Under the pieces are notes generated by a model. The model ran no database searches and had not been told where the DNA came from. It saw only the letters and a program-made list of their open reading frames with translations. Positions 1 to 64,000 of a stretch of DNA of 64,000 nucleotides are shown here, in pieces. The stretch is taken from the NCBI RefSeq assembly GCF_963921235.1, contig NC_086097.1, forward strand, positions 65,412,001 through 65,476,000. The letters run 5' to 3'. The position numbers and the translations under genes are program-made. Positions within the stretch are counted from its first letter, which is position 1. Every line of letters begins with the position of its first letter. The stretch comes from Mobula hypostoma (taxonomy: Eukaryota).

Positions 1-1088
1 TTTGGGAAGTACTACTTCTGACTACCTGTGTGATAACATCATCACACAAGGTGACCAGAACAAGTGTGGTTTGAAGGCCCAACTACAGCATAGCCCCTCA
101 CCATCGAGTTTGGAGATGGCTTCATCTTGCAAGTTGGTCTTGGGAGAAGCACAGTCAATGTGATCCATCTTGTAGCAAATCAGACAACAGCATGGACTGA
201 TTGTTATTGACCGGAACTAAAGGGCCATGATAAGTTTTCTGAAATCATTTCACCTGATTTGTACTTAAGTGAAAAAACAAAATTTTGCACTAAGATGTTG
301 CTAAAATAATTCGAATCAACAAGTATTTAGAGATGGGGGGTTTTACTGGGGTGATTGAGGTTTACTCAAAATGCTAAATTTGTTCGTCCATGGTAATGAT
401 GCAATTCCACAAGATAATCTAAGATTAGAGCACAGCTGCATCAACATCTAGTTTTTAATTAGTTATGGCTGCACTCTACAGCCTCGACTAATGGTACTCA
501 AAAAAAGTTTGATTGAAATCACAATTATTTTGTGCATCTTGCAGCACTTAATCTTTTTTCTATTAAATGCAAACAATTTTACCAGATAAAAGAAAATTAT
601 AACTTAATGGTATGAGCAAACATGATCTGACTATTCACAGATGCTGAACTATACTCAATCATTGGGCTTCACATCCTTTCAAAACAATTTCTGACGAGGC
701 AATATATATTTGTCTTTGCAAATGTTGCCACAAGTCATGTTGCCTGACTTTAGTACTTTCTGTCTTCTAAATTTTTTTTAAACTAGTAGCAGGTTACAAG
801 TAATTCTGCTTGGGGAGAAATAAATCTAAATGCCCAATCATTCCTAAATAGCAGGATATTCTAAATGAATCTGGAACAGATGTTGATTTTGCTTTGCAGC
901 AGACACCAACAACTGAATATCCTGATCGTGCTAGTAATTCATAAATTCATCATGAAGAACAATGATCACAGCTACATTTATTCAATACTTAAAGAACAGG
1001 AATTCCGCAGATGCTGGAAATTCAAGCAACACACATCAAAGTTGCTGGTGAACGCAGCAGGCCAGGCAGCATCTCTAGGAAGAGGTAC

Positions 1089-1124
1089 AGTCGACGTTTC
1101 AGGCCAAGACCCTTCGTCAGGATT
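1089..1124 (-). ncRNA. Minimal type I hammerhead ribozyme in pLTR (stem I mismatch)
   Basis: Minus strand AATC-CTGACGA-AGGGTCTTGGCCT-GAAA-CG-TC-GACT. Confidence 0.8.
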
Positions 1125-1414
1125 AACTGAAGGAAGAGTTAGTAAGAGATTTGAAAGTGGGAGGGGGAGGGGGAGATCCAAAATGATAGGAGAAGACAGG
1201 AGGAGGAGGGATGGAGCCAAGAGCTGGACAGGTGATAGGCAAAAGGGATATGAGAGGATCATGGAACAGGAGGCCCAGGGAGGAAGACAAGGTGGGGGGG
1301 GGGGGAACCAGAGGATGGGCAAGGGGTATAGTCAGAGGGAGAAAAAGGAGAGTGAGGGAAAGAATGTGTGTGTAAAAATAAATAACAGATGGGGTACGAG
1401 GGGGAGGTGGGGCA

Positions 1415-1804
1415 TTAGCGGAAGTTAGAGAAGTCAATATTCATGCCATCAGGTTGGAGGCTACCCAGACGGAATATAAGGTGTTGTTCCTCCAACCTGA
1501 GTGTGGCTTCATCTTTACAGTAGAGGAGGCCGTGGATAGACATGTCAGAATGGGAATGGGATGTGGAATTAAAATGTGTGGCCACTGGGAGATCCTGCTT
1601 TCTCTGGCGGACAGAGCGTAGGTGTTCAGCAAAGCAGTCTCCCAGTCTGCGTCGGGTCTCACCAATGTATAGAAGGCCACATCGGGAGCACCGGACGCAG
1701 TATATCACCCCAGCCGACTCACAGGTGAAGTGTCGCCTCACCTGGAAGGACTGTTTGGGGCCCTGAATGGTGTAAGGGAGGAAGTGTAAGTGCATGTGTA
1801 GCAC
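1415..1804 (-). pseudogene. Penelope GIY-YIG endonuclease domain (ORF C-terminus, frameshifted from RT)
   Basis: GVIYCVRCSRCGLLYIGETRRRL...EHLRSV...VATHFNSTSH...EQHLIFRLGSLQPDGMN matches the PLE GIY-YIG pattern. Confidence 0.92.
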
Positions 1805-2344
1805 TTGTTCCGCTTACAAGGATAAGTGCCAGGAGGGAGATCAGTGGGGAGGGATGGGGGGGACGAATGGACAAGAGAGTCACGTAGGGAGCGATCCCTG
1901 CGGAAAGCAGAGACGGGCGGGAGGGAAAGATGTGCTCAGTGGTGGGATCCCGCTGGAGGTGGTGGAATTTACGGAGAATAATATGTTGGACCCAGAGGCT
2001 GGTGGGGTGGTAGGTGAGGACCAGGGGAACCCTATTCCTAGTGGGGTGGCGGGAGGATGGAGTGAGAGCAGATGTGCGTGAAATGGGGTAGATGCGTTTG
2101 AGAGCAGAGTTGATGGTGGAGGAAGGGAAGCCCCTTTAAAAAAGGAGGAAATCTCCCTCATCCTGGAATGAAAAGCCTCATCCTGAGAGCAGATGCAGCG
2201 GAAACAGAGGAATTGCGAGAAGGGGATGGCATTTTTGCAAGAGACAGGGTGAGAAGAGGAATAGTCCAGGTAGATGTGAGAGTCGGTAGGCTTATAGTAG
2301 AAATCAGTGGATAAGCTGTCTCCAGAGATAGAGACAGAAAGATC

Positions 2345-2855
2345 TAGAAAGGGGAGGGAGGTGTCAGAAATGGACCAGGTAAACTTGAGGGCAGGGTGAA
2401 AGTTGGAGGAAAGTTAATAAAGTCAATGAGCTCAGCATGTGCAGGAAGCAGCGCCAATGCAGTCGTTGATGTAGCGAAGGAAAAGTGGGGGACGGATACC
2501 AGAATAGGTACGGAACATAGATTGTTCCACAAAGCCAACAAAAAGACAGGCATAGCTAGGACCCATACGGGTGCCCATAGCTACACCTTTAGTTTGGAGG
2601 AAGTGGGAGGAGCCAAAGGAGAAATTATTAAGAGTAAGGACTAATTCCACTAGACGGAGCAGAGCAGTGGTAGAGGGGAACTGATTAGGTCTGGAATCCA
2701 AAAAGAAGCGGAGAGCTTTGAGACCTTCCTGATGGGGGATGGAGATATATAGGGACTGGACATCCATGGTGAAAATAAAGCGGTGGGGGCCAGGGAACTT
2801 AAAATCATCGAAAAGTTTAAGAGCGTGAGAAGTGTCACGAACATAGGTAGGAAGT
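2345..2855 (-). pseudogene. Penelope reverse transcriptase core fragment, inactive
   Basis: [29 protein letters not shown] and RYINDC (expected YIDD, so a catalytic Asp is replaced by Asn); frameshifts downstream. Confidence 0.92.
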
Positions 2856-3329
2856 GTAAGGGCATGTGTAGCACTTGTTCCGCTTACAAGGATAAGTGCC
2901 AGGAGGGAGATCAGTGGGGAGGGATGGGGGGGACGAATGGACAAGGGAGTCGCGTAAGGAGCGATCCCTGCGGAAAGCAGAGAGAGGGGGGAGGGAAAGA
3001 TGTGCTTAGTGGTGGGATCCCGTTGAAGGTGGCGGAAGTTACGGAGAATAATATGTTGGACCCAGAGGCTGGTGGGGTGGTAGGTAAGGCCCTTCTACTC
3101 CTGCCCAAGATCCACAAACCTGCCTGTCCTGGCAGACCTATTGTCTCAGCTTGCTCCTGCCCCACCGAACTCGTTTCTGCATACCTCGACATGGTTTTAT
3201 CCCCCCTTGTTCAATCTCTCCCTACCTATGTTCTTGGCTCCATCCCTCCCCCTCCTGTCTTCTCCTATCATTTTGGATCTCCCCCTCCCCCTCCCACTTT
3301 CAAATCTCTTACTAACTCTTCCTTCAGTT

Positions 3330-3365
3330 AGTCCTGACGAAGGGTCTCGGCCTGAAACGTCGACT
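3330..3365 (+). ncRNA. Minimal type I hammerhead ribozyme in pLTR (core intact)
   Basis: AGTC-CTGACGA-AGG(GTCTCGG)CCT-GAAA-CG-TC-GACT: stem I AGTC/GACT, stem II AGG/CCT, loopless palindromic stem III (ACGT), GUC cleavage triplet. Confidence 0.9.
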
Positions 3366-3985
3366 GTACCTCTTCCTAGAGATGCTGCCTGGCCTGCTGC
3401 GTTCACCAGCAACTTTGATGTGTGTTGCTTATTCAATACTTGATGATTTTAATATCAATGAATGTATCAACTGCACAGCAAATTACAATCCAGGACAGCA
3501 TTACTGAAATGACACTTTCAGAATATATCTAATGATTCCTTCTAACGACATTGTTGTGGGGGGGGGGGTTCCAGAATTCACTGCCCACCCCTTGCTTTTT
3601 TTGAGAAAATGCCTGTAAGCCATCCTTTTGTTTGCTGCAAACCATTTTGATAAGTGTTGTTTGATGAGGAGTTTCAAGACTTTGACCTTGGTACAATTAA
3701 GGATAAATGGTAACTTAGGGATGTGCTTGGGTGCCACTGTTGGAGAAGCTCTCCATGAATTGCTCTATTGCATCTCACGGATGATACCCAAAATCTAACA
3801 GGTGCCATCGATGTTTGAGTTGGTTAATGGACTGATGAAGACTTCTTTGTCTTAGTATAATTTTCCTGAGAATTATTTTAGACATTCTGACATTAAATGC
3901 CAAGACAGTTCAATACAGACTAGTCATGGCAAACTGTTGTCTCCTGTGTTACTGCAAAAAAATACTTAAGTTTTGACCAGATGCT

Positions 3986-4453
3986 CTCTCTCTCTGGCTA
4001 TCCATCCCATAGAATGATGATGGTTCCTTTCAGTCAGTTCATGGGGTGGTACCCCACTCCTCAGAAAGGAACTGCGTGTGTGTGAGTGGATTTTAGGTGA
4101 GTAGGGGGTTGCACAGGTCCAGACCTACCCTCTTGACATCCCCTCCCGGATCCAGCGGCATGGTAGGGTGCAAGACAGCTGGGAGAAGTTCTGCTGCCGT
4201 GAATGGCCAGACCAAGCTTCGATGCAAGGGATGCCCTTTCCGCACTTCACGGCACGTGTTTGTTTGATGGCCATTGACCCTATGAGAAGGTTCATCCACC
4301 CTTTGACTGGTAATGTTTTTCGTCCCGCAGGGTGTCTAGCCACCCTCCTCACTAGGCAAGCCTGGTGGGGGAGCCGCTTTAGTCGCCAACCACCCGACCA
4401 TGCGACAGGTAGTACCGGGTTACATGGTACCAGTGGCACTCAGACGAGTGACC
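3986..4453 (-). mobile_element. Non-autonomous non-LTR retroelement (RTE-like 5'UTR derivative) with (AG)n tail
   Basis: 12-bp TSD TGACCA(G/A)ATGCT (3974-3985 / 4454-4465); GC-rich relative to flanks; (CT)n at the left end is the 3' tail on minus; no recognisable ORF. RTE affinity is inference. Confidence 0.75.
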
Positions 4454-4919
4454 TGACCAAATGCTATGAAAGACACAAAATGTTTTTCTTAAATAATAAA
4501 TCACCAACTTCAAAATTCCCATCAAAAGGCAAATGCAGTAAATATTGAGCAAATAACAGATTCCTTAACTATTTATGTACACTTCCAAACTGTTTGATTT
4601 GGCATAAATTTACCAGTCTGCATGACTTAACTGTACAAGACAAAGTAAATGCAAGAGATCAGCTATCAACATTTCCAATATTGGCAGCATCGCTTCAGTT
4701 TAATACTTATCATTTTATTGCACATTTTTAGTAATAAATAACAATCCCTCAGTTTAGTAAACAGTATAAAATATTACAGAAGCATGGGAATTACTAAAAT
4801 GTACATTATGCTTGTAGACTAAATCTAACCAAGCCCTGTTCAAGATTAGTCCATTAATGACCATAATCTTTTTATCATCTTGTTAAAGAATCAAATTATC
4901 CAAGTACATTTTGGCATTG

Positions 4920-5050
4920 TTAGTGGCTTAGAAATTTGCCTCCTGTGTCAGAAATTTGCAGAGACGAATGCATCAATAATTCAGTGCCTTCCTGATTGAT
5001 GCAGGATTGCCAGAAGTGCTTTCTCATGGATCGAATATTAAACAAAGGCT
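4920..5050 (+). repeat. Highly decayed Deu-domain SINE remnant
   Basis: Weak similarity to the Deu core and to the better copy at 14.4 kb. Confidence 0.35.
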
Positions 5051-5424
5051 TGATATTCTTAACTTATGTGGACAAAAATTTTTCCCACAGATCTTGTTCC
5101 AAGAGGATCAGTAAAGTTAGTTCCAACATCCCGATTAATATAAATTCCAACAATTTTGGTTAATATTAATTCCTCAATCAACATCATTAAAATAGATTAC
5201 AAAATACAAACCAATGGAGGAACTCAGTGGGTCAAGTAGTCTCTACACAGCAAAACAAAAACTGCTGGGAGAAAATAAGAGTTCTTGCAACAGTTTGTTT
5301 CTTTATTCCAAATTCTTTGCTCTGCAGTCTCCTTTGTCCCACTAAAAGTAATCTATCTATTATTGTTCAGAAGTTGCACCTAAATTGGCTCCTGCATTTC
5401 TGAATTACAACAATACTAACATCC

Positions 5425-6125
5425 TCTCCAAGTTAATCAAATCAGCTTCAAGTCCTCGGCCTCAATACCTCCTTGTGCAACTGGATTCTCAACTTTCTCA
5501 CTTGCAGACGCCAGTCATTACAGATTGGCAATAACATCTCCTCCAAAATCTTCCTCACCACAAAGCTGTGTGCTTCGCTCCTGGCTCTACTCGCTTTATA
5601 TTGATATTTATATGACTGTAAGGCTAAGCACAGCACAAATGCTACATTTAAGTTTGCCAACAACACCAATGTCATTGGCTGAATCAAGGGTGCAACAAAT
5701 CAGTTTATAGGAGGGAGACTGATAATTGGGCTGAGTGGTGCCACAACCACAAAATGTCACTCAATATCATCAAGACTAAGTAGATGATTGTTGACTTCAG
5801 GAGGAGGAAACCAAAGTCCTTAAGTCAGTCCTCAGCAGGGGATCAGAGGTGGGGAGGGTCAGCAACTTTAAGTTCCTCAATGTTATCATTTCAGAGACTC
5901 TGTCCTGGGTCCAGCACATAAGTGCCATTACAAAGAAAGGACAGCAGCACCTCTACGTTCATAGAAATTTGCAACGATGTGGCATGTCATCTAAAACTTT
6001 GATACTTCTATAGACATGTGGCAAGAAGTATATTGACCGGTTGCATCACAGCCGAGTATGGAAACACCAATTCCCTGTACAGAAAAGCCTACAAAAGAGT
6101 AGTGGATACAGCCAAGTATGTGGGA
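5425..6125 (+). mobile_element. Degenerate Rex1/Babar-type LINE RT fragment
   Basis: Remnants of WILNFL, KFA(DD)T, K(A)QQ(R)LY and SILTGCIT motifs with stops and frameshifts. Confidence 0.8.
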
Positions 6126-6647
6126 TACTGTACAATGGAAAAGCAAAAAATTTTCTTCCTGTACGTGACCTTTTACATCTCTCACAGATATAACAAAAGT
6201 GACTATTAAGATATTCATTTTCCTGTAAACTACTATTAAATATTAGTTCAGAAAGCAAAACCTATGACAAATGAAGGCTGACAAAAAATAATGATCTTGG
6301 TCATCTTTTACAGGGTGGTCCCACATAGAGATAACTGTGAGATATTGTTTTGTGCTGAATTTTAAGTACTTTGAAGTGGAAGCCCATGCCTTGTTACCAG
6401 GCAGGAAGAAAGAAATATTGGTCATTTTCTGTTGATAACTTAACAAAGTTCTATTTGAGATATATTCACCCATATATTCCTAAATCAATTGTTTTAGTCT
6501 TATAAAACAAGTTATAATAACAAATAGTCCATATATTATGTTTCAAAACTCATTAAAATTCTCTGTAGCAAATCATTATTGAAACTATTAGAAGCCATGA
6601 TTAGACAACAGGGAAGTCTTTTGCCATTGTGAATCATGGATCTGATA

Positions 6648-7271
6648 TGATTATGATTATGAGGACATGCACCCTTTTATTGTCATTTAACAAATGATAA
6701 AATGTTTTTCCAGAATATCACAAAAAACACATGACAAACCGACTTAAAAACTAACAAAAACCACATAATTATAACATATAGTTACAACAGTGCAAAGCAA
6801 TACCGTAATTTGATAAGAACAGATCATGGCACAGTACAAGTCTCAAAGTCTCTCGAAAGTCCCATCATCTCACGCAGACGGTAAACCTTCAACGCCGCCA
6901 ACTTGCTGGTGCAGCATCCTGGAAGCATCCAACAACAGTCCGACTCAGAGTCCGTCCGAAAAAATCCAAGCCTCCCACCACCTATTCGACTCTGAGCACC
7001 AAGCACCATCTCTGCCGAGTGTTTCGACCCCAGCCCCAGCAACAGGCGATACACAAAGCCAAGGATTAGGGGCCTTCGTCTCCGGAGATTCTCGATCGCA
7101 CAGTAGCAGCGGCAGCGAAGCAGGCATTTCAGAAGTTACTTCAGATGTTCCTCTGCGCTTCTCACGGCTGTCTCCATCAAATCCGGATTGTACACGGCCC
7201 CTAGTTACACATACTATATCATTCGGAACGGCCGCGCGCACTACATCGCACCATCTTCTCCTCCCTCCTCC
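6648..7271 (-). mobile_element. Non-autonomous LINE derivative (GC-rich head joined to a short tandem tail)
   Basis: (ATGATT)n at the left end is the 3' tail on minus; CpG-rich head starting GGAGGAGAAGATGG; possible 6-bp TSD CTGATA (6642-6647 / 7272-7277). Confidence 0.6.
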
Positions 7272-8256
7272 CTGATAAGAACTTCCGAATGAAATTGTGT
7301 GTTAGACAAGAATTATTAAATATGAAATTAATAACATAGGATCAGACCCTGATGATTTTAACCAGTAATTATTTTGTTGAAATGTGATGCTCATCACATT
7401 CAGCACGTGCTTCTCTGCACTACAACATGGAAGTACAGAATGTCCTGAAGATCAGAAGTCACTGGATCTGGACTCCATTTCCAATTCTGAACTCAGCACT
7501 AAACCAACAATAAAAAAAATCCTAACTATACTGAGCTGAGTGGTAAAAAGATGCTTTACATTCAGCCTCTCAGCTTTATTTTCGCCATAACCACAATCCC
7601 ATTCACTGGAACAGGATCACCAATCTTCATTGAGAGAGTAGGTGAGGCTAGGTGCATTTTTAACTTTTTCTGAAAGGAGACACACATGTACAAACAGTAC
7701 AGAAATCCTACTGACAGCACATAGTGCAAGAATGCAGCCATGGGACCTGATGACTAAGGCATGTCATTGCTTATGGGTCACACCATAACACGGGACAATT
7801 GGATCAGAATACCTTCAGGATGTGGACACAAAGGCCATTTGTTTGAATTCAAAAGTTGGCCTGAGGGATCTCATAGGAGACAGATATAAGGTGTTGGCGG
7901 AGTCAAGCATAATCTAATTCAATGTCTACATCTATCAAGTCAACATTATTGACTTTAATTGTTTTCACTTAACTTAATGCAAGCAAAATTACCATTTTCT
8001 ATAACGAACAAGCAACAGATTTTGCCCATGCAAAATCAGACGCTATTGTAATGGCAGATTGAATTCTACTTCTATTATAATACAACATAATTTGACTCTT
8101 TGAATATGTGCAAATCAGCATTTGATCTCAGCCTTTATCAAAAATACCTTTCTTGGGGGAAAAAACCAGCAGATTATAAGATTTTTCCATGACAAGACAT
8201 TTGCCAATTTCTATTTTGACAGTGCTTAAGATAAACTAATGGTCTATAACAAACTG

Positions 8257-9275
8257 GACTACAACAGGAATCTAAACAAATCCTTAAAGAAATGGGGATG
8301 CCTGGACATCTGATCTGCCTTATGAGAAACTTGTACAAAGATCAAGAAGCAACAGTTAGGACTAAATACGAAACAAAAACTGGTTCAAGATTGGGAAAAG
8401 AGTACGACAAGGCTGCATACTGTCACTCTACTTATTTAATCTATATGCTGAACACATCATGGGGAATGCTGGTCTCGAGGACTCAAATGTTGGAATCAAA
8501 ATTGCTGGATGAAATATTAACAACCTCAGATGATACTACTCTAATGGGTGAGAGTGAGGAAGATCTGAGGAAGCTTCTAATCAAAGTAAAAGACGAAAGT
8601 GCTGGCTTGTTGCTCAATATTAAGAAAACCAAGATTATGTCGACCAGCCCTATTAACTCCGTGGTAATAAATGAAAAGGAAGTGGAAGCAATGACGGATT
8701 TTGTCTTTCTTGGTTTAAAGATTTCTATAGATGGTAACTGCAGCCACGAAATTAAACGGCGCTTACTTCTGAGAAAGGCAGCAATGGCAAATTTAGATAA
8801 AATACAGAAGACCAGAGTTATAGCATTGTCTACAAAGGTCCGTATAGTCAAGACTATGATATTTCCAGTTGTGATGTATAGCTGTGAGAGCTGAACTATT
8901 AGTAAGGCTGAGTACAAAAGAATTGACATCTTTGAACTTGGCTGCTGGAGGAAAGTGTTAAGAGTCCGTTGGACAGCATGAAGGTACAACAAGTCAATAT
9001 TTCAAGAAATACAGCCAGACTGCTCACTGGGAGTGAAAATATTTTGGCCACATCATGAAAAGGCATGATTCCTTGGAGAAGACTCTCATGTTAGGTAAAA
9101 CAGAAAGTAAAAGATGGAGAGAACAACAGAGGCTACGATGGATAGATAATATTACTCAGACAATGTGTATGACCTTGGAGGATCTTAGAGAGGCAGTTTC
9201 CAACAAGAAGGCTTGGTGTGTAGGAGTCCATGAGGTCATGAAGAGTCGGACTCCACTTAACAACTGAATAACAAC
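8257..9275 (+). mobile_element. BovB-like RTE LINE, 5'-truncated and frameshifted
   Basis: MGMPGHLICLMRNLY..QEATVRT, DDTTLMGESEEDL, LNIKKTKIM, CSHEIKRRLLL, FPVVMYSCES, DSLEKTLMLG, KSRT; 11-bp TSD ATAACAAACTG (8246-8256 / 9276-9286); (AAC)n-like tail. Confidence 0.92.
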
Positions 9276-9714
9276 ATAACAAACTGTACATCTCCACAAC
9301 AAACAAGTGTTCAAACATTTTTTGATAAATCTAGATATTTAATTCTTTTATCATTAATGTTTTATATGCTTTCTTGGTTATGAACGTCAAAGAAAACTTA
9401 TTAAGTGGGTTATCAAATCAAAGCTGCTGGATTACAAATGGAAGCCTCTAATTAAAGAACAGAAAAAGTTGATAGTTTAAGGTGAAGAACAATGGGAGGA
9501 AGTTCATGCCAAACAAAAAAAATCAGTATGGAACTTTGATGTAATGGACCTTTTCTAGGCTGAATGGCCTGTTTCCATGCTGCAAACAATTTTTACTTTG
9601 GAATAAACAAAGAATAAGAAAGCTTTTCACAACTGTTTTAAATTAGCGTGAAAGCACACTGTGCATACAAATGAGAAAAATCTCAATTCAAATTCAATCA
9701 AATTAAGTCAGTCA

Positions 9715-10078
9715 GTATAAAAAGGCTGTAAAATTATGAAAGGGATAGATAAGATAAAGGCAGGAAAGTTGCTTCCACTGGTGGGCGGGACTAGAACTAG
9801 GAGACATAGCTTCAAGATTTGGGGGAGTAGATTTAGGATGGAGATGAGGAGGAACTGCTTTTCCTACAGAGTGGTGAATCTGTGAAATTCTCTGCCCAAC
9901 GACGTAATGGAGGCTACCTCAGTAAATATATTGACAAGGTTAGATAGATTTTTGCATGGTAGGGGAATTAAGGGTTATGGGGAAAAGGCAGGTAGGTAGA
10001 GATGAGTCCGTTGCCAGATCAGCCATGATCTTATTGAATGGTGAAGGAGGCTCAACAGGCCAGATAGCCTACTTCTGT
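9715..10078 (+). mobile_element. CR1 LINE 3' fragment
   Basis: YKIMKGIDK, SRFRMEMRRNCFS(Q)RVVNL and a CR1-type 3'UTR ending GCCTACTTCTG. Confidence 0.85.
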
Positions 10079-11949
10079 ATAACAGAAAATGGTAATGCTT
10101 GAACACTAGAACAGAAAGTCTTTCTTTCAGAAAATTTATCTTTATGAGCTTGTTATTGAGGTATTTAAAATTTGGATGCTTAAAGTTCCAGAACTTAAGC
10201 ATATTCATGGTTAAAGGAACTTTTCCAAATCAAATTGATCTTCCATTATCAATATGTTGGTGCCATTATTCTGTGTCAGTACCCCATTTTGGGATTGTGT
10301 GATAGGAGAGAAAGTATTTATGCTACTGTGCTGCCCCCACTCAAATTTCATTGTAGACAGCCTAACTGATTAATGGTATACCAAGCACTCTTGTATTTTT
10401 GGTCATGTTAATACCCAAATACATCATTGCTATCACTATTCTACATATGCAGCATACAAGTAGAGAGGTATCACTGCATTAGAGATCAGGACAGGGATAT
10501 AATTTATGTACGTTTATTCATCTGTTGTTCTTTCAGTCAAAATGAATATCAGAGAATCAGTTAGGAAGAAAAGCAGATACAACCCGGCTGATTTAACCAC
10601 AAATGAAACAGTTAGAAAGCAAGTCAAATTAACATAAAAGGCAATCCTTTATTGTCCTGACTGTTTTAAGAAGAAAAGCAGACTACTTCTGAGTAGTAAC
10701 CATAGGTTAAATAAAAGGAGGAAATACTAATTAATTGGGTTTGGTCTACAACAAATGTTTCTGCAGTGCAAATCTAAAGCATATTATTTGGATTCCGGTT
10801 TTACTTTCTGTATTTCCTGAACCAGACGTTTCCTATGGTCATCTATTTTTGGTAACCACTGAATGATCAGTAGGGGAAATTATTCAGTATGTATCTTTGT
10901 AATCATCTTATCCATCCTTCATGTGCAACATTGGTGTGTTTGAATTATTTACAGGGTATGTTTCTTGGTTAAAGAAGTATACACTTTGGGAAAAATTACA
11001 GAATTATGTAAAACAAAAATTAATAATTTGCAACATGCAAGAACTTCATGTTTCCTCCAAGGCTAGTGATCATCAGTCCTTATTTACCTTACAGTAACTC
11101 CCTGAAATGTCAATTATATACAGGGCATACAACGATGTGAGAACAGAGTTTAAAAAAACAGGATTAGCTTCAGAAGTTTGTGAAAATGCGAACTCAGACA
11201 CAATGAAATGGAGGGGAAGTGGTTCATTAATTAAAGTCAAGGGTGATGCAAATTGGCTGCTGTCTACCAGAAAGGTTTGTAAAACAAGAACATCACCAGG
11301 AGATTTAGCAAGGTCGGGGTGGATCAGGGTGAGGTGATCAGCAGGTGTCAGCAATGAAATGTTATTCATTCTTTTCATTCTGCCATTAGGTGCTTGTTGA
11401 AGCATTGAGGGGAACAAGCATAGGTTGCAAGGAATCAGGAAGAGCACCACACAGAATCTCAATTTTGTGGTAACATAAGAAATTAAGGGAGCAAACTAGT
11501 GCAGTGGAGTTGTCAGGAAACAATGCAGGCTCATGACTGGGATGCAGGGGTGTGGTGGATAGATCCAAGGGAGAGCCACAGTGATGGGTAAAAATCTTAC
11601 TTTAAGGTCACTAGTCTAATCAGCTATGCATGCCATGGGCAAGTTCAGAAGTACTGTGGAGATCTGTGGTCTCCATAGATATCCTAGACCATTCTGGGGC
11701 ACACTTGCAGTGATTAAAATCAAAAGCACTGCAATCCACAATGTTTCCTCCATATATCATGCTTCAGATGAACAAGGAACATTTGGAGTAAATGAACGGG
11801 AAGGATATATAAACAGTTGTGTCTGCCTGTAATTAGAGGAAGAGGAGAGAAAAATAAGAAGAAGTTGTAATCGAAGGCTTTTATCTAAATACACACAGCA
11901 TTCATTACAAAGGCTACAAAGAAGTAGCATCAGTTTGAATGGAGAAAGA

Positions 11950-12730
11950 ACATGAACATAAGAAAATAGGAACAGAAGTAGACCCCTGGGTCTTCAAGGT
12001 TTCTGCCATTCATTATGATAAGGCTGATCCATCCCAGGCCCCAACTCTACTTACTCTTCAAATATCTATGCTGATCCAGTCTCCGTGACTCTCAAGGCTA
12101 AAAAATTCCAGAGGTTCATTTGTTTGCAAAATAAATTAACTCACTATTCAGTTTCCATTGACTGCCCTATTATTTTGTAACTATGTCCCCTCTTTTGAAA
12201 TTCTCTAAAAGGGTAGGAAACTTTGGGGGAAATTATCAAAAGGGCTGATTGGACCATTCATGGTTTGTATACAAGGTCACATCTGGAAACATATGTGCAA
12301 AACTCTAATTTCCCTACCAAAGGAAAGAGACGTGCTTGAGTGATGCAGAGAAGGTTCACCACAATGGTGTGTGGGATGGTTGATGGTTTCATAAGGGGTG
12401 GAATTAAACGGACTAGGCATATAATCTCAGATGTACAAAATGAGATATTATCTCATCAAGAACTACAATGTTTATGTTTATGGGACTGGACAGAAAAGAT
12501 GCAGAGATTAATGCTTCTCCTGGCTAAGATATACTGAATCAGGGATCAGAGTTTCAAAATAGAGGCTTTACTCAAAGAGCAGTGAATCTCTGGCATTTTC
12601 AATCCAAGAGAGTGTGAACATTCATTTGTTAAGTATATTTAAAGCAGAATATGCTAGGTTTAAGATACTCTTAGATATAAAAGGAATCAAGGATAAATAA
12701 CTAGTGCAAGAAAATGGTACTGACGTGCAA
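11950..12730. mobile_element. Decayed CR1 fragments in both orientations
   Basis: Minus 3' tail AACATAAGAAAATAGGAACAGAAGTAG near 11955; plus QRRFT..M and AVNLW remnants 12340-12720. Confidence 0.6.
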
Positions 12731-14389
12731 CATCAAAATCACACAGTTTTATTAATCAGAGTTGTTAAACTATTTTGTTGAATTAATGCATTATTATGTG
12801 AAATTCCTATGTGAAGAATATTATTGTATTTTTGATTACATCATGCTGACTTCAACATATATCCAATTTCTTATTTCCAAATTCAGAAAAGTAAGAAGGC
12901 ACAAAAGTAAACAAGTGGGGGCATTATTTTTCTATAAAACTTTTCACTTTGATTATTTTACAAAATTAAAATACTGAGTACCAATAATATTTTATACATA
13001 TCATATTTAGTTATTTCAATATGTTTATACAGCATTAAACAGGTTGAAATCAAATCACACACTACCACACCATCTTGCCTTGATGGGCTAATTAAAGATG
13101 CATGCAAGTATCTTAATGCATAGCAATGAAATTCATATTCAGAGAAATAACTTGTACATGATAATGACAGGAAATTGCAAATTTAAGGAACTTCACTCAT
13201 ATCCAAGATAAATGTTCAGATCAAGGCAGAATACTGGTCCTGCAAAATTTGCCTTATGACAATCAGGCTTTGAAAGCCATTGCAATTATTTTCTATCATC
13301 AAAGTTCAAGTAATCCCATCCCATCATCACAATCCACTAACTTGTATTTGTTGCTTCTATGTAAATCTTTGCTAGATCCTTGGTCATGCCAGGTGCCATT
13401 GAAATGTTGTGTTTCAAGTCTTTAGAGGTTTCTAAATTTCTCATCGCCTCTATTTCTCATTCCATGCAGTATTCTCACGTCCAAGGCATGTTTATTGAAA
13501 ATAAAGGGCTTGATATTTTTCAGAGTGAGAAAATATGAGTAAATTAGGTTTGGCATTAAAAGGCAATTTAAGACTGGGCCTACTTGACAACTGACGAAAG
13601 TGTGGAAAGCAGACTGGGGTATGTGCTCATTAGTAATTTCATATTTCATACAGTATAATAGGGACAGGTGAACTAAAAATACTCCAGTAGTTGTAGCAGG
13701 GTGGAAGAATATGATGATGATTGGATAATTTAAAAGATTGCATTAAATTATATCATCCAGCCCTTAATATGGGTTTGGAAGTTTTATGGATAAATTAGAA
13801 TATACTTACGAATTTTAAAATTCTAAACATTTGCAATTATCTAATTTTTTCATAACTTCACCTATGGTTTTGAAAAGGAATTATTTATAAACGTCTTCAT
13901 TTACCAACTTCTGATCAAAAACGGATTTCCAATTAAAGTTCCCCACAAGATGTTCATTTTTTGCTTTCTCCTATTCACCAATAAAACTGTCTTCCTGGTA
14001 AAAAACTCTAAACTCTTTTTTAAGTCTTCCCACTTCTTCTTTGATAGGAAATTATGTTTTTCAAATACCTTTCAGAGTCACAAAAAGAACATAATCGTCT
14101 CGTAGCCCTTAACAACTTTATGAAAATCTCTTCCTAGGCTGAGTGTTCAGTCGAGCTTCTCTGATACCTCTCTGTGCCCAAGATAAAGCTCCCATTTTAT
14201 TGTGTTCCAAATCATCACTATGTTGAAGCTATTGATTGCAATGCCTTTCCTGGATCAAAAAGAAAATGAAAACCCTTGCCTGCCTGGATTTTTCCTTCGT
14301 TTTACTGTCTTCAAACTTCAAAAGTTTAAACCTGGAAATGCATTACCATTGCTTCCTCATTCATGTTGCCTTCTTGTTCCCTTCATCTG

Positions 14390-14530
14390 CTAACACTCTC
14401 ATTTAAATGTAAGATTGTGGATTTGAACCCCACTCAACAATTCTAAACTGATATTTCAGTGCAGGATGAAGAAGTACTTGCTGCATTATCTGAGGTGCCG
14501 TCTTTTGGAAGACATTAACCATAAAACTTG
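14390..14530 (+). repeat. Deu-domain SINE core (AmnSINE/SacSINE-like)
   Basis: CTGATATTTCAGTGCAGGATGAAGAAGT...GCTGCATTATCTGAGGTGCCGTCTTTTGGAAGACATTAACC resembles the conserved Deu core, preceded by a B-box-like TTTGAACCCC. Confidence 0.6.
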
Positions 14531-15108
14531 CAATGTTTTTCTGAACACTGATGAGGAATTAATGCAGTCGGCAGGGAAGGGGAAATGTGAATAAGGGAGG
14601 GAAAGTGAATAGGAAGGCAAAAATGAATGGAGGAAAAAGGAGGAGAAGGATAAAGCAGTGGTCATGAGATTTAGAGGAAATTAAAAGACAGAGGATGAGA
14701 AATCAAGGTAAGGAGACTAAAGTACAAATAGGCCAAATTTTTAGAAAACAAATTTGGCCGATGTAGCAAGATTGAGAAAATAAAAATCAAGATAATTAGA
14801 ATGACTGTCGCCTGTTTTCAGCCCATTAGATGGGTAAAGGGATTAAATACTTCCTCAATACTTAAAGGATAAGAAGCAGATGTCTGTAATCTTGCAGGGC
14901 TAGAGCTGGTGGGGGGAGTGAAATGAGTGATAAGTTCATAAACTCTGCAACAAACTTATGATTGCATCAAGCTTGCAATGACCGTTGAAGTGTGGTGAGA
15001 GACTAGACTTCTAAGACCGATAATCACATTCCCTTATTTGATCATTTACATTATCTTGCATCTCTATTTCAAACATTACTTAAATTATCACAGGTAAATG
15101 ATTACAAT

Positions 15109-15890
15109 TGTGACCGGATCCTGGATTATCCCTTATGGACTGTGCCCTTAAAAAGAGAGAGAGAGCTGCACAATACAAACACCTTGTTATTAAGAGAGAA
15201 AGAGAGGTGAAGACTGCTCACAGTTTGTTTGGAATTTCTGCAAGGACACTGCCAGCTTCTGAGTTCCTACAGAGAGAGAAAGGAGGAGCTACTTGATGGA
15301 CAGCTGGTGTTCAGCATGTTGAGATAAATAGGTCAGCTGGTAGACACACAGACACATGATTTTGAACACTGGATGAGCTTTGTTGTGCCCACAGAAAGGT
15401 GGGTTTTTGGAGGATCGATCAGTGGTTCTCACAGTGTGGAAAAGGTGTCACCGGTGGGAAGTTATTAATGTGCCCAACCCTTGCCTGGGTTGATAACCCC
15501 ACTACATAAAATGGTCCCCTTGTTGTGGTCATACTCAGTGACTTCTAAAGGATTTCAGAGGACAACGGGAAGAATCGACAGCATCGGCTTACTCGAACAA
15601 CCACAATACCTCTCTCTCTCCATCACTATTCAACTGAATACCACGAATTGAACTGATTCCCTTTACTCATCAGGGTAAGACTGTATCCATTTACCCCTAG
15701 GCTTGAAGAAGCTTGCTTTTTATATTTCCACATTTATATATATAATCTTTGCTAACCTGTTTGATTTATCTAAATTTATATTACTGTATTGCATAGTTAC
15801 TAATAAACGAGTAGTAGTTAATAACAATACCAGACTCCAAGGTGTTTTTCATTTCTTCTGGTTCTTTAACCCGTCACGGGGTACGTGACA
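15109..15890 (+). mobile_element. Solo LTR (782 bp), Gypsy/Ty3- or ERV-type
   Basis: Begins TGT, ends ACA, 4-bp TSD CAAT (15105-15108 / 15891-15894), AATAAA near 15802. Confidence 0.85.
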
Positions 15891-16054
15891 CAATGCCATA
15901 ACAATCGTCCGTAGGCTTATCACTGACTTTGTGATGGGGTCCAAAATCTTAGTAACTTCATCCAAGTTCCACATTTGCATTTGGTGAAATAGTAAAACCA
16001 AAGTAGAATGCAAAGATGCATACATCAGGATGCTCTTTATTGGTTACAGCTCAT

Positions 16055-17252
16055 CATCTTACATGATCATTTCCTCAAAAATAATCAGTAAACTCCAAGA
16101 CCTAGGCCTCAATAACCCCATGTGCAATTGGATCCTAGATTTCCTTACTTGTAGACCCCAGTTCGCTTGAACTGGTAAAAACATCTCCTCCACAGTCTCC
16201 ATCAGCACAAGAGGACCACAGGGATTTGTGCTTAGTCCCCTGCTCTACTTGCTTTACACCTGTGACCGTGTGGCTGAGTATGCACATACACATTTTGTTG
16301 TAATTTTGTCCTATGAAATCATTGTTGAAAATGATGCTTTTTTGTTATGTTTGAGCTGACCGAAATAAATTTCATTCATTCATATACAAGTTTGCTGATG
16401 ACACCACTATTGTGGGCTGTATCAAAGGTGGTGATAAATCAACACACAGGAGACTGAAAACTTGGCTGAGTGGTGTAATAACAACAACTCCTCATTCAAT
16501 GTCAATAAGACCAAGGAACTGACTTCAGGAGAGGGAACTCAAAGGTCCATGAGCCAGTAATCATCGGAGGATCAGAGGTGGAGAGGGTCAGTAACTTTAA
16601 ATTCCTGGGTGTCACTATCTCAGGGGTCCTGCCCTGGACCCATTACATAAATATAATTGAGCAGAAAGCACGACAACGCCTCTACTTCCTCAGGAGTCTG
16701 TGGAGATTTGGCACAACATCAAAAATCTGGGCAAACTTCTATGGATGTGGGGTGGAAAGTGTGCTGACTGGCTGTATTACGACCTAGTACGGTAACATCA
16801 ATGAGTGAAAAATCGTACAAAAGGCAGTGGATTCCACCAGTACATCAGAGGGAAAACCCTCCTGACTATTGAGTAGATCGATACAAAGCATTGCCATAGA
16901 AAAGCAGCATTCATCATCAGAGATCCTCACCAGCCAGGCCATGCCCTTTTGTCGCTGCTGCCATCAGGTAGAAGGTACAAGAGCCTCAAGACTCACACCA
17001 CCACGTTCAAGAACAGTTACGATCCCTCAAACGTCAGGCTCCTGAACAAAAGGGGTAACTACACTCTTTCACTTTGTTATTTCAAACTTGTTGTTTAGTG
17101 CTATCTATTTTTATCTGCATTTGCAGTTTGTCATCCATTGATCCTCTTTACAGTTACTGTTCTATAGATTTGCTAAGTATGCCCGCAGAAAAATAATCTC
17201 AGGGTTGTATATAGTGACATGTATGTACTCTGATAATAAATTTTACTTTGAA
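16055..17252 (+). mobile_element. Rex1/Babar-type LINE 3' part
   Basis: KFADDTTIVG, VERVSNFKFLG, KARQRLYFLR, VESVLTGCIT; tail AATAAATTTTACTTTG; small secondary insertion at about 16290-16382. Confidence 0.85.
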
Positions 17253-18789
17253 ATTTAATCCTAGGGACATATTTGGTTGACAGCTGAATGCTACCATTCA
17301 AGTGCCTGAATTAAGAAAGTATTTGTGTGGTCTATTGAATATCGAGATACTGTACTTCACAAAAGGTTAATAGGAATACTTAAAAATTACTTCACTAAGG
17401 TATGTTAGTGAAGGGAAGCAGATGTACTTCATTCAATAAAATTATACGCAGATGAAAATCTTTGTTGTACTGACATTGTTTAGATAAAAACATGAGTATA
17501 AATATCCTTTGGCTACATATTTTATAAAGAAAAGATTTAAGGCATTGCATGCAATCTGTTTAAGGACCATCTTTTATATTATTTATCTTAGCATTAAAAT
17601 TAAAATTGCATTTGATGTGATCATAAAGAAACTAATTATGCTTTAGATAAATATCATTATACATAGAATTTACAAAACTCAAACTGTAAGAGGATTATAA
17701 AGATATTACAGCCTGTAATGTTTCATCAACAGCAATGTTACTTAAAATTAGTTAAAATGCTCATCTCTTCTCTGCAATAGTTTCTGAACTTTCCACTTCT
17801 CTTTTCATGCAGAACTGTTTGTGCAGTCTATCAATTCTATCTTCGTGGATGCCATCCATATTGTTCAGCTGAAAATGTCAAGGAACCATGGGGATTTTAG
17901 TTCCTGAACCAAAATAAAGGGGGAAATTTACAGAACAGAATGAATGAATTTTGCAACTCTGAGATAAAATTTTCATGTAGAAGTCAAACTGAATAAAAAT
18001 GATAGAACTCCTATCTATCAAGTTAAATTCAAGCTAAATTATATCTGAACACCACTTGCTTATATTAACATGCTGTACTACATTCTAAAACACATTCAGA
18101 AGCTTCCTCAATTTACCACTTGTAAAAATTTTACAATTCTGGGCCGATACTGTAGTAATCATGTTTTGAATGAATTATGAACAAATTCTAGCATCTCCAG
18201 TCTCTTCTGTTAAACAAATGGAATACTTATTAATATGATTGAAACAAACACATCAGTTAATCATTTTTAACCATTTTGAAAATATAGTACTGTAGATTTT
18301 AATTGATTACAGATATTTTCTTCCCAGTTAGTCTCTTGTAACGAATTCTGGAGTTTCCTAAGTATATGATTGGGATGAGCAGACTTTGTTATTACTGCAT
18401 CATATGGACTGAGTAGATTATTATATGCTCCTTCCACTGTTTGCACTTACCCAGCACATACTCCCGGAACAAACTGCAGTGCTTGGTGCTTTCCAGATAC
18501 CTCTCTGCCAATTTGAGCAGACTTGGGCCTGAGATTTCCAGCTCCCCACCCCCCCCCCCCAACAAGGACACTTTAAAGATATTCTTAAAACATTTTTGTC
18601 TGTCCTCCTGTGTTCTTCTTCCCTTAATGGAACTCAAAAGTAGTGTTTGCTTGAGTCTGACAACAGGATAATGTAGTCTGCCCATTATATTGAGTGTGAT
18701 CAGAGCTTTCTGATTGCTGGTTAGGGAGAGGAGAGTGACAATAATTTCCTTATTTTACCACTGAACAAAATATATGTAACGCCTGCAGT

Positions 18790-19090
18790 AACAAGAGGAG
18801 ATCATGTTGGAGGACTGGATGACATTTCTGTTGTGACCACCTTCAAGAAAGGAAACAAATTGGATTGTAGTAGTTTTAAAAGAGTTCTCAATACTGTCTA
18901 CCAAAGGTAAAGCCAGTGCAACATTCTTTCCAACTGTCTCATCCCAGTGACTGAAGAGCTTTTCTCAGAGTTATAATGCAGATTCTGTCACAGAATCAAA
19001 ATGGATATGAATTTCACCAGACACGTCCAAGAATGCAGATGAGCAGCAGGAACCAATGCATATTGTCTTCACAAATATGACATAATGTTG
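18790..19090 (+). mobile_element. Ancient RTE-type LINE RT remnant
   Basis: Residual VT.FKKG.K.DC, EEL..E..C.F and MDM.FT.R..Q motifs. Confidence 0.5.
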
Positions 19091-20379
19091 TCAAAAATAA
19101 GCCCTCATATTTTGAATGTTTAATGCAGTGAATTCTGGAAATAAGATATAATCAGATCTGGCTGGTATTCTATCACTGCATCATAAAACTCTATACTGCA
19201 CTTGAGCAATAAATATTTTCCATAAAACTCTGGCTCCTAAAAATAATATATATCCATTTTATTTGTGCCAAGATTCACTGGAAAATTTTACAATACAGCT
19301 CCAAAACACAAGCTGGCCTCAATTATATCATCTTGTACAAAAAAAAATATTGCAAGGAGAGGCAATAGCAACCCCTGCTGAAAATATTACAATTTGGATT
19401 CCTCTTACATTTATCAAAACACATGGGAAGAAAATTTATTTGCAAGCAAGCCACTACAATTTAAAAGAAACAGTAACACATCTTAAAATATTTTGGCAGA
19501 TCACTAACAAATCTTGCAAGCAGTTGCTCAACCATGACAAAAGATATACATAGGAATTTTATTGTGGGTTCCCCAAATGGATGCTGTAAAATCTAGAAAA
19601 ATCTAGGAAAACATGATTTCTGCTAATATTGTGGCCAATTGGGAAAATTTACAATGAATGTTTGGCACCATACGTATTTCATGTGTGGAAATTATAAAAC
19701 AGGGAAATTTATTATTTTATGGTCATTTCATCAGATGGTTAATAAAACTCATAAATCAAAAAGTAACAGTTATGTTGGAAGGTGACAAGATTCAAGTGGT
19801 AAGTGACAGGTAGCAGGAACTACAAACATACATTCTTGAAATTGATTAAGATGGCACTATTGTGAAGGTATGGTAATAGTGGTTCTTCACCTACCATCCC
19901 CATAAATTTTAAAAGAATATGTTGCCCCATGCTTAGTTGGGAAACTGCCAATTTGTGTCTGAACAGTGGAGACTTTCCATAAGAGAATCCCATTTGGGAA
20001 ACCCCACCTTTGTATTGAGATATGCAGTTTGATAAAGAAATAAATATTATAAGCACTAAATTAAGCCAGTCATATGAGAAATGAAGCATTCTCAGTTGCT
20101 TGTGGAATTTAAGCAACAGATTTAAAAAGCAAGTGGGGGCTGTCAGGACTTCCTGCAGAGGTTGAGATTATTTGGGTTACTAGGAACTTGGCAAGGGCCA
20201 TTAAAAAGTTACAATTAAGCGGAGCAACTTTTGTGGGAGTGGGACAGGGTTAGAGAGGGGTAATAAGGCTTTGGCTCAAGAAGCTTCTGTGAGAAGAGGC
20301 AGAATCTAGGTTGGGGTTTCTGTCAGATTTCTCTTTCTTTCTCTATTGATGCCTAGCTAGAATAGATAGAAGTGATCCT

Positions 20380-21200
20380 AGGTCAGCGTTGTGCTCTTCA
20401 TCCAAGATGTGGGAGATCTGGGAGATTGCTATATCTGTAAGAAGTTCATCTGGGTACAGCTCTTTATAGACTATATTGGGGAACTAGATCTGGAACTAGA
20501 TGACATTTGGCTTATTCCAGAAAATGAGGCAATGATACAAAAGAACTGCAGAGAGATAGTCACACCAAAGTTGCAGGAGGCAGGTGGCTGGTTGACTGTC
20601 AGGAGAGGGAAAGGGAAAGGGAAAAGGCAGATAGTGCAGGGTACTATTCTGGAATTCTGGAATCTATGAAGAAAGAACATAATACTTTGAAAAGAGTAAA
20701 CATGGAAAGTATGTACAGAAAACATAATTGACTAATATGTTGAAGATGTTTGAGGATGTAGCTAAAAAAAAAAGGGGAATCTGTGGATGTGATGTATTTG
20801 TTTCTTTGGAAAACTTTCAATAAGGTGCCACATAGGATGATTGGGGCTCATGGAACTGGGGGTAACATTTTTTTGTATAGATTGAGAAATGATAATTGAA
20901 CCAAAATCAAATAGGAATAAATGGCTCTTTCTCAGGTTGGCAGGATATAACTACCATAGGTGCTGCAGGAAGCAGTAGTCACGCCCCAGCTACTCATTTT
21001 ATTTTTATCAACAATTTGGCTGAGGGGGACCAAGTTGTCTATTGATATAAAACAAGTTGGGATTGTAAGTATAGAAAATAATTTTTAAGAATAAGGGTTA
21101 GGCAGTTTATGTTTGAGTTGAAGAGGAATTTCTTCATTCAGAGGGTACCGAACTTTTGGAATTCTCTACACTGGAGGTCTGTGGAAGCTGTCATTACAGA
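20380..21200 (+). mobile_element. Decayed CR1 pieces (ORF1 and ORF2 remnants)
   Basis: YICKK...ELELDD.WLI.E.E...WLTVRRGKG (ORF1-like); VDVMY..F.KTFNKVPH and RRNFFIQRV.N.WNSL (ORF2-like). Confidence 0.65.
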
Positions 21201-21979
21201 AAGACAAGTCTACAGATGTGATAGTCTGGATTTTAATGCATAAGACTACAGCAGTTCAGACAGCATCTGTGGAGGTATTTGTGACATTTCCCACATGGAA
21301 GAACAATCATAGCAGAGACATTGAAATAGCAAAAACTTTAAGTTCTCTTCCAGTGGACACACATCACAACAACATGGAAATATATGGCTTGCCTTGCATC
21401 ACACAAAAAATATATTAGAACATACCAATGCAAAATCCTACTGGGAACACCTTCTGCACAAATACTGCAGCATTCATAATGGTGGCTAACGACCCACCTT
21501 CAAGTGTAATCCACAGGTTAATAATACCAGCATTCTGTGTATAAATGAAAGTCTCTACCTTGAAAATATACTTCTACAAAGTAAAGTGTTGGGCAAAACA
21601 CGTACGTCATATTTTGAGGGCAATCCTAACACTAGCCATAGCTTCACTTCAGCTACTCTTATAATTGCACATTCTTGTTTCACATCATTGGCACAGTTAT
21701 ATTAACAGGTAATTGAAGACTTCAATGATAGTAAATTAAAATATTCCCAAAAGCATTCTTCCATCAATATACACATGTGAACATGCATAAAACTGCAGAA
21801 ATTGGAGTCCTATAAAAGCATCGTTCCCAGTTAACTCTCAATTAGCTTATAAGGTGGGAAAGGAAATAAAACGAGAAATTTGAAGGCTGTGAAACACATG
21901 ATTGGGAATCCTAGATAAAGGTTAACATTCCTCATCGCTTCTAGAACTGTCAGCATCAGCAAGAAATAATGTATGGAGA

Positions 21980-22170
21980 AACAGGAGATTGCAGATGCTG
22001 GAATTTGATGGAAAAGTGCTGGAAGAATTCAGTTAATCAAGCAGTATTTATAGAAGTAACAGATTGGTTGACATTTTGAATCAGAACCATGCATCAGGAC
22101 TGAGAGTGTAAAGGGAAGATAGCTAGTAAATGGGAGTGAGAGGGAGGGATGAGACAGAGGCAAGTAATTG
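21980..22170 (-). mobile_element. Old Penelope pLTR-derived short element with decayed hammerhead
   Basis: TGCAGATGCTGGAA terminus; minus strand CAGTCCTGATGC...CAAAATGTCAACC. Confidence 0.55.
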
Positions 22171-22625
22171 GCTTATTATTGTCACATTATTGTACCGAGA
22201 TACAGTGAAGTGTTTGTTTCCATGCCATCCATACAGATCATTCCATACAAAAGGAAAACAAAATCAGAATGCAGAATATAGTGCTACAGTTACAGAGAGA
22301 GTACAGTGCAGACAAATAAAATGCAAGAGCCATAGTGAGGTAGATTGAGAGAACAAGAATTCATCTCTAGAACACAAGAATTTGTTGAAGAGTTTTATAA
22401 CGGCAGGATTGATGCTGTCCTTAAGCCTTATGATACATATATACGTGTCCTCCAGCTTTAGAATCTTCTGCCAAATAGGCGTGGACAGAAGAGCGAATGA
22501 CCGGGGTCGGAAGAATCCTACGCTATGCGGGCTGCTTTCCTGAAACTGTAGGAAGTATAAACAAATTCAACAGCAGACAGGCTGCTTTTTGTAACAGTCT
22601 GAACTGAGTACATAACTCTGCTATT

Positions 22626-23724
22626 TAGAACATAGAATAGTACAGCACAGTACAGGCCCTTCGGCCCACAAAGTTGTGCCGACCCTTAAACCCTACCTCC
22701 CATATAACACCCCCCCCTTAAATTCCTCCATCTACCTGTCTAGTAGTCTCTTAAATTTCACTACTATATCTGTCTCCACCACTGACTCAGGCAGTGCATT
22801 CCACGCACCAACCACTCTCCGAGTAAAAAACCTTCCTCTAATATCCCCCTTGTACTTCCCACCCCTTACCTTAAAGTGATGTACTGAGCAGTGGTGCCTT
22901 GGGGAAGAGGCGCTGGCTGTCCACTCTATCTATTCCTCTTAATATCTTGTATACCTCTAACATGTCTCCTCTCATCCTCCTTCTCTCCAGAGAGTAAAGC
23001 CCTAGCTCCCTTAATCTCTGATCATAATGCATACTCTCTAAACCAGGCAGCATCCTGGTAAGTCTCTTCTGTACCCTTTCCAATGCTTCCACATCCTTCC
23101 AATAGTGAGGCAACCAGAAATGGACACAGTACTCCAAGTGTGGCCCAACCAGAGTTTTATAGAGCTGCATCATTACCCCGCAACTCTTAAACTCTATTCC
23201 TCAACTTAAGAAAGCTAACACCCCATAAGCTTTCTTAACTACCCTATCTACCTGTGAGGCAACTTTCAGGGATCTATGGACATGTACTCCCAGATCCCTC
23301 TGCTCCTCCACAATACCAAATATCCTGCCATTTACTTTGTACTCTGCCTTGGAGTTCATCCTTCCAAAGTGTACCACCTCACACTTCTCCAGGTTGAATT
23401 CCATCTGCCACTTCTCAGCCCACTTCTGCATCCTATCAATGTCTCTCTGCAATCTTTGACAATCCTCTACACTATCTACAACACCACCAACCTTTGTGTC
23501 GTCTGCAAACTTGCCAACCCACCCTTCTACCCCCACATCCAGGTTGTTAATAAAAATCACAAAAAGCAGAGGTCCCAGAACCAATCCTTGTGGGACACCA
23601 CTAGTCACAACCCCCCAACCCAAATATACTCCCTCCACCATGACCCTCTGCTCTCTGCAGGCGAGCCAATTCTCAATCCACCTGGCCAAACTTCCCTGGA
23701 TCCCATGCCTTCTGAGCTTCTGAA
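22626..23724 (-). mobile_element. CR1 LINE 3' portion (young family)
   Basis: GVPQGLVLGPLLFVIFIN, KFADDTK, YKTLVGPHLEYCVHFW; TTCTATGTTCTA tail. Confidence 0.95.
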
Positions 23725-23783
23725 ATCATTTCTTGTAATCATGGGCACAGCAGCTGCCATAACATGCTGTGTAGCATCCAGAT

Positions 23784-23878
23784 CTAGTCCTGACGAAGGG
23801 TCTCGGCCTGAAACGTCGACTGCGCCTCTTCCTATAGATGCTGCTTGGCCTGCTGCGTTCACCAGCAACTTTGATGTA
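23784..23878 (+). mobile_element. 95-bp Penelope pLTR micro-insertion (hammerhead plus tail)
   Basis: Perfect 14-bp TSD TGTAGCATCCAGAT (23770-23783 / 23879-23892); content matches the pLTR from about 3329 onward. Confidence 0.9.
23786..23821 (+). ncRNA. Minimal type I hammerhead ribozyme (core intact)
   Basis: AGTCCTGACGAAGGGTCTCGGCCTGAAACGTCGACT, identical to 3330-3365. Confidence 0.88.
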
Positions 23879-24169
23879 TGTAGCATCCAGATATAATGTT
23901 TTCCATAGTGCATCTTCAAAAAAATTAGTGACAATCATTAGGGATGTGTCAAAGAAGAAAACAGATGAGGGAGGGTTGATGGGCAGAGGTGCCAAGTGGT
24001 GGAGTTTTAGAAGTGTACTGAGAGAGATGCTGCTGGGTGACAGGTGAAAACATCAGAATGGAGGCACATGGGATGGAAAAAGCGAAGTGAACGAAGGAAG
24101 AATGACCCTATGTGAATCGCTGAGAATGGGAAAGGAACACAGGGCGTGAGGGTTGCCATTGCACTGAAC

Positions 24170-24670
24170 GCTACCCAAGTGGAATTTGAGATTGTTCTTC
24201 TAGTTTGCACTTGGCTGTACCATGGTATTAGAGAAAGCCAAGGACAGACAATTCTGTGTGGGAATGGGAAGGAGAGCTGAAGTGACATATAACCAAAAGC
24301 TTAAGATGGCTGTTATGGAGAAAATGCAAATGCTCCACAAAGTAACTACTAGGTCTATATTTGATCTCACTAATGTAGAGGAGGCCATATTGAGATCACT
24401 GAATGCAGTAGACCAGTTTGGAGGAGGTATATGTGAATCTTTGCCTCACACAGAAGCGCTGTTTGGTATCACTGGATGGTGGTAAGATGGGGCTGGGAAA
24501 AGTTCCAGCAGAATGGGAGGGATGGGTGGAAAGGAATGACAGGACCAGGAATTCATGGAAAGGGTGACTCCTGCAGTCAGCATAGGGGTGGTTTGGGAAG
24601 GAGAGCAAATGGAAGAAGATATGGTGGGATCCTTTGGTACTGGTGGGATGGTGAAAAATTCCTGGAGCAG
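24170..24670 (-). mobile_element. Ancient Penelope GIY-YIG region remnant
   Basis: KQRFCVRQRFTYTSSKLVYCIQ parallels KQSFQVRRHFTCESAGVIYCVR of the young element. Confidence 0.65.
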
Positions 24671-24717
24671 AAACTTCAATTTGGGAGCAGGAGGGAAGGT
24701 GGGGGCAAAGACGATAA

Positions 24718-24856
24718 AAATAGTGAAATTTAAGAGACTACTAGACAGACATATGGAGGAATTTAAGGTGAGGGTTATATGGGAGGCAGGGTTTGAGGGT
24801 TGGCGCAACAATGTGGGCCACAGGGCCTGTACAGTGCTGTACTATTCTATGTTCTA
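24718..24856 (+). mobile_element. CR1 extreme 3' fragment
   Basis: VKFKRLLDRHMEEFKV plus 3'UTR and TTCTATGTTCTA tail; same family as 22626-23724. Confidence 0.9.
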
Positions 24857-26461
24857 AAATGACAAGTTCTGAATGAGTGCAGAAATCAACACCAATATGG
24901 TGGTCAAAATAACAAATATTTTGGATACTCGCTGGACCAAAACAATTCTAGTTCAGAAGTGAAATTGGAATAACAAGCAGAAGCCTTGGCTTGCACTAAT
25001 GAAGACTAAATCTGTTTTAGGAACAAAGTATTGATCATAGTCACACAAGTTATTCAATGTCACTAAGATTGAATTTATGACAAGTGAGAAGACACTGGAG
25101 CAGAATCCAGCAACTCAATCAAAATCATGATACAACAATTGACATTTTCTGATTTAGTCACGACAAGACGACTCAGTGGAGCTCATCACCTAAGCAGACT
25201 GATTGATTCATACAGTAGAATGCTGGTAGAATTTAAGTCATTTCAATCACATTGATTGTTACTAGCTGTTCATAGTCTGTAGACAGCTCCAGGGTTGGTA
25301 AGCTGGACATTCTGCTATTGAAGAAATGCCATATACTTGCAAATTTTGTTGGATAGCCAAGACTCAATATGTGGACAATCTCAGATGAAAATACATTCTT
25401 CCTTTGTTGGTGGTTGAGGGTTAAAGCACTCATGATAGCTCAACAGCTCTGGTCTTCATAATCTTAAATTTGTGTGTCATGTTTACCTCAAAATATCCTG
25501 TGCCAATGTGAGGAAAACTTAAAATAAGTTTCAAGAGTTTGTTCTGTTTGGAATAATTAGAAAGGAATACAAACTGTACATGTGGCTAAGTATTATTAAA
25601 ATGATTTCACAATTCTAATCTGCTGTAAATACTGGACACCTTTACTATTTCTACCCAGTTCAAGAGAATAATAATAAATACATTGTGCCTGAGAATGAAA
25701 TGGATAGCCAATCTTTCAAAATTTCTTATTTTTAATACCTTTGACATCAAAACATAACCAGGGGTTTCTCAGTGACAATTTCCTTCAACTGTAATATTTA
25801 TAGATTAACTGTGGAAAGGACCATATTCCTAAGTATTTTGACAACAAAAATAAAGATGGGAATGGTTCCTAAAAATATTTCTGGAAGTTACGCAAGAAAG
25901 ATTCCAATCTCTAAATTTGATACACTTCAGAATTTCTAACATTATTTTAATTTTGGCATGACTAAGCACACAGATATGAACAATAATAATCATTTTATAT
26001 TGTTTCAGAATTATGTGATAAACTCAAAAGATGCTGAATACAGTTTAAAAACCTCTCCTTAAATGATGAGACCATAATCTTACACCTAGGTTTAATGATT
26101 TGGGAAAAAAAACAATCAAAACTATCCAGTTATTTTATATCAGATAGAAAACCAGTTGAAAGTCTCTTGGAAAAATATTCCAGGAACATTGAAATTTAAG
26201 TTAAGCAATCATGATAACCTCAAAAGATCTGGCCTTCATAATCTTTAATTTTTCTGTCATGTTTACCTTCATTAAGCCTGAAAACTTTTCATGCTGATGC
26301 AAGGAAAATTCAAAAAAGTTTCAAGTGTTTGCTCTGCTTGGAGTAATTAGAAAGCCACATGATCAGTTTATATTTCTGGATTTTTATTAAAAACAGTTTC
26401 AAGCCTGTCCGTCTGATGGGAATGAACAAGCCAGAAGTCAAAACAGCAGTATGGTACTTAC

Positions 26462-26539
26462 TGCTTTGCTGCTGATGCCATTTTGAAGGCATTTTCACAA
26501 AGATGTCTGAGTACCTTCGAAGTGGAGAGTGCCTCACAA
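26462..26539 (-). CDS. Candidate 78-nt symmetric internal exon of an unidentified gene
   Basis: Acceptor CCCTTGTTTTAATACAG|, donor GCA|GTAAGT; two open frames (CEALSTSKVLRHLCENAFKMASAAK or VRHSPLRRYSDIFVKMPSKWHQQQS). Protein not recognised. Confidence 0.35.
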
Positions 26540-28659
26540 CTGTATTAAAACAAGGGCCACATACTGAAATTAAGATGTCAACACAATGGTCAATAACATT
26601 GCTGCCCAATGATGCTTCACCGGTACAATGCAATGAGATTGCTCCAAGAGGAGTGCAACTCTGGATTTCAGTTCCCCAATGAATTCCCAAAGTCCTGCAA
26701 ATCATTCTCTCTCAAATACGATCCAGTTCCTTTTTGAAGATCAATTGACTGATTGCCCCAACCCCCACACATAGAAAATTCCAAGTTAAAACTGCTGCTA
26801 GTAAAATAGGCTTCCCTCACCTTTCAAGTCTTCTAACCATCATGAAGTTACTATCATAGAGAAAACGATGGGCTGGGGAGAACTGTGCAGCCAAACAATG
26901 TCTGGGGTGGCGGGTGGGGGGAAAGGCAGCTTCCACCGCATCTATCAGGAGCAGAGACTATGGGACCTGGATAGTCTGTCCACACACATTGAGAAGTTGC
27001 AGACTATCCCTGGCAAAGACATACTGGCCAGGGTACAGCCTTAAGCCCCACATCAAGGCAGTGAGCAGCCATACCACTTGCTCTGACTTGCTTGACATCA
27101 TTGGCAGCCACTCCACACTGAGACAAATTCTTGGCACCCAGGTTCCCAGTGCAGCAATGGAGAAGATAGGGGTAACCCAAAGAGTTCACAAGTAGGAATT
27201 TTGGCCACAGAAGATGCCTGCACTCCCAGAGTCAGAAAATCCATAACAATAGACTCCCGAAAGCTATTCATATGTATGCACTATACATGCATCAATGAGC
27301 AGGGGAGGACCTGTAAACTTGGAAAGGATCCTTTCAATACTGATTCCATTAGCACTCTCATTTCTGGAAAAGCACATAGCATGCTGAGCTAGGCACTGTC
27401 TTTTACCATTTTTTTTAAAATAGACTAGCCATTAACATCGTGATATATTAACATTGTGTTTGCAAGTCATAAGTTATTATAAAATTGACCTATTGTGCTT
27501 TCCAATATAGAAGTTGTAGTATTGTTTTATAAGAATCCAAAGTTTTGTTAAATTTCAGTATGCAAATCATGAAAGTTTAATCATTTTGGATTAGACATAC
27601 ACCAACACATTTCAGATTAAATTGGATAAATTTAATTTAAATAATTTATGACAATTAATCCTGTTATAATTTTGAATCTATTGTTTGTTTTAATATAGAT
27701 TTTTTATTTTATCACATTCCTATGTTTAAGACAAAAAAAAACTCCCTTCATGAAAACATCAAGGGGCAATTATTTTTAAATTGAAATTATAGCTCAGGTG
27801 GAACGGCAGTGTCAGGGAGATGCCATAACCATGAGGCCTGAATGGTTTTTAATTTTTGGTCCTTCTTTGCATCTGACTGGCCTTCTGTTACAACACAAAC
27901 CCAATGTATCTGCAGTTAAACTTTTCAACAATCTTTTGCTACCTCTCATTTTATCTCTCTGAGTTAAAATATGTACAGCAAAAAGAGAAGGTGAGAAGCC
28001 AACAACATTGTAAGACCGATGCAAGCAGAGCAAGAAAAGCATGGTATCACTCTGGAATACAATACCATGAGCATCAGTGAAAATGGGGCTATGGCTATGT
28101 TACTTGTGTTATACCCTGGTTTAAGACCTTGTTTTATTGTATTAATACATTTATGATGCTGGGTATTATATCTTCTGTGATTTTCTCAAAAAGCAATGTG
28201 TTCCTTTAATTACAATATACAATGTGTAATTCCGTCGATTCATAAGTTAGGTTTGTTGAATTAACCAATAGGATTTAGCTTGTTAATATTTGGCCAATAA
28301 AATGCCCCAGAATATCCTGGATCGACAGGAGGTAGCTATTTTCGAGAGAGTGAGAGTGAGAAAGAAGAAATAAGGAAAATTGAAACTGATAACACACATA
28401 ACAGAGGAACATGAACACATTTTGAAGGACAAATACTGCTGTTGGGAAATCTTCATGCAGTCTCGTGGATAATGTACAGATAACTTGTAATTAGCTAGTA
28501 ATCACACACCCTTGGAGAAAGTTTGAGATGCCTTTCAGCTAATATGTGTGTCATGGGCTCATTTCTTTATTTTGTTTGTTACAGTTTGAAATATTTTGTC
28601 AGTACAACTTTAATCTAATTATATACTGGCATATACAGAAGACAGTAAGTGGGAATAAC

Positions 28660-29660
28660 AATTTTCTGATTGGCTGCCAGTGACTAGTGGTTTTCTTCAG
28701 GGGTCAGTATTGGGATCGCTACTTGTCACATTCTTTGTCAATGATTTGGATAAGGGAATTGATGGCTTTGTGGCAAAATGTGCGGATGATAAGGAGATAG
28801 GCGGAGGGGTAGGTAGTGCTGAGGAAACAATGCAATTGCAGCAGGCCTTAGACAAATTGGAAGAATGGGCAAAAAACAGCAGATGGAATACAGTATTGGG
28901 AACTGCATGACAATGCATTTTGGTGAAAGGAACAATAATGCGGACTATTATCTAAATGGGGAGAAGGTTCAAACATCAGAGGTGCAGAGGGACTTAGGAA
29001 TCCTTGTGCAAGATTCTCAGAAGGTTAATTTACATGTTGATTCTGTGGTAAAGAAGGCAAATGCAATGTTTGCATTTATTTCAAAGGGATAGAATATAAA
29101 AGCAAGGAGAAAATGTTATAAAACACTAGTCAGGCTGCATTTGGAGTATTGGTAACAGTTCTGGACTCCACATCTCAGAAAGGATATGCTGTTATTGGAG
29201 AGAGTCCAGAGGAGGTTCCCGAGGATGATTCCAGAATGAAGGGGTGTTTGAGGAGCGTTTGGCATCTTTGGAATTTAGAAGAATGAGGGGGAATCACATT
29301 GAAACCTACTGAATGTTGAAAGGACTAGATGGGGTGGATGTAGAGAGGATGATTCTTATGGGGGAGGTATCCAGGACTAGAGGACACAGCCTCAAAACTG
29401 AGGGGCGACCTTTTAGAACAGAGGTAAGAAGGATTTTTTTTAGCCAGGGAGTAGTAAATCTGTGGATTGTTCTGCCACCATCTGCAGTAGGGACCATGTC
29501 TGTGGGTATATTTAAGGTGGTCAGTCAGGGCATCAAAGGATATGGTGAGAAGGCAGCTGTACAGGGTTAAGTGGGATCTGGGATCAGCCATGACGGAATG
29601 GTAGATCAAACTCAAGGGGCTGAATGGCCTAAATCTGCTCCTATGTCTTATGGTCTTATT
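28660..29660 (+). mobile_element. CR1 LINE 3' portion (older family)
   Basis: SG.LQGSVLGSLL, AKCADDK, ERVQRRF, RTEVRRIFFSQGVVNLW; 3' end CTGCTCCTATGTCTTATGGTCTTA. Confidence 0.9.
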
Positions 29661-30525
29661 GCTTTTTGGCAAACAGTAAATTTGCATGTGTGGTCTGTGT
29701 TCATATTAGTAACAATCCTACTTTTCCTTAAAAAGAATATTTAAACTTTTATGTTTTGTATTTACCCATGTTTATTTATTGGAAATGGCCTTCTCAACAT
29801 TATTCCCATACATTGTCGAGCTATGTTACTGTTAGTTTGTATTCACAGTAATAGCTAGCTCATTACAAGCCTACAGTGAGTGGGTTACATGCTTTTGTGG
29901 CTTGTTTGGAATGAATGCTGCATGAATGTTATACTTTGGCTGTATATTGATTGGATAGCCTGTATAGCCCGGGGCAACTTATTGGCCAAATGTTAGCAAG
30001 ACAAATCTTATTGGCCAATTCAACAAGCCTACCTTATCAATAAACTGAATTACACAACTGTATAATGTAATTAAAGGAACACATTGCATTTTGAGAAAAT
30101 CTGCAGAAAATAAAACACCCAAGAGCAGAGCTGTATTAATACAATAAAGCAAGGTGTTAAACCAGGGTATTACACTTGTAACCATTCATTTACCTTAGTA
30201 AATGTAGCAAAGTGACTTCAAGTTGAATTGCTAACAATGCCACATCCTAATGATCCCCCCTTCTGCTAGGTGAAATCTTCTTTCTCTCAACAAATCGAAT
30301 ATACCACTGATTAAGTTGATGTTAATGGAATTATGGTGAATTTCTACCTCACTGCTTCTTGTGGAGGGGATTACAGCTTTCAAGCACACAGCAAATAATA
30401 GTGGGAATCACAGACCAGAAGAGAACTAGGCAATAGGTGGCTGTCTCTTTTTCCAATTCTGCTGTGCAAGAAGTCAAGAGGCAAGCTAACCAGCTACAAG
30501 AAAAAAATCTTCTGGTCCCATGTTT

Positions 30526-30746
30526 AAAATGCAAACAACAGGAATTCTGCAGATGCTGGAAATTCAAGCAACACACATCAAAGTTGCTGGTGAACGCAGC
30601 AGGCCAGGCAGCATCTCTAGGAAGAGGTACAGTCGACGTTTCAGGTCGAGAGTCCTGACGAAGGGTCTCGGCCTGAAACGTCAACTGTACCTCTTCCTAG
30701 AGATGCTGCCTGGCCTGCTGCGTTCACCAGCAACTTTGATGTGTGT
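30526..30746. mobile_element. 221-bp fold-back Penelope pLTR element
   Basis: TSD TGGTCC(C/T)ATGTTT (30513-30525 / 30747-30759); 83-bp inverted arms 30569-30651 / 30666-30748. Confidence 0.92.
30651..30686 (+). ncRNA. Minimal hammerhead ribozyme at the fold-back apex (stem I mismatch)
   Basis: AGTC-CTGACGA-AGGGTCTCGGCCT-GAAA-CG-TC-AACT. Confidence 0.75.
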
Positions 30747-30959
30747 TGGTCCTATGTTTGCTAGTTTATGAGTTATTAGAAATTCCCAGCTTCATTGCTG
30801 AAAATATGAAGTAAGGTTATGAAATGTAGTTCTTTTGAGATAATAGAGGAGAATATTGAAGGAGCAGAGGAGAGATAGAAAACTAAGACCTGAGTTGCAC
30901 CAGTTTGCTTCCTAAGCTGTACCAAACATCAATCAAGCATTAACCATTCATGCAACAAC

Positions 30960-31065
30960 AGAACCTCTTAACCATCCTTTTATGCATCAAGTTGCTGCCA
31001 CGCGATTGGCTGATTAAATATTTGCATTAACAAGCAGGTGTACCGAATAAAGTGGCCACTGAGTG
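30960..31065 (-). mobile_element. Tc1-like element end fragment
   Basis: AATAAAGTGGCCACTGAGTG|TA; same TIR and subterminal sequence as 42871-43431. Confidence 0.75.
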
Positions 31066-32181
31066 TATATGGATTTTTAAGTTAAAATTTACAATTATTT
31101 AGTTGCTGTACCATTGTTATAACAATCTATATGACAATAAAATTTAAGTCAGATGCACTAAATTTCCCAGTGGAGCATTGGACTCCTCCATAAGTGCCTC
31201 CTTACACTGCTTGTGGGCTAATATCTTAAAGAATATAACTGCAGTGTGATATCATAATTTTACAGAGCATGAGAGGTTGGTTCAAAGTCCTTAACACTTT
31301 ACAAAAGACCACAGAAATATTTCTGGCAAAGCTGAGACAGTCAGGCACAAATCTCACTCCAAGGAACAAAACTATGATTTTCTCCTGGCACACTCAAGTG
31401 AAGCTTTAATATCACAGGTTATGACTTACGTGATCCAAATTTAGCTTTCAAATTTACATGTACATTTGTACTTACTGTACAAAGATGATTCAAAGATGTC
31501 TTCAGTTTAAAAATAGGCTCACATAGCTTTATCTGTCCATATATTCCCAACTGTTTTAACTGATAAGTATTAAATATTAAATTACAATTATCTTAAAACA
31601 TCAACCAGAAAGTAATTCAAAAATCAAGATAACAAAAACAAAATTATTTGATATGAATTGGTCCTGATTTAAGGAATGCCAGATAGTTGACTGTTATTCC
31701 TCATGTTGGAAATGGATGTAATCTGAATATCAATATTTCCAATCACTGGAGTTCAATATCCCTTATTACAGCTAAACTAAGTACAAATCTAACCAAGAAT
31801 AACAAACAATAGTTGATTAAATACACAATATTGTGGTCAATCAAAGATTGTGAACTCAACTTATGTAAACGCTGGGAATAGCATCAATTTTTGTTATGAT
31901 TCATTTTATACCACCAGCCTTATTGCATGGGAAAGTTTTCTCCCATGACAAACTGCAGAAAAGCTCTACAATTGTCTGGAGTTGTAGAGTGATTAAAATA
32001 TACCAGTATTTTCAGATCCACATTCAAATAGTAGACACATTGTGAAAAGGATATGCAAAATTTTCTTTGCCCTTGCATTCACAAAATTATACTGAAAAAC
32101 TTAGAATGTTTTTCTTACTGGGACTTGAATGTGATGTTAAAATTACCAAGTTTTGTTCAAAATGTCTCCCATATTAATATA

Positions 32182-33014
32182 CAGTTAATCTTAGTTAATT
32201 GGGACACATTAGGACCAGTACATTTTGGCCCAATTAAGTGGCTGCCCCAATTAACCAAAGTTTCATGGTCATAGTTAAAAACATAAAAAAGACAAACTAC
32301 TGTTTAACTAAATAACAAATTATGTCTTTAAATGAAATACAGAATAAATTAGAACACTGCCAATGCTACTACAGCACTATTAAACTGACGTTCCTAATAA
32401 TTATCAATGGAGGAACTCATCCAGTGTACACTACCATGTTGTTTGGATTGACTGTAAAACAAAATTTACAGTAAATGTACAGACAGCTAGTGCAGATAGT
32501 GGACTGTTTTCATACATTGCTTTTGACTATTCCTTCTTTCAAATCTTCATTTTCATTGTAATATTCAAGATGATTGTCAATACCTTCAAATCCTTCGTAG
32601 TTCCTAACTTGAAGATGTGAAATTGTTTCATTTTCACTACCAGCCATTTCACTCATCTCCAAGCCTGAATACTTGAAACCACAGTGAGTAAAACAGTTCT
32701 AAATTGTCTTACTGCTTATTTCTTGCTAACTACCAGGAAAAAAATCACTCCTTTTTAAACACAAACATCCCCAACTGACTACTTAAAAACTGTTCACTCT
32801 AAGCATGGAGTAGTGTTTAGCGGACATACACGTGCATGTGACTGATGCTATAGAAACTTTGGCAACAGTCTCCTGTTCCAATTAAGTGGCAAAGTGTCCT
32901 AATTAAATGAAGGGAATCTTGGCTATTTTCTCAATTGGTGTTTATTCTTCAAGAATTGTCCCAAATAAGTGGGTGCCCCGATTAACTAAAGGTCCAGTTA
33001 ACTGGAATCCACTG
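32182..33014. mobile_element. Non-autonomous Tigger/pogo-like DNA transposon
   Basis: TA-flanked imperfect TIRs (CAGTTAATCTTAGTTAATTGG / CCAGTTAACTGGAATCCACTG) with repeated subterminal CCCAATTAA motifs. Confidence 0.7.
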
Positions 33015-33124
33015 TATTTGATATTTTGCCACAGAAGATGATGCTAAGTGATACAAAAAGTTAGTTTGATAACAAAATTCCATATAGATATAATGCAATA
33101 TATTATTTACATTGAAACATGTAG

Positions 33125-33335
33125 GTACAAAGGAGATGTCAGGGGCAAGTTTTTCCACACAGAGTGGCGGGTGCATGGAATGCATTGCTGGCGACAGTGG
33201 TAGAGGTGGATACAATATTGTGCATGGAGCTTAGAAAAACAGAGTAATTCTAGACAGTTTCTACAGTAGGTTACATGGTCAGCACAATATTGTGGGCTGA
33301 AGGCCTGTAATGTGCTGTAGATTTCTATGTTCTAT
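33125..33335 (+). mobile_element. CR1 3' fragment
   Basis: DVRGKFF.QR..GAWN remnant and GGCCTGTAATGTGCTGTAGATTTCTATGTTCTATG tail. Confidence 0.8.
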
Positions 33336-35559
33336 GGAACATTGTCTCTCTATCCCCGGAAAATAATGTGTGTTGACTAATGTTATATATTACCAATCCA
33401 CGTAAGTCTGTCTTGCATATATAGAGAGCATTGTGAAGTGGGTGTCACTAACACTGAAGGAGTCATTACAGAGAGTATACATGATGTATTTCCTTTGTGT
33501 TTGCTTGTCAGAAGTTATACAACAACTAATTGACTGTAACAGGTTACTGATTAGAAAGCACATTGGCCTGTGAAAAAGAACCAGCAATTTAATTAAGTTC
33601 TTGAAAAATCCACATTAAAACTACACGTTGTTTAATAGAATAAGTTTAGGCTGAGACAAATGCAGATTGTTCAGCAGCACAATAGTTTTAACATGCTTGG
33701 GCAGGAATTGCTGGAATAGAACAAAGGGAAAATCTGGTCTGGGAAACTTGACACCCATAAAAAAATTAAAATTGATATAATATGCAGTTGGTGTTCATCC
33801 TTCTTATTTTATTGGCTGATTTGTCTAATTCAGTTATTTATTCCAAAGCATAGAAAACAAAACATCCTGTCTTTTTTTTTCAGTTGTGTACTTATAAATT
33901 AAAAATTCAAATAGGAAAAATAATCCTGGCATGCACTTTATTTTAATGTGCTACAAATACACTATGATAGCTATTTAATATCAGCTTGCAGATTTGCTGA
34001 TTTTAATAAAGTGCGTTCATGAATGAATGAATGAACTTGTATTTAACATAGTGCCCTTCACAACCTCTGGATATCCCAAAGCACTTCACAATCAATTATG
34101 AACTTAAGAAGTGCTATTTATGTTATCCACTGTAGCAAGGGAGGAAATTAGATGAGGTAGCTCCTTTTCTTGCACAGCTTTTCTAAGAGCAGTACAGGAT
34201 GCCAACATTGTATCACAATTCAAAAACAAAATCCAAAGTCAGCAAAGCTCTCTGCAGGAAATTCAGCAGGCACTTATTTTTCCCCCTCTGAGCTCATTGC
34301 AAACATATCAGAGGAGAATCTGCTGGAAGCCTAATGTGATAGTAGAAAAACTGGAGTACTTCAGAGATGATTTTTTTTGTCCCAAGGCAGTTCCAGGAAA
34401 CTACTTATAGCAGAGCTTAATCCAGATGTAGTTATCAACTAAGCTAAAGACTTTGATACAGTCAACAGAAATAATTCATGCGTTATTCTACCCAAAATAG
34501 TTCATCTACTCTATAAATGAGCATCTAATGACCAAATGTGAATTCAGTCAAAATGTGAAGTTTTTCCATGGAGTTAAGCAAGTCTACTTCGTTGCCCCAG
34601 TACCTGTTCTTTGCTTCTGAACTTAATCATGGAACAACTGACTTAGATCAGGAGACATCCATTGTTTTTAAGTTAATGGTATGCTAAAATGTTTACATTA
34701 AGAGAATTAATAAATTGACTAATAAATTAATGCATTTAAGAGATTTGTGAATTAATAAATAAATAATCAGTCACTTGAAAGAAGCATTGAAATTTGCAAG
34801 GGCACAGCCTGCACTGTGGGTGGGAGACATCAATGTCCATTCAATAGGTTCAATAGGTACATTAAATGTCAGAGAAATGTATACAATATGCATCCTGAAA
34901 TTCTTTTTCTTCGCAAGAGCAGCTTGATATAACCAGCTTTGGCTGCAGCAGGTGATGAATGCATCAACATCAGGTATAAACCTACTTATCTACCTGTGCA
35001 AATCAATATGTTCATGATTGTATTTGTAAAAGTAACAGAAGCCAGTCTCCAGTCAATTTTATTTACTCCCACCTGACACAAAATGGCTGGAAGTACTGGA
35101 AAGGGCAAAAGGCCTGATGATATTATAGCTGTACACATGAAGACTTGCACACCGAAACTAACTGTTTCAGTACCATTTTAAAATTGGAATCTACCAAACA
35201 ATATGAAAAGTTGCCCAAGTATGACCTGCTCACAAACAGCAGGACAAATCCACTGTAACTGGTTAACACCCAAACAGTCTACTCTCCATCATCAGCAAAG
35301 TGATGAAACCTATCATCACAGTGCAATCAAGTGCAGTTACTGAGCTTCTGAATGATATTCAGTCAAATTTCACCAGCAGCTCTTTACTTTAGACCTCATC
35401 ACAATCTGGGTCCAAACATGAACTCATTGACCACCTCAGAACCAATAAATGTAGTGGAAGCAGACCATACCTGATCCTGAGACACTTCCTATAAAGAAGG
35501 ATAATCCATTGACCTTTGTTGTCCTCAGACATCCCTAATTTACCATATCTCTGCTTGCC

Positions 35560-35995
35560 TTTGTACCACAATTCAGAAATCTGAGATAATTCATCTGCAG
35601 CCTGAGTCCTAACTCACATCAGATCCAATTCAGTCATTCTTTAGTGTGCTGTTTTTAGCTAGGTATTTGTCTAGGTTTATTTAGAATCCCTGATCCTCTT
35701 TTATACCCATTCATGCTGTTGCTATATTTTCTCAGAAGTTTTCTACCCTTCATTCCTCCAAGTCTGGTCCCTTGAACTCTGAATTAATCTCTCCATCAAT
35801 GGTGACTGTGCCAATGAATTTGTTTCTCCCCACTTCTTCCCACCAGGAAAACTTGACTTTCTAAATACAGTTTGGACATCTGCCAAATTAATCTTTATGT
35901 GAATCAGTACCAGGTAATGCCTAATAATACTTCTGTGAAGTGCCTTGGGATATTTTGCCACATTCATACAAACATTGAAATACATTTTTTTGTTA
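35560..35995 (+). mobile_element. Ancient L2-type LINE 3' end
   Basis: 3' motif CTTCTGTGAAGTGCCTTGGGATATTTTGCCACATT...; a related tail occurs on minus at about 34030-34110. Confidence 0.5.
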
Positions 35996-38577
35996 ATGTA
36001 ACTTTTTAAAGTTGAGGGTTATAGTATCATAAATACTCAGTTTGTTTTGGGCAGAAACTTTCCGCTCTCCCATTGCAAATATGTAGTAAGGATTCTCAAT
36101 CATATCAGCTCATCTAATCATGAAATATATTTCTTCTTTGTCTGAGACTTATAGAAAGGTATTTGTGTTGCAATGCTTTCTCAATTACATCTTCAATGAT
36201 ACAAATTCAAAACTTTCCAAAGCAAACCTTTCTTTCTAAAGTGCTATTAAGTAATATACAGATTCAGCATGTGGTGAGATTATTTACCAAGGAAGAAGGT
36301 GATGACATTTAGCAATAGGAGCTGGCTGAGTGACATTATACAAACACAAGTATTCACCCTTAACGTTATTTGATCCATCTCGCTAAACTGACTACTAAAA
36401 ATACACTTAAACAATGATATATAAACTCTACGTTTATCTACACCATTAATGTATGGAACTGAAAAATACTCTCCTTTACACATTCTAAAGATAAAACTCA
36501 ATATAAATTAGTAAAAATTCCCACATTAAACTAAAGCTTTATGTAGTTGAAGGTGGTGTATAATAAATTGGAAAGTGTTGGCTTTTATTCAATGAAAAAA
36601 CAACATGTTAATAGTTACATAAATCCCATATATTAGCTAAGATCAGTACCTGAAGTTAAGACATGCCATGAGGTAAGTCAAACACTATACCATTAATGTG
36701 TATGGGAGGGCAAAAAGTACTTGCATAACTACATTTTCTATAAGTGATTGGTAATGTACTGTATCACCCACTATTGTCATATTATTTCTCTCATTATTTG
36801 TAGTTTATTCTCAAACTCTTCAAACCTTCAGTATCAACTCACTTGATCTCCATCCTTGGAAGTTCTTGGATGTGCTTGTCCAAATCTTTTCTTTAAATTT
36901 ATTGATTAATGAAAATTTCATGCTATTTATCCCATCTATTACATGTATTTCAATATAAACAGCTATGTATTTCCAACTTTTTTACACCCCCCATAGTATC
37001 CCATTTATCTTGTTATGTTTTAATTTCATTTATGGTCCATATTTCTTAATTGCTTCCTTTTATCTTTGTTTAGTATATCCTTTGTCAGAGATACCCTTTA
37101 TGAATTAGCTTCAGCTGCTTGCTCCCTTAAATTGCTCATCTGTCTATATGTTGAAAATCTCTAGTCCAGCACCCTTGCGATCTGTCTGGTGCCAGACCAC
37201 AGAAAATCTGGACCACAGAAATTGCTCCCCAATAATCATCCTTCAAGAGAACTGATTTTTCTAAGTATATACACCTCTATGTTACATAAGGGTTCCAAAA
37301 CTGCCAGTTGTCCAATGTTTCCGTAGATCAGAAGTGCTGTTGGCTCAGATCATAAAATTGTAATGGTAGATTAATTAGCCATAGGTTAGTATTCACCCTA
37401 GTTAATTTTTGATATTGGTTAGATCTTATTTCAAATTAGTTTATCAGTAAAGATCTGTACCACAATTATAAACATGCTGAACCAAATTCTTGGATGAACT
37501 TGCCAGAATGAACTCAAGCTGATAAAGCCATTCCCACAAGAAACCCTGTAAGAAATTTCAAGACATTCTCCAATCATAACTACAAGATGTATTGCAAGGC
37601 TTAATACTCTTCTCAACACATAGAGAATATGAGCACAGATTCAGAACTGAACAACAAACAGTTGACTCTTATTGTTGATTATATGTCAAAATCAATATTT
37701 CTAACAGCACGATGCTTGTCACAAGGAGCTGTCTCACGTGGGTTGTCCCTCAACACATCCATACTTGCTTATCATCTATGCCTAAACATCACTTCTCACA
37801 TCCAACTTTGCATCATATTCTTCTCTAATAGGGCAGGTACAAGGTTTGGCTCAAGACCAAATGAAATTCCTCTGCAGTGTACTAACTCACACACCAGAGG
37901 GGGAGTTGAGAATCCTTGCATTTGAGCAGCAACTAACTTGTAACATAAATATCTGTCAACGTTTATCAAATAAATGTTATACTTTTACAGATGGCTGAAG
38001 AACACTAATGAGATTAGTTAATAAGATTTAAGAGGATTGTAGATGAGTTCATGATATATTGATGATCAGTCAACTAAAAACATCAAAAAACGATCTGAAA
38101 CATTGACAGTTCTTTCCTCCCCAGCCCCCACCCCACAGATGCTGCTTGACCCATTGAATTCCTCCAACACATTGTCTGTTGCTCCAGATTCTGGCAACTC
38201 TGGTCTCTTGAGTCTCAATGGAAAACAATTATCAGTTACTTCTTTTACATTTCAAAGGATTTGGTTAGCAATAGGCTCTACTAAATCTGGAATGAATCAA
38301 TAATCATAGATCATACTAATATCTAAGTAAAAATAAATCTGCATGGATTTTTAAGCAAGCGTCTTGATCTGTTCCCACTTGACATTCTGATGAGTTAAAA
38401 AACAAGGCACCCAACTTAGAGGGGCAAGTTGCGTCCAAAATTCTTGCTATGATAGAAAACAAAAGGTAATAGCCAATGGGTATTGCAGTAACTGAAAGCA
38501 TGACACAAAATTTTGTATCACACCCCTTGAGCTTCATGGTAGATTTAAATTTAAATCTTTAAAAAACCATCAATAAG

Positions 38578-39505
38578 AAATGTCTGCAGAAATTAGTGTT
38601 CAGCAATGGAGGGAAATAAACACTTGAATCCTTCATCAGGACCGGAAATGAAGGAGGCAGAAGCCAGAATAAAAAAGGTGGGGGGAGGGGAAACAGTGCA
38701 AACTGGCAAGTGATAGGTGTGACTAGTTGAGCCGGAAGGTGGGTCAGTGAGGGAGGAGGAGCAGAAAGGGGATATGTGGAAGAGGGAAAGGGCTGAAGGA
38801 GGAAACTAACAGGATACTGGCAGATAGGCAATGAGGAGATCCTGCCTTTCATGGCAGACAGAATGAAGGTGCTCGATACCAGGAGGCAGGATCTCCTGAT
38901 GGCCACCCGTTTCAATTTGACTTCCCATTCCCTTTCCGACATTATAGTCCACAACCTCATCGACTGCCACAATGAGGCCACACTCAGGTTGTAGAGCAAC
39001 ACCTCATATTCCGTCTGGGTAGCCTTTAAGCCTGACAGCATGAACATTGACTTCTTCAGCTTTGGTAATTCCCCACTCCCTTCTTCCTTCTTTTTTTCTG
39101 TTCCCCAAACTGGTCACCCTCTCACCCCTTCTCTTCTTATCTGCCTTTCACCTCCTTCCACTTCCCTTCCTCCTCTTTCTTTCATGGTCCACTGAACTTT
39201 GTTTCCCAGTTCCTTCTTCTCCATTTCCTTCCTCAGCCCTTTCTTCTTCCACCTATCCCCTCTCACCTTCTTACTTCTTCCACGCTGCCCCTCCCACCAA
39301 AACCCCCCTCACCTCATCTGTCACCCACCAGTTTGCACTCCTTCCCCTGTCCCCACTTTCTTATTCTGGCTTCTGTCCCCTTCCTTTCCAGTCCCAATAA
39401 AGGGCCTCAGCCTGAAAGATAAACTGTTCATTCCCCTCCAGTGATGCTGGCTGACTTGCTGAATTCCTCCAACATTACGCTGCTTAAGATTTCCAGCTTC
39501 TGCAG
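38578..39505. mobile_element. Older Penelope derivative with inverted arrangement
   Basis: Minus arm to about 38878, plus arm from about 38880 carrying the GIY-YIG C-terminus (H..FRLGS..PD.MNIDF) and pLTR; decayed hammerheads at about 38625-38645 (-) and 39390-39427 (+). Confidence 0.75.
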
Positions 39506-39519
39506 TTTGTGAGGCTTCA

Positions 39520-40140
39520 GAGCTGTGTGTCAGACCTGGCTATAAGTAGCACTGGGGCCCCACAGGGGACTGTACTGGCTGCCCTCCTGTTTACCCTGTA
39601 CACCCTGGAAAACACACTGAGTCATGTCATCTGCAGAAATTCTCTGATGACTCAGCAATAGTTGGGTGTATATAGGGAGGACACGAGGATGCTCTTTGTC
39701 AAATGGTGCAGCTGAATCATCTGTAGCTCAACATCAGTATGACAAAGGAGATTATGATGGACTTTATGAAAACTAAACCTGCACTGCTCCCTCTTACTAT
39801 TGATGGTGAGGACATCGATGTGTTGAGGACCTACAAATACCTGGAGATGCACCTGGATGACAGAATTGCGTGGAGCACACCACAGAGGCTGTGTACAAGC
39901 AGGGCCAGAGTCACCTCTACTTCCTGAGGAGAATGAAGTCCTTTGTGGTCACCAGTATAATTTTCTACATGGTGATGTGCTGGGGCAATAGCATCCACAC
40001 AGGTGATGTCAACAGGCTCAATAAATTGATTAGTAAGGCAGGCTCTGTTATAGGATTTAAACTGGGCACACTGGAGGCTGTTGTAGAACAAAGGACCCTA
40101 TGGAGTATCCTGGCAATTCTGGACAATGTTTCTCACTTTG
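39520..40140 (+). mobile_element. Rex1/Babar-type LINE fragment
   Basis: GAPQGTVLA..LFTLYT, LQKFSDDSAIVG, KQGQSHLYFLRRMKSF, RLNKLISKAGSVIG. Confidence 0.85.
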
Positions 40141-40425
40141 CATAAACCAAAATCTGTCAAATTATGTTTACTGTAAAGATTTTTATCTCAATTTAGCACT
40201 TTCCATGCATTGCATCAATAGCTAAAATTACACTATAAATGAAAATCCATAAAAAAACCAAAGACACTGGAAATATGACACAAAAAGAGAAACAGAATTA
40301 ATATTTTAGGCACAAACCCCTTTGTCTGAAGTGGAAAAGAGAGAAAATGCTGCCAGTTAGTTTTAAGTTGCTGCAAAGTTAGTGGGGTGGGTGTTTAGAG
40401 AGAGGCTTCTTTCAAGTATTCAATA

Positions 40426-40735
40426 GATGGTACAGTAGCATAGTGGTTATCACAATGCTTTACAGTACAGATGATCCGGGTTCAATTTCTGCTGCTGCCT
40501 GGAAGGAGTTTGTATGTTCGCCCTGTGACCGTGTGGGCTTCCTCCAGGTGCTCTAGTTTCCTACCACAGTCCAAAGATATACCGGTTCATAGTTTAATCA
40601 GTCATTGTAAATTGTCCCATGATTAGGCTCAGATTAAATTGAGGGATTGCTGGGCAGGTGGATTGAAAGACCAAAAGAGCATATCTTCCATTGTATCTCA
40701 AATCAATAAACAAATAAACAAGCAAACAAACAAAC
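40426..40735 (+). mobile_element. HE1-like V-SINE
   Basis: tRNA-like head (TAGCATAGTGG; GGGTTCAATT), V-domain TCCAGGTGCTCTAGTTTCCTACCACAGTCCAAAGA, (AAAC/AAAT)n tail. Confidence 0.85.
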
Positions 40736-41574
40736 CATCTGACTGTTTTAGTCAATTTTCCTCTCTCCATTAGTACAGCCTGACCTGCTGAGCACATCCC
40801 ACAGCTCCTGCTACCAGCATGACAGAATAGAAACAAAGTGGTCTTGTGCTATCACAGATATTTCCTTTGTCTGTCGCATTCCTCTCCTAGAATTCTATAT
40901 TCGCTAAGGATAGCTGAATCCTTCTTCCTGGTATTTATATTCAGCCCATAAATGAGGATTCTTCACATATAACAAAAAAAATCCACATGGAAAACCACCT
41001 GAAGAATTAAACCTTTTTTTCCTGCAAATATATCAAATTTCAGATGAGTTGATCATTTTCTTCCATATAAAGTATTTAGAATAAAAGTTCTAACTCTATT
41101 TTTTTCTTCTACACAAGAAGTTGAAATGAAGAACACCTGTGCAAACAACAGTTTGCCAGCTCTCTTTCCTCCTCAAGTTATTTTCTGGCTCTGATTCTCT
41201 TCCTCTGTCAAGCTGAATACCAATTCGCTTTAATGTTCTTTCTTCTTCAGTTCTTACTAGTTGGGTCATCTTTCTTTTTTTGTAACATCTTTACTCTTGT
41301 ACTCAAACTCGTAATCATTTCCATCTTACTTACCTTCAGCTAATATGAAATGTATAAAGCCAAGCTGTTGCCCAAAACACAGAAAAATAAATATTTGCAA
41401 AAGAAATAAAAATTCTCAGTACAAAAATGGATCAGGATACTGAATAATTTTTTTCTCAACCATACATCAGAACTTTGAGGAAGAATATCATAAACTATTT
41501 AAATACGTAATATAGAAGCTTGTTAGAAATATATAAAAAGATAGTTGAAAATCTCACAGTTCTCATTACTCAAA

Positions 41575-42530
41575 ATCAGAATGAGGTTTATGACACTGAC
41601 ATATTCTGTGAAATTTGTTGTTTTGCAGAAGCAGTACATTGCAATACATAATAAAAAACTACAAATTACAATAAGTATATATTAAAATAAATAAGTAGTG
41701 CAAAAATTATGAACAGAATAGTTAGGTAGTGCTCATGAGTTCATTTCCATTCAGAAATCTGATGGCAGAGAAGAAGCTATTCCTGAAACGTTGAGTGTGT
41801 GTCTTCATGCCCCTGTACCTCATCCTTAATAGTAGCAATGAGAAGAGGGCATGTCCTGAGTGAGTGGGGTCCTTGATGATTGATGCTGCCTTTTGAAGAT
41901 GTCCCCCATGCTGGGGTGGCTAGCGCCCATGAAAGAGTTGGCTGAGAACTTCCTGCAGCTATTTCCAATCCTGTGCAGTGGCCCCTCCATACTAAACTGT
42001 GATGCAACAGTAAGAATGCTCTCCATGGTACATCTGTAGAAGTCTTCTCAAACTTCTAATGAAATATAACAACCATCGTGGCCTCTTTATAATTGCATCA
42101 CTATGTTGGACCCAGGATAGATCCTCGGAGATACTGACACCAGGAACTTGAAATTATTCGCCCTTTCCACTGCTGATCTCTTGGTGAGGACTGGTGTGTG
42201 TTCCCTCGACTTTCCTTTCCTAAAGTTCATAATCAATTTCTTGGTCTTACTGAAGTTAAGTGCCAGATTGTTGTTGCAACACCAATCAACCAGTTGATCA
42301 ATCTCACACCTGTAAGCCTCGCCACCATCTGAAATTCTGCCAAAAATACTTGTGTCATCAGCAAATTTACAGATGGCACTTGAGCTGTGCCTAGCCACAC
42401 AGTCATGGGTTTATAGAGTGTAGAGCAGTGGGCTAAGCACACATCCTTGAGGTGCGCCAGTGTTGATTGTCTGCGAGGAGGAGATGCTATTTATAACCCA
42501 CACTGACTGCGGTCGCCTGGTGAGGAAGTC
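41575..42530 (-). mobile_element. Rex1/Babar-type LINE 3' part
   Basis: [34 protein letters not shown]; (ATTCTG)-type tail. Confidence 0.85.
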
Positions 42531-42870
42531 AAATAACCAAATTTGCAAATAGAAGCAGCAAAAGATCCATTTTACTAATTATAATCTACTTTAATGATTT
42601 CAATATTTTATAATTTTAATAATTAAATTTTTCAGTAACACAACTGCAAACTAATAAATCATCTAAGCTGGGAAATAATTTTTTTAATTCAGTGAAGTTA
42701 CATAGCTTCACAGCAATGAAGTTAATTCTATAATAAATTTATGACTGTGCTCCTTATAAATCAACTATTTGTTTAAAACCACCAATTATACTGGAACAAT
42801 TGTTTGTTACTTCAGATTCCAGAATCTGCAGTCTCCTGTGTCAACAATTACATGACTTACCATTAAAAAA

Positions 42871-43431
42871 TACTCAGTGGCCACTTTATTAGGCCACCTA
42901 TACAGCTGCTCATTAATGCAAACATCTAATTAGCCAATCAATTGGTAGCAACTTAATGCATAGAAGAAAGTAGCCATGGTCAAGAGGTTCAGTAGTTATT
43001 CAAACCAAACATCAGAATGGGGAGGAAATGTAATTTACTGTTTGACTGTTGAATGATTGTTGGTGCTGGGCAGGGTAGATTGAGTATCTCAGAAACTGCT
43101 GAACTCCTGGGATTTTCATGCAGAACAGTCTCAGGAGTTTACAGAGAATGGTGCGAAAAACAAAATAAAACATCCAGTGAGTGGTAGTTCTCGGGGTGAA
43201 AACGCTTTGTTAATGAGAGAGGTCAGAGGAGGATAGCCAAGCTGGTTCAAACTACAAGGAAGGTGACAGTAACTGAAATAACCATCTGTTACAACAGTGG
43301 TGTGTAGAGGAGCATCTCTAAATGCTCAATAATCAAACTTGAAAGTGGTTGGACTACAGCAGAAGATCATGAACATACAGAAATAGACTCAGTGGCCACT
43401 TTGAGGTACCTAATAAAGTGACCATTGAGTG
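42871..43431 (+). mobile_element. Tc1/mariner non-autonomous element with transposase N-terminal remnant
   Basis: TIRs ACTCAGTGGCCACTTTATTAGG / CCTAATAAAGTGACCATTGAGTG|TA; remnant MIVGA..GRLSISETAELLGFSCRTVSGVYREWCEKQ (Tc1 HTH). Confidence 0.88.
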
Positions 43432-44775
43432 TAAGTTGTACAACCTATTCTAATTTACTTCATAATTATTTTCCTCTTGAATAAAGAAAATTTCCAAGTT
43501 TTCCAAGGCTCACTCTTTTTAAAATAATTTGGAAAACAGGCTCTCTCTGGCTAACTTACAATGTTTCTCCAACACAGAGCTCAATGAGGGGGATTATTTG
43601 GGGCTGGCACTCTTCCATGATAGTTAAGAATGTAAACTGATTGCATACGAAACTGCCATTGCTACAGCAACATATTTTGTCAGTGGACAAGCTCAAATGA
43701 ATGATATCAGACAGCTCAAAAGAGACAGAGGTATTTGATTTCTTTTCAAGTATTGCTTAGGTCCATTAAAATCCAATACATGACATAAATGGTTCCACAT
43801 ACAGTATATTTCAGCTACATATGGTGAGATTAAAAAATTGGCAAACTAGACTGCTGAGTGAAAATATTGTCTTTTATATTAATTTCATACTAAAACAGAT
43901 TGATAAAATTAAGTCTTTGACTTCCTTATTGTGCCTTTTGCAGGCTCTCATACACACATACCTTCTCGCCCCCATGCACCACATAACCAAAGTCTGTCTC
44001 TCTCTCTCTCTTTCTCTCTCACTTATGAATAAACACACACACACAAACACACAGCCTTGGTGGTCATACTAAAATACCCTAAAGTACCCATGTTTATGGA
44101 CTTCCTTGTTACCAGAACTACTGGTAGATATTCATTATCTAAGAACTTCCTTGTATTTATTTAAAATACATTTCTATGTACTGTGTGCTAACTAACATAA
44201 TCGATGCTCAGTAAATTTGCCTCAGTTCAGTACCATTAAGTTGATCTTATATTAGCTAAGCACAAGTAATTCTGCAATTTATAAATTACACGATCAACTA
44301 GTGTCCTGTCAATGTTTCCTCTAATGTTTTTTCAGCTGCACAGACCAACCATTAATTTCAGCAGGAAATTTTTACATGGCCTGAAAACTGCGTGGCACTT
44401 TAATGTTTTTTTGGAATATGCACATCAAACAAACACAAACCACAACTCATAACACAAGTAAACAATGACAGGCAGTCAAAACAACTGACAGCTACAAGCA
44501 AAAGTAAAATGTTTTGACGAGGTGACTTTGGTGTTCGGTGGGCCTGTGGTGTAGTAACAATGAATTACTGACTTCCATTCTGTGTTCATTGTTACAATTT
44601 GTAACAGTATTGTAACTTGAAATACTGACAATATAAATATGTTGAAGCCCTTAAATGTTCCAAAATAAAGGTTGTAGTATGTTCATTATTTAGAAAATTT
44701 GTGGATTATATTTATTAATACCTAATTAATTACAGGCCATTTAACAATTATATTGACATAGATTTCAAAATTATA

Positions 44776-45120
44776 TGTAACCCTCAGGTTCAGCTATTCG
44801 CTTAATCTCTGGGGAGAGAGCCTTCAGCCTGACCAAACTTGAGAATTCCTGTTTGGGTGGATGCTGCATGATGTGATCCCCTGTTACAAATCAGTACCCC
44901 GAAATAAACAGTACACAATATACAATTAAACAATTGAGCTTTATAATTCTTAATTTGACTATAGGGTTATTAAAGAAACAAAAAAGAAAAAGCGCCCATT
45001 CTCATGAAACAGTCTAATGCACAACATTGGAGCTCACGATTTTCCCATCTGTTAGTTCTCCATCAATTTTCCCCTCAGCTCCCGACCCCATTCCAAGTCC
45101 ACTCCGTCCTGCAGACTATG
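44776..45120. mobile_element. Probable LTR fragment
   Basis: Abrupt start at TGTAAC with a composition shift; no second terminus or TSD found. Confidence 0.35.
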
Positions 45121-45351
45121 AAATACTGAGGATTGGAGAATAGTAACAGGATTCTCACCCCTTTTACTAAATTACACTTTGGATTTCATCAAAGAGTGAA
45201 AGGAGTTGTTTCAGAGAGATTGAGTTACACACAATAGTATAGATGCAAGCAGTGATAGAGAAAAGAATGTTGTCTTTTTCAGTTTCTAACAGATAGGCAT
45301 ACATACATTGCAAATTTGCCAGATCTATGAAGTTTGATGACCAGGATGATC

Positions 45352-45461
45352 TATCAGAATCAGAACAAGGTTTAATACCATCAACATGCGTTGTGAAATT
45401 TGTTTTGTGGCAGCAGTAAGTTACAATACATAGCAATAAAAACTATCAATTACAATAAAGA

Positions 45462-45519
<58 letters not shown>

Positions 45520-45800
45520 TGTGACTGTGACTTTCTGTAGCTTTTTCCATCCTGTATAGTGCCCCCCCCATATGAGACAGTAATGCAACCAGTTAGAATG
45601 CTCTCCACAGTACCTCTGTAGAAATTTGCAAGAGTTTTTGGTGACATATCAATTCTCTCAAACTCCTAATGAAATATAGTCACTGTTATGGCTTCTTTGT
45701 AATTGCATTGATATGTTGGGCCCAGAATAGATCCTCAGAGATGTTGACACCCAGGAACAAGTAACTGTTCACCCTTTCCATTTCTGATCCATCAATGAAG
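45352..45800 (-). mobile_element. Rex1/Babar-type LINE fragment with embedded (GT)n
   Basis: MSPKTLANFYRGTVESILTGCITV; ATCAGAATCAGAA tail. Confidence 0.8.
45466..45518. repeat. (GT)n microsatellite, about 26 units
   Basis: Direct reading. Confidence 0.98.
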
Positions 45801-46092
45801 GGCCATTTTAACAGTCAATGATGTAACTTTTTTTTTTGCAGTTGTTGCTTAGAAATAGGATCTAACATGAGGAGAGTGATTGGGCAGGATATCAGCATTG
45901 AACAGGTTTGGCAGGATGGCATGCCGACTGAGCTTGGGAATGTGGTCCACGACCAGGGACTAGAGAGGTTGTTTGTAAGCCAAAGAATTTTTTTTAAATT
46001 GAGGGATATTAGTTAGTGTAATTCTCCAAGATGGCTTACAATGGGAAATAAAGTTAAAAAGTAAGGACAATTAATCACTCCCTTAATATTAC

Positions 46093-46299
46093 AAAAACAT
46101 GCAAAATTTGCTATGTTTCTTAAATTTGTATTTGCAATCATAAATTTAAAGAGAAAATTATAAAAACATGGAAAATTTGCTATGTTTCTTAAATTTGTAT
46201 TTGCAATCATAAATTTAAAGAGAAAATTATAAAAACATGGAAAATTTGCTATGTTTCTTAAATTTGTATTTGTAATCATAAATTTAAACAGAAAATCAT
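46093..46299. repeat. Minisatellite, 3 x 69 bp
   Basis: Units start at 46093, 46162 and 46231 and are nearly identical. Confidence 0.95.
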
Positions 46300-48409
46300 T
46301 GAAATATGACAGCCTTACTTCATAAAAAGCAGGTCATTCAGTGAAAATGTCAGGACGTCTCTTGCTATCTGTGTTAACATCCATTGATTACTGCATATAG
46401 TTCAGTTCCCATTTCACTGAGTTATTAACTATTACTTAGGACACCTATGTCACAATTCATTTGCACGTAATCTTTTTCAAGGAAGTACAAACTACCCACA
46501 AAGTATCTAACCTTGCATTCACACCTTTCAAACAATATCTAACCTGACATTGTTTTTAAGAATCATTTAAACAATCTGTCACCTTTTCTCACTTTTCTAA
46601 CAAATAACATGAGTATGGGTGTATGCCCATTATCTTCTCTATTCAAATCAAAGGATTAATCTAATTTTAAGATGATGACAGGAAAAAAATCAAAATTGCT
46701 CCCTTAAAGTTCTTAAACAACCAGGCCGTTTAGCACTTCTGGCTTCAAATGGATAGTATATTACAGAATTGCTGCAGAAAAATAACTTCACTCTTGAGAA
46801 AGACAACATTATGAACTTATCTGTGAAGAAAATAATAAATTTCATACTTTATATCAATGTCAATTTCCATTTTCAACAAAGAACTGAAGTATCTTAAATC
46901 TCAAAGGAATTGAGACATGCCACTAAAAGTTAGAGACGTATTAACAGTTCTCAATGGGAAAGTTGATTTTCCCAGTCTCGTAATACTACAGTAATTTGGA
47001 AAAGAAGGGATTTAGTTTGAGTTACTTAATAAGAAGTCATCACTACAATACAAATGCTAACTTTCAGATAAAATATTCTGATTATGTACGATAATACATT
47101 GTCAAACTATAGGGACTAATTTGCTCTGTCTACAGTTAACGGTGTTCCCATTATAGGCAGTTTTGGACATGGTGTTTGACCTTTGACAACAGCACAGTTA
47201 TTTCCCACAAGTTGGAGCCTGGACAATAGTTTACTTTATGCCTTTAGTTCAGGCTACTATGTTTCTTCAGGAAGATCTCAAGCAGAAAAGCCAACATCCC
47301 TGACAAGCACGAGAGAAGGCACCAAGGGTCCAAATAGTAAATGTTGGAAAACAAATGGCAAAGCACACAAAATGACATCTGGAATCCTAACGGGCCACCA
47401 AAGATTCTCAATCCAAGGAGGAATTAATACTGTTTTTTCACCATCCCTTGTGCTAACTTCTCTGTTTATAGACAGTAATAAATGATTCTTAAAAACATAT
47501 TTAGGTCATGATGTCATATACCACCAGCATGTAGCGTTGTTTTATTGCACTTGTAGTCAAAATATGCCCCTATACCCACATGTCAGGAAAGCTGACTCTT
47601 TCATTACTTCTGGATTCACTTTTGTTGGACAAATACTTCTGGATTTTAAAAAGGGAAACTTTTTTTTAAATGGCCAGTGATCCCATGCAGCAGTAAAATT
47701 CACACCAGTATCTTCCTACATATTATTATTATTACACTGTGTTGTAAGAAACCAAGAAGCTAAAGTTTCCTAGCATGACAAAAAGCAAACAGAACAAAAA
47801 ACAATGGTGGAATGTCTAAAAACATTAACAGTCTATTTCTTCACTTTAGATCTGTTGTGAGCATTGCTAGACCTTCCAACTTATAATCAATTAATATCAC
47901 AAAGAAGCTATAGATCATTGTTATTTTTGTTTGATGGTGAACTCAAATTGCCATTGGACTTCAGAACAAAATACAGCCAGTCTTTAACGTCTGCCAACCT
48001 GAATTCAAAGTATTCAAAACATGCAGCAGTACACTCAGAACCTGTCTTATACTCTTCTATTGATATTGGTGTTGGTTTATTGATGTCACATGTACCAAGA
48101 TACAGTGAAAGGCTCATCTTGCATAGTTCATAAAAATCAAAATCATTTCCTATACTACTGAAATCAATGCAATTACTGTTGGGTTGGGTGTAAAAAATAA
48201 GCACCGTGCATTAGTATGGAAAATAAATTCTAACATCTGCAATGACATTCACCTGTCTCAAAAATGATTAAAGTTTCAAAATTTCAGTCACCAACTGAAA
48301 TTCTGAGTGGAAATTAGCAGTGGACTATTTATTTGAATATTCATTATTCAAAATCCTTATGTTAAACTTGCGGGTGGATGGGGTAGAGATGCATCTCTAC
48401 CAAAGACGA

Positions 48410-51400
48410 TAAGATATCTAAGGAGTAGAATTAGGCCATTTCACCATTTCATTATAACTGATCCATTTCTTTCTCAGCATGAACCTCCTGCCTTCTCCTG
48501 AATCAACAAGCAAATTAACCATTAAGGAATCCTGCACGAGGAATCCCGAGTCCCCATGAACCTCAGATTATTTCTCTCCATTTAGAACATAGTCTACACT
48601 TCAATTTCTTCTACCAAAGTGCATGACCATACACTTCCCAACACTGTATTCCATCTTTCACTTCTTATTCCATTCTCCTAATTTGTCTAAGCTCTTCTAC
48701 AGCCTCTCTACTTCCTCAACAACTGTTTTGGCCAAAAAAGCCATCCATTCCATCATCTAAAGCACTGACATATAACGTAAAGAGAAGTGGTCAAAACAGA
48801 GACCTCTTTGGAACACCACTAGTCACCAGCAGCTAGCTAGAAAAGGTTCCGTTTAACATAGAATAGAACATAGAACAGGACAGTACATTACAGGCCCTTC
48901 GGCCCACAATGTTGTGCCAACCCTCAAACCCTGACTCCCATATAACCCCCCACCTTAAATTCCTCCATATACCTATCTAGTAGTCTCTTAAACTTCACTA
49001 GTGTATCTGCCTCCACCACTGACTCAAGCAGTGCATTCCATGCACCAACCACTCTCTGAGTAAAACACCTTCCTCTAAAATCCCCCTTGAACTTCCCATC
49101 CCTTACCTTAAAGCCATTTCCTCTTGTATTGAGCAGTGGTGTCCTGGGGAAGAGGTGCTGGCTATCCACTCTACCTACTCCTCGTATTATCTTGTACACC
49201 TCTACCATGTCTCCTCTCATCCTCCTTCTCTCCAAAGAGTAAAGCCCTAGCTCCCTTAATCTCTGATCATAATGCATACTCTCTAAACCAGGCAGCATCA
49301 TGGTAAATCTCCTCTGTACCCTTTCCAATGCTTCCACATCCTTCCTATAGTGAGGCGACCAGAACTGGACACAGTACTCCAAGTCTGGCCTAACAAGAGT
49401 TTTATAGAGCTGCATCATTACATCGCGACTCTTAAACCCTATCCCTCGACTTAAGAAAGCTAACACCCCTTAAGCATTCTTAACTACCCTATCTACCTGT
49501 GAGGCAACTTTCAGGGCTCTGTGAACATGCACCCCCAGATCCCTCTGCTCCTCCACTCTACCAAGTACCCTGCCATGTACTTTGTACTCTGCCTTGGAGT
49601 TTGTCCTTTCAAAGTGTACCACCTCACACTTCTCCGGCCACTTCTCCTCACACTCCATCTGCCACTTCTCAGCCCACTTCTGCATCCTATCAATGTCTCT
49701 CTGCAATCTTCGACAATCCTCTACACTATCTACAACACCACCAACCTTTGTCTCATCTGCAAACTTGCCAACCCACCCTTCTACCCTCACATCCAGGTCA
49801 TTGATAAAAATCACTAAAAGTCGAGGTCCCAGAACAGATTCTTGTGGGACACCACTGGTCACAATCCTCCAATCTGAATGTACTCCCTCCACTACCACCC
49901 TCTGCCTTCTACAGGCAAGCCAATTCTGAATCTACCTGGCCAATCTTCCCTGGATCCCATGCCTTCTGACTTTCTGAATAAGCCTACCGTGTGGAACCTT
50001 GTCAAATGCCTTACTAAAATCCATATAGATCACATCCACTGCACTACCCTCATCTATATGCCTGGTCACCTCCTCAAAGAACTCTATCAGGCTTGTTAGA
50101 CACGATCTGCCCTTCACAAAGCCATGCTGACTGTCCCTGATCCGACCATGATTCTCTAAATGCCCATAGATCCTATCTCTAAGAATCTTTTCCAACAGCT
50201 TTCCCACCACCGACGTAAGGCTCACTGGTCTATAATTACCCAGACTATCCCTACTAACTTTTTTGAACAAGGGGACAACATTCGCCTCCCTCCAATCCTC
50301 CCGTACAATTCCTGTGGAAACGAGGACATAAAGATCCTAGCCAGAGACTCAGCAATCTCTTCCCTCGCCCCGTGGAGCAGACCTGGGGAATATTCCATCA
50401 GGTCCCGGGGACTTATCCATCCTAATGTACTTTAACAACTCCAACACCTCCTCTTCCTTAATATAACATGCTCCAGCACATCAACCTCACTCATATTGTC
50501 CTCACGGTCATCAAGTTCCCCCTCATTGGTGAATACCGAAAAGAAGTATTCATTGAGGACCTCACTCACTTCCACAGCCTCCAGGCACATCTTCCCACCT
50601 TTATCTCCTGTCATCCTTTTGTTCTTCACATAATTGAAGAATGCCTTGGGGTTTTCCTTTACCCTACTCGCCAAGGCCTTCTCATGCCCCCTTCTTGCAC
50701 TTCTCAGCCCCTTCTTAAGCTCATTTCTTGCTTCCCTATATGTCTCAATAGACCCATCTGATCCTTGCTTCCTAAACCTCATGTATGCTGCCTTCTTCCA
50801 CCTGACTAGATTCTCCACCTCACTTGTCACCCATGGTTCCTTCACCCTACCATTCTTTATCTTCCTCACCAGGGCAAATTTATCCCTAACATCCTGCAAG
50901 AGATCTCTAAACATCGACCACATGTCGATAGTACATTTCCCTGCAAGAACATCATCCTAAATCACACCCACAAGTTCTAGCCTTTTGGCCTCAATTTGCC
51001 TTTCCCCAATTAAAAATTTTCCTGTCCTCTCTGATTCTTACCTTTTCCATGATAAATGCTAAGGGCCAGGGAGTGGTGGTCACTGTCCCTCAGATGCTCC
51101 CCCACTGAGAGATCTGTGACCTGACCCAGTTCGTTACCTAGTAATAGATCTAGTATGGCATTCCCCCTAGTCGGCCTGTCCACATACTGTGACAGGAACC
51201 GTCCTGGACACACTTAACAAACTCTGCCCCATCTAAACCCTTGGAGCTAATCAGGTGCCAAACAATATTAGGGAAGTTAAAATCACCCATGATAACAACC
51301 CTGTTATTTTTGCACCTTTCCAAAATCTGCCTCCCAATCTGCTCCTCTGTATCTCTGCTGCTACTAGGGGGCCTATAGAATACCCCCAATAGAGTAACTG

Positions 51401-53220
51401 CTCCCTTCCTGCTCCTGACTTCCACACATATTGACTCAAAAGAGGATCCTGCTACATTACCCACCCTTTCTGTAGCTGTAATAGTACCCCTGACCAGTAA
51501 TGCCACCCCTCCTCCCCTTTTTCCTCTGTCTATCCCTTTTAAAGCACTGAAATCCAGGAATATTGAGAATCCATTCCTGCTCTGGTGCCAGCCAAGTCTC
51601 TGTAATGGCCACTACATCATAATTTCATGTATGTATCCAAGCTCTCAGTTCATTATCTTTGTTCCTGATGCTTCTTACATTGAGGTACACACACTTCAGC
51701 CCTTCTGCCTTACTACTTTTACACCATTTATTCTGCTTCTCTTTCCTCAAAGCCTCTCTATATTTATTTCCACTATTTGCCTCCTGCCAATCAGCCACTG
51801 CTTTATCCATGCTAGCATCTTTCCGGCAATACCATGGGCTCTCAACTTGTTAAGTAGCCTCATTTGTGGCACCGTGTCAACGGCCTTCTGAAACTCTAAG
51901 ATCACAACATCCATTTATTCTCCTTTGTCTGAACTGATTGTCATTTCTTCAAAGAATTCCAACAGATTTGCCAGGCATGACTTTCCCTTAAGGAAACCTT
52001 ACTGACTTTAGCCTGTTTTATCATATTTCTCCAAGTACCCCAAGTTGACACCCTTAATAGTCAACTTCAACATTTTCCATCCACTGAGGTCAAGCTAACT
52101 GGCTTATAATTTCCTTTCTTCTGCCTCTCTCTTTTTTTGAATTGTGGAGTGACATTTACAATTTTTCAATCCTGTGGAACAATGCCACAATCTGTTGATT
52201 CTTGAAAGATCATTACTAATACCGCCACAATTTCTTCAGCCACCTCTTTCAGAACCCTGGGATGTAGGCCAGGTGATTTAACTACCTTCAGACTTTTTAA
52301 TTTCCCAAGCACTTTCTCCCTAGTAATTGCAACTTCATTCACTTCTGTCCCCCGCCCCCCGACAATTTTGAACTTCTGGCATACTGCTAATGACTTCCAC
52401 AGTGAAGACTGATGCAAAAAACATATTCAGTTCATCTGTTATTTCCTTGTTCCTCATTACTACCTCTCCAGCATCATTTTCCAGCAATCTGATGTTTATT
52501 CCTGCCTCTCTTTTACTTTTTATATATCTGAAGAGACTGTTGGCATCCTCTTCAATATTATTGGCTAGCTTACCATCAAATTCCATCTTTTCCCAGTAAC
52601 TTTTGCTCTATTTTATGCTCTCTCTTTGGTTTTTATGCTGGCTTTGACATTCTTTGTCAGCCACAGTTACATCATCCTGCCTTTAGAATATTTCTTCTTC
52701 TTTGGGATGTATCTATCCTATGCCTTTTAAATTCCTCCCAGAAACTCCACCCACTGGTGCTCTACCATCATCCCTGCTATAGTTCCTGGCCAATCAATTT
52801 TGGCCAGCTTGTCTCCCACGCCTCTGTAATTCTCTCTCTTCCATTGTAATCTGACTTTAGCTTTTCCCTCTCAAAATGCAGGGTGAATTCTATCATATTA
52901 TGATCACTGGCTCATCAAACTTCCTTTGTCTTAAACTCTCTAGTCAATTCCAGTTTCTTGCACAACACTCAATCTAGAATAGTTGATCCCCTTGTGGGCT
53001 CAACCACAAGCTGCTCTAAAATGCCATCTCATAGACATTCCACAAATCCCCCTCTTGGGATCTGGCACCATCCTGATTTTGACACATTGAAATACCCCGT
53101 GACTATCGTAGGATTGCCTTTTTGACATGCAATTTCTATCTCCCATTGTTATTTGCAGCCCACATCATTGCTACTGTTGGGAGATCTGTATACAATTCCC
53201 ATCAGGGTCCTTTCACCCTT
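48410..53220 (-). mobile_element. Older CR1 LINE (segments 48410-48855 and 51763-53220), split by a younger CR1
   Basis: Sequence is continuous across the insert (...AAAAGGTTCCGTTT|ATTTCCACTATTTGCC...); remnants KSPG.LHPRVLKEVAEEI, FRYIKSKR, GIVYRSPNS. Confidence 0.85.
48856..51762 (-). mobile_element. Young CR1 LINE, nearly whole ORF2 (APE endonuclease plus RT), frameshifted
   Basis: CVYLNVRSIRNK, LGVFYRPP, MGDFNFPNI, NYRPVSLTSVVGKLLE, DFSKAFDKVPH, GVPQESVLGP, KFADETK; TTCTA-repeat tail; possible TTTA TSD. Confidence 0.95.
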
Positions 53221-53792
53221 TTTAATTCCACATCCCATTCCCATTCTGACATGTCTATCCACGGCTTCCTCTACTGTAAAGATGAAGCCACACTCAGGTT
53301 GGAGGAACAACACCTTATATTCCGTCTGGGTAGCCTCCAACCTGATGGCATGAACATTGACTTCTCTAACTTCTGCTAATGCCCCACCTCCCCCACGTAC
53401 CCCAGCCATTATTTATTTATATACACACATTCTTTCTCTCTCTCTCCTTTTTCTCCTCTGTCCCTCTCACTATACCCCTCCCCCCACTTCCTTCTCCCTG
53501 GGCCTCCTGTCCCATGATCCTCTCATATCCCTTTTGCCAATCACCTGTCCAGCTCTTGGCTCCATCCCTCCCCCTCTGTCTTCTCCTATCATTTTGGATC
53601 TCCCACTCCCCCTCCCACTCTTAAATCTTTTACTAGCTGTTTCTTCAGTTAGTCCTGATGAAGGGTCTCGGCCTGAAACATCGACTGTACCTCTTCCTAG
53701 AGATGCTGCCTAGCCTGCTGCGTTCACCAGCAACTTTGAGGTGTGTTGGTTGAATTTCCAGCATCTGCAGAATTCCTACTGTTTGCGTTTTT
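53221..53792 (+). mobile_element. Penelope 3' fragment (endonuclease C-terminus plus pLTR), same family as 991-3428
   Basis: FNSTSHSHSDMSIHG...GSLQPDGMNIDFSNF followed by the full pLTR; no TSD seen. Confidence 0.93.
53651..53686 (+). ncRNA. Hammerhead ribozyme, CpG-decayed (stem III ACAT)
   Basis: AGTC-CTGATGA-AGGGTCTCGGCCT-GAAA-CA-TC-GACT. Confidence 0.7.
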
Positions 53793-54364
53793 AAATACTC
53801 TATTTTCAGCCCTATCATGCTGGATCCCATTGTTAGAGTAATTTTTGGGTTTAGGTCATTAACACTTAGTACTGTAAATGGCTTCAGCCACCAGTCTTCT
53901 GTTCCTTGACAATGCATTTCCTAAAAGCTATGAATACCGGAATACCAGTCCAGACGCTGCTGGTGAGAAGGTGTGAGGTTTGCATGCAGTTTCGAAGACA
54001 GCATTATCCATACTTTGTAAATATGGATTGCCCTTCATGTTAAGCACGTAACAAATAAATGTATTGTGGATTCAGTTTGGAAACTGAATACCAGTCCTGA
54101 TACTGCTGGCGCCGATGTGATGGATATAATCGGGAGGTGTGAAGTTTGTATGTAGCTTCAAAAGAAAGCATTGTCTATACTTTGTAAATATGGACTTGTC
54201 CTTTGTGTGTGAAGCAAGTAAATATCAAGCCTCACATTGGGCAGCAGACCTTTCCACCGAAAGGGTCTCCGTATGCCTGCTGTACCTCGTTTTGTCGAAT
54301 AAAAAAGCTGCTTTGTACCCACCAGTAACTCTCCCTCCAGTGATTTCATTCATGCAACAACACC

Positions 54365-56250
54365 ATCCCCTGCCAAATTAGTTTAAACTCTCCCAAACAG
54401 CTCTAGCAAACCTGCCCACAAGGTTATTGGTCACTCTTGGGTTCAGATGTAACCTGTCCCATTTGTATATGCTGTACCTTCCCCAGAAAAGATTCCAATC
54501 ACCCAGAAATCTGAACCCCTGCTCCATGGATCAGTTCCTCAGCCATGCATTTATCTGTCAAATGTTCCTGTTCTTACCCTCACTGGCATGTGGCATAGCA
54601 GTAATCCAGAAATTACTACTTTTTAGCTTTCTACCCAGCTCCCTAAAGTCTCTCTTCAGCACCTCCTCAGCTTTCCTACCTACGTCACTAGTGCAAATAT
54701 GTATCAAGACTTCGGGCTGCTCACCTTTCCTCTTTAGAAACCGTTGACCCGATTCCAGACATCCCTGACTCTGGTACCTGGAAGCGACAAATCATCCAAG
54801 TGTCTCTATATCATGTTCACAGAATCTCATCTCTATTCCTCAAACTAAAGTATCTCTTATTACTACTGTAGTCCTTTTCACTTCTCATCACTTCTGAGCC
54901 ACAGTGCCAGACACTGCCTGAGATCTAGCCACCGCAGCTCCCCGCTGGTAGGTTGTCCCCATCAGCAGTATCCAAAATGGTGTACTTACTATTAAGGGGA
55001 ACGGCCCGAGGAGTACTCCATACTGGCTGCCTGTTTCCCTTTCTTAGTCATAGTCATACTTTATTGATCCCGGGGGAAAGTGGTTTTCGTTACAGTTGCA
55101 CCATAAATAATAAATAGTAATAGAACCATAAATAGTTAAAGAGTAATATGTAAATTATGCTAGTAAATTATGAAATAAGTCCAGGACCAGCCTATTGGCT
55201 CAGGGTGTCTGACCCTCCAAGGGAGGAGTTGTAAAGTTTGATGGCCCCAGGCAGGAATGACTTCCTATAACCCCCTGTGCTGCATCTCATAGGAATGAGT
55301 CTCTGGCTGAATGTACTCCTGTGCCCACCCAGGACATTATGTAGTGGATGGGAGACATTGACCAAGATGGCATGCAACTTAGACAGCATCCTCTTTTTCA
55401 GACACCACCGTGGGAGAGTCCAGTTCCATCCCCACAACATCACTGGCCTTACGAACGAGTTTGATGATTCTGTTGGTGTCTGCTACCCTCACCCTGCTGC
55501 CCCAGCACACAACAGCAAACATGATAGCACTGGTCACCACAGACTCATAGAACATCCTCAGCATCGGCCGGCAGATGTTAAAGGACCTCGGTCTCCTCAG
55601 GAAATAGAGACAGCTCTGACCCTTCTTGTAGACAACCTTAGTGTTCTTTGACCAGTCCAGTTTATTGTCAATTCGTATCCCCAGGTATTTGTAATCCTCC
55701 ACCATGTCCACACTGACCCCCTGGATGGAAACAGGGGTCACCAGTACCTTCGCTCTCCTCAGGTCTACCACCAGCTCCTTAGTCTTTTTCACATTAGGCT
55801 GCAGATAATTCCACTTGCACCATGTGACAAAGTTTCCTACTGTAGCCCTGTAGTCAGCCTCATCTCCCTTGCTGATGCATCCAACTATGGCAGAGTCATC
55901 CGAAAACTTCTGAAGATGACAAGACTCTGTGCAGTAGTTGAAGTCCGAGGTGTAATGGTGAAGAGAAAGGGAGACAAGACGGTCCCCAGTGGAGCCCCAG
56001 TGCTGCTGATCACTCTGTCGGACACACTGTGTTGCAAGCACACGTACTGTGGTCTGCCAGTCAGGTAATCAAGAATCCATGATACCAGTATCATCTTTTG
56101 ACAGTAACCCAGTTATTTGCCTCCTGCAACCTAGGGGTGACAACCTCCCTGTAGTTCCTATCTATCACTTCCTCAGTCTCTGGTATGAGCCAAAGGCCAT
56201 CAAGCTGCAGCTCCAGTTCCTTAACATTTTCTCTGAGGAGCTGCAGTTTG
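54365..56250 (-). mobile_element. Decayed CR1 5'/ORF1 region (54365-55044 and about 56090-56250), interrupted by a Rex1/Babar LINE
   Basis: Continuity ...CTGTTTCCCTT|...TGACAGTAACCCAG; sequence resembles the CR1 ORF1 region. Confidence 0.65.
55045..56088 (-). mobile_element. Rex1/Babar-type LINE 3' part (relatively young)
   Basis: WILDYLTGRPQYV, HLQKFSDDSAIVG, YKYLGIRIDNKLDWS, KKGQSCLYFLRR; (ATGACT)n tail. Confidence 0.92.
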
Positions 56251-56257
56251 AAATAAA

Positions 56258-56608
56258 AGGAGGTGTAAGGCGCTCCTTCCCTCCACTAGCCTGCAGGTCA
56301 CCATTGGGCAAGGTGTAGCACCTGCTTAGCAACCACCCACCCCCCGCCACCATCAGGGTCACGAAGCCAAGGGAGCAGGTGGTGCATGGTCATATGAGCA
56401 GCTGGTACATATCACAAGTCCTGATTATGTGACCACTGATGACAGAAAATCTCTGAAGAGTACTGATAATGACTGGGGTCATTTGTCTGATAAAGATACT
56501 GCCTAGAAGAAGGCAATGACAAACAGCTTCAGTAGAAAAATTTGCCAAAACAATCATGGTAATGGGACCATGATCACCCATGTCATAGGACATGCCACAT
56601 AATGATGC
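56258..56608 (+). mobile_element. RTE-related non-autonomous element (SINE-like)
   Basis: AGAAGAAGGCAATGACAAACAGCTTCAGTAGAAAAATTTGCC resembles the Bov-A/RTE 5'UTR motif GAAGGCAATGGCAAACCACT; ATGATG tail. Confidence 0.55.
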
Positions 56609-56907
56609 AATAATTACATTAGACTTAAAATGAACACATTCAAAAATATTTTGTACGTTTGTTTAAATAATTTAAAAGTATCCACAGAAGTAAGGTAATA
56701 ATTTGTGCAAATGGATTTTACATTCAACATCATGATTGCTCTGTTATATTTGAGGAGTAGACAATGCAGCAGAACCAATAATTATGGAGGCCTGCAACCT
56801 CTAAGTACCTTAGCAAATGCAGTAATGCGAATGAGACCAAATGAAGTTACTGCTTCTTAACTTTTACAGTATTTTAGCTCCTATGAACAAATTAATTTAT
56901 ACAAGTA

Positions 56908-57225
56908 CAGTGGCCCAGTGGTAAAGTTACTTTGATTGGACTGTGACCCAGATATTGAGTTCATATCCAGCCATGTCAGATGCGTAGCTAAATACAAGTA
57001 TTAAATACAATCTGGAATCAAAATCTAGTGTCAGAAATCATGAATATCATAACTTGTCTGGTTCCTGAAAATCTTTCACGGAATAAATCTACTTTCAATA
57101 CTCAAACTGATAGTATATGACTCCAAACCTTCTAATGCAGTTAACTCTGAAGTGCGCACTAAAATGACCTCGAAAGCTGTTTTAGATGGCACGTAAATGA
57201 TGGTTTTGCATGCCTTGTCTTCAAC
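56908..57225 (+). mobile_element. Decayed tRNA-derived SINE (elasmobranch type)
   Basis: A box GTGGCCCAGTGG, B box GAGTTCATATCC, body ATCTGGAAT...CTGGTTC...TGACTCCA. Confidence 0.55.
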
Positions 57226-58240
57226 TTGTGATTGAAAATTTGAAAATTTCTAGTTTGCATACCAGTTCCATCATGATTTGTGCAAGATAATTTGGAAATA
57301 ATCATTGTACCTAAGTTGTGCGAGTTTTAAATATACAGTGCAATGACAATCATACGCATATACGTTTTCATGTGAAGACTAATCACATATCATTAATATA
57401 TTTACTCCAACAACATATGTTACTATATTCTGAAGATAACACACCCCAAATTGCAAAGAGCAGATTGGACCATGTTCTTACTGGAATTATTTAAACACAG
57501 CTTTAACTAGGATGTGTTGTAATGAACACCTGCATCATCATTTAGTTGCAATCCAGCAAAAAACATTTGTGAAAACACTCAATTAGCATGAATGAATTAG
57601 TATGAATTGTAAAGAGTACAAAATATACAAAGAGAACATCACTGACTGCGTTTACAGGAACACACTTGATACATTTATTGAGGTGTTTGCCTCTTACATG
57701 CAGCACCCCAGATATTTCTTGCGCAATGGATTCAAACTTACCTATATTTAAATTGTACCTGTGTCTAAGATAGCCAATTCCTTTGTTGGACAGCATCATA
57801 ACCAGTAAAGGGTAAGAAGACAAAGGTGGAACCAAGTGATACTGCAACTTGCTTCATGATAACAAAGCGGGCATCAGAAAACAACCATCTGCTGTCAGAT
57901 TCAACATAAGAGGATCAAGCAAATCTTGGGTCAAATCTCCAAGGAGACCACTGTGATACAGGAATTTTTCCTGGGGAGTGTGATTAGAGATTCTGTCAAC
58001 TACACTGCATACAAAATTGTCATTGCCAGGGATGTGTATTTATGCTCTGAAAAACAAGGTTCTATGCACAAATAAAAAGTTCTCATCCATCAGTGAGCAT
58101 CAGAAATGCTATATCCACTTGCTAGGTTTAAACAGGACTTATTATACCCAAACAACCCAAACTGATTATCAAATACCTCACACTGAAGATGGAAATCAAT
58201 CCTTCATATGCAAGTAAATTGCTTCATACTGTTAAATAGA

Positions 58241-58461
58241 AGAAGAAGAAGAAAGCCCTTAACTCCAAGTGGAGTCATTGGGGACGCTGTCATTTTACGG
58301 CATTTTTTTAAGTAGGCTTTCTTATTTTTAACCAGGCCGTTTCTAGCTCGATGCTCAACTCAGCACAGGTGGAAAGCATGCAAGGGAGCCGGCTGGATTC
58401 GAACTCCGGAGCCTTTGTTCTGAAGTCTGGTTCTGATGCCACGACAACACCAGCCAACACT
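58241..58461 (-). mobile_element. tRNA-derived SINE with (TTC)n tail
   Basis: Perfect 14-bp TSD TACTGTTAAATAGA (58227-58240 / 58462-58475); B box GAGTTCGAATCC on minus. Confidence 0.88.
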
Positions 58462-60677
58462 TACTGTTAAATAGAGGTGCAAAAAGACCTTTGCATTGTT
58501 GTACTAGTTGAGCCTGTGTTATGAAATACATTGCACAGCAGACTTTAACCATCACGTTCATGCTTACAACAGAAAACAAAATGCAGTCAACTATATGATA
58601 CAGTATAATTTACATATTGAGTAAGTGACATTCAAATTCCCTAGAAGGCATTAATAGAAGTAATCAATCACCATATATATAAGTTAACACGACCACACAA
58701 AATCTTACAACAAGTCCACCCTAATGAATATGTGTGCAAACCAACATCTAATCCCAAAATTTGTTTCCCAATTGACTGTGCAATGTATCCAAATGGATAC
58801 TATTACCAAGTTATGCCCTGCCCAGGGAACCATCACAATGTAACCATTTGGTCATATATAATTTTTGGCCAGTAAAGATGAGGGTATAAAATTTGATAAT
58901 ATTAAACCTCAATCCCTTTCTTTTGCAATATTCTACATAAATCTTCACGTTATTTCATAAATTTGTTTATCTGAATGTGACCTTCCTTCAAGCAACTACA
59001 CAGTGCAATAATTTAAGAGAATAAAGCAAAATTAATAAAAAATGTTGCTAAGTTCCAAATGACTGATGTTTGTATGTCTTAGCTTCAGGATTTATCAGAA
59101 AATTTAATAGTCAATCTACGAAAACTATCAGAATTCACATTGTGAACAATTATCTTTATAATGCAGCAAAATGTATTTCTATTTCAAAGTGTATATAATT
59201 TGACGGATAAAGTTGCTGAGGGAACTTCAGTCTGTATTCACATTTCTAAAATCAGGCAAGTTTTTCAGCAAGTGTATATTGAAGTGAGTTATAGGTATTA
59301 TTATACTACAAAAATTAGGTTCAAAATATTTTAAATCCCCAGCCTCCATATAATTCCTTAGCTGCTAATTTTCTACCTGTTGCAGCTGAAAAATCAGTAG
59401 GAAATTGTGGAAAATTGCATGGTGCAGAGATCATCCACTCATCGTCACATCACAAGTCAAACAGTTTCTGCTTGGGGCCTGTTTGGCCCTCATCCTCTTA
59501 TTCCCCCCCCCCCCCCACCCTCCATCTTTACCATGTACAGAAATCATTGCACCTATCTACTCAACTTATCAAGTTAAATTATTATTTTGACTGCCAGATA
59601 GAAACAAGTATTTAACAAATATAGAATAGTTTTTAAAAAGAAACTGATTGGAGTATCCTTTATTTTGTTAACTTTGTGAAGTTAGGTGACAAAGTAAAAA
59701 CAAATCTGGAACAAGTGATCAAAATAATGTCAAATTATTTCACAGTACAAAATAGTGGCCAAAATGTTTAGAAGTCTCTATGTGATGTTGTTTAAAGTTC
59801 ATCATTTGGATGAATTTTGTTTTGTTGCTTTCTGATTAGAAAGAGGAAAATGTATGAACAAGGACAATAATTCAACAAAAAATATTTTAAAAGCATGTTT
59901 AATTTTTGCCCAAGTTTCTGAATGCTAAATACTGATCCCTTAATCTATGCAATTTTAAAAGCAATTTTCCTTCCATGCAGAATTTCTTAAGGTACAAATC
60001 ATTGCAAATTATTTGTTGAGATGTTTTATTGGGTGAAAAGATATTCAATGCAATGTAGTGGGCCTGTTCATGTAATATTAAGATATATCTCCTTTACTGG
60101 CAATGATAAAGTACAGGATATTGCTATTAGTCAAATCCATATGTGAGCTACCATAGGATATATGCAGCAAGCAATTTAATTGAGCAATAATAAATGAGGA
60201 GTGTAGTTACAGTGGAATTTAGCACTCAGAGAATTTGGGCAGAAAGGAAACCCAATGTAGTAATATATATTAATACAATTATTAGCATTTTTGCTTAGTC
60301 AAGGCAATGACTTCCAGTTTGGATAATACACCTGAAAAAACATTAGCTTTATCCTAAGATTAAATGAACAAAAAATCTGCTACAAGTTATATTTTAATCC
60401 TTTCAAAACGCAAAAACATAAAATATAAAAAGAATCCTGTTGGAATATTCCAAGAACAAAACAGCACAAATCAGTGGGCTTACTTTCAAAGAGAACAGAA
60501 CTGAGAAATGCAAGCTCCAAACTAGGAGAAAATCTACAAGACCTATAAAATAAAAATGGAATGTTTTCTACCACTGAAAAACAAAAGCCTTCTTTCCATA
60601 AAGTTATCTGCAAAAATGTTTAAAGCATTGTATTCATGTGAATCATTGTATTTCTTCCTAATATAGAACTCAGTAAA

Positions 60678-61350
60678 ATATCTGGTGCTGCTGATGCAGC
60701 TTCCTCTACATCGGTGAGACCCAACGTAAATTGTGGGACCGCTTTGTTGAGGACCTTTGCTCCATCCACCAAAAGCAGAAATTTCCAGTTGCCAAACATT
60801 TTAATCCCTATCCCCATCCCCATTCCCATTCCAACATGTTGGTCCATGGCCTCCTCTCTTGCCACAAAGAGGCCACTTCTGAGGGTGGAGGAACACCTCG
60901 TATTCCATCTACGTAGCCTCCAACCTGATGGTATGAACATCGAATTCTCTTTTGGGTTTTTCCCCTCCCCCTTCCCTCTTCTTTCATTCCCCACTCTGGC
61001 TTCTTACCTCTTTTCCGCACCTGCCCATCACCCTCCCCTTGGAGGCCCTCCTTCCTTACTTTCCCCTATGGTCCACTCTCCTCTCCTATCAGATTCCTCC
61101 TTCTCCAGCCCTTTACCTTTACCATCCATCTGACTTCTCTGATCACTAGTCCTCCTCCTCATCCTCACCCCAACATTTTTTTCTAGCATCTTCCCTCTTC
61201 CTTTTCAGTCCTGAAGAAATATCTTGGCCAGAAACGTCAGTTGTTTATTCATTTCCATAGAATGATGCTGCCTGACCTGCTGAGTTCCTCCAGCATTTTG
61301 TGTGTATTGCTCTGGACTTCCAGCATCTGCAGAATCTCCTGCATTTATGA
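60678..61350 (+). mobile_element. Older Penelope 3' fragment (GIY-YIG plus pLTR, decayed hammerhead near 61206-61240)
   Basis: LYIGET, VAKHFN, EEHLVFHLRSLQPDGMNIEFS; CAGTCCTGAAGA...GAAACGTC; terminus TTCCAGCATCTGCAGAATC. Confidence 0.88.
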
Positions 61351-64000
61351 TTAACTGCAAAACATTTAACATTAACAGATACAAAATAAAGACCTAATTT
61401 TATCTTTAAACTGTTTTCTTTTATACTAAATTAATACAGGACGAAGTAATGAACTCTTCAGACCTATTTCTCAGTGTAATCTGCTCTTATCATTGTATAC
61501 ATTTGCTTTCCCCTGCCAGTGCACATTAATGCATAAGTAAATATTAATTTTGTCTCTCACATATTTTTGCTCATCATTCTAGCTTTTCCTACAGGTTACA
61601 AAATGCTGAAGCTGTATAGGTAATGATGAGTAAAATAGCACTCTTAAACAAACTACAAATACAATTGAAATTAAAATAAATAGCTCATATCCCATTTACG
61701 TTACCACATCCATCGATAATGGCCTGGAAACATATGCAGAATAATGCTACAGCTTTCTGAGGCTAATCATAACTGTTTTTTTTTTGCTCAGTGGCAAATA
61801 TACCCTCACTCATCCAAGCCTAATACAAGTGTTCATTAAACACCAAAAACACTTGGGTTGACTTCACTCCCATGCATTGTTGCCAGAAGTTTATTCTGCC
61901 ACAGCTTCCTGTAATGTTTAGTCCACATTTTCCTCCTCACACTCAGTTACTTTTCATCATATTTTTTCTGTCTTTTTGGCCACATAAATATCATGTGACA
62001 ATGGCCCAGTCAGTCAGGTTACTGCACATCTCTTCACATTAAGGTTCAACTCATTTGCCTGGGATGCAATTAAACCATTTGTATAAATGTTTAGGGTTAA
62101 CTGCAGAAACCGTGTAGGTCCATGAGTATGCATGGACTGATGCTCATCTAGCAGGCAATAGGAATTCAGTTGCTGAGGAAACAACATGTTCCTGATTATG
62201 GCTGCTTGAGTGCTGCAATCACACTTGTACCTTCCTACCAGACACAGACAAGGGTTAGGACTTCTGCACAGATGTCTACTTTTTATTCTTATGCTACAGG
62301 ATCTACCAAAGTGCAAAATGGATTCAAAAGCTTTGACATTAATTTTTTGGAACTAAGCATCATTATCAAAGGTTCATAATGCTTGAGCTGGAAATGGTTA
62401 GGAACCATCTTAAACTGTAACAGTTCTTGACACTAAGTTATTCTTATAACGATGTTTTGTGGGGAGTTTCAAGATTTTAAACTAGCAACAATGAGTAAAC
62501 TGTCAGTATAGTTACAATATGAAGGGGGAACTTGTATTTATTGATTTATCAATTATCCTGCAGCCTTTGGCCTTCTAGGACGCAGATGTGACAGATTTGG
62601 GGCTTGCTGTTACTGAAATAATGTCAATTTATTGGATTACATTTGGTTGATGCTGTAGCTGTGGTTTTTCATGGATGGAAAGAAGTGAGAGCTCCAAGAG
62701 TTTCAGTCAGTGTGATAGGGCAGTGATTGAAATATACTCCCGTAAATGCTGCACTGAAATTCTGTGGATTAGGTAACCACATCTGCAAAACAAAGTATCA
62801 TCAACATCTCTGGGATGACATGCCCAGAACTGAATATGAAACTCCTCCGCCCCATCAGAAAAAGTAACACTTTTATGTGCATAATAGCAAATAATGATTT
62901 TTTTTTAAAGAGAAAACTAGATGATAGGAAACAAATTCACTTCAGATCAGGTTGTGAACTTGTCTTCAGATTTGATGATACATACTATAATTCTGGAAAA
63001 TGAACACATACCCACTGAATGTTAAAAATGCATGAATTTACAGTGCTGTAAGCATTCCTTTTGCTTCTGCAGTTCTTGTTTCAATATTTCATATAAACGG
63101 AAGAAATGGTGTTTTCTATCTGAATGTTAAACATCATCAGCACAGAGCTTCCTGAATGCTATAGCAGCAAAATTACAAGAGCCAGTGAAGACTTTTTGAT
63201 CCTTATCTCCACCTACAGGAACATTTTAAAAATACAGACAGTATTGTCTAATTTATTTTCATTTTTCTTAACGTTCACATCACTGAAAAATTACTTCTGA
63301 CTGCATTCATTGTAAGTATCTCACCCTCAAGGCATAACTGATTAAGGGGCAAGTGTATTAAAAAACACTTAATAGTTTAACAAAAAAAAGAAAAGTTACA
63401 ATACCAAGTTTAGTACTCTCACATTGAAGTAAACTGCCCAGAATTTCTACAGTCCTGACTTTCCACGCAAAGCTGTAATAACACTTTTGATTCTTTCAGG
63501 CTGTCCTGCGGATTGCTTTTACACCTGTTTTAAGGAATGAAGGATGTGTGTGAAGCTGTTTAATATGGAATGACACCAACTACCACTTAGTTTTGTGCAA
63601 GCAGATGCAAAACTGGAGACCAGATTCTGCTGCAGTTAGTGAACATATATACATAGATATATGCCATCCCAAAACACCTACAGATACCTTCTGACCATCC
63701 ATACATGGAAAGAAGACATCATCCTGCCCACAAACTTGCACTCACTTCATATGAAGATGCTCTTATCTTAAAGGTGGAAAATTCCATTGCAAATTGAAAT
63801 TACTTTTAAATTTAAAAAATGATAATACTTCTGTAAAATGTGTATGTTTTTGCAATTCATTAACTTCTAATGAGGCTATTTTACAAAAGGACAGCAAATT
63901 TACATTTTGCCCATTTTTAGAAAACAGCAACAAGTAAAGCAAATGGGAATAACTTTCAAATTAAGCTATCAAAATACTACTGAAGCTGTTTTATTGCCAA

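Follow-up and report, generated by a model that had tools for sequence, protein, structure and literature searches.

The hammerhead motif at 3330-3365 of a 64,000-nucleotide stretch of the Mobula hypostoma genome (GCF_963921235.1, NC_086097.1; this whole stretch is called the window here) lies in one arm of an inverted retroelement insertion, and it raises the question of whether the ribozyme, by pairing two element RNAs, gives rise to such inversions, or whether they are the work of the element's protein on RNA left uncut. The insertion, called locus A, contains the following features:

978-990, plus strand: left target-site duplication, 13 bp, identical to 3429-3441
991-2848, minus strand: left arm, a 5'-truncated, frameshifted PLE with RT core, CX4CxxC linker, GIY-YIG and a pLTR end with the distal 'tail'
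1089-1124, minus strand: the left arm's hammerhead motif, short of one stem I pair, the changed letter being the family's minority letter
2845-3092, minus strand: further copy of the RT-EN linker, with 94% identity to 1775-2022, attached through a short microhomology
3092-3231, plus strand: inverted RT piece (residues 144-190 of P0001), ending within about 13 nt of the start of the left arm
3232-3428, plus strand: right arm, a pLTR end that stops at the proximal 3' end, without tail
3310-3331, plus strand: 3' splice-site-like signal with a branch-point-like TACTAAC, a pyrimidine tract and CAG at 3325-3327
3330-3365, plus strand: intact minimal type I hammerhead with stem I (3330-3333/3362-3365), CUGACGA core, bulged A, 4-bp stem II with G10.1-U11.1, GAAA and a loopless ACGU stem III
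3429-3441, plus strand: right target-site duplication, 13 bp

With 3330 as position 1, stem I spans positions 1-4 and 33-36, and between its strands lie the CUGACGA core at 5-11 followed by the bulged A, stem II at 13-16 and 21-24, GAAA at 25-28, and then C, G, U and C17 (position 32); the cut is predicted after this GUC, at 3361. An earlier note, made from the letters alone, had listed five young copies of this motif (at 1089, 3330, 23786, 30651 and 53651) and four decayed ones, and the letters at all nine coordinates are as it gave them. The CUGANGA...GAAA...UH core is indeed kept in all five young copies, and the core pattern has four exact matches in the window vs. 0.00 expected from 100 shuffles. 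All four stem II pairs, including two wobble pairs, form in every young copy, and all four stem I pairs in three of the five, with three pairs in the copies at 1089 and 30651. The palindrome, by contrast with what had been claimed, is not universal: GAAACGUC is present in four of the five, the copy at 53651 having ACAT instead. Only the copies at 3330 and 23786 (2/5) combine the core, a full stem I and the ACGU palindrome and can be called complete. A hammerhead scan of the window that requires the stems matched only at 3334, 23790 and 53655. The check with covariance models that had been proposed was negative, no Rfam hammerhead model matching the window at E<=10, and an exact-pattern scan of metagenome contigs for the young motif gave 0 matches.

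By its letters, the motif is the published minimal type I hammerhead of PLEs, in the end repeat of a Neptune-type element. PMC4209133 (Cervera and De la Pena 2014) describes such minimal hammerheads (min-HHR) in the pLTRs of metazoan PLEs, fish Xena, Poseidon and Neptune elements included, with weak activity in vitro even for dimers; the review PMC6765202 also cites Lunse et al. on them. Minimal hammerheads with a loopless palindromic stem III are thought to cleave as dimers (PMC4209133; PMC6765202), as the earlier note had rightly stated. The ray motif agrees with the min-HHR of PMC4209133 in its type I form, its CUGANGA and GAAA core with an extra base between 9 and 10.1, its 4-bp stem I, the lack of loop 3, the palindromic 15.2-16.2, and its occurrence in end repeats, mostly as single truncated copies, thousands per genome. 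It differs in having G10.1-U11.1 (or A-U) for G-C and a stem II of only 3-4 bp, and its copies are probably more numerous than the 4,000-9,000 reported for coelacanth and Xenopus. The motif, the dimer model and the inverted architecture are all already published, and the sole oddity of the ray family is the G-U at 10.1/11.1. All five young copies carry it in place of the G10.1-C11.1 that is highly conserved in PLE min-HHRs; it may be a fixed CpG change, and an alternative A10.1-U11.1 register is possible in the young family. With G-U for the conserved pair, the ribozyme is likely to be weak in the ray family.

The motif is located just downstream of the RT/GIY-YIG frame, on the sense strand of that frame and about 290 nt past the GIY-YIG stop, which is where a pLTR lies. 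In locus A the frame runs from 1415 to 2848 on the minus strand and holds RT and GIY-YIG fragments, on which the Pfam matches are weak. Its closest named proteins are from Mobula and Hypanus (85-89% identity for all but one of the four best such matches), and others are from sharks and skates, a pattern that by itself points to a probable batoid host. Between GIY and YIG the endonuclease carries two cysteines, with a pair of histidines further on (CCHH), and the order of RT followed by a C-terminal GIY-YIG with CCHH is that of canonical C-terminal EN+ PLEs as PMC8557442 defines them. The RT-EN linker is CX4CxxC (CKRNKCYTC), and a CX2-5CxxC linker is kept in full-length relatives. In the same source this linker separates Neptune or Nematis from Penelope/Poseidon, so that the endonuclease cysteines and histidines together with the CX4CxxC linker place the ray element in Neptune or Nematis; Neptune and Poseidon are the clades reported in vertebrates. 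On these residues, the name Neptune given in the earlier note appears apt. No start codon could be assigned to the ray element. No description of the ray family was found in the main text of the papers cited here, and the supplements of PMC4209133, PMC8557442 and a bioRxiv preprint may list it; the preprint, bioRxiv 10.64898/2026.07.22.740005, includes one chondrichthyan genome. Searches on shark/Neptune Penelope, twin priming and recent work on mechanism listed no paper on the ray family or on ribozyme-tethered templates.

The family is abundant. Stretch 400-2840 is present in sequencing runs of at least nine organisms, and in one DNA run (X1) 330,281 contigs map on 700-2840, which bears out the very large genomic ribozyme load that had been anticipated. 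The summed depth in X1 is 1.18e7 at the motif vs. 11.1 on the unique flank, figures that are not a copy number; allowing up to 31 overlapping contigs per base, the contigs suggest 3e4 to 1e6 related copies. The element is also found in contigs of three runs guessed to be RNA, from which transcription does not follow. Among the contigs no site was listed at which many molecules start or stop, and contigs do not resolve RNA ends. Copies in the window are single or inverted and none is a direct tandem, unlike non-LTR retrozymes, which are tandem non-coding units each with a hammerhead.

Relatives were taken from the best 80 of 449 loci. These yielded 13 stem-complete motifs, in 11 of the 80 loci and none in controls, and all 13 are loopless and palindromic (12 ACGU, one AGCU). 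Of 48 core-only matches, 23 have a stem II of at least 3 bp (stem I not required), and among these 20 are palindromic and all 23 have G10.1-C11.1. As 20 of the 23 are palindromic and the stem-complete ones are all loopless, the loopless ACGU stem III can be regarded as a clade trait. In one relative (L078:126) AGCU replaces ACGU in stem III, a covariation that preserves self-pairing; the palindrome kept across the clade and this one change argue that dimer pairing matters for something. Two loci (L008 and L032) contain inverted pairs, and a third (L001) a direct tandem with a motif on either side of the frame. In the young family a reading frame is open through the motif at 3084-3428 (plus strand); the matching frame in L027:310-3729 is the start of the element's long open frame and runs through the motif.

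The remaining young motifs of the window are in these insertions:

23785-23878, plus strand: simple insertion of 94 nt, starting at the stem I edge, with an intact motif at 23786-23821
30526-30651, minus strand: inverted arm, missed by the earlier note, from motif position 16 (3' half of the motif) to the end of the distal tail
30651-30746, plus strand: arm starting at motif position 1, with the motif at 30651-30686 (3/4 stem I), to the proximal end
53214-53792, plus strand: 5'-truncated copy from the end of GIY-YIG to the tail, with the motif at 53651-53686, palindrome broken

The 94-nt insertion is flanked by a 14-bp duplication (17 bp with one mismatch) at 23770 and 23879, and the pair at 30526-30746 by 30513-30525 on the left and 30747-30759 on the right, 12/13 identical; no target-site duplication was found for the 53214 copy or the three old loci. 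This insertion of 94 nt agrees with its target at 7 of 8 bases at the 3' end of the insert (23870-23895), which suggests microhomology-helped priming. The two young inverted loci (991-3428 and 30526-30746) are single tail-out insertions within 13-bp duplications. Both have their 3' ends outward, one arm ending 64-67 nt past the cut and its partner 102-109 nt, which gives two 3' ends, one proximal and another 35-45 nt further. All six young arms extend 61-110 nt beyond the cut site, and none starts at it.

At these loci each arm includes sequence missing from its partner. In the 30526-30746 pair, the tail is confined to the minus arm and motif positions 1-15 to the plus arm; in locus A, RT residues present in the right arm are absent from the left. 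Two separately primed cDNAs are therefore needed. Inverted arms of rotifer PLEs have been attributed, from palindromic junctions (PMC3846280), to self-priming by fold-back on one nucleic acid strand, and the old pair at 38579-39511 does repeat a short stretch on either side of its junction. At both young loci, however, neither arm can be a copy of the other, so that sequence alone excludes fold-back there, unless a longer antisense template was trimmed afterwards, and fits dual priming by the protein; we consider fold-back very improbable as the source of the inverted arms.

The architecture itself is familiar from EN+ PLE insertions, which have an inverted 5'-truncated partner, a tail on one end and a 9-10 bp duplication (PMC3846280; PMC8557442). 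Like Pen2a_Av (PMC3846280; PMC8557442 Fig. 2), the ray loci have an inverted truncated partner, a 30-40 bp tail at one end only and a single short target-site duplication around the whole unit. The ray duplications measure 13-14 bp vs. 8-10 bp in the Pen2a_Av type, and locus A adds internal template jumps.

Within locus A, about 200 nt into the right arm the sequence switches to RT residues 144-190, and the left arm switches to the second linker copy. The three internal junctions (2845-2862, 3080-3110 and 3215-3245) have microhomologies of 2-6 nt. The right arm lands within about 13 nt of the left arm's exit from the RT frame, which looks like reciprocal template exchange. In L1 twin priming, one staggered cut supplies two primers, and the inverted and main pieces meet to within a few bases of each other. 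The ray loci resemble it in both respects, but their two cDNAs begin close to the RNA 3' end and cover the same 100-200 nt, which calls for a second template segment.

Variation at locus A bears on where that segment came from. The linker copies differ at 15/248 sites vs. 3/199 for the end repeats (Fisher P 0.016), and at each of the three sites in the end repeats it is the left arm that carries the minority letter. Departures from the family majority amount to 38/1850 sites in the left arm and 0/199 in the right end repeat (P 0.046; 0.10 without CpG sites), with 38 of the 40 listed differences (of 361) used and two of share <50% dropped. By these letters locus A points to two templates, as a hint only, two molecules and one tandem transcript looking alike. 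In the second case both cDNAs would come from one transcript with two end repeats, whose hammerheads could pair in cis. PLEs are transcribed from tandem arrays (PMC11167929; PMC6765202), the relative L001 has its motif on each side of the frame in direct tandem, and the meeting of the locus A arms within about 13 nt suggests a shared molecule; the window, on the other hand, has no tandem copy, and the linker copies of locus A have few listed minority letters in common. A single tandem transcript is a possibility worth keeping, though on balance an unlikely one.

For the inversions as such, we think it likely that the element's protein makes a staggered cut in the two DNA strands and primes one cDNA per end on RNA that the ribozyme has not cut. 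The lengths of 61-110 nt beyond the cut site indicate that the templates of the six young arms would not have been cut at the GUC site. A protein dimer, by analogy with the Anolis element, may hold both DNA ends and the template or templates; the two separately primed cDNAs would then be joined head to head through microhomologies of 1-3 nt, as the geometry suggests, with template jumps in locus A. Cleavage by the ribozyme would require a dimer, be slow and depend on help from the protein, trimming tandem transcripts as a side step. Intact 3' motifs are compatible with cleavage of this kind, since a cut at the upstream tandem copy leaves the downstream copy whole.

Biochemical support for dual priming comes from a Poseidon element and is by analogy, that clade being another than that of the ray family. 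According to PMC11167929, the purified Anolis PLE protein cuts and extends both strands and is a predicted dimer; the element has two RT start sites, ribozyme mutants insert normally and cleavage requires the protein. The mutants C3G and G8C abolish catalysis but may leave stem III pairing intact. The Poseidon element studied there, PAc of Anolis carolinensis, resembles the ray element in its two 3' ends past the hammerhead, its uncut motif and its AT-rich targets, and differs in clade, Poseidon being without the CX2-5CxxC linker.

The earlier note had instead proposed that two element RNAs pair through the hammerhead, by the ACGU stem III and swapped stems I, and that this holds two templates together and makes the inverted and chimeric insertions. 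The need for two cDNAs at both young inverted loci survives from that proposal, and the linker divergence and the majority right arm of locus A count in its favor; ribozyme pairing as the cause is not supported. Dual priming by the protein is favored because the back-to-back copies all keep the cut site intact, whereas an active pair would remove the 3' segment where copying starts, a segment kept in all six arms. Naiad PLEs (PMC8557442) have the same tandem and inverted structure without canonical hammerheads, although some keep core letters.

Folding predictions, which leave out tertiary contacts, Mg2+ and protein, point the same way. The 36-mer folds into an inactive rod of -10.0 kcal/mol with the core paired to the cleavage strand, the core of the monomer being 96-98% mis-paired. 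The 36-mer can form a domain-swapped duplex of -28.3 kcal/mol, its best dimer, but this is an inactive fold, and the homodimer gain is matched by 84/200 shuffles. An active double hammerhead reaches -9.5 vs. -20.0 kcal/mol for two monomers, 10.5 less stable, and the predicted probability of ACGU pairing between motifs is about zero. In longer RNA context the predicted intermolecular pairs shift out of the motif, the dimer signal of a 131-nt RNA (3/40 shuffles) mapping to a GGCC loop outside it. A predicted hairpin with this GGCC loop, at 3382-3402 downstream of the motif, is the dimer contact of the young family and is absent from old copies. RNAalifold on the five window copies, few as they are, returned the inactive rod with little covariation. 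The two changes in the 53651 copy were considered as compensation for this rod and rejected, both being CpG-type changes.

The positions of arm ends are a weak point on the side of RNA pairing. The motif contains the ends of three of the six young arms (positions -1, 1 and 16) and, of the three inverted junctions, that of the 30526-30746 pair, which argues that it shapes where cDNAs stop; the junctions of locus A and of the old pair (38579-39511) are outside the motif. All told, RNA pairing is an unlikely cause of the inversions. Two of the six young arms (23785 and 30651) start within one base of the 5' edge of stem I, the third end being at position 16. The end of a freshly made cDNA could fold onto the complement of stem I that it carries and so come off the template. 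More speculatively, the hammerhead may have given up cutting and become an RNA-RNA clasp and RT stop that holds two templates in the protein dimer; locus A would then record a reciprocal template exchange between polymerases, with the right cDNA arriving at the left one's point of departure and the left one switching to a second RNA. We regard this as quite unlikely.

The preferred reading, dual priming on uncut RNA, leaves the ribozyme a slow cutter, and it is doubtful, though conceivable, that the motif no longer cuts at all in the ray family and persists as a structural, splicing or coding feature and an RT stop. The G10.1-U11.1 pair of all five young copies vs. G-C in 23/23 relatives, the mis-paired monomer core, the L027 frame that is open through the motif and the huge amplification of the family would agree with this, as would an acceptor-like signal that overlaps stem I. 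Yet two intact copies retain all core letters and the palindrome, no majority core change is found among the 40 listed of 361 differences, and an A10.1-U11.1 register is possible as well. A rod-favoring C at N7, considered as a special off-switch, was rejected because it is also present in 11/23 relatives.

The signal at 3310-3331 is one that we take to resemble a 3' splice site. A second AG is inside stem I (3330-3331), giving two AG acceptors 4 nt apart. Of the seven window copies that include the upstream region, six keep a CAG, and 690 X1 contigs part ways here, with CAG closing a pyrimidine tract; the AG at that place is missing in 12/13 invertebrate-type relatives. No matching splice joint was found among the 15 listed of 1,326 joints in contigs from the three RNA-guess runs and one DNA run. 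Old copies have their acceptor-like AG within stem I itself. An intron that ends at the 5' end of helix I has been reported in Drosophila virilis (PMC4209133).

Decayed relatives of the young motif are found in these older insertions:

21983-22107, minus strand: old pLTR end with a decayed motif at 22070-22100, core broken
38091-38197, plus strand: further old relic starting mid-motif, also missed by the earlier note (profile search E 2.4e-11; not in the profile)
38579-38848, minus strand: old inverted arm with a half motif at 38625-38645
38886-39511, plus strand: old arm with the end of GIY-YIG and pLTR, and a decayed motif at 39390-39427
60681-61341, plus strand: old copy with GIY-YIG, pLTR and tail; motif at 61206-61240, core letters kept, stems lost

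None of the four old copies listed in the earlier note passes the stem-requiring scan, and in the one at 38625 the 3' half is gone, leaving half a motif. They are about 70-75% identical to the young family and their flanks differ, so that they look like older sister families. Nine motifs are present in the 64 kb as claimed, but they correspond to about seven insertions, because those at 1089 and 3330 share one 13-bp duplication and those at 38625 and 39390 form one old inverted pair (38579-39511). A profile search, built on six window copies whose own scores are circular (best control E 4.7), also matched the arm at 30540-30651 (minus strand) and four weak relics (E 5e-4 to 0.012). An old GIY-YIG relic of another PLE lies at 24204-24449 (minus strand), with no motif found after it.

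The ray family offers clean test material in its very numerous copies, its intact target duplications and its pair of defined 3' ends; the gain is a good system for tests rather than a new type of system.

The window contains other repeats as well. Two LINE-type RT fragments, 89% identical, are at 22626-23724 and 48864-51611, together with an AP-endonuclease frame. An open frame at 55379-56068 (minus strand) with a Pfam ALKBH8_N match (E 9.8e-9) lies inside a repeat and is presumably retroelement-derived. A tandem repeat with a period of about 69 nt, in about three copies, occupies 46085-46308.

Follow-up and report, generated by a model that had tools for sequence, protein, structure and literature searches.

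Composition of the insert and its neighborhood

Positions 23784-23878 of the window, by which we mean the whole 64-kb stretch of Mobula hypostoma DNA analyzed here, hold a 95-bp insert between two exact copies of a 14-bp TSD, one on the left (23770..23783, plus strand) and one on the right (23879..23892, plus strand). Direct sequence comparison thus bears out the insert and the perfect TSD reported by the first-pass annotation, and the match between the repeats cannot be lengthened on either side. With coordinate zero set at the C of CTGACGA (window position 23790), minus values running upstream and plus values downstream, comparison with other copies of the family divides the insert into a single C that does not belong to the element (23784, plus strand) and pLTR sequence of a Penelope-like element (PLE) from -5 to +91 (23785..23881, plus strand), which is that of the full-length copy L201, without a mismatch across 97 nt. 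The extra C occupies position -6, which is T throughout the long copies (108 of 108). At the other end, the final three bases of 23785..23881 are common to the element and the right TSD (3′ microhomology); since the initial three bases of the TSD equal the following three of the element and so continue it, the element part of the insert measures 94-97 bp. The two nucleotides that had been placed ahead of stem I of the hammerhead are both present, with only the T being element sequence and the C foreign to it, and the roughly 57 nt of pLTR said to lie downstream correspond to the 57 nt counted after stem I.

Other copies of the family are found in the same window. A long tailed copy on the minus strand (at least 981..2100) comprises the endonuclease end, 3′ UTR, hammerhead and tail; a short-ended copy that begins at -102 (3232..3430, plus strand) points away from it, and an older tailed copy extends from about -460 (53214..53777, plus strand). 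In a head-to-head pair (30523..30748, no strand assigned), the tailed minus-strand arm ends at +11 and the short plus-strand arm starts at -4; this sense arm starts at AGTCC (30651), the start that it had been claimed to share with the insert. Diverged, older Penelope-like copies with related hammerhead regions are located at 38630-39403 and 60681-61341. The remaining repeats include two 1.1-kb copies of a different repeat that are 89% identical (22626-23724 and 48864-49978), with the insert lying about 45 bp past the end of the former; an AT-rich tandem repeat with a 69-bp period (46085-46308); and a pair of ~210-bp inverted arms (28099-28320 and 29959-30182), 83% complementary and separated by 1.6 kb, which is possibly an old DNA transposon.

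The hammerhead motif

A minimal type I hammerhead, read against the accessible part of PMC4209133, occupies 23786..23821 on the plus strand. Its layout comprises a 4-bp stem I that pairs 23786-23789 with 23818-23821 (-4..-1 with +28..+31), CUGACGA, stem II, GAAA and a palindromic stem III (ACGT), and the predicted cut falls between 23817 and 23818 (+27 and +28). Judged by sequence, the conserved core, helices I and II and palindromic helix III make this a minimal hammerhead. The motif had been called intact, a description that stands for the core letters and goes too far for the rest: stem III is merely the palindrome ACGT, the monomer fold contains stems I and II in the MFE structure yet is no better than that of shuffles (z +0.89), and an Rfam scan of the hammerhead returned nothing at gathering score. 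The weak monomer fold and the lack of an Rfam match are expected, because minimal hammerheads with a palindromic stem III need a dimer, according to the available text of PMC4209133. The PLE pLTR hammerheads described there share with the present one the core letters, the 4-bp stem I, the extra base before stem II and the palindromic, dimer-requiring stem III, and likewise occur mostly as single motifs in truncated copies; the subfamily studied here differs in having U, not C, at the first stem II pair. At many loci, the cores of older families keep a pyrimidine tract and a YAG overlapping stem I, often together with an upstream TTATTCTG word.

The parent element

The candidate source copy L201 is a minus-strand tandem array of 3.5-kb units (G000:C2:157228000-157237999), whose hammerhead cores are spaced by 3516 and 3514 bp and one of whose units carries an uninterrupted 1043-aa frame; partial tandems are present too, so that the pLTRs have both tandem and partial-tandem organization. 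The frame matches RVT_1 with an E-value of 6e-5, which is under Pfam's curated cut-off, and its translation contains GIY-YIG-like motifs that were read by eye at a place where Pfam has no match; a PDB sequence search with the 1043-aa ORF gave no match. A single ORF that combines RT with a GIY-YIG endonuclease at the C-terminus is the organization of an EN+ PLE. Moreover, the cysteine-rich linker of the frame has a three-cysteine motif ahead of the endonuclease, and an extra Zn-finger motif within the RT-EN linker is, in the portion of 10.1101/2021.04.23.441226 available, a Neptune feature also found in Nematis. The assignment to Neptune made from the window is accordingly upheld by the L201 translation, in the form of a Neptune-like PLE, and the insert is very probably a 5′-truncated copy of this young element; the copy itself is probably dead.

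One family 33-mer matches the genome exactly 78,402 times, against 510 times for a 33-mer just beyond the tail, so that nearly all copies of the family are truncated. Their 3′ ends fall into two classes, at +82..102 and about +125..130, and TSD length varies from 8 to 16 bp across 31 single inserts, with modes of 13-14. Each of 48 head-to-head pairs combines one tailed arm with one arm of the other 3′-end class, a common haplotype is found in both arms of 36 of the 48 (24/29 and 12/19; shuffled means 5.4), and the breakpoints of paired arms are correlated (rho 0.43, p 0.002). The inverted pairs L316, L335 and L208 have arms that differ at subfamily-diagnostic sites, which may reflect two template RNAs in one insertion. 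As far as the accessible parts of 10.1101/2021.04.23.441226 and PMC3846280 go, canonical EN+ PLEs resemble this family in their 5′-truncated and inverted copies, pLTRs built from partial tandems, variable TSDs, optional tail of 30-40 bp and head-to-head inverted partner with a tail at one end only.

5′ breakpoints cluster at the outer edge of the hammerhead

Family arms were sampled by an anchor at +47..+79 that is blind to the 5′ end. They were drawn from 40 regions of 10 kb placed at even intervals, from the surroundings of listed matches (loci as well as regions), and from the window. This gave 255 arms, one of which, at a region edge, was dropped to leave 254. The majority of the arms lie within the initial 37 Mb of contig C1, the choice of 90 loci relied on one subfamily variant, six regions stem from a list conditional on reaching -6, and the studied insert is itself one of the events; 5′ ends are uncertain by 1-4 nt because of microhomology, and the peak bin was set after a first look.

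Moving upstream from the anchor, the rate of 5′ ends per nucleotide is 0.19% at +47..33, 0.47% at +32..26 and 0.33% at +25..13, climbs to 1.56% at +12..0 and 3.64% at -1..-7 (43 of 254 arms; CI 2.6-4.9), and declines to 0.80% at -8..-20, 0.53% at -21..-40, and 0.22, 0.14 and 0.12% beyond. Relative to the upstream background (39 events per 25,594 nt of exposure at -41..-320), the peak is 24-fold for all arms and 15-fold for the 148 non-inverted ones. It is seen in tailed and short arms alike, with the highest local rate (8.7% per nt) among the 106 of 254 arms that sit in inverted joins, and of the 31 single inserts with a flanking TSD, 15 begin at -3..-8. The profile is one-sided, with 45 ends in -1..-8, 8 in -9..-16 and 43 spread over 0..+12, and forms a plateau at -3 to -7 that has no single-base spike.

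Genome-wide, 2457 of 71,855 cores are non-T at -6, and 30 such loci inspected by eye comprise about 25 junctions, three members of other families and two point changes; likewise, 2128 of 69,398 cores are non-G at -7, with about 16 junctions and 13 point variants among 30 inspected. A sharp spike at the acceptor position -6 was considered and discarded, since 13 of the 30 non-G loci are point variants and none of the ~16 junctions has a common upstream exon. Older families give a similar proportion: the upstream pyrimidine tract, whose absence is a crude proxy for a junction at about -10..0, is missing from 18 of 59 of their cores and from 52 of 190 young arms.

The hammerhead's outer edge is thus almost certainly a true hotspot of breakpoints, and the recurrent stop at the ribozyme edge that the first-pass annotation had proposed appears as the 24-fold peak at -1..-7. 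Ordinary random 5′ truncation, with the ribozyme nearby by chance, would be in line with the heavy 5′ truncation that is normal for PLEs in the part of 10.1101/2021.04.23.441226 available. However, the rates at +47..+13 (0.19-0.47% per nt) and upstream (0.12-0.22% per nt) lie far under the peak, and the uniform spread of breakpoints named beforehand as its signature is not seen (p 3e-36). This leaves chance truncation with hardly any probability, and it is refuted unless the sample, taken mostly from C1, is unrepresentative. In the titles, abstracts and partial texts covered, no report of a breakpoint hotspot at a PLE hammerhead edge was found.

A lesser excess at the cut site

Patterns with two non-element bases before +28 have 693 genome-wide matches, against 182 for +31, the only control position counted. 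By eye, 30 loci at +28 comprise about 17 inverted joins (many formed via stem I complementarity), six internal variants and seven or eight singles, compared with four singles among 15 loci at +31; in the arm sample, 5 of 254 start at +28 (p 4e-4). The excess is partly explained by stem I microhomology, and cleavage may have affected roughly one percent of the templates. Cleavage as the main cause of the hotspot was rejected, as the cut at +28 lies 33 nt downstream of the start of the insert.

The insert spans the predicted cut, which upholds the earlier deduction that its template was uncleaved or re-ligated. An uncleaved template does not imply a circle, since that state is expected for a monomeric minimal hammerhead (accessible text of PMC4209133) and uncleaved RNA is the main in vitro substrate of an anole PLE (accessible text of PMC11167929). 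That element, Poseidon PAc of Anolis, also resembles the ray family, in what is available of PMC11167929, in having two internal RT starts that define the tail, uncleaved RNA as its main template and extension of both target strands. It belongs to a different clade, and the start zones of the ray family lie upstream of the first in-frame ATG. Set against PAc, the 3′ microhomology of the ray family averages 1.1 nt in 27 TSD-flanked singles, by a measure that is biased upward, and whereas no PAc RNA reads ended at the cut in the text available, the ray family has a slight excess of 5′ ends there.

Origin of the hotspot

The 5′ end of the insert may fall within the hotspot because RT ran off the 5′ end of its RNA near -8..-4, an explanation to which we give close to an even chance. 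The endonuclease of the element would have nicked the target with a 14-nt stagger, of which the TSD is the visible trace, and RT would have started inside uncleaved element RNA at the upstream one of two start zones; the zones are suggested by the two observed 3′-end classes, with internal initiation taken from the anole PLE. RT would then have copied the ~95 nt through the ribozyme that the insert contains, and the cDNA, which ends at -5, would have been joined to the target with the one extra base that is seen. The stop itself would reflect an RNA 5′ end, provided either by a start site in the pLTR or by processing that yields a short RNA from about -8 to +300.

The one-sided profile is that expected from a template end combined with trimming. 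Among partial tandems, 10 of 13 template jump-in points fall at +274..+347, with two internal duplications left out and a uniform null that is crude, which suggests an RNA 3′ end or a third entry site near +300. Small partial tandems with jump-in points clustered at +274..+347 are found at L171, L172, L174, L178, L182-L185 and L188. Among the 30 loci that retain sequence beyond the tail, such tandems record a stop near the edge, a jump downstream and a second stop. Taken together, the partial tandems suggest that RT jumps from end to end on a short template, an RNA running from about -8 to +300; jumping between template ends is known for R2. An initiator consensus fits -11..-5, and a 3′ splice site (pyrimidine tract, YAG and branch-like motif) fits it equally; a recurrent extra G, a cap signature in L1, was not seen at the inspected junctions. 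In Drosophila virilis Penelope, the promoter is located in the pLTR (PMC2377424, in the text available). Other observations are less favorable to run-off: the peak lacks a spike at any one base, some junctions of inverted joins are visibly dictated by stem complementarity, and of the 12 copies with an ORF that extend from downstream as far as +12, just two end in -25..-6 and the other 10 continue for at least 150 nt more. The RNA for long copies hence does not start at the edge, and these 2 of 12 stops are even below the 44% of the 3′ pass (p 0.049). Self-priming on an antisense template, described in the accessible part of PMC3846280, was considered less apt, because a sense template agrees better with the TSD-flanked singles and with the in vitro results for the anole element.

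A close rival of run-off, which we nevertheless consider somewhat unlikely, is that RT stalls on a long RNA at the hammerhead edge and the cDNA is then end-joined, the obstacle being either a folded or protein-bound hammerhead or splicing factors on the 3′-splice-site-like signal that abuts stem I. The pyrimidine tract and YAG (-5..-3) are retained in 35 of 41 older-family cores with upstream sequence, in the young family another YAG lies at -9..-7, with its AG present in 108 of 108 long copies, and a D. virilis intron end maps to helix I (PMC4209133, in the parts available); yet the AG at -4/-3 also belongs to stem I, and pyrimidines abound in the 3′ UTR in any case (0.76 vs 0.88). If structure caused the stop, it should sit where RT first meets the stems on their 3′ side (+31, +19), and rates at these places are low. 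That tailed as well as short arms peak at the edge also suits a stall, and a weak excess at -16..-19, beside a branch-like A, may exist (6 of 254 arms); however, 16 of 108 long copies carry G in place of this A, and the 722 genome-wide matches of the -18 pattern, for which 7 of 20 inspected loci are true and 13 are point variants, have no matched control position. The second-pass stop in only 2 of 12 ORF-bearing copies counts against a stall as well.

Joining of the cDNA could also bias the junctions, if self-complementary cDNA ends (hammerhead stems and nearby palindromes) fold back or anneal and so fix them wherever RT stopped. The high local peak of inverted arms, the correlated breakpoints and common haplotypes of paired arms, and several junctions that use stem I complementarity or 2-nt palindromes, recurring identically (4 of 30), all accord with such a bias. 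On the other side, non-inverted inserts, including the one studied here, peak 15-fold without a fold-back partner, partial tandems stop at the edge twice running, and the TSD-flanked singles already indicated the peak at -3..-8 (15 of 31), so that we regard joining bias as a quite improbable source of the hotspot.

The proposed status of the insert as a mobile unit of its own

The first-pass annotation suggested that the insert may be a minimal, ribozyme-only mobile unit. TSD-flanked inserts of about 95-135 bp are indeed numerous, and other parts of the genome hold two tandem arrays, permuted at their ends, of a 310-nt hammerhead unit, but several lines of evidence speak against a non-autonomous element or retrozyme that makes its own copies. 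Both ends differ between copies, the 5′ ends being spread over -8..+12 and each junction being individual; the haplotype mix is much the same in 52 short arms as in 63 long ones (20 and 21, respectively, for the commonest type, with subfamily-selected loci left out); and the insert is a single copy rather than a tandem of units such as characterizes retrozymes. It also contains nothing of the sequence beyond the point where RT starts, on the downstream side, although the anole PLE requires that region in its template according to the text of PMC11167929 available, a need that by analogy would carry over to the ray family. Nor is the insert SINE-like, as it lacks both a fixed 5′ end (-8..+12) and a lineage of its own (0 differences from L201). 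With ragged ends, the haplotype mix of long copies and identity to a full-length copy over 97 nt, the reading as an independent unit is largely refuted and has only a very small probability left.

As far as can be seen from the accessible parts of PMC7229834 and 10.64898/2026.07.22.740005, non-LTR retrozymes resemble the insert in being non-coding, hammerhead-bearing and PLE-related, and differ in that the insert is a 95-bp monomer without its own lineage. Their size and layout are matched only by the 310-nt tandems L202 and L225, whose junction, unlike that of retrozymes, lies at splice-like signals and not at the ribozyme cut.

Tandem 310-nt units with a splice-like junction

Both arrays are TSD-flanked and have permuted ends, L202 (G000:C2:157812000-157821999) with four junctions between units and L225 (G000:C50:58410985-58414011) with two. 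Units meet bluntly, +303 against -6, immediately after CAG, a YAG acceptor, and immediately before the sole RTATCCTT of the 3.5-kb unit, a word that resembles the U12 donor consensus. Five of 310 sites distinguish L202 from L225, and some of these sites also vary among full-length copies, so that the two arrays are likely independent in origin.

From the position of these junctions, it is possible that the tandems derive from spliced or back-spliced RNA that was retrotransposed. The pattern is confined to two loci, none of the other junctions examined in partial tandems falls at these signals, and repeated junctions without splice-like signals also occur (L171, L182); moreover, the donor-like word also encodes V/I-S-F, and the U12 branch site is imperfect. 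A wider proposal, which we think unlikely, is that the pLTR-ORF junction forms a 310-nt exon (-6..+303) running from a conserved, hammerhead-abutting acceptor to a minor-spliceosome-type donor, and that its splicing or back-splicing frees a short hammerhead RNA or circle as the main template of mini-insertions and, within this lineage, the seed of retrozymes. If this were true, the RT ORF of the element would lie inside an intron. Nothing was found on splice-made PLE circles or on U12-type introns in Penelope retrotransposons in the titles, abstracts and partial texts searched.

Implications

Taken alone, the insert is one unremarkable truncated copy of a PLE; what informs is the pattern across the population, together with the tandems joined at splice-like signals. 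Young insertions numbering in the tens of thousands preserve a sharp stop at the ribozyme's outer edge and a lesser one at its cut site, and these breakpoints address how PLE cDNA synthesis ends and what role the hammerhead plays in it, while giving exact coordinates for 5′ RACE and for in vitro tests with a natural full-length copy.

Follow-up and report, generated by a model that had tools for sequence, protein, structure and literature searches.

A 221-nt fold-back insert in Mobula hypostoma is the shortest form of the published back-to-back insertion pattern of Penelope-like retrotransposons

The 221-nt fold-back insert described here represents the back-to-back pattern known from publications on Penelope-like elements (PLEs), in its shortest form and with a mutated ribozyme motif; it is an ordinary case of a known kind of insertion and not a new MITE-like element. 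We consider it probable that the insert is a dead copy, with extreme 5' truncation, left by a very abundant Neptune-type Penelope-like retrotransposon, and that the hairpin belongs to a class of recurrent by-products that form and then decay. The insert lies near the middle of a 64,000-nt stretch of the Mobula hypostoma genome (hereafter the window), and all positions given below are those of the window. The features on which the analysis relies are as follows.

30513-30525, plus strand: left copy of the 13-nt target-site duplication, differing from the right copy at 1 position
30526-30568, minus strand: the Penelope-like family's 3' tail (43 nt), present only on the left, matching the tails at 991-1026 and about 53749-53794
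30569-30651, minus strand: left arm, an inverted pLTR copy truncated inside helix II, without the CUGANGA half of the ribozyme and with a private change at 30646
30651, no strand: fold-back junction, an A common to both arms (1-nt microhomology), read from sequence and alignment
30651-30686, plus strand: minimal type-I hammerhead motif with its boxes and helices I and II; A instead of the family's G at 30683
30651-30748, plus strand: right arm, a whole tailless pLTR whose start base is that of the solo copy at 23786 and whose end is the tailless 3' end of the family
30747-30759, plus strand: right target-site duplication, its first 2 nt overlapping the arm end; the organism D contig aligns only from 30748
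991-3428, no strand: given for comparison, outside the insert; a sister insertion from this family, arranged alike, with the minus strand carrying the tailed arm and the plus strand the tailless one

Results

Looking at the borders of the insert, we found one target-site duplication round the whole unit, TGGTCCCATGTTT on the left and TGGTCCTATGTTT on the right, with 221 nt between the two copies. With pairs of points drawn at random, a comparable duplication (a 12-mer repeated within 3 nt of both points, 1 mismatch allowed) came up in 2 of 20,000 trials. The arms (30569-30651 and 30666-30748) are 83 nt each and 98% complementary, and they enclose a spacer of 14 nt; two pairs are mismatched (30634/30683 and 30646/30671), and the longest perfect run is 65 bp. 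On re-measurement the insert, arm and spacer lengths and the number of arm differences agreed with the preliminary description, which had reported a duplication-flanked 221-bp insert with 83-bp arms (2 differences) and a 14-nt loop containing CUGACGA. The right arm ends in TG, and these two bases also belong to the right duplication. On the left, 43 nt separate the duplication from the arm, with no such sequence on the right, and these 43 nt are the 3' tail of the family in reversed orientation. Since the tail lies outside the left arm, the arms are not terminal repeats. Each arm is 1 base away from the intact copy B, each through its own change. An assembly artefact was considered and rejected, in view of the two private arm differences, the duplication, the recovery of 0.96 of the words in organism A runs and an organism B contig that joins arm to flank.

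The RNA fold predicted for the insert has an energy of -181 kcal/mol (z -24.7), and none of 200 shuffles was as stable. The insert had also been described as a fold-back with the ribozyme core in its hairpin loop. CUGACGA does lie in the 14-nt spacer, but the predicted stem extends into this spacer past a 1-nt bulge and leaves a loop of only 5 nt, GACGA; as the stem reaches that far, the core is predicted to be partly paired.

The arms match copies at 991-1122, 3330-3430, 23786-23884 and 53651-53794 (92-99%), and older matches are found at 61207-61341 and near 39400. These pLTR copies bear out the proposal that the insert is built from two Penelope pLTR ends. The arms are moreover 96-99% identical to both ends of 991-3428, which is one 2.4-kb insertion enclosed by a perfect 13-nt duplication (978-990 and 3429-3441), with the tailed arm on the left and the tailless arm on the right. 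This sister copy retains coding remnants with Pfam matches to RVT_1 (E=0.0017) and GIY-YIG (E=0.0079); as the frames are broken, neither match reaches its curated cut-off. Between the RT and the GIY-YIG remnants (region 1650-1950, minus strand) we found the linker CKRNKCYTC, of the form CX4CxxC, and a CX2-5CxxC linker is given as a mark of the Neptune and Nematis clades (PMC8557442). The order RT, linker, GIY-YIG seen in the sister copy is that of the Neptune clade, and these remnants support a parent family that, like Neptune or Nematis, would have had a CX4CxxC linker and, at its C-terminus, a GIY-YIG domain. The Neptune-type parent suggested in the preliminary description is thus upheld, though the Nematis linker is similar and the assignment here comes from linker and domains.

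Two of the six pLTR-bearing loci of the window are two-armed inside one clear duplication, and one is a solo tailless pLTR with the same start base as the right arm; an abutting duplication was not found at three of the six. The solo copy (23786-23880, about 95 nt) is flanked by a 14-17-nt duplication and carries an unmutated minimal hammerhead. Within 991-3428 a 248-nt stretch is repeated internally (1775-2022 and 2845-3092, 94%), and a piece of RT in inverted orientation (about 3100-3231) directly adjoins plus-strand 3' UTR sequence; these rearrangements are several template jumps within one event. Older Penelope-like remnants in opposite orientation occupy 38630-39500 (38630-38805 against 39224-39403, 72%). 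They are possibly an old fold-back; a duplication was looked for at this locus and not found.

The insert had been likened to MITEs (class II), and it does share with them its short length, its non-coding nature, the fold-back and the flanking duplication. It is not a MITE, because its repeats are non-terminal and its origin is a retroelement. The terminal repeats of a MITE abut the duplication at both ends, whereas here the tail intervenes on the left; MITE ends are described as deriving from, and being moved by, a DNA transposon (PMC8969392), whereas the arms of the insert are PLE pLTRs and imply no transposase partner. Its layout is instead that of the published inverted pLTR with a one-sided tail, also present at the 2.4-kb scale in 991-3428. 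A second comparison is offered by the non-LTR retrozymes, which are likewise reported as short non-coding PLE-derived sequences with a type-I hammerhead (bioRxiv 10.64898/2026.07.22.740005). As described in that source they are head-to-tail tandems with at least two complete hammerheads, whereas the insert is head-to-head and has one damaged motif. No tandem array at the insert was present among the nine tandem-repeat entries.

We then considered the hammerhead itself, following the standard numbering and cut-site rule. Helix I pairs 30651-30654 with 30683-30686, CUGACGA occupies 30655-30661, the helix II region is 30662-30674, and GAAACGUC occupies 30675-30682. Both catalytic boxes and helices I and II are present, without helix III, which makes the motif a minimal hammerhead. 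Helix I is not intact: A is found at 30683 where about 80% of the summed family depth has G (run X1), and the first pair is consequently a C-A mismatch in the insert where copies 3334 and 23790 have C-G. Rfam gave no match at the gathering threshold across the window, and the hammerhead remained without a match even at E<=10. Seven sub-threshold Rfam matches near the insert were set aside, six of them being generic microRNA-hairpin fits far below their cut-offs.

Minimal hammerheads have been reported in PLE pLTRs, those of fish Neptune elements included, with no cleavage reported for the single motif and low activity in dimers (PMC4209133; review PMC6765202). The insert shares with the motifs described in PMC4209133 the CUGANGA and GAAA boxes, the unpaired base ahead of helix II, the lack of a real helix III (palindromic ACGU) and a helix I of 4-5 bp, and opposite-strand pairs 100-700 bp apart were already noted there in 2014. 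It differs from them in that the whole motif is kept in one arm only, the first helix I pair is mismatched and helix II, of 3-4 bp, is short. The computed cost of imposing both helices (I and II) was +34.7 kcal/mol in the whole insert and 12.3 kcal/mol in the right arm alone (compare with +7.8 and +5.2 kcal/mol in two free unmutated copies), and the hairpin context adds about 35 kcal/mol against the hammerhead fold. These predicted costs agree with the earlier suggestion that the stem would block the hammerhead fold in cis. The point is moot, since the minimal motif is reported as non-cleaving in monomers and helix I carries a private G>A; the motif in the insert is unlikely to cut anyway.

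Two possible roles of the ribozyme were examined and rejected. A cut by the ribozyme would fall at 30682/30683, and its distance of 32 nt to the junction leaves the turn unexplained. The loop as a half-ribozyme acting in trans would have 4+3 bp of pairing only and would itself be partly paired in cis.

A splice-acceptor-like site (pyrimidine tract and AG) was also observed 2-6 nt upstream of the hammerhead core in all five copies with native upstream sequence (3300-3333; 1121-1150, minus strand; 53625-53654; 61180-61210; 39365-39394), an observation made post hoc and with a score inflated by the pyrimidine-rich UTR. In a rough scan the two old copies ranked 3 of 8,341 AG sites and the young copies 105-177; TACTAAC lies just upstream of the acceptor-like site in two young copies, and the right arm and the solo copy both begin at the acceptor-like AG. 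In the Penelope element of D. virilis, the intron end is reported to fall at helix I's 5' end (PMC4209133).

Public sequencing runs gave a view of the family and of relatives. Twenty-four runs matched, eight of them with at least half of the words and none recorded as RNA, and the contigs of four runs (X1, X5, X9 and X12) were aligned to 30628-31227. In X1 alone 70,098 contigs aligned; the family is very large. The tailless end was recovered at 30748, where alignment to the stretch breaks off for 701 X1 contigs and 550 X5 contigs. Run X9, assigned to RNA only by guess, had no cover over 30768-30947 and one contig over 31041-31227; we draw on neither result for expression.

Two contigs inform on the age of the insert, both with at most 25 letters on the repeat side, which is below the 31-letter bridging rule. 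One, from organism B, extends from 30723 on into the flank of the insert, with 8 differences in 311 nt, and since it joins the arm to this flank the insert appears to be shared with organism B. The other, from organism D (632 nt), aligns only from 30748, with 15 differences in 228 and 398 unaligned letters outside the comparison, and is likely an empty site. These alignments suggest that the insert is common to a close relative and absent in a more distant one. Divergence between the arms (2/83) did not differ from that of the A-B flank (8/311, Fisher p=1.0) or of the A-D flank (p=0.26), in a test with little power to detect selection, suggesting that the insert decays at the rate of its flank.

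The same contigs allowed us to look for the fold-back junction elsewhere in the family. Summed depth on the left-arm side was 5,991 in X1, 2,307 in X5, 85 in X9 and 287 in X12, and in the three runs that cover the single-copy flank left-arm depth was 655 times that of the flank in organism A, 316 times in organism B and 30 times in organism D; contig depth is not copy number, and some of it may come from short family contigs placed in reverse. The left-arm bin held 1.9-5.7e-4 of the mirror bin in four of four runs, without a burst in one lineage. Record 1 of X1 crosses the junction collinearly (30630-30711) with 5 differences and 2 gaps relative to the insert locus, and so does record 17 of X5 (30628-30718) with 9 differences and 1 gap; these junction-crossing contigs have 22-26 letters on the repeat side, again below the bridging rule. 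Among the variants listed for X1, six are deletions of 1-2 nt at 30643-30649, each represented by 1-12 contigs; the greatest depth belongs to a 2-nt-shorter register with 2-nt microhomology, and further joints, among those listed, also end at 30650-30652. Since similar junctions with 1-2-nt variants occur at other loci, the junction is probably not unique to the insert. The deletion variants listed sum to about 2,120 in X1 and 1,114 in X5; as they represent only about 2,100 of the roughly 6,000 of left-arm depth in X1, the exact register could be the commonest form. Pattern scans returned no match in viral contigs and none in genome contigs, and the one match in metagenome contigs (L001) was rejected as a chance match in a GC-rich bacterial contig.

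The window contains other repeats as well. A very high-copy short repeat, which we take to resemble a Tc1-type terminal repeat, lies at 42872-42997 and, 200 nt to the right of the insert, at 30954-31070; the latter has a summed depth of about 5e5 in X1 and X12, and several contigs join this repeat to a pLTR end. Inverted repeats of about 210 nt (83%), 1.9 kb apart, surround LINE-like RT fragments at 28099-30182, in what looks, from its sequence, like the decayed remains of a DNA transposon into which a LINE had inserted. LINE remnants with Pfam matches to RT and AP-endonuclease lie at 48864-51900, 22626-23724, 55379-56068 and 8250-8894 (22626-23724 and 48864-49978 are 89% alike), and at 46088-46296 a 69-nt AT-rich unit is present in three tandem copies that are 97% alike.

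Discussion

The insertion pattern published for PLEs consists of an inverted 5'-truncated copy with a 30-40-bp tail at one end and one duplication (PMC8557442, PMC3846280). The insert has the inverted 5'-truncated copy head to head with the adjoining pLTR, and because the same layout occurs at 991-3428 together with RT and GIY-YIG remnants, we regard it as the published layout with the body gone. The closest described cases are Pen2a_Av and Pen2_Av of Adineta vaga (PMC3846280; scheme in PMC8557442, Figure 2), in which head-to-head pLTR copies, one of them shorter, are likewise reported with a one-sided tail, one duplication and a small palindrome at the junction. The insert differs from them in having no ORF or body, being reduced to two pLTR ends in 221 nt; its duplication is 13 nt long, compared with the 8-10 bp reported for the A. 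vaga elements (PMC3846280), and its tail of 43 nt is slightly longer than the published range.

The most likely way for such a structure to arise is as follows. At an AT-rich site the GIY-YIG endonuclease of the element would nick one strand and, about 13 nt away, the other, and each nicked strand would prime reverse transcription on the pLTR end of the element RNA, one at the tail end and the other at the internal tailless site. Synthesis of the two cDNAs would halt after about 125 and 100 nt, close to the ribozyme's 5' end, and the products would be joined through the quasi-palindrome TCCT-GACGA-AGGG, with TCCT and AGGG as the inner stem, and one shared base. Hairpins of this kind would arise repeatedly near the junction and then decay neutrally. 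The purified anole PLE protein is reported to cut and extend both strands at AT-rich DNA in vitro, with reverse transcription starting at two sites that bracket the tail and with ribozyme cleavage unneeded (PMC11167929). Palindromes at inverted PLE junctions have been noted and interpreted as self-priming (PMC3846280). In our calculations the snap-back register TCCT-GACGA-AGGG reproduces the junction exactly, at a weak +1.5 kcal/mol; the 2-nt-shorter register has -0.6 kcal/mol, and neither is the minimum-energy fold, which lies in another register (-2.6 kcal/mol).

The junction could have three histories: a family that copies itself, a single event, or repeated independent formation at a preferred site. 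The preliminary description had weighed only the first two, and we find the last likelier than either: the best fit is a by-product that recurs at a short quasi-palindrome, the mixed registers and the even share across lineages favouring a hotspot. A self-propagating non-autonomous family would require transcription of a fold-back master on its tail-ending strand, and copying of this master by the RT and endonuclease of the parent into tens to hundreds of near-identical MITE-like inserts. The left-arm depths of 655, 316 and 30 times the single-copy flank could be read in this way, and so could an exact register that is possibly the commonest, as a clonal family would also give; in addition, pLTR sequences are reported to suffice in cis for mobilisation in trans (PMC3846280), and non-autonomous PLE derivatives are known (PMC8557442; bioRxiv 10.64898/2026.07.22.740005). 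However, the junction variants and other joints indicate several origins, the share of junction-like depth is alike in the four runs, and the depth, which is not copy number, may include misplaced contigs. The start region for RT would moreover sit within the 83-bp duplex, and a weak search of the indexed stretches returned no look-alike. We thus hold a family to be unlikely, and we give the same low credence to its stronger version, in which two pLTR ends copied by a Neptune-type RT to tens to hundreds of copies would serve as a dsRNA source against the parent. A search that covered mainly papers outside subscription found no description of such a self-copying family and no published hairpin PLE family in cartilaginous fishes.

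A single twin-priming accident is in our opinion even less probable. It would make the junction unique, with all left-arm depth coming from misplaced short family contigs, in line with its presence at only one of the six pLTR-bearing loci of the window, with the 56 X1 contigs that fit two places of the stretch, and with the drop of X9 depth from 30643 to 30646, as reverse-placed contigs would give. Against this, record 1 of X1 and record 17 of X5 cross the junction and yet differ from the locus, and gapped variants require letters on both sides of it.

A co-opted, transcribed hairpin that feeds Dicer or ADAR and yields small RNAs against the family might be suspected from its 65-bp perfect duplex and from arms only 1 base from young family sequence, and in transformed Drosophila Penelope siRNAs were reported to map to inverted regions (PMC3681739). 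As such inverted-repeat siRNAs are already published, this reading would bring no new principle, and the locus would not be special as an siRNA source because much longer inverted copies such as 991-3428 exist. In the same review the Drosophila siRNAs are said to have silenced the element inefficiently (PMC3681739). Conservation of the insert was not above the level of the flank, in a weak test, and a scan of 21 candidate frames brought no host exon to light: nine of these frames came from the 16 candidates of a rough splice scan and 12 were long frames, and they yielded LINE-type domains only, a result with which an intron is still compatible. Co-option is the most improbable of the readings considered, and we give it hardly any weight.

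Taken together, the insert is most likely a genomic fossil of two-strand priming by a PLE, consistent with the in vitro work of 2024, and in itself it matters little. Very short two-armed inserts in a genome this rich in PLEs could be used to test how the two cDNAs are joined, through their registers, the side of the tail and the orientation of the loop. If copies with the exact junction proved to be clonal, they would represent a retrotransposon counterpart of a MITE with a built-in source of silencing RNA.
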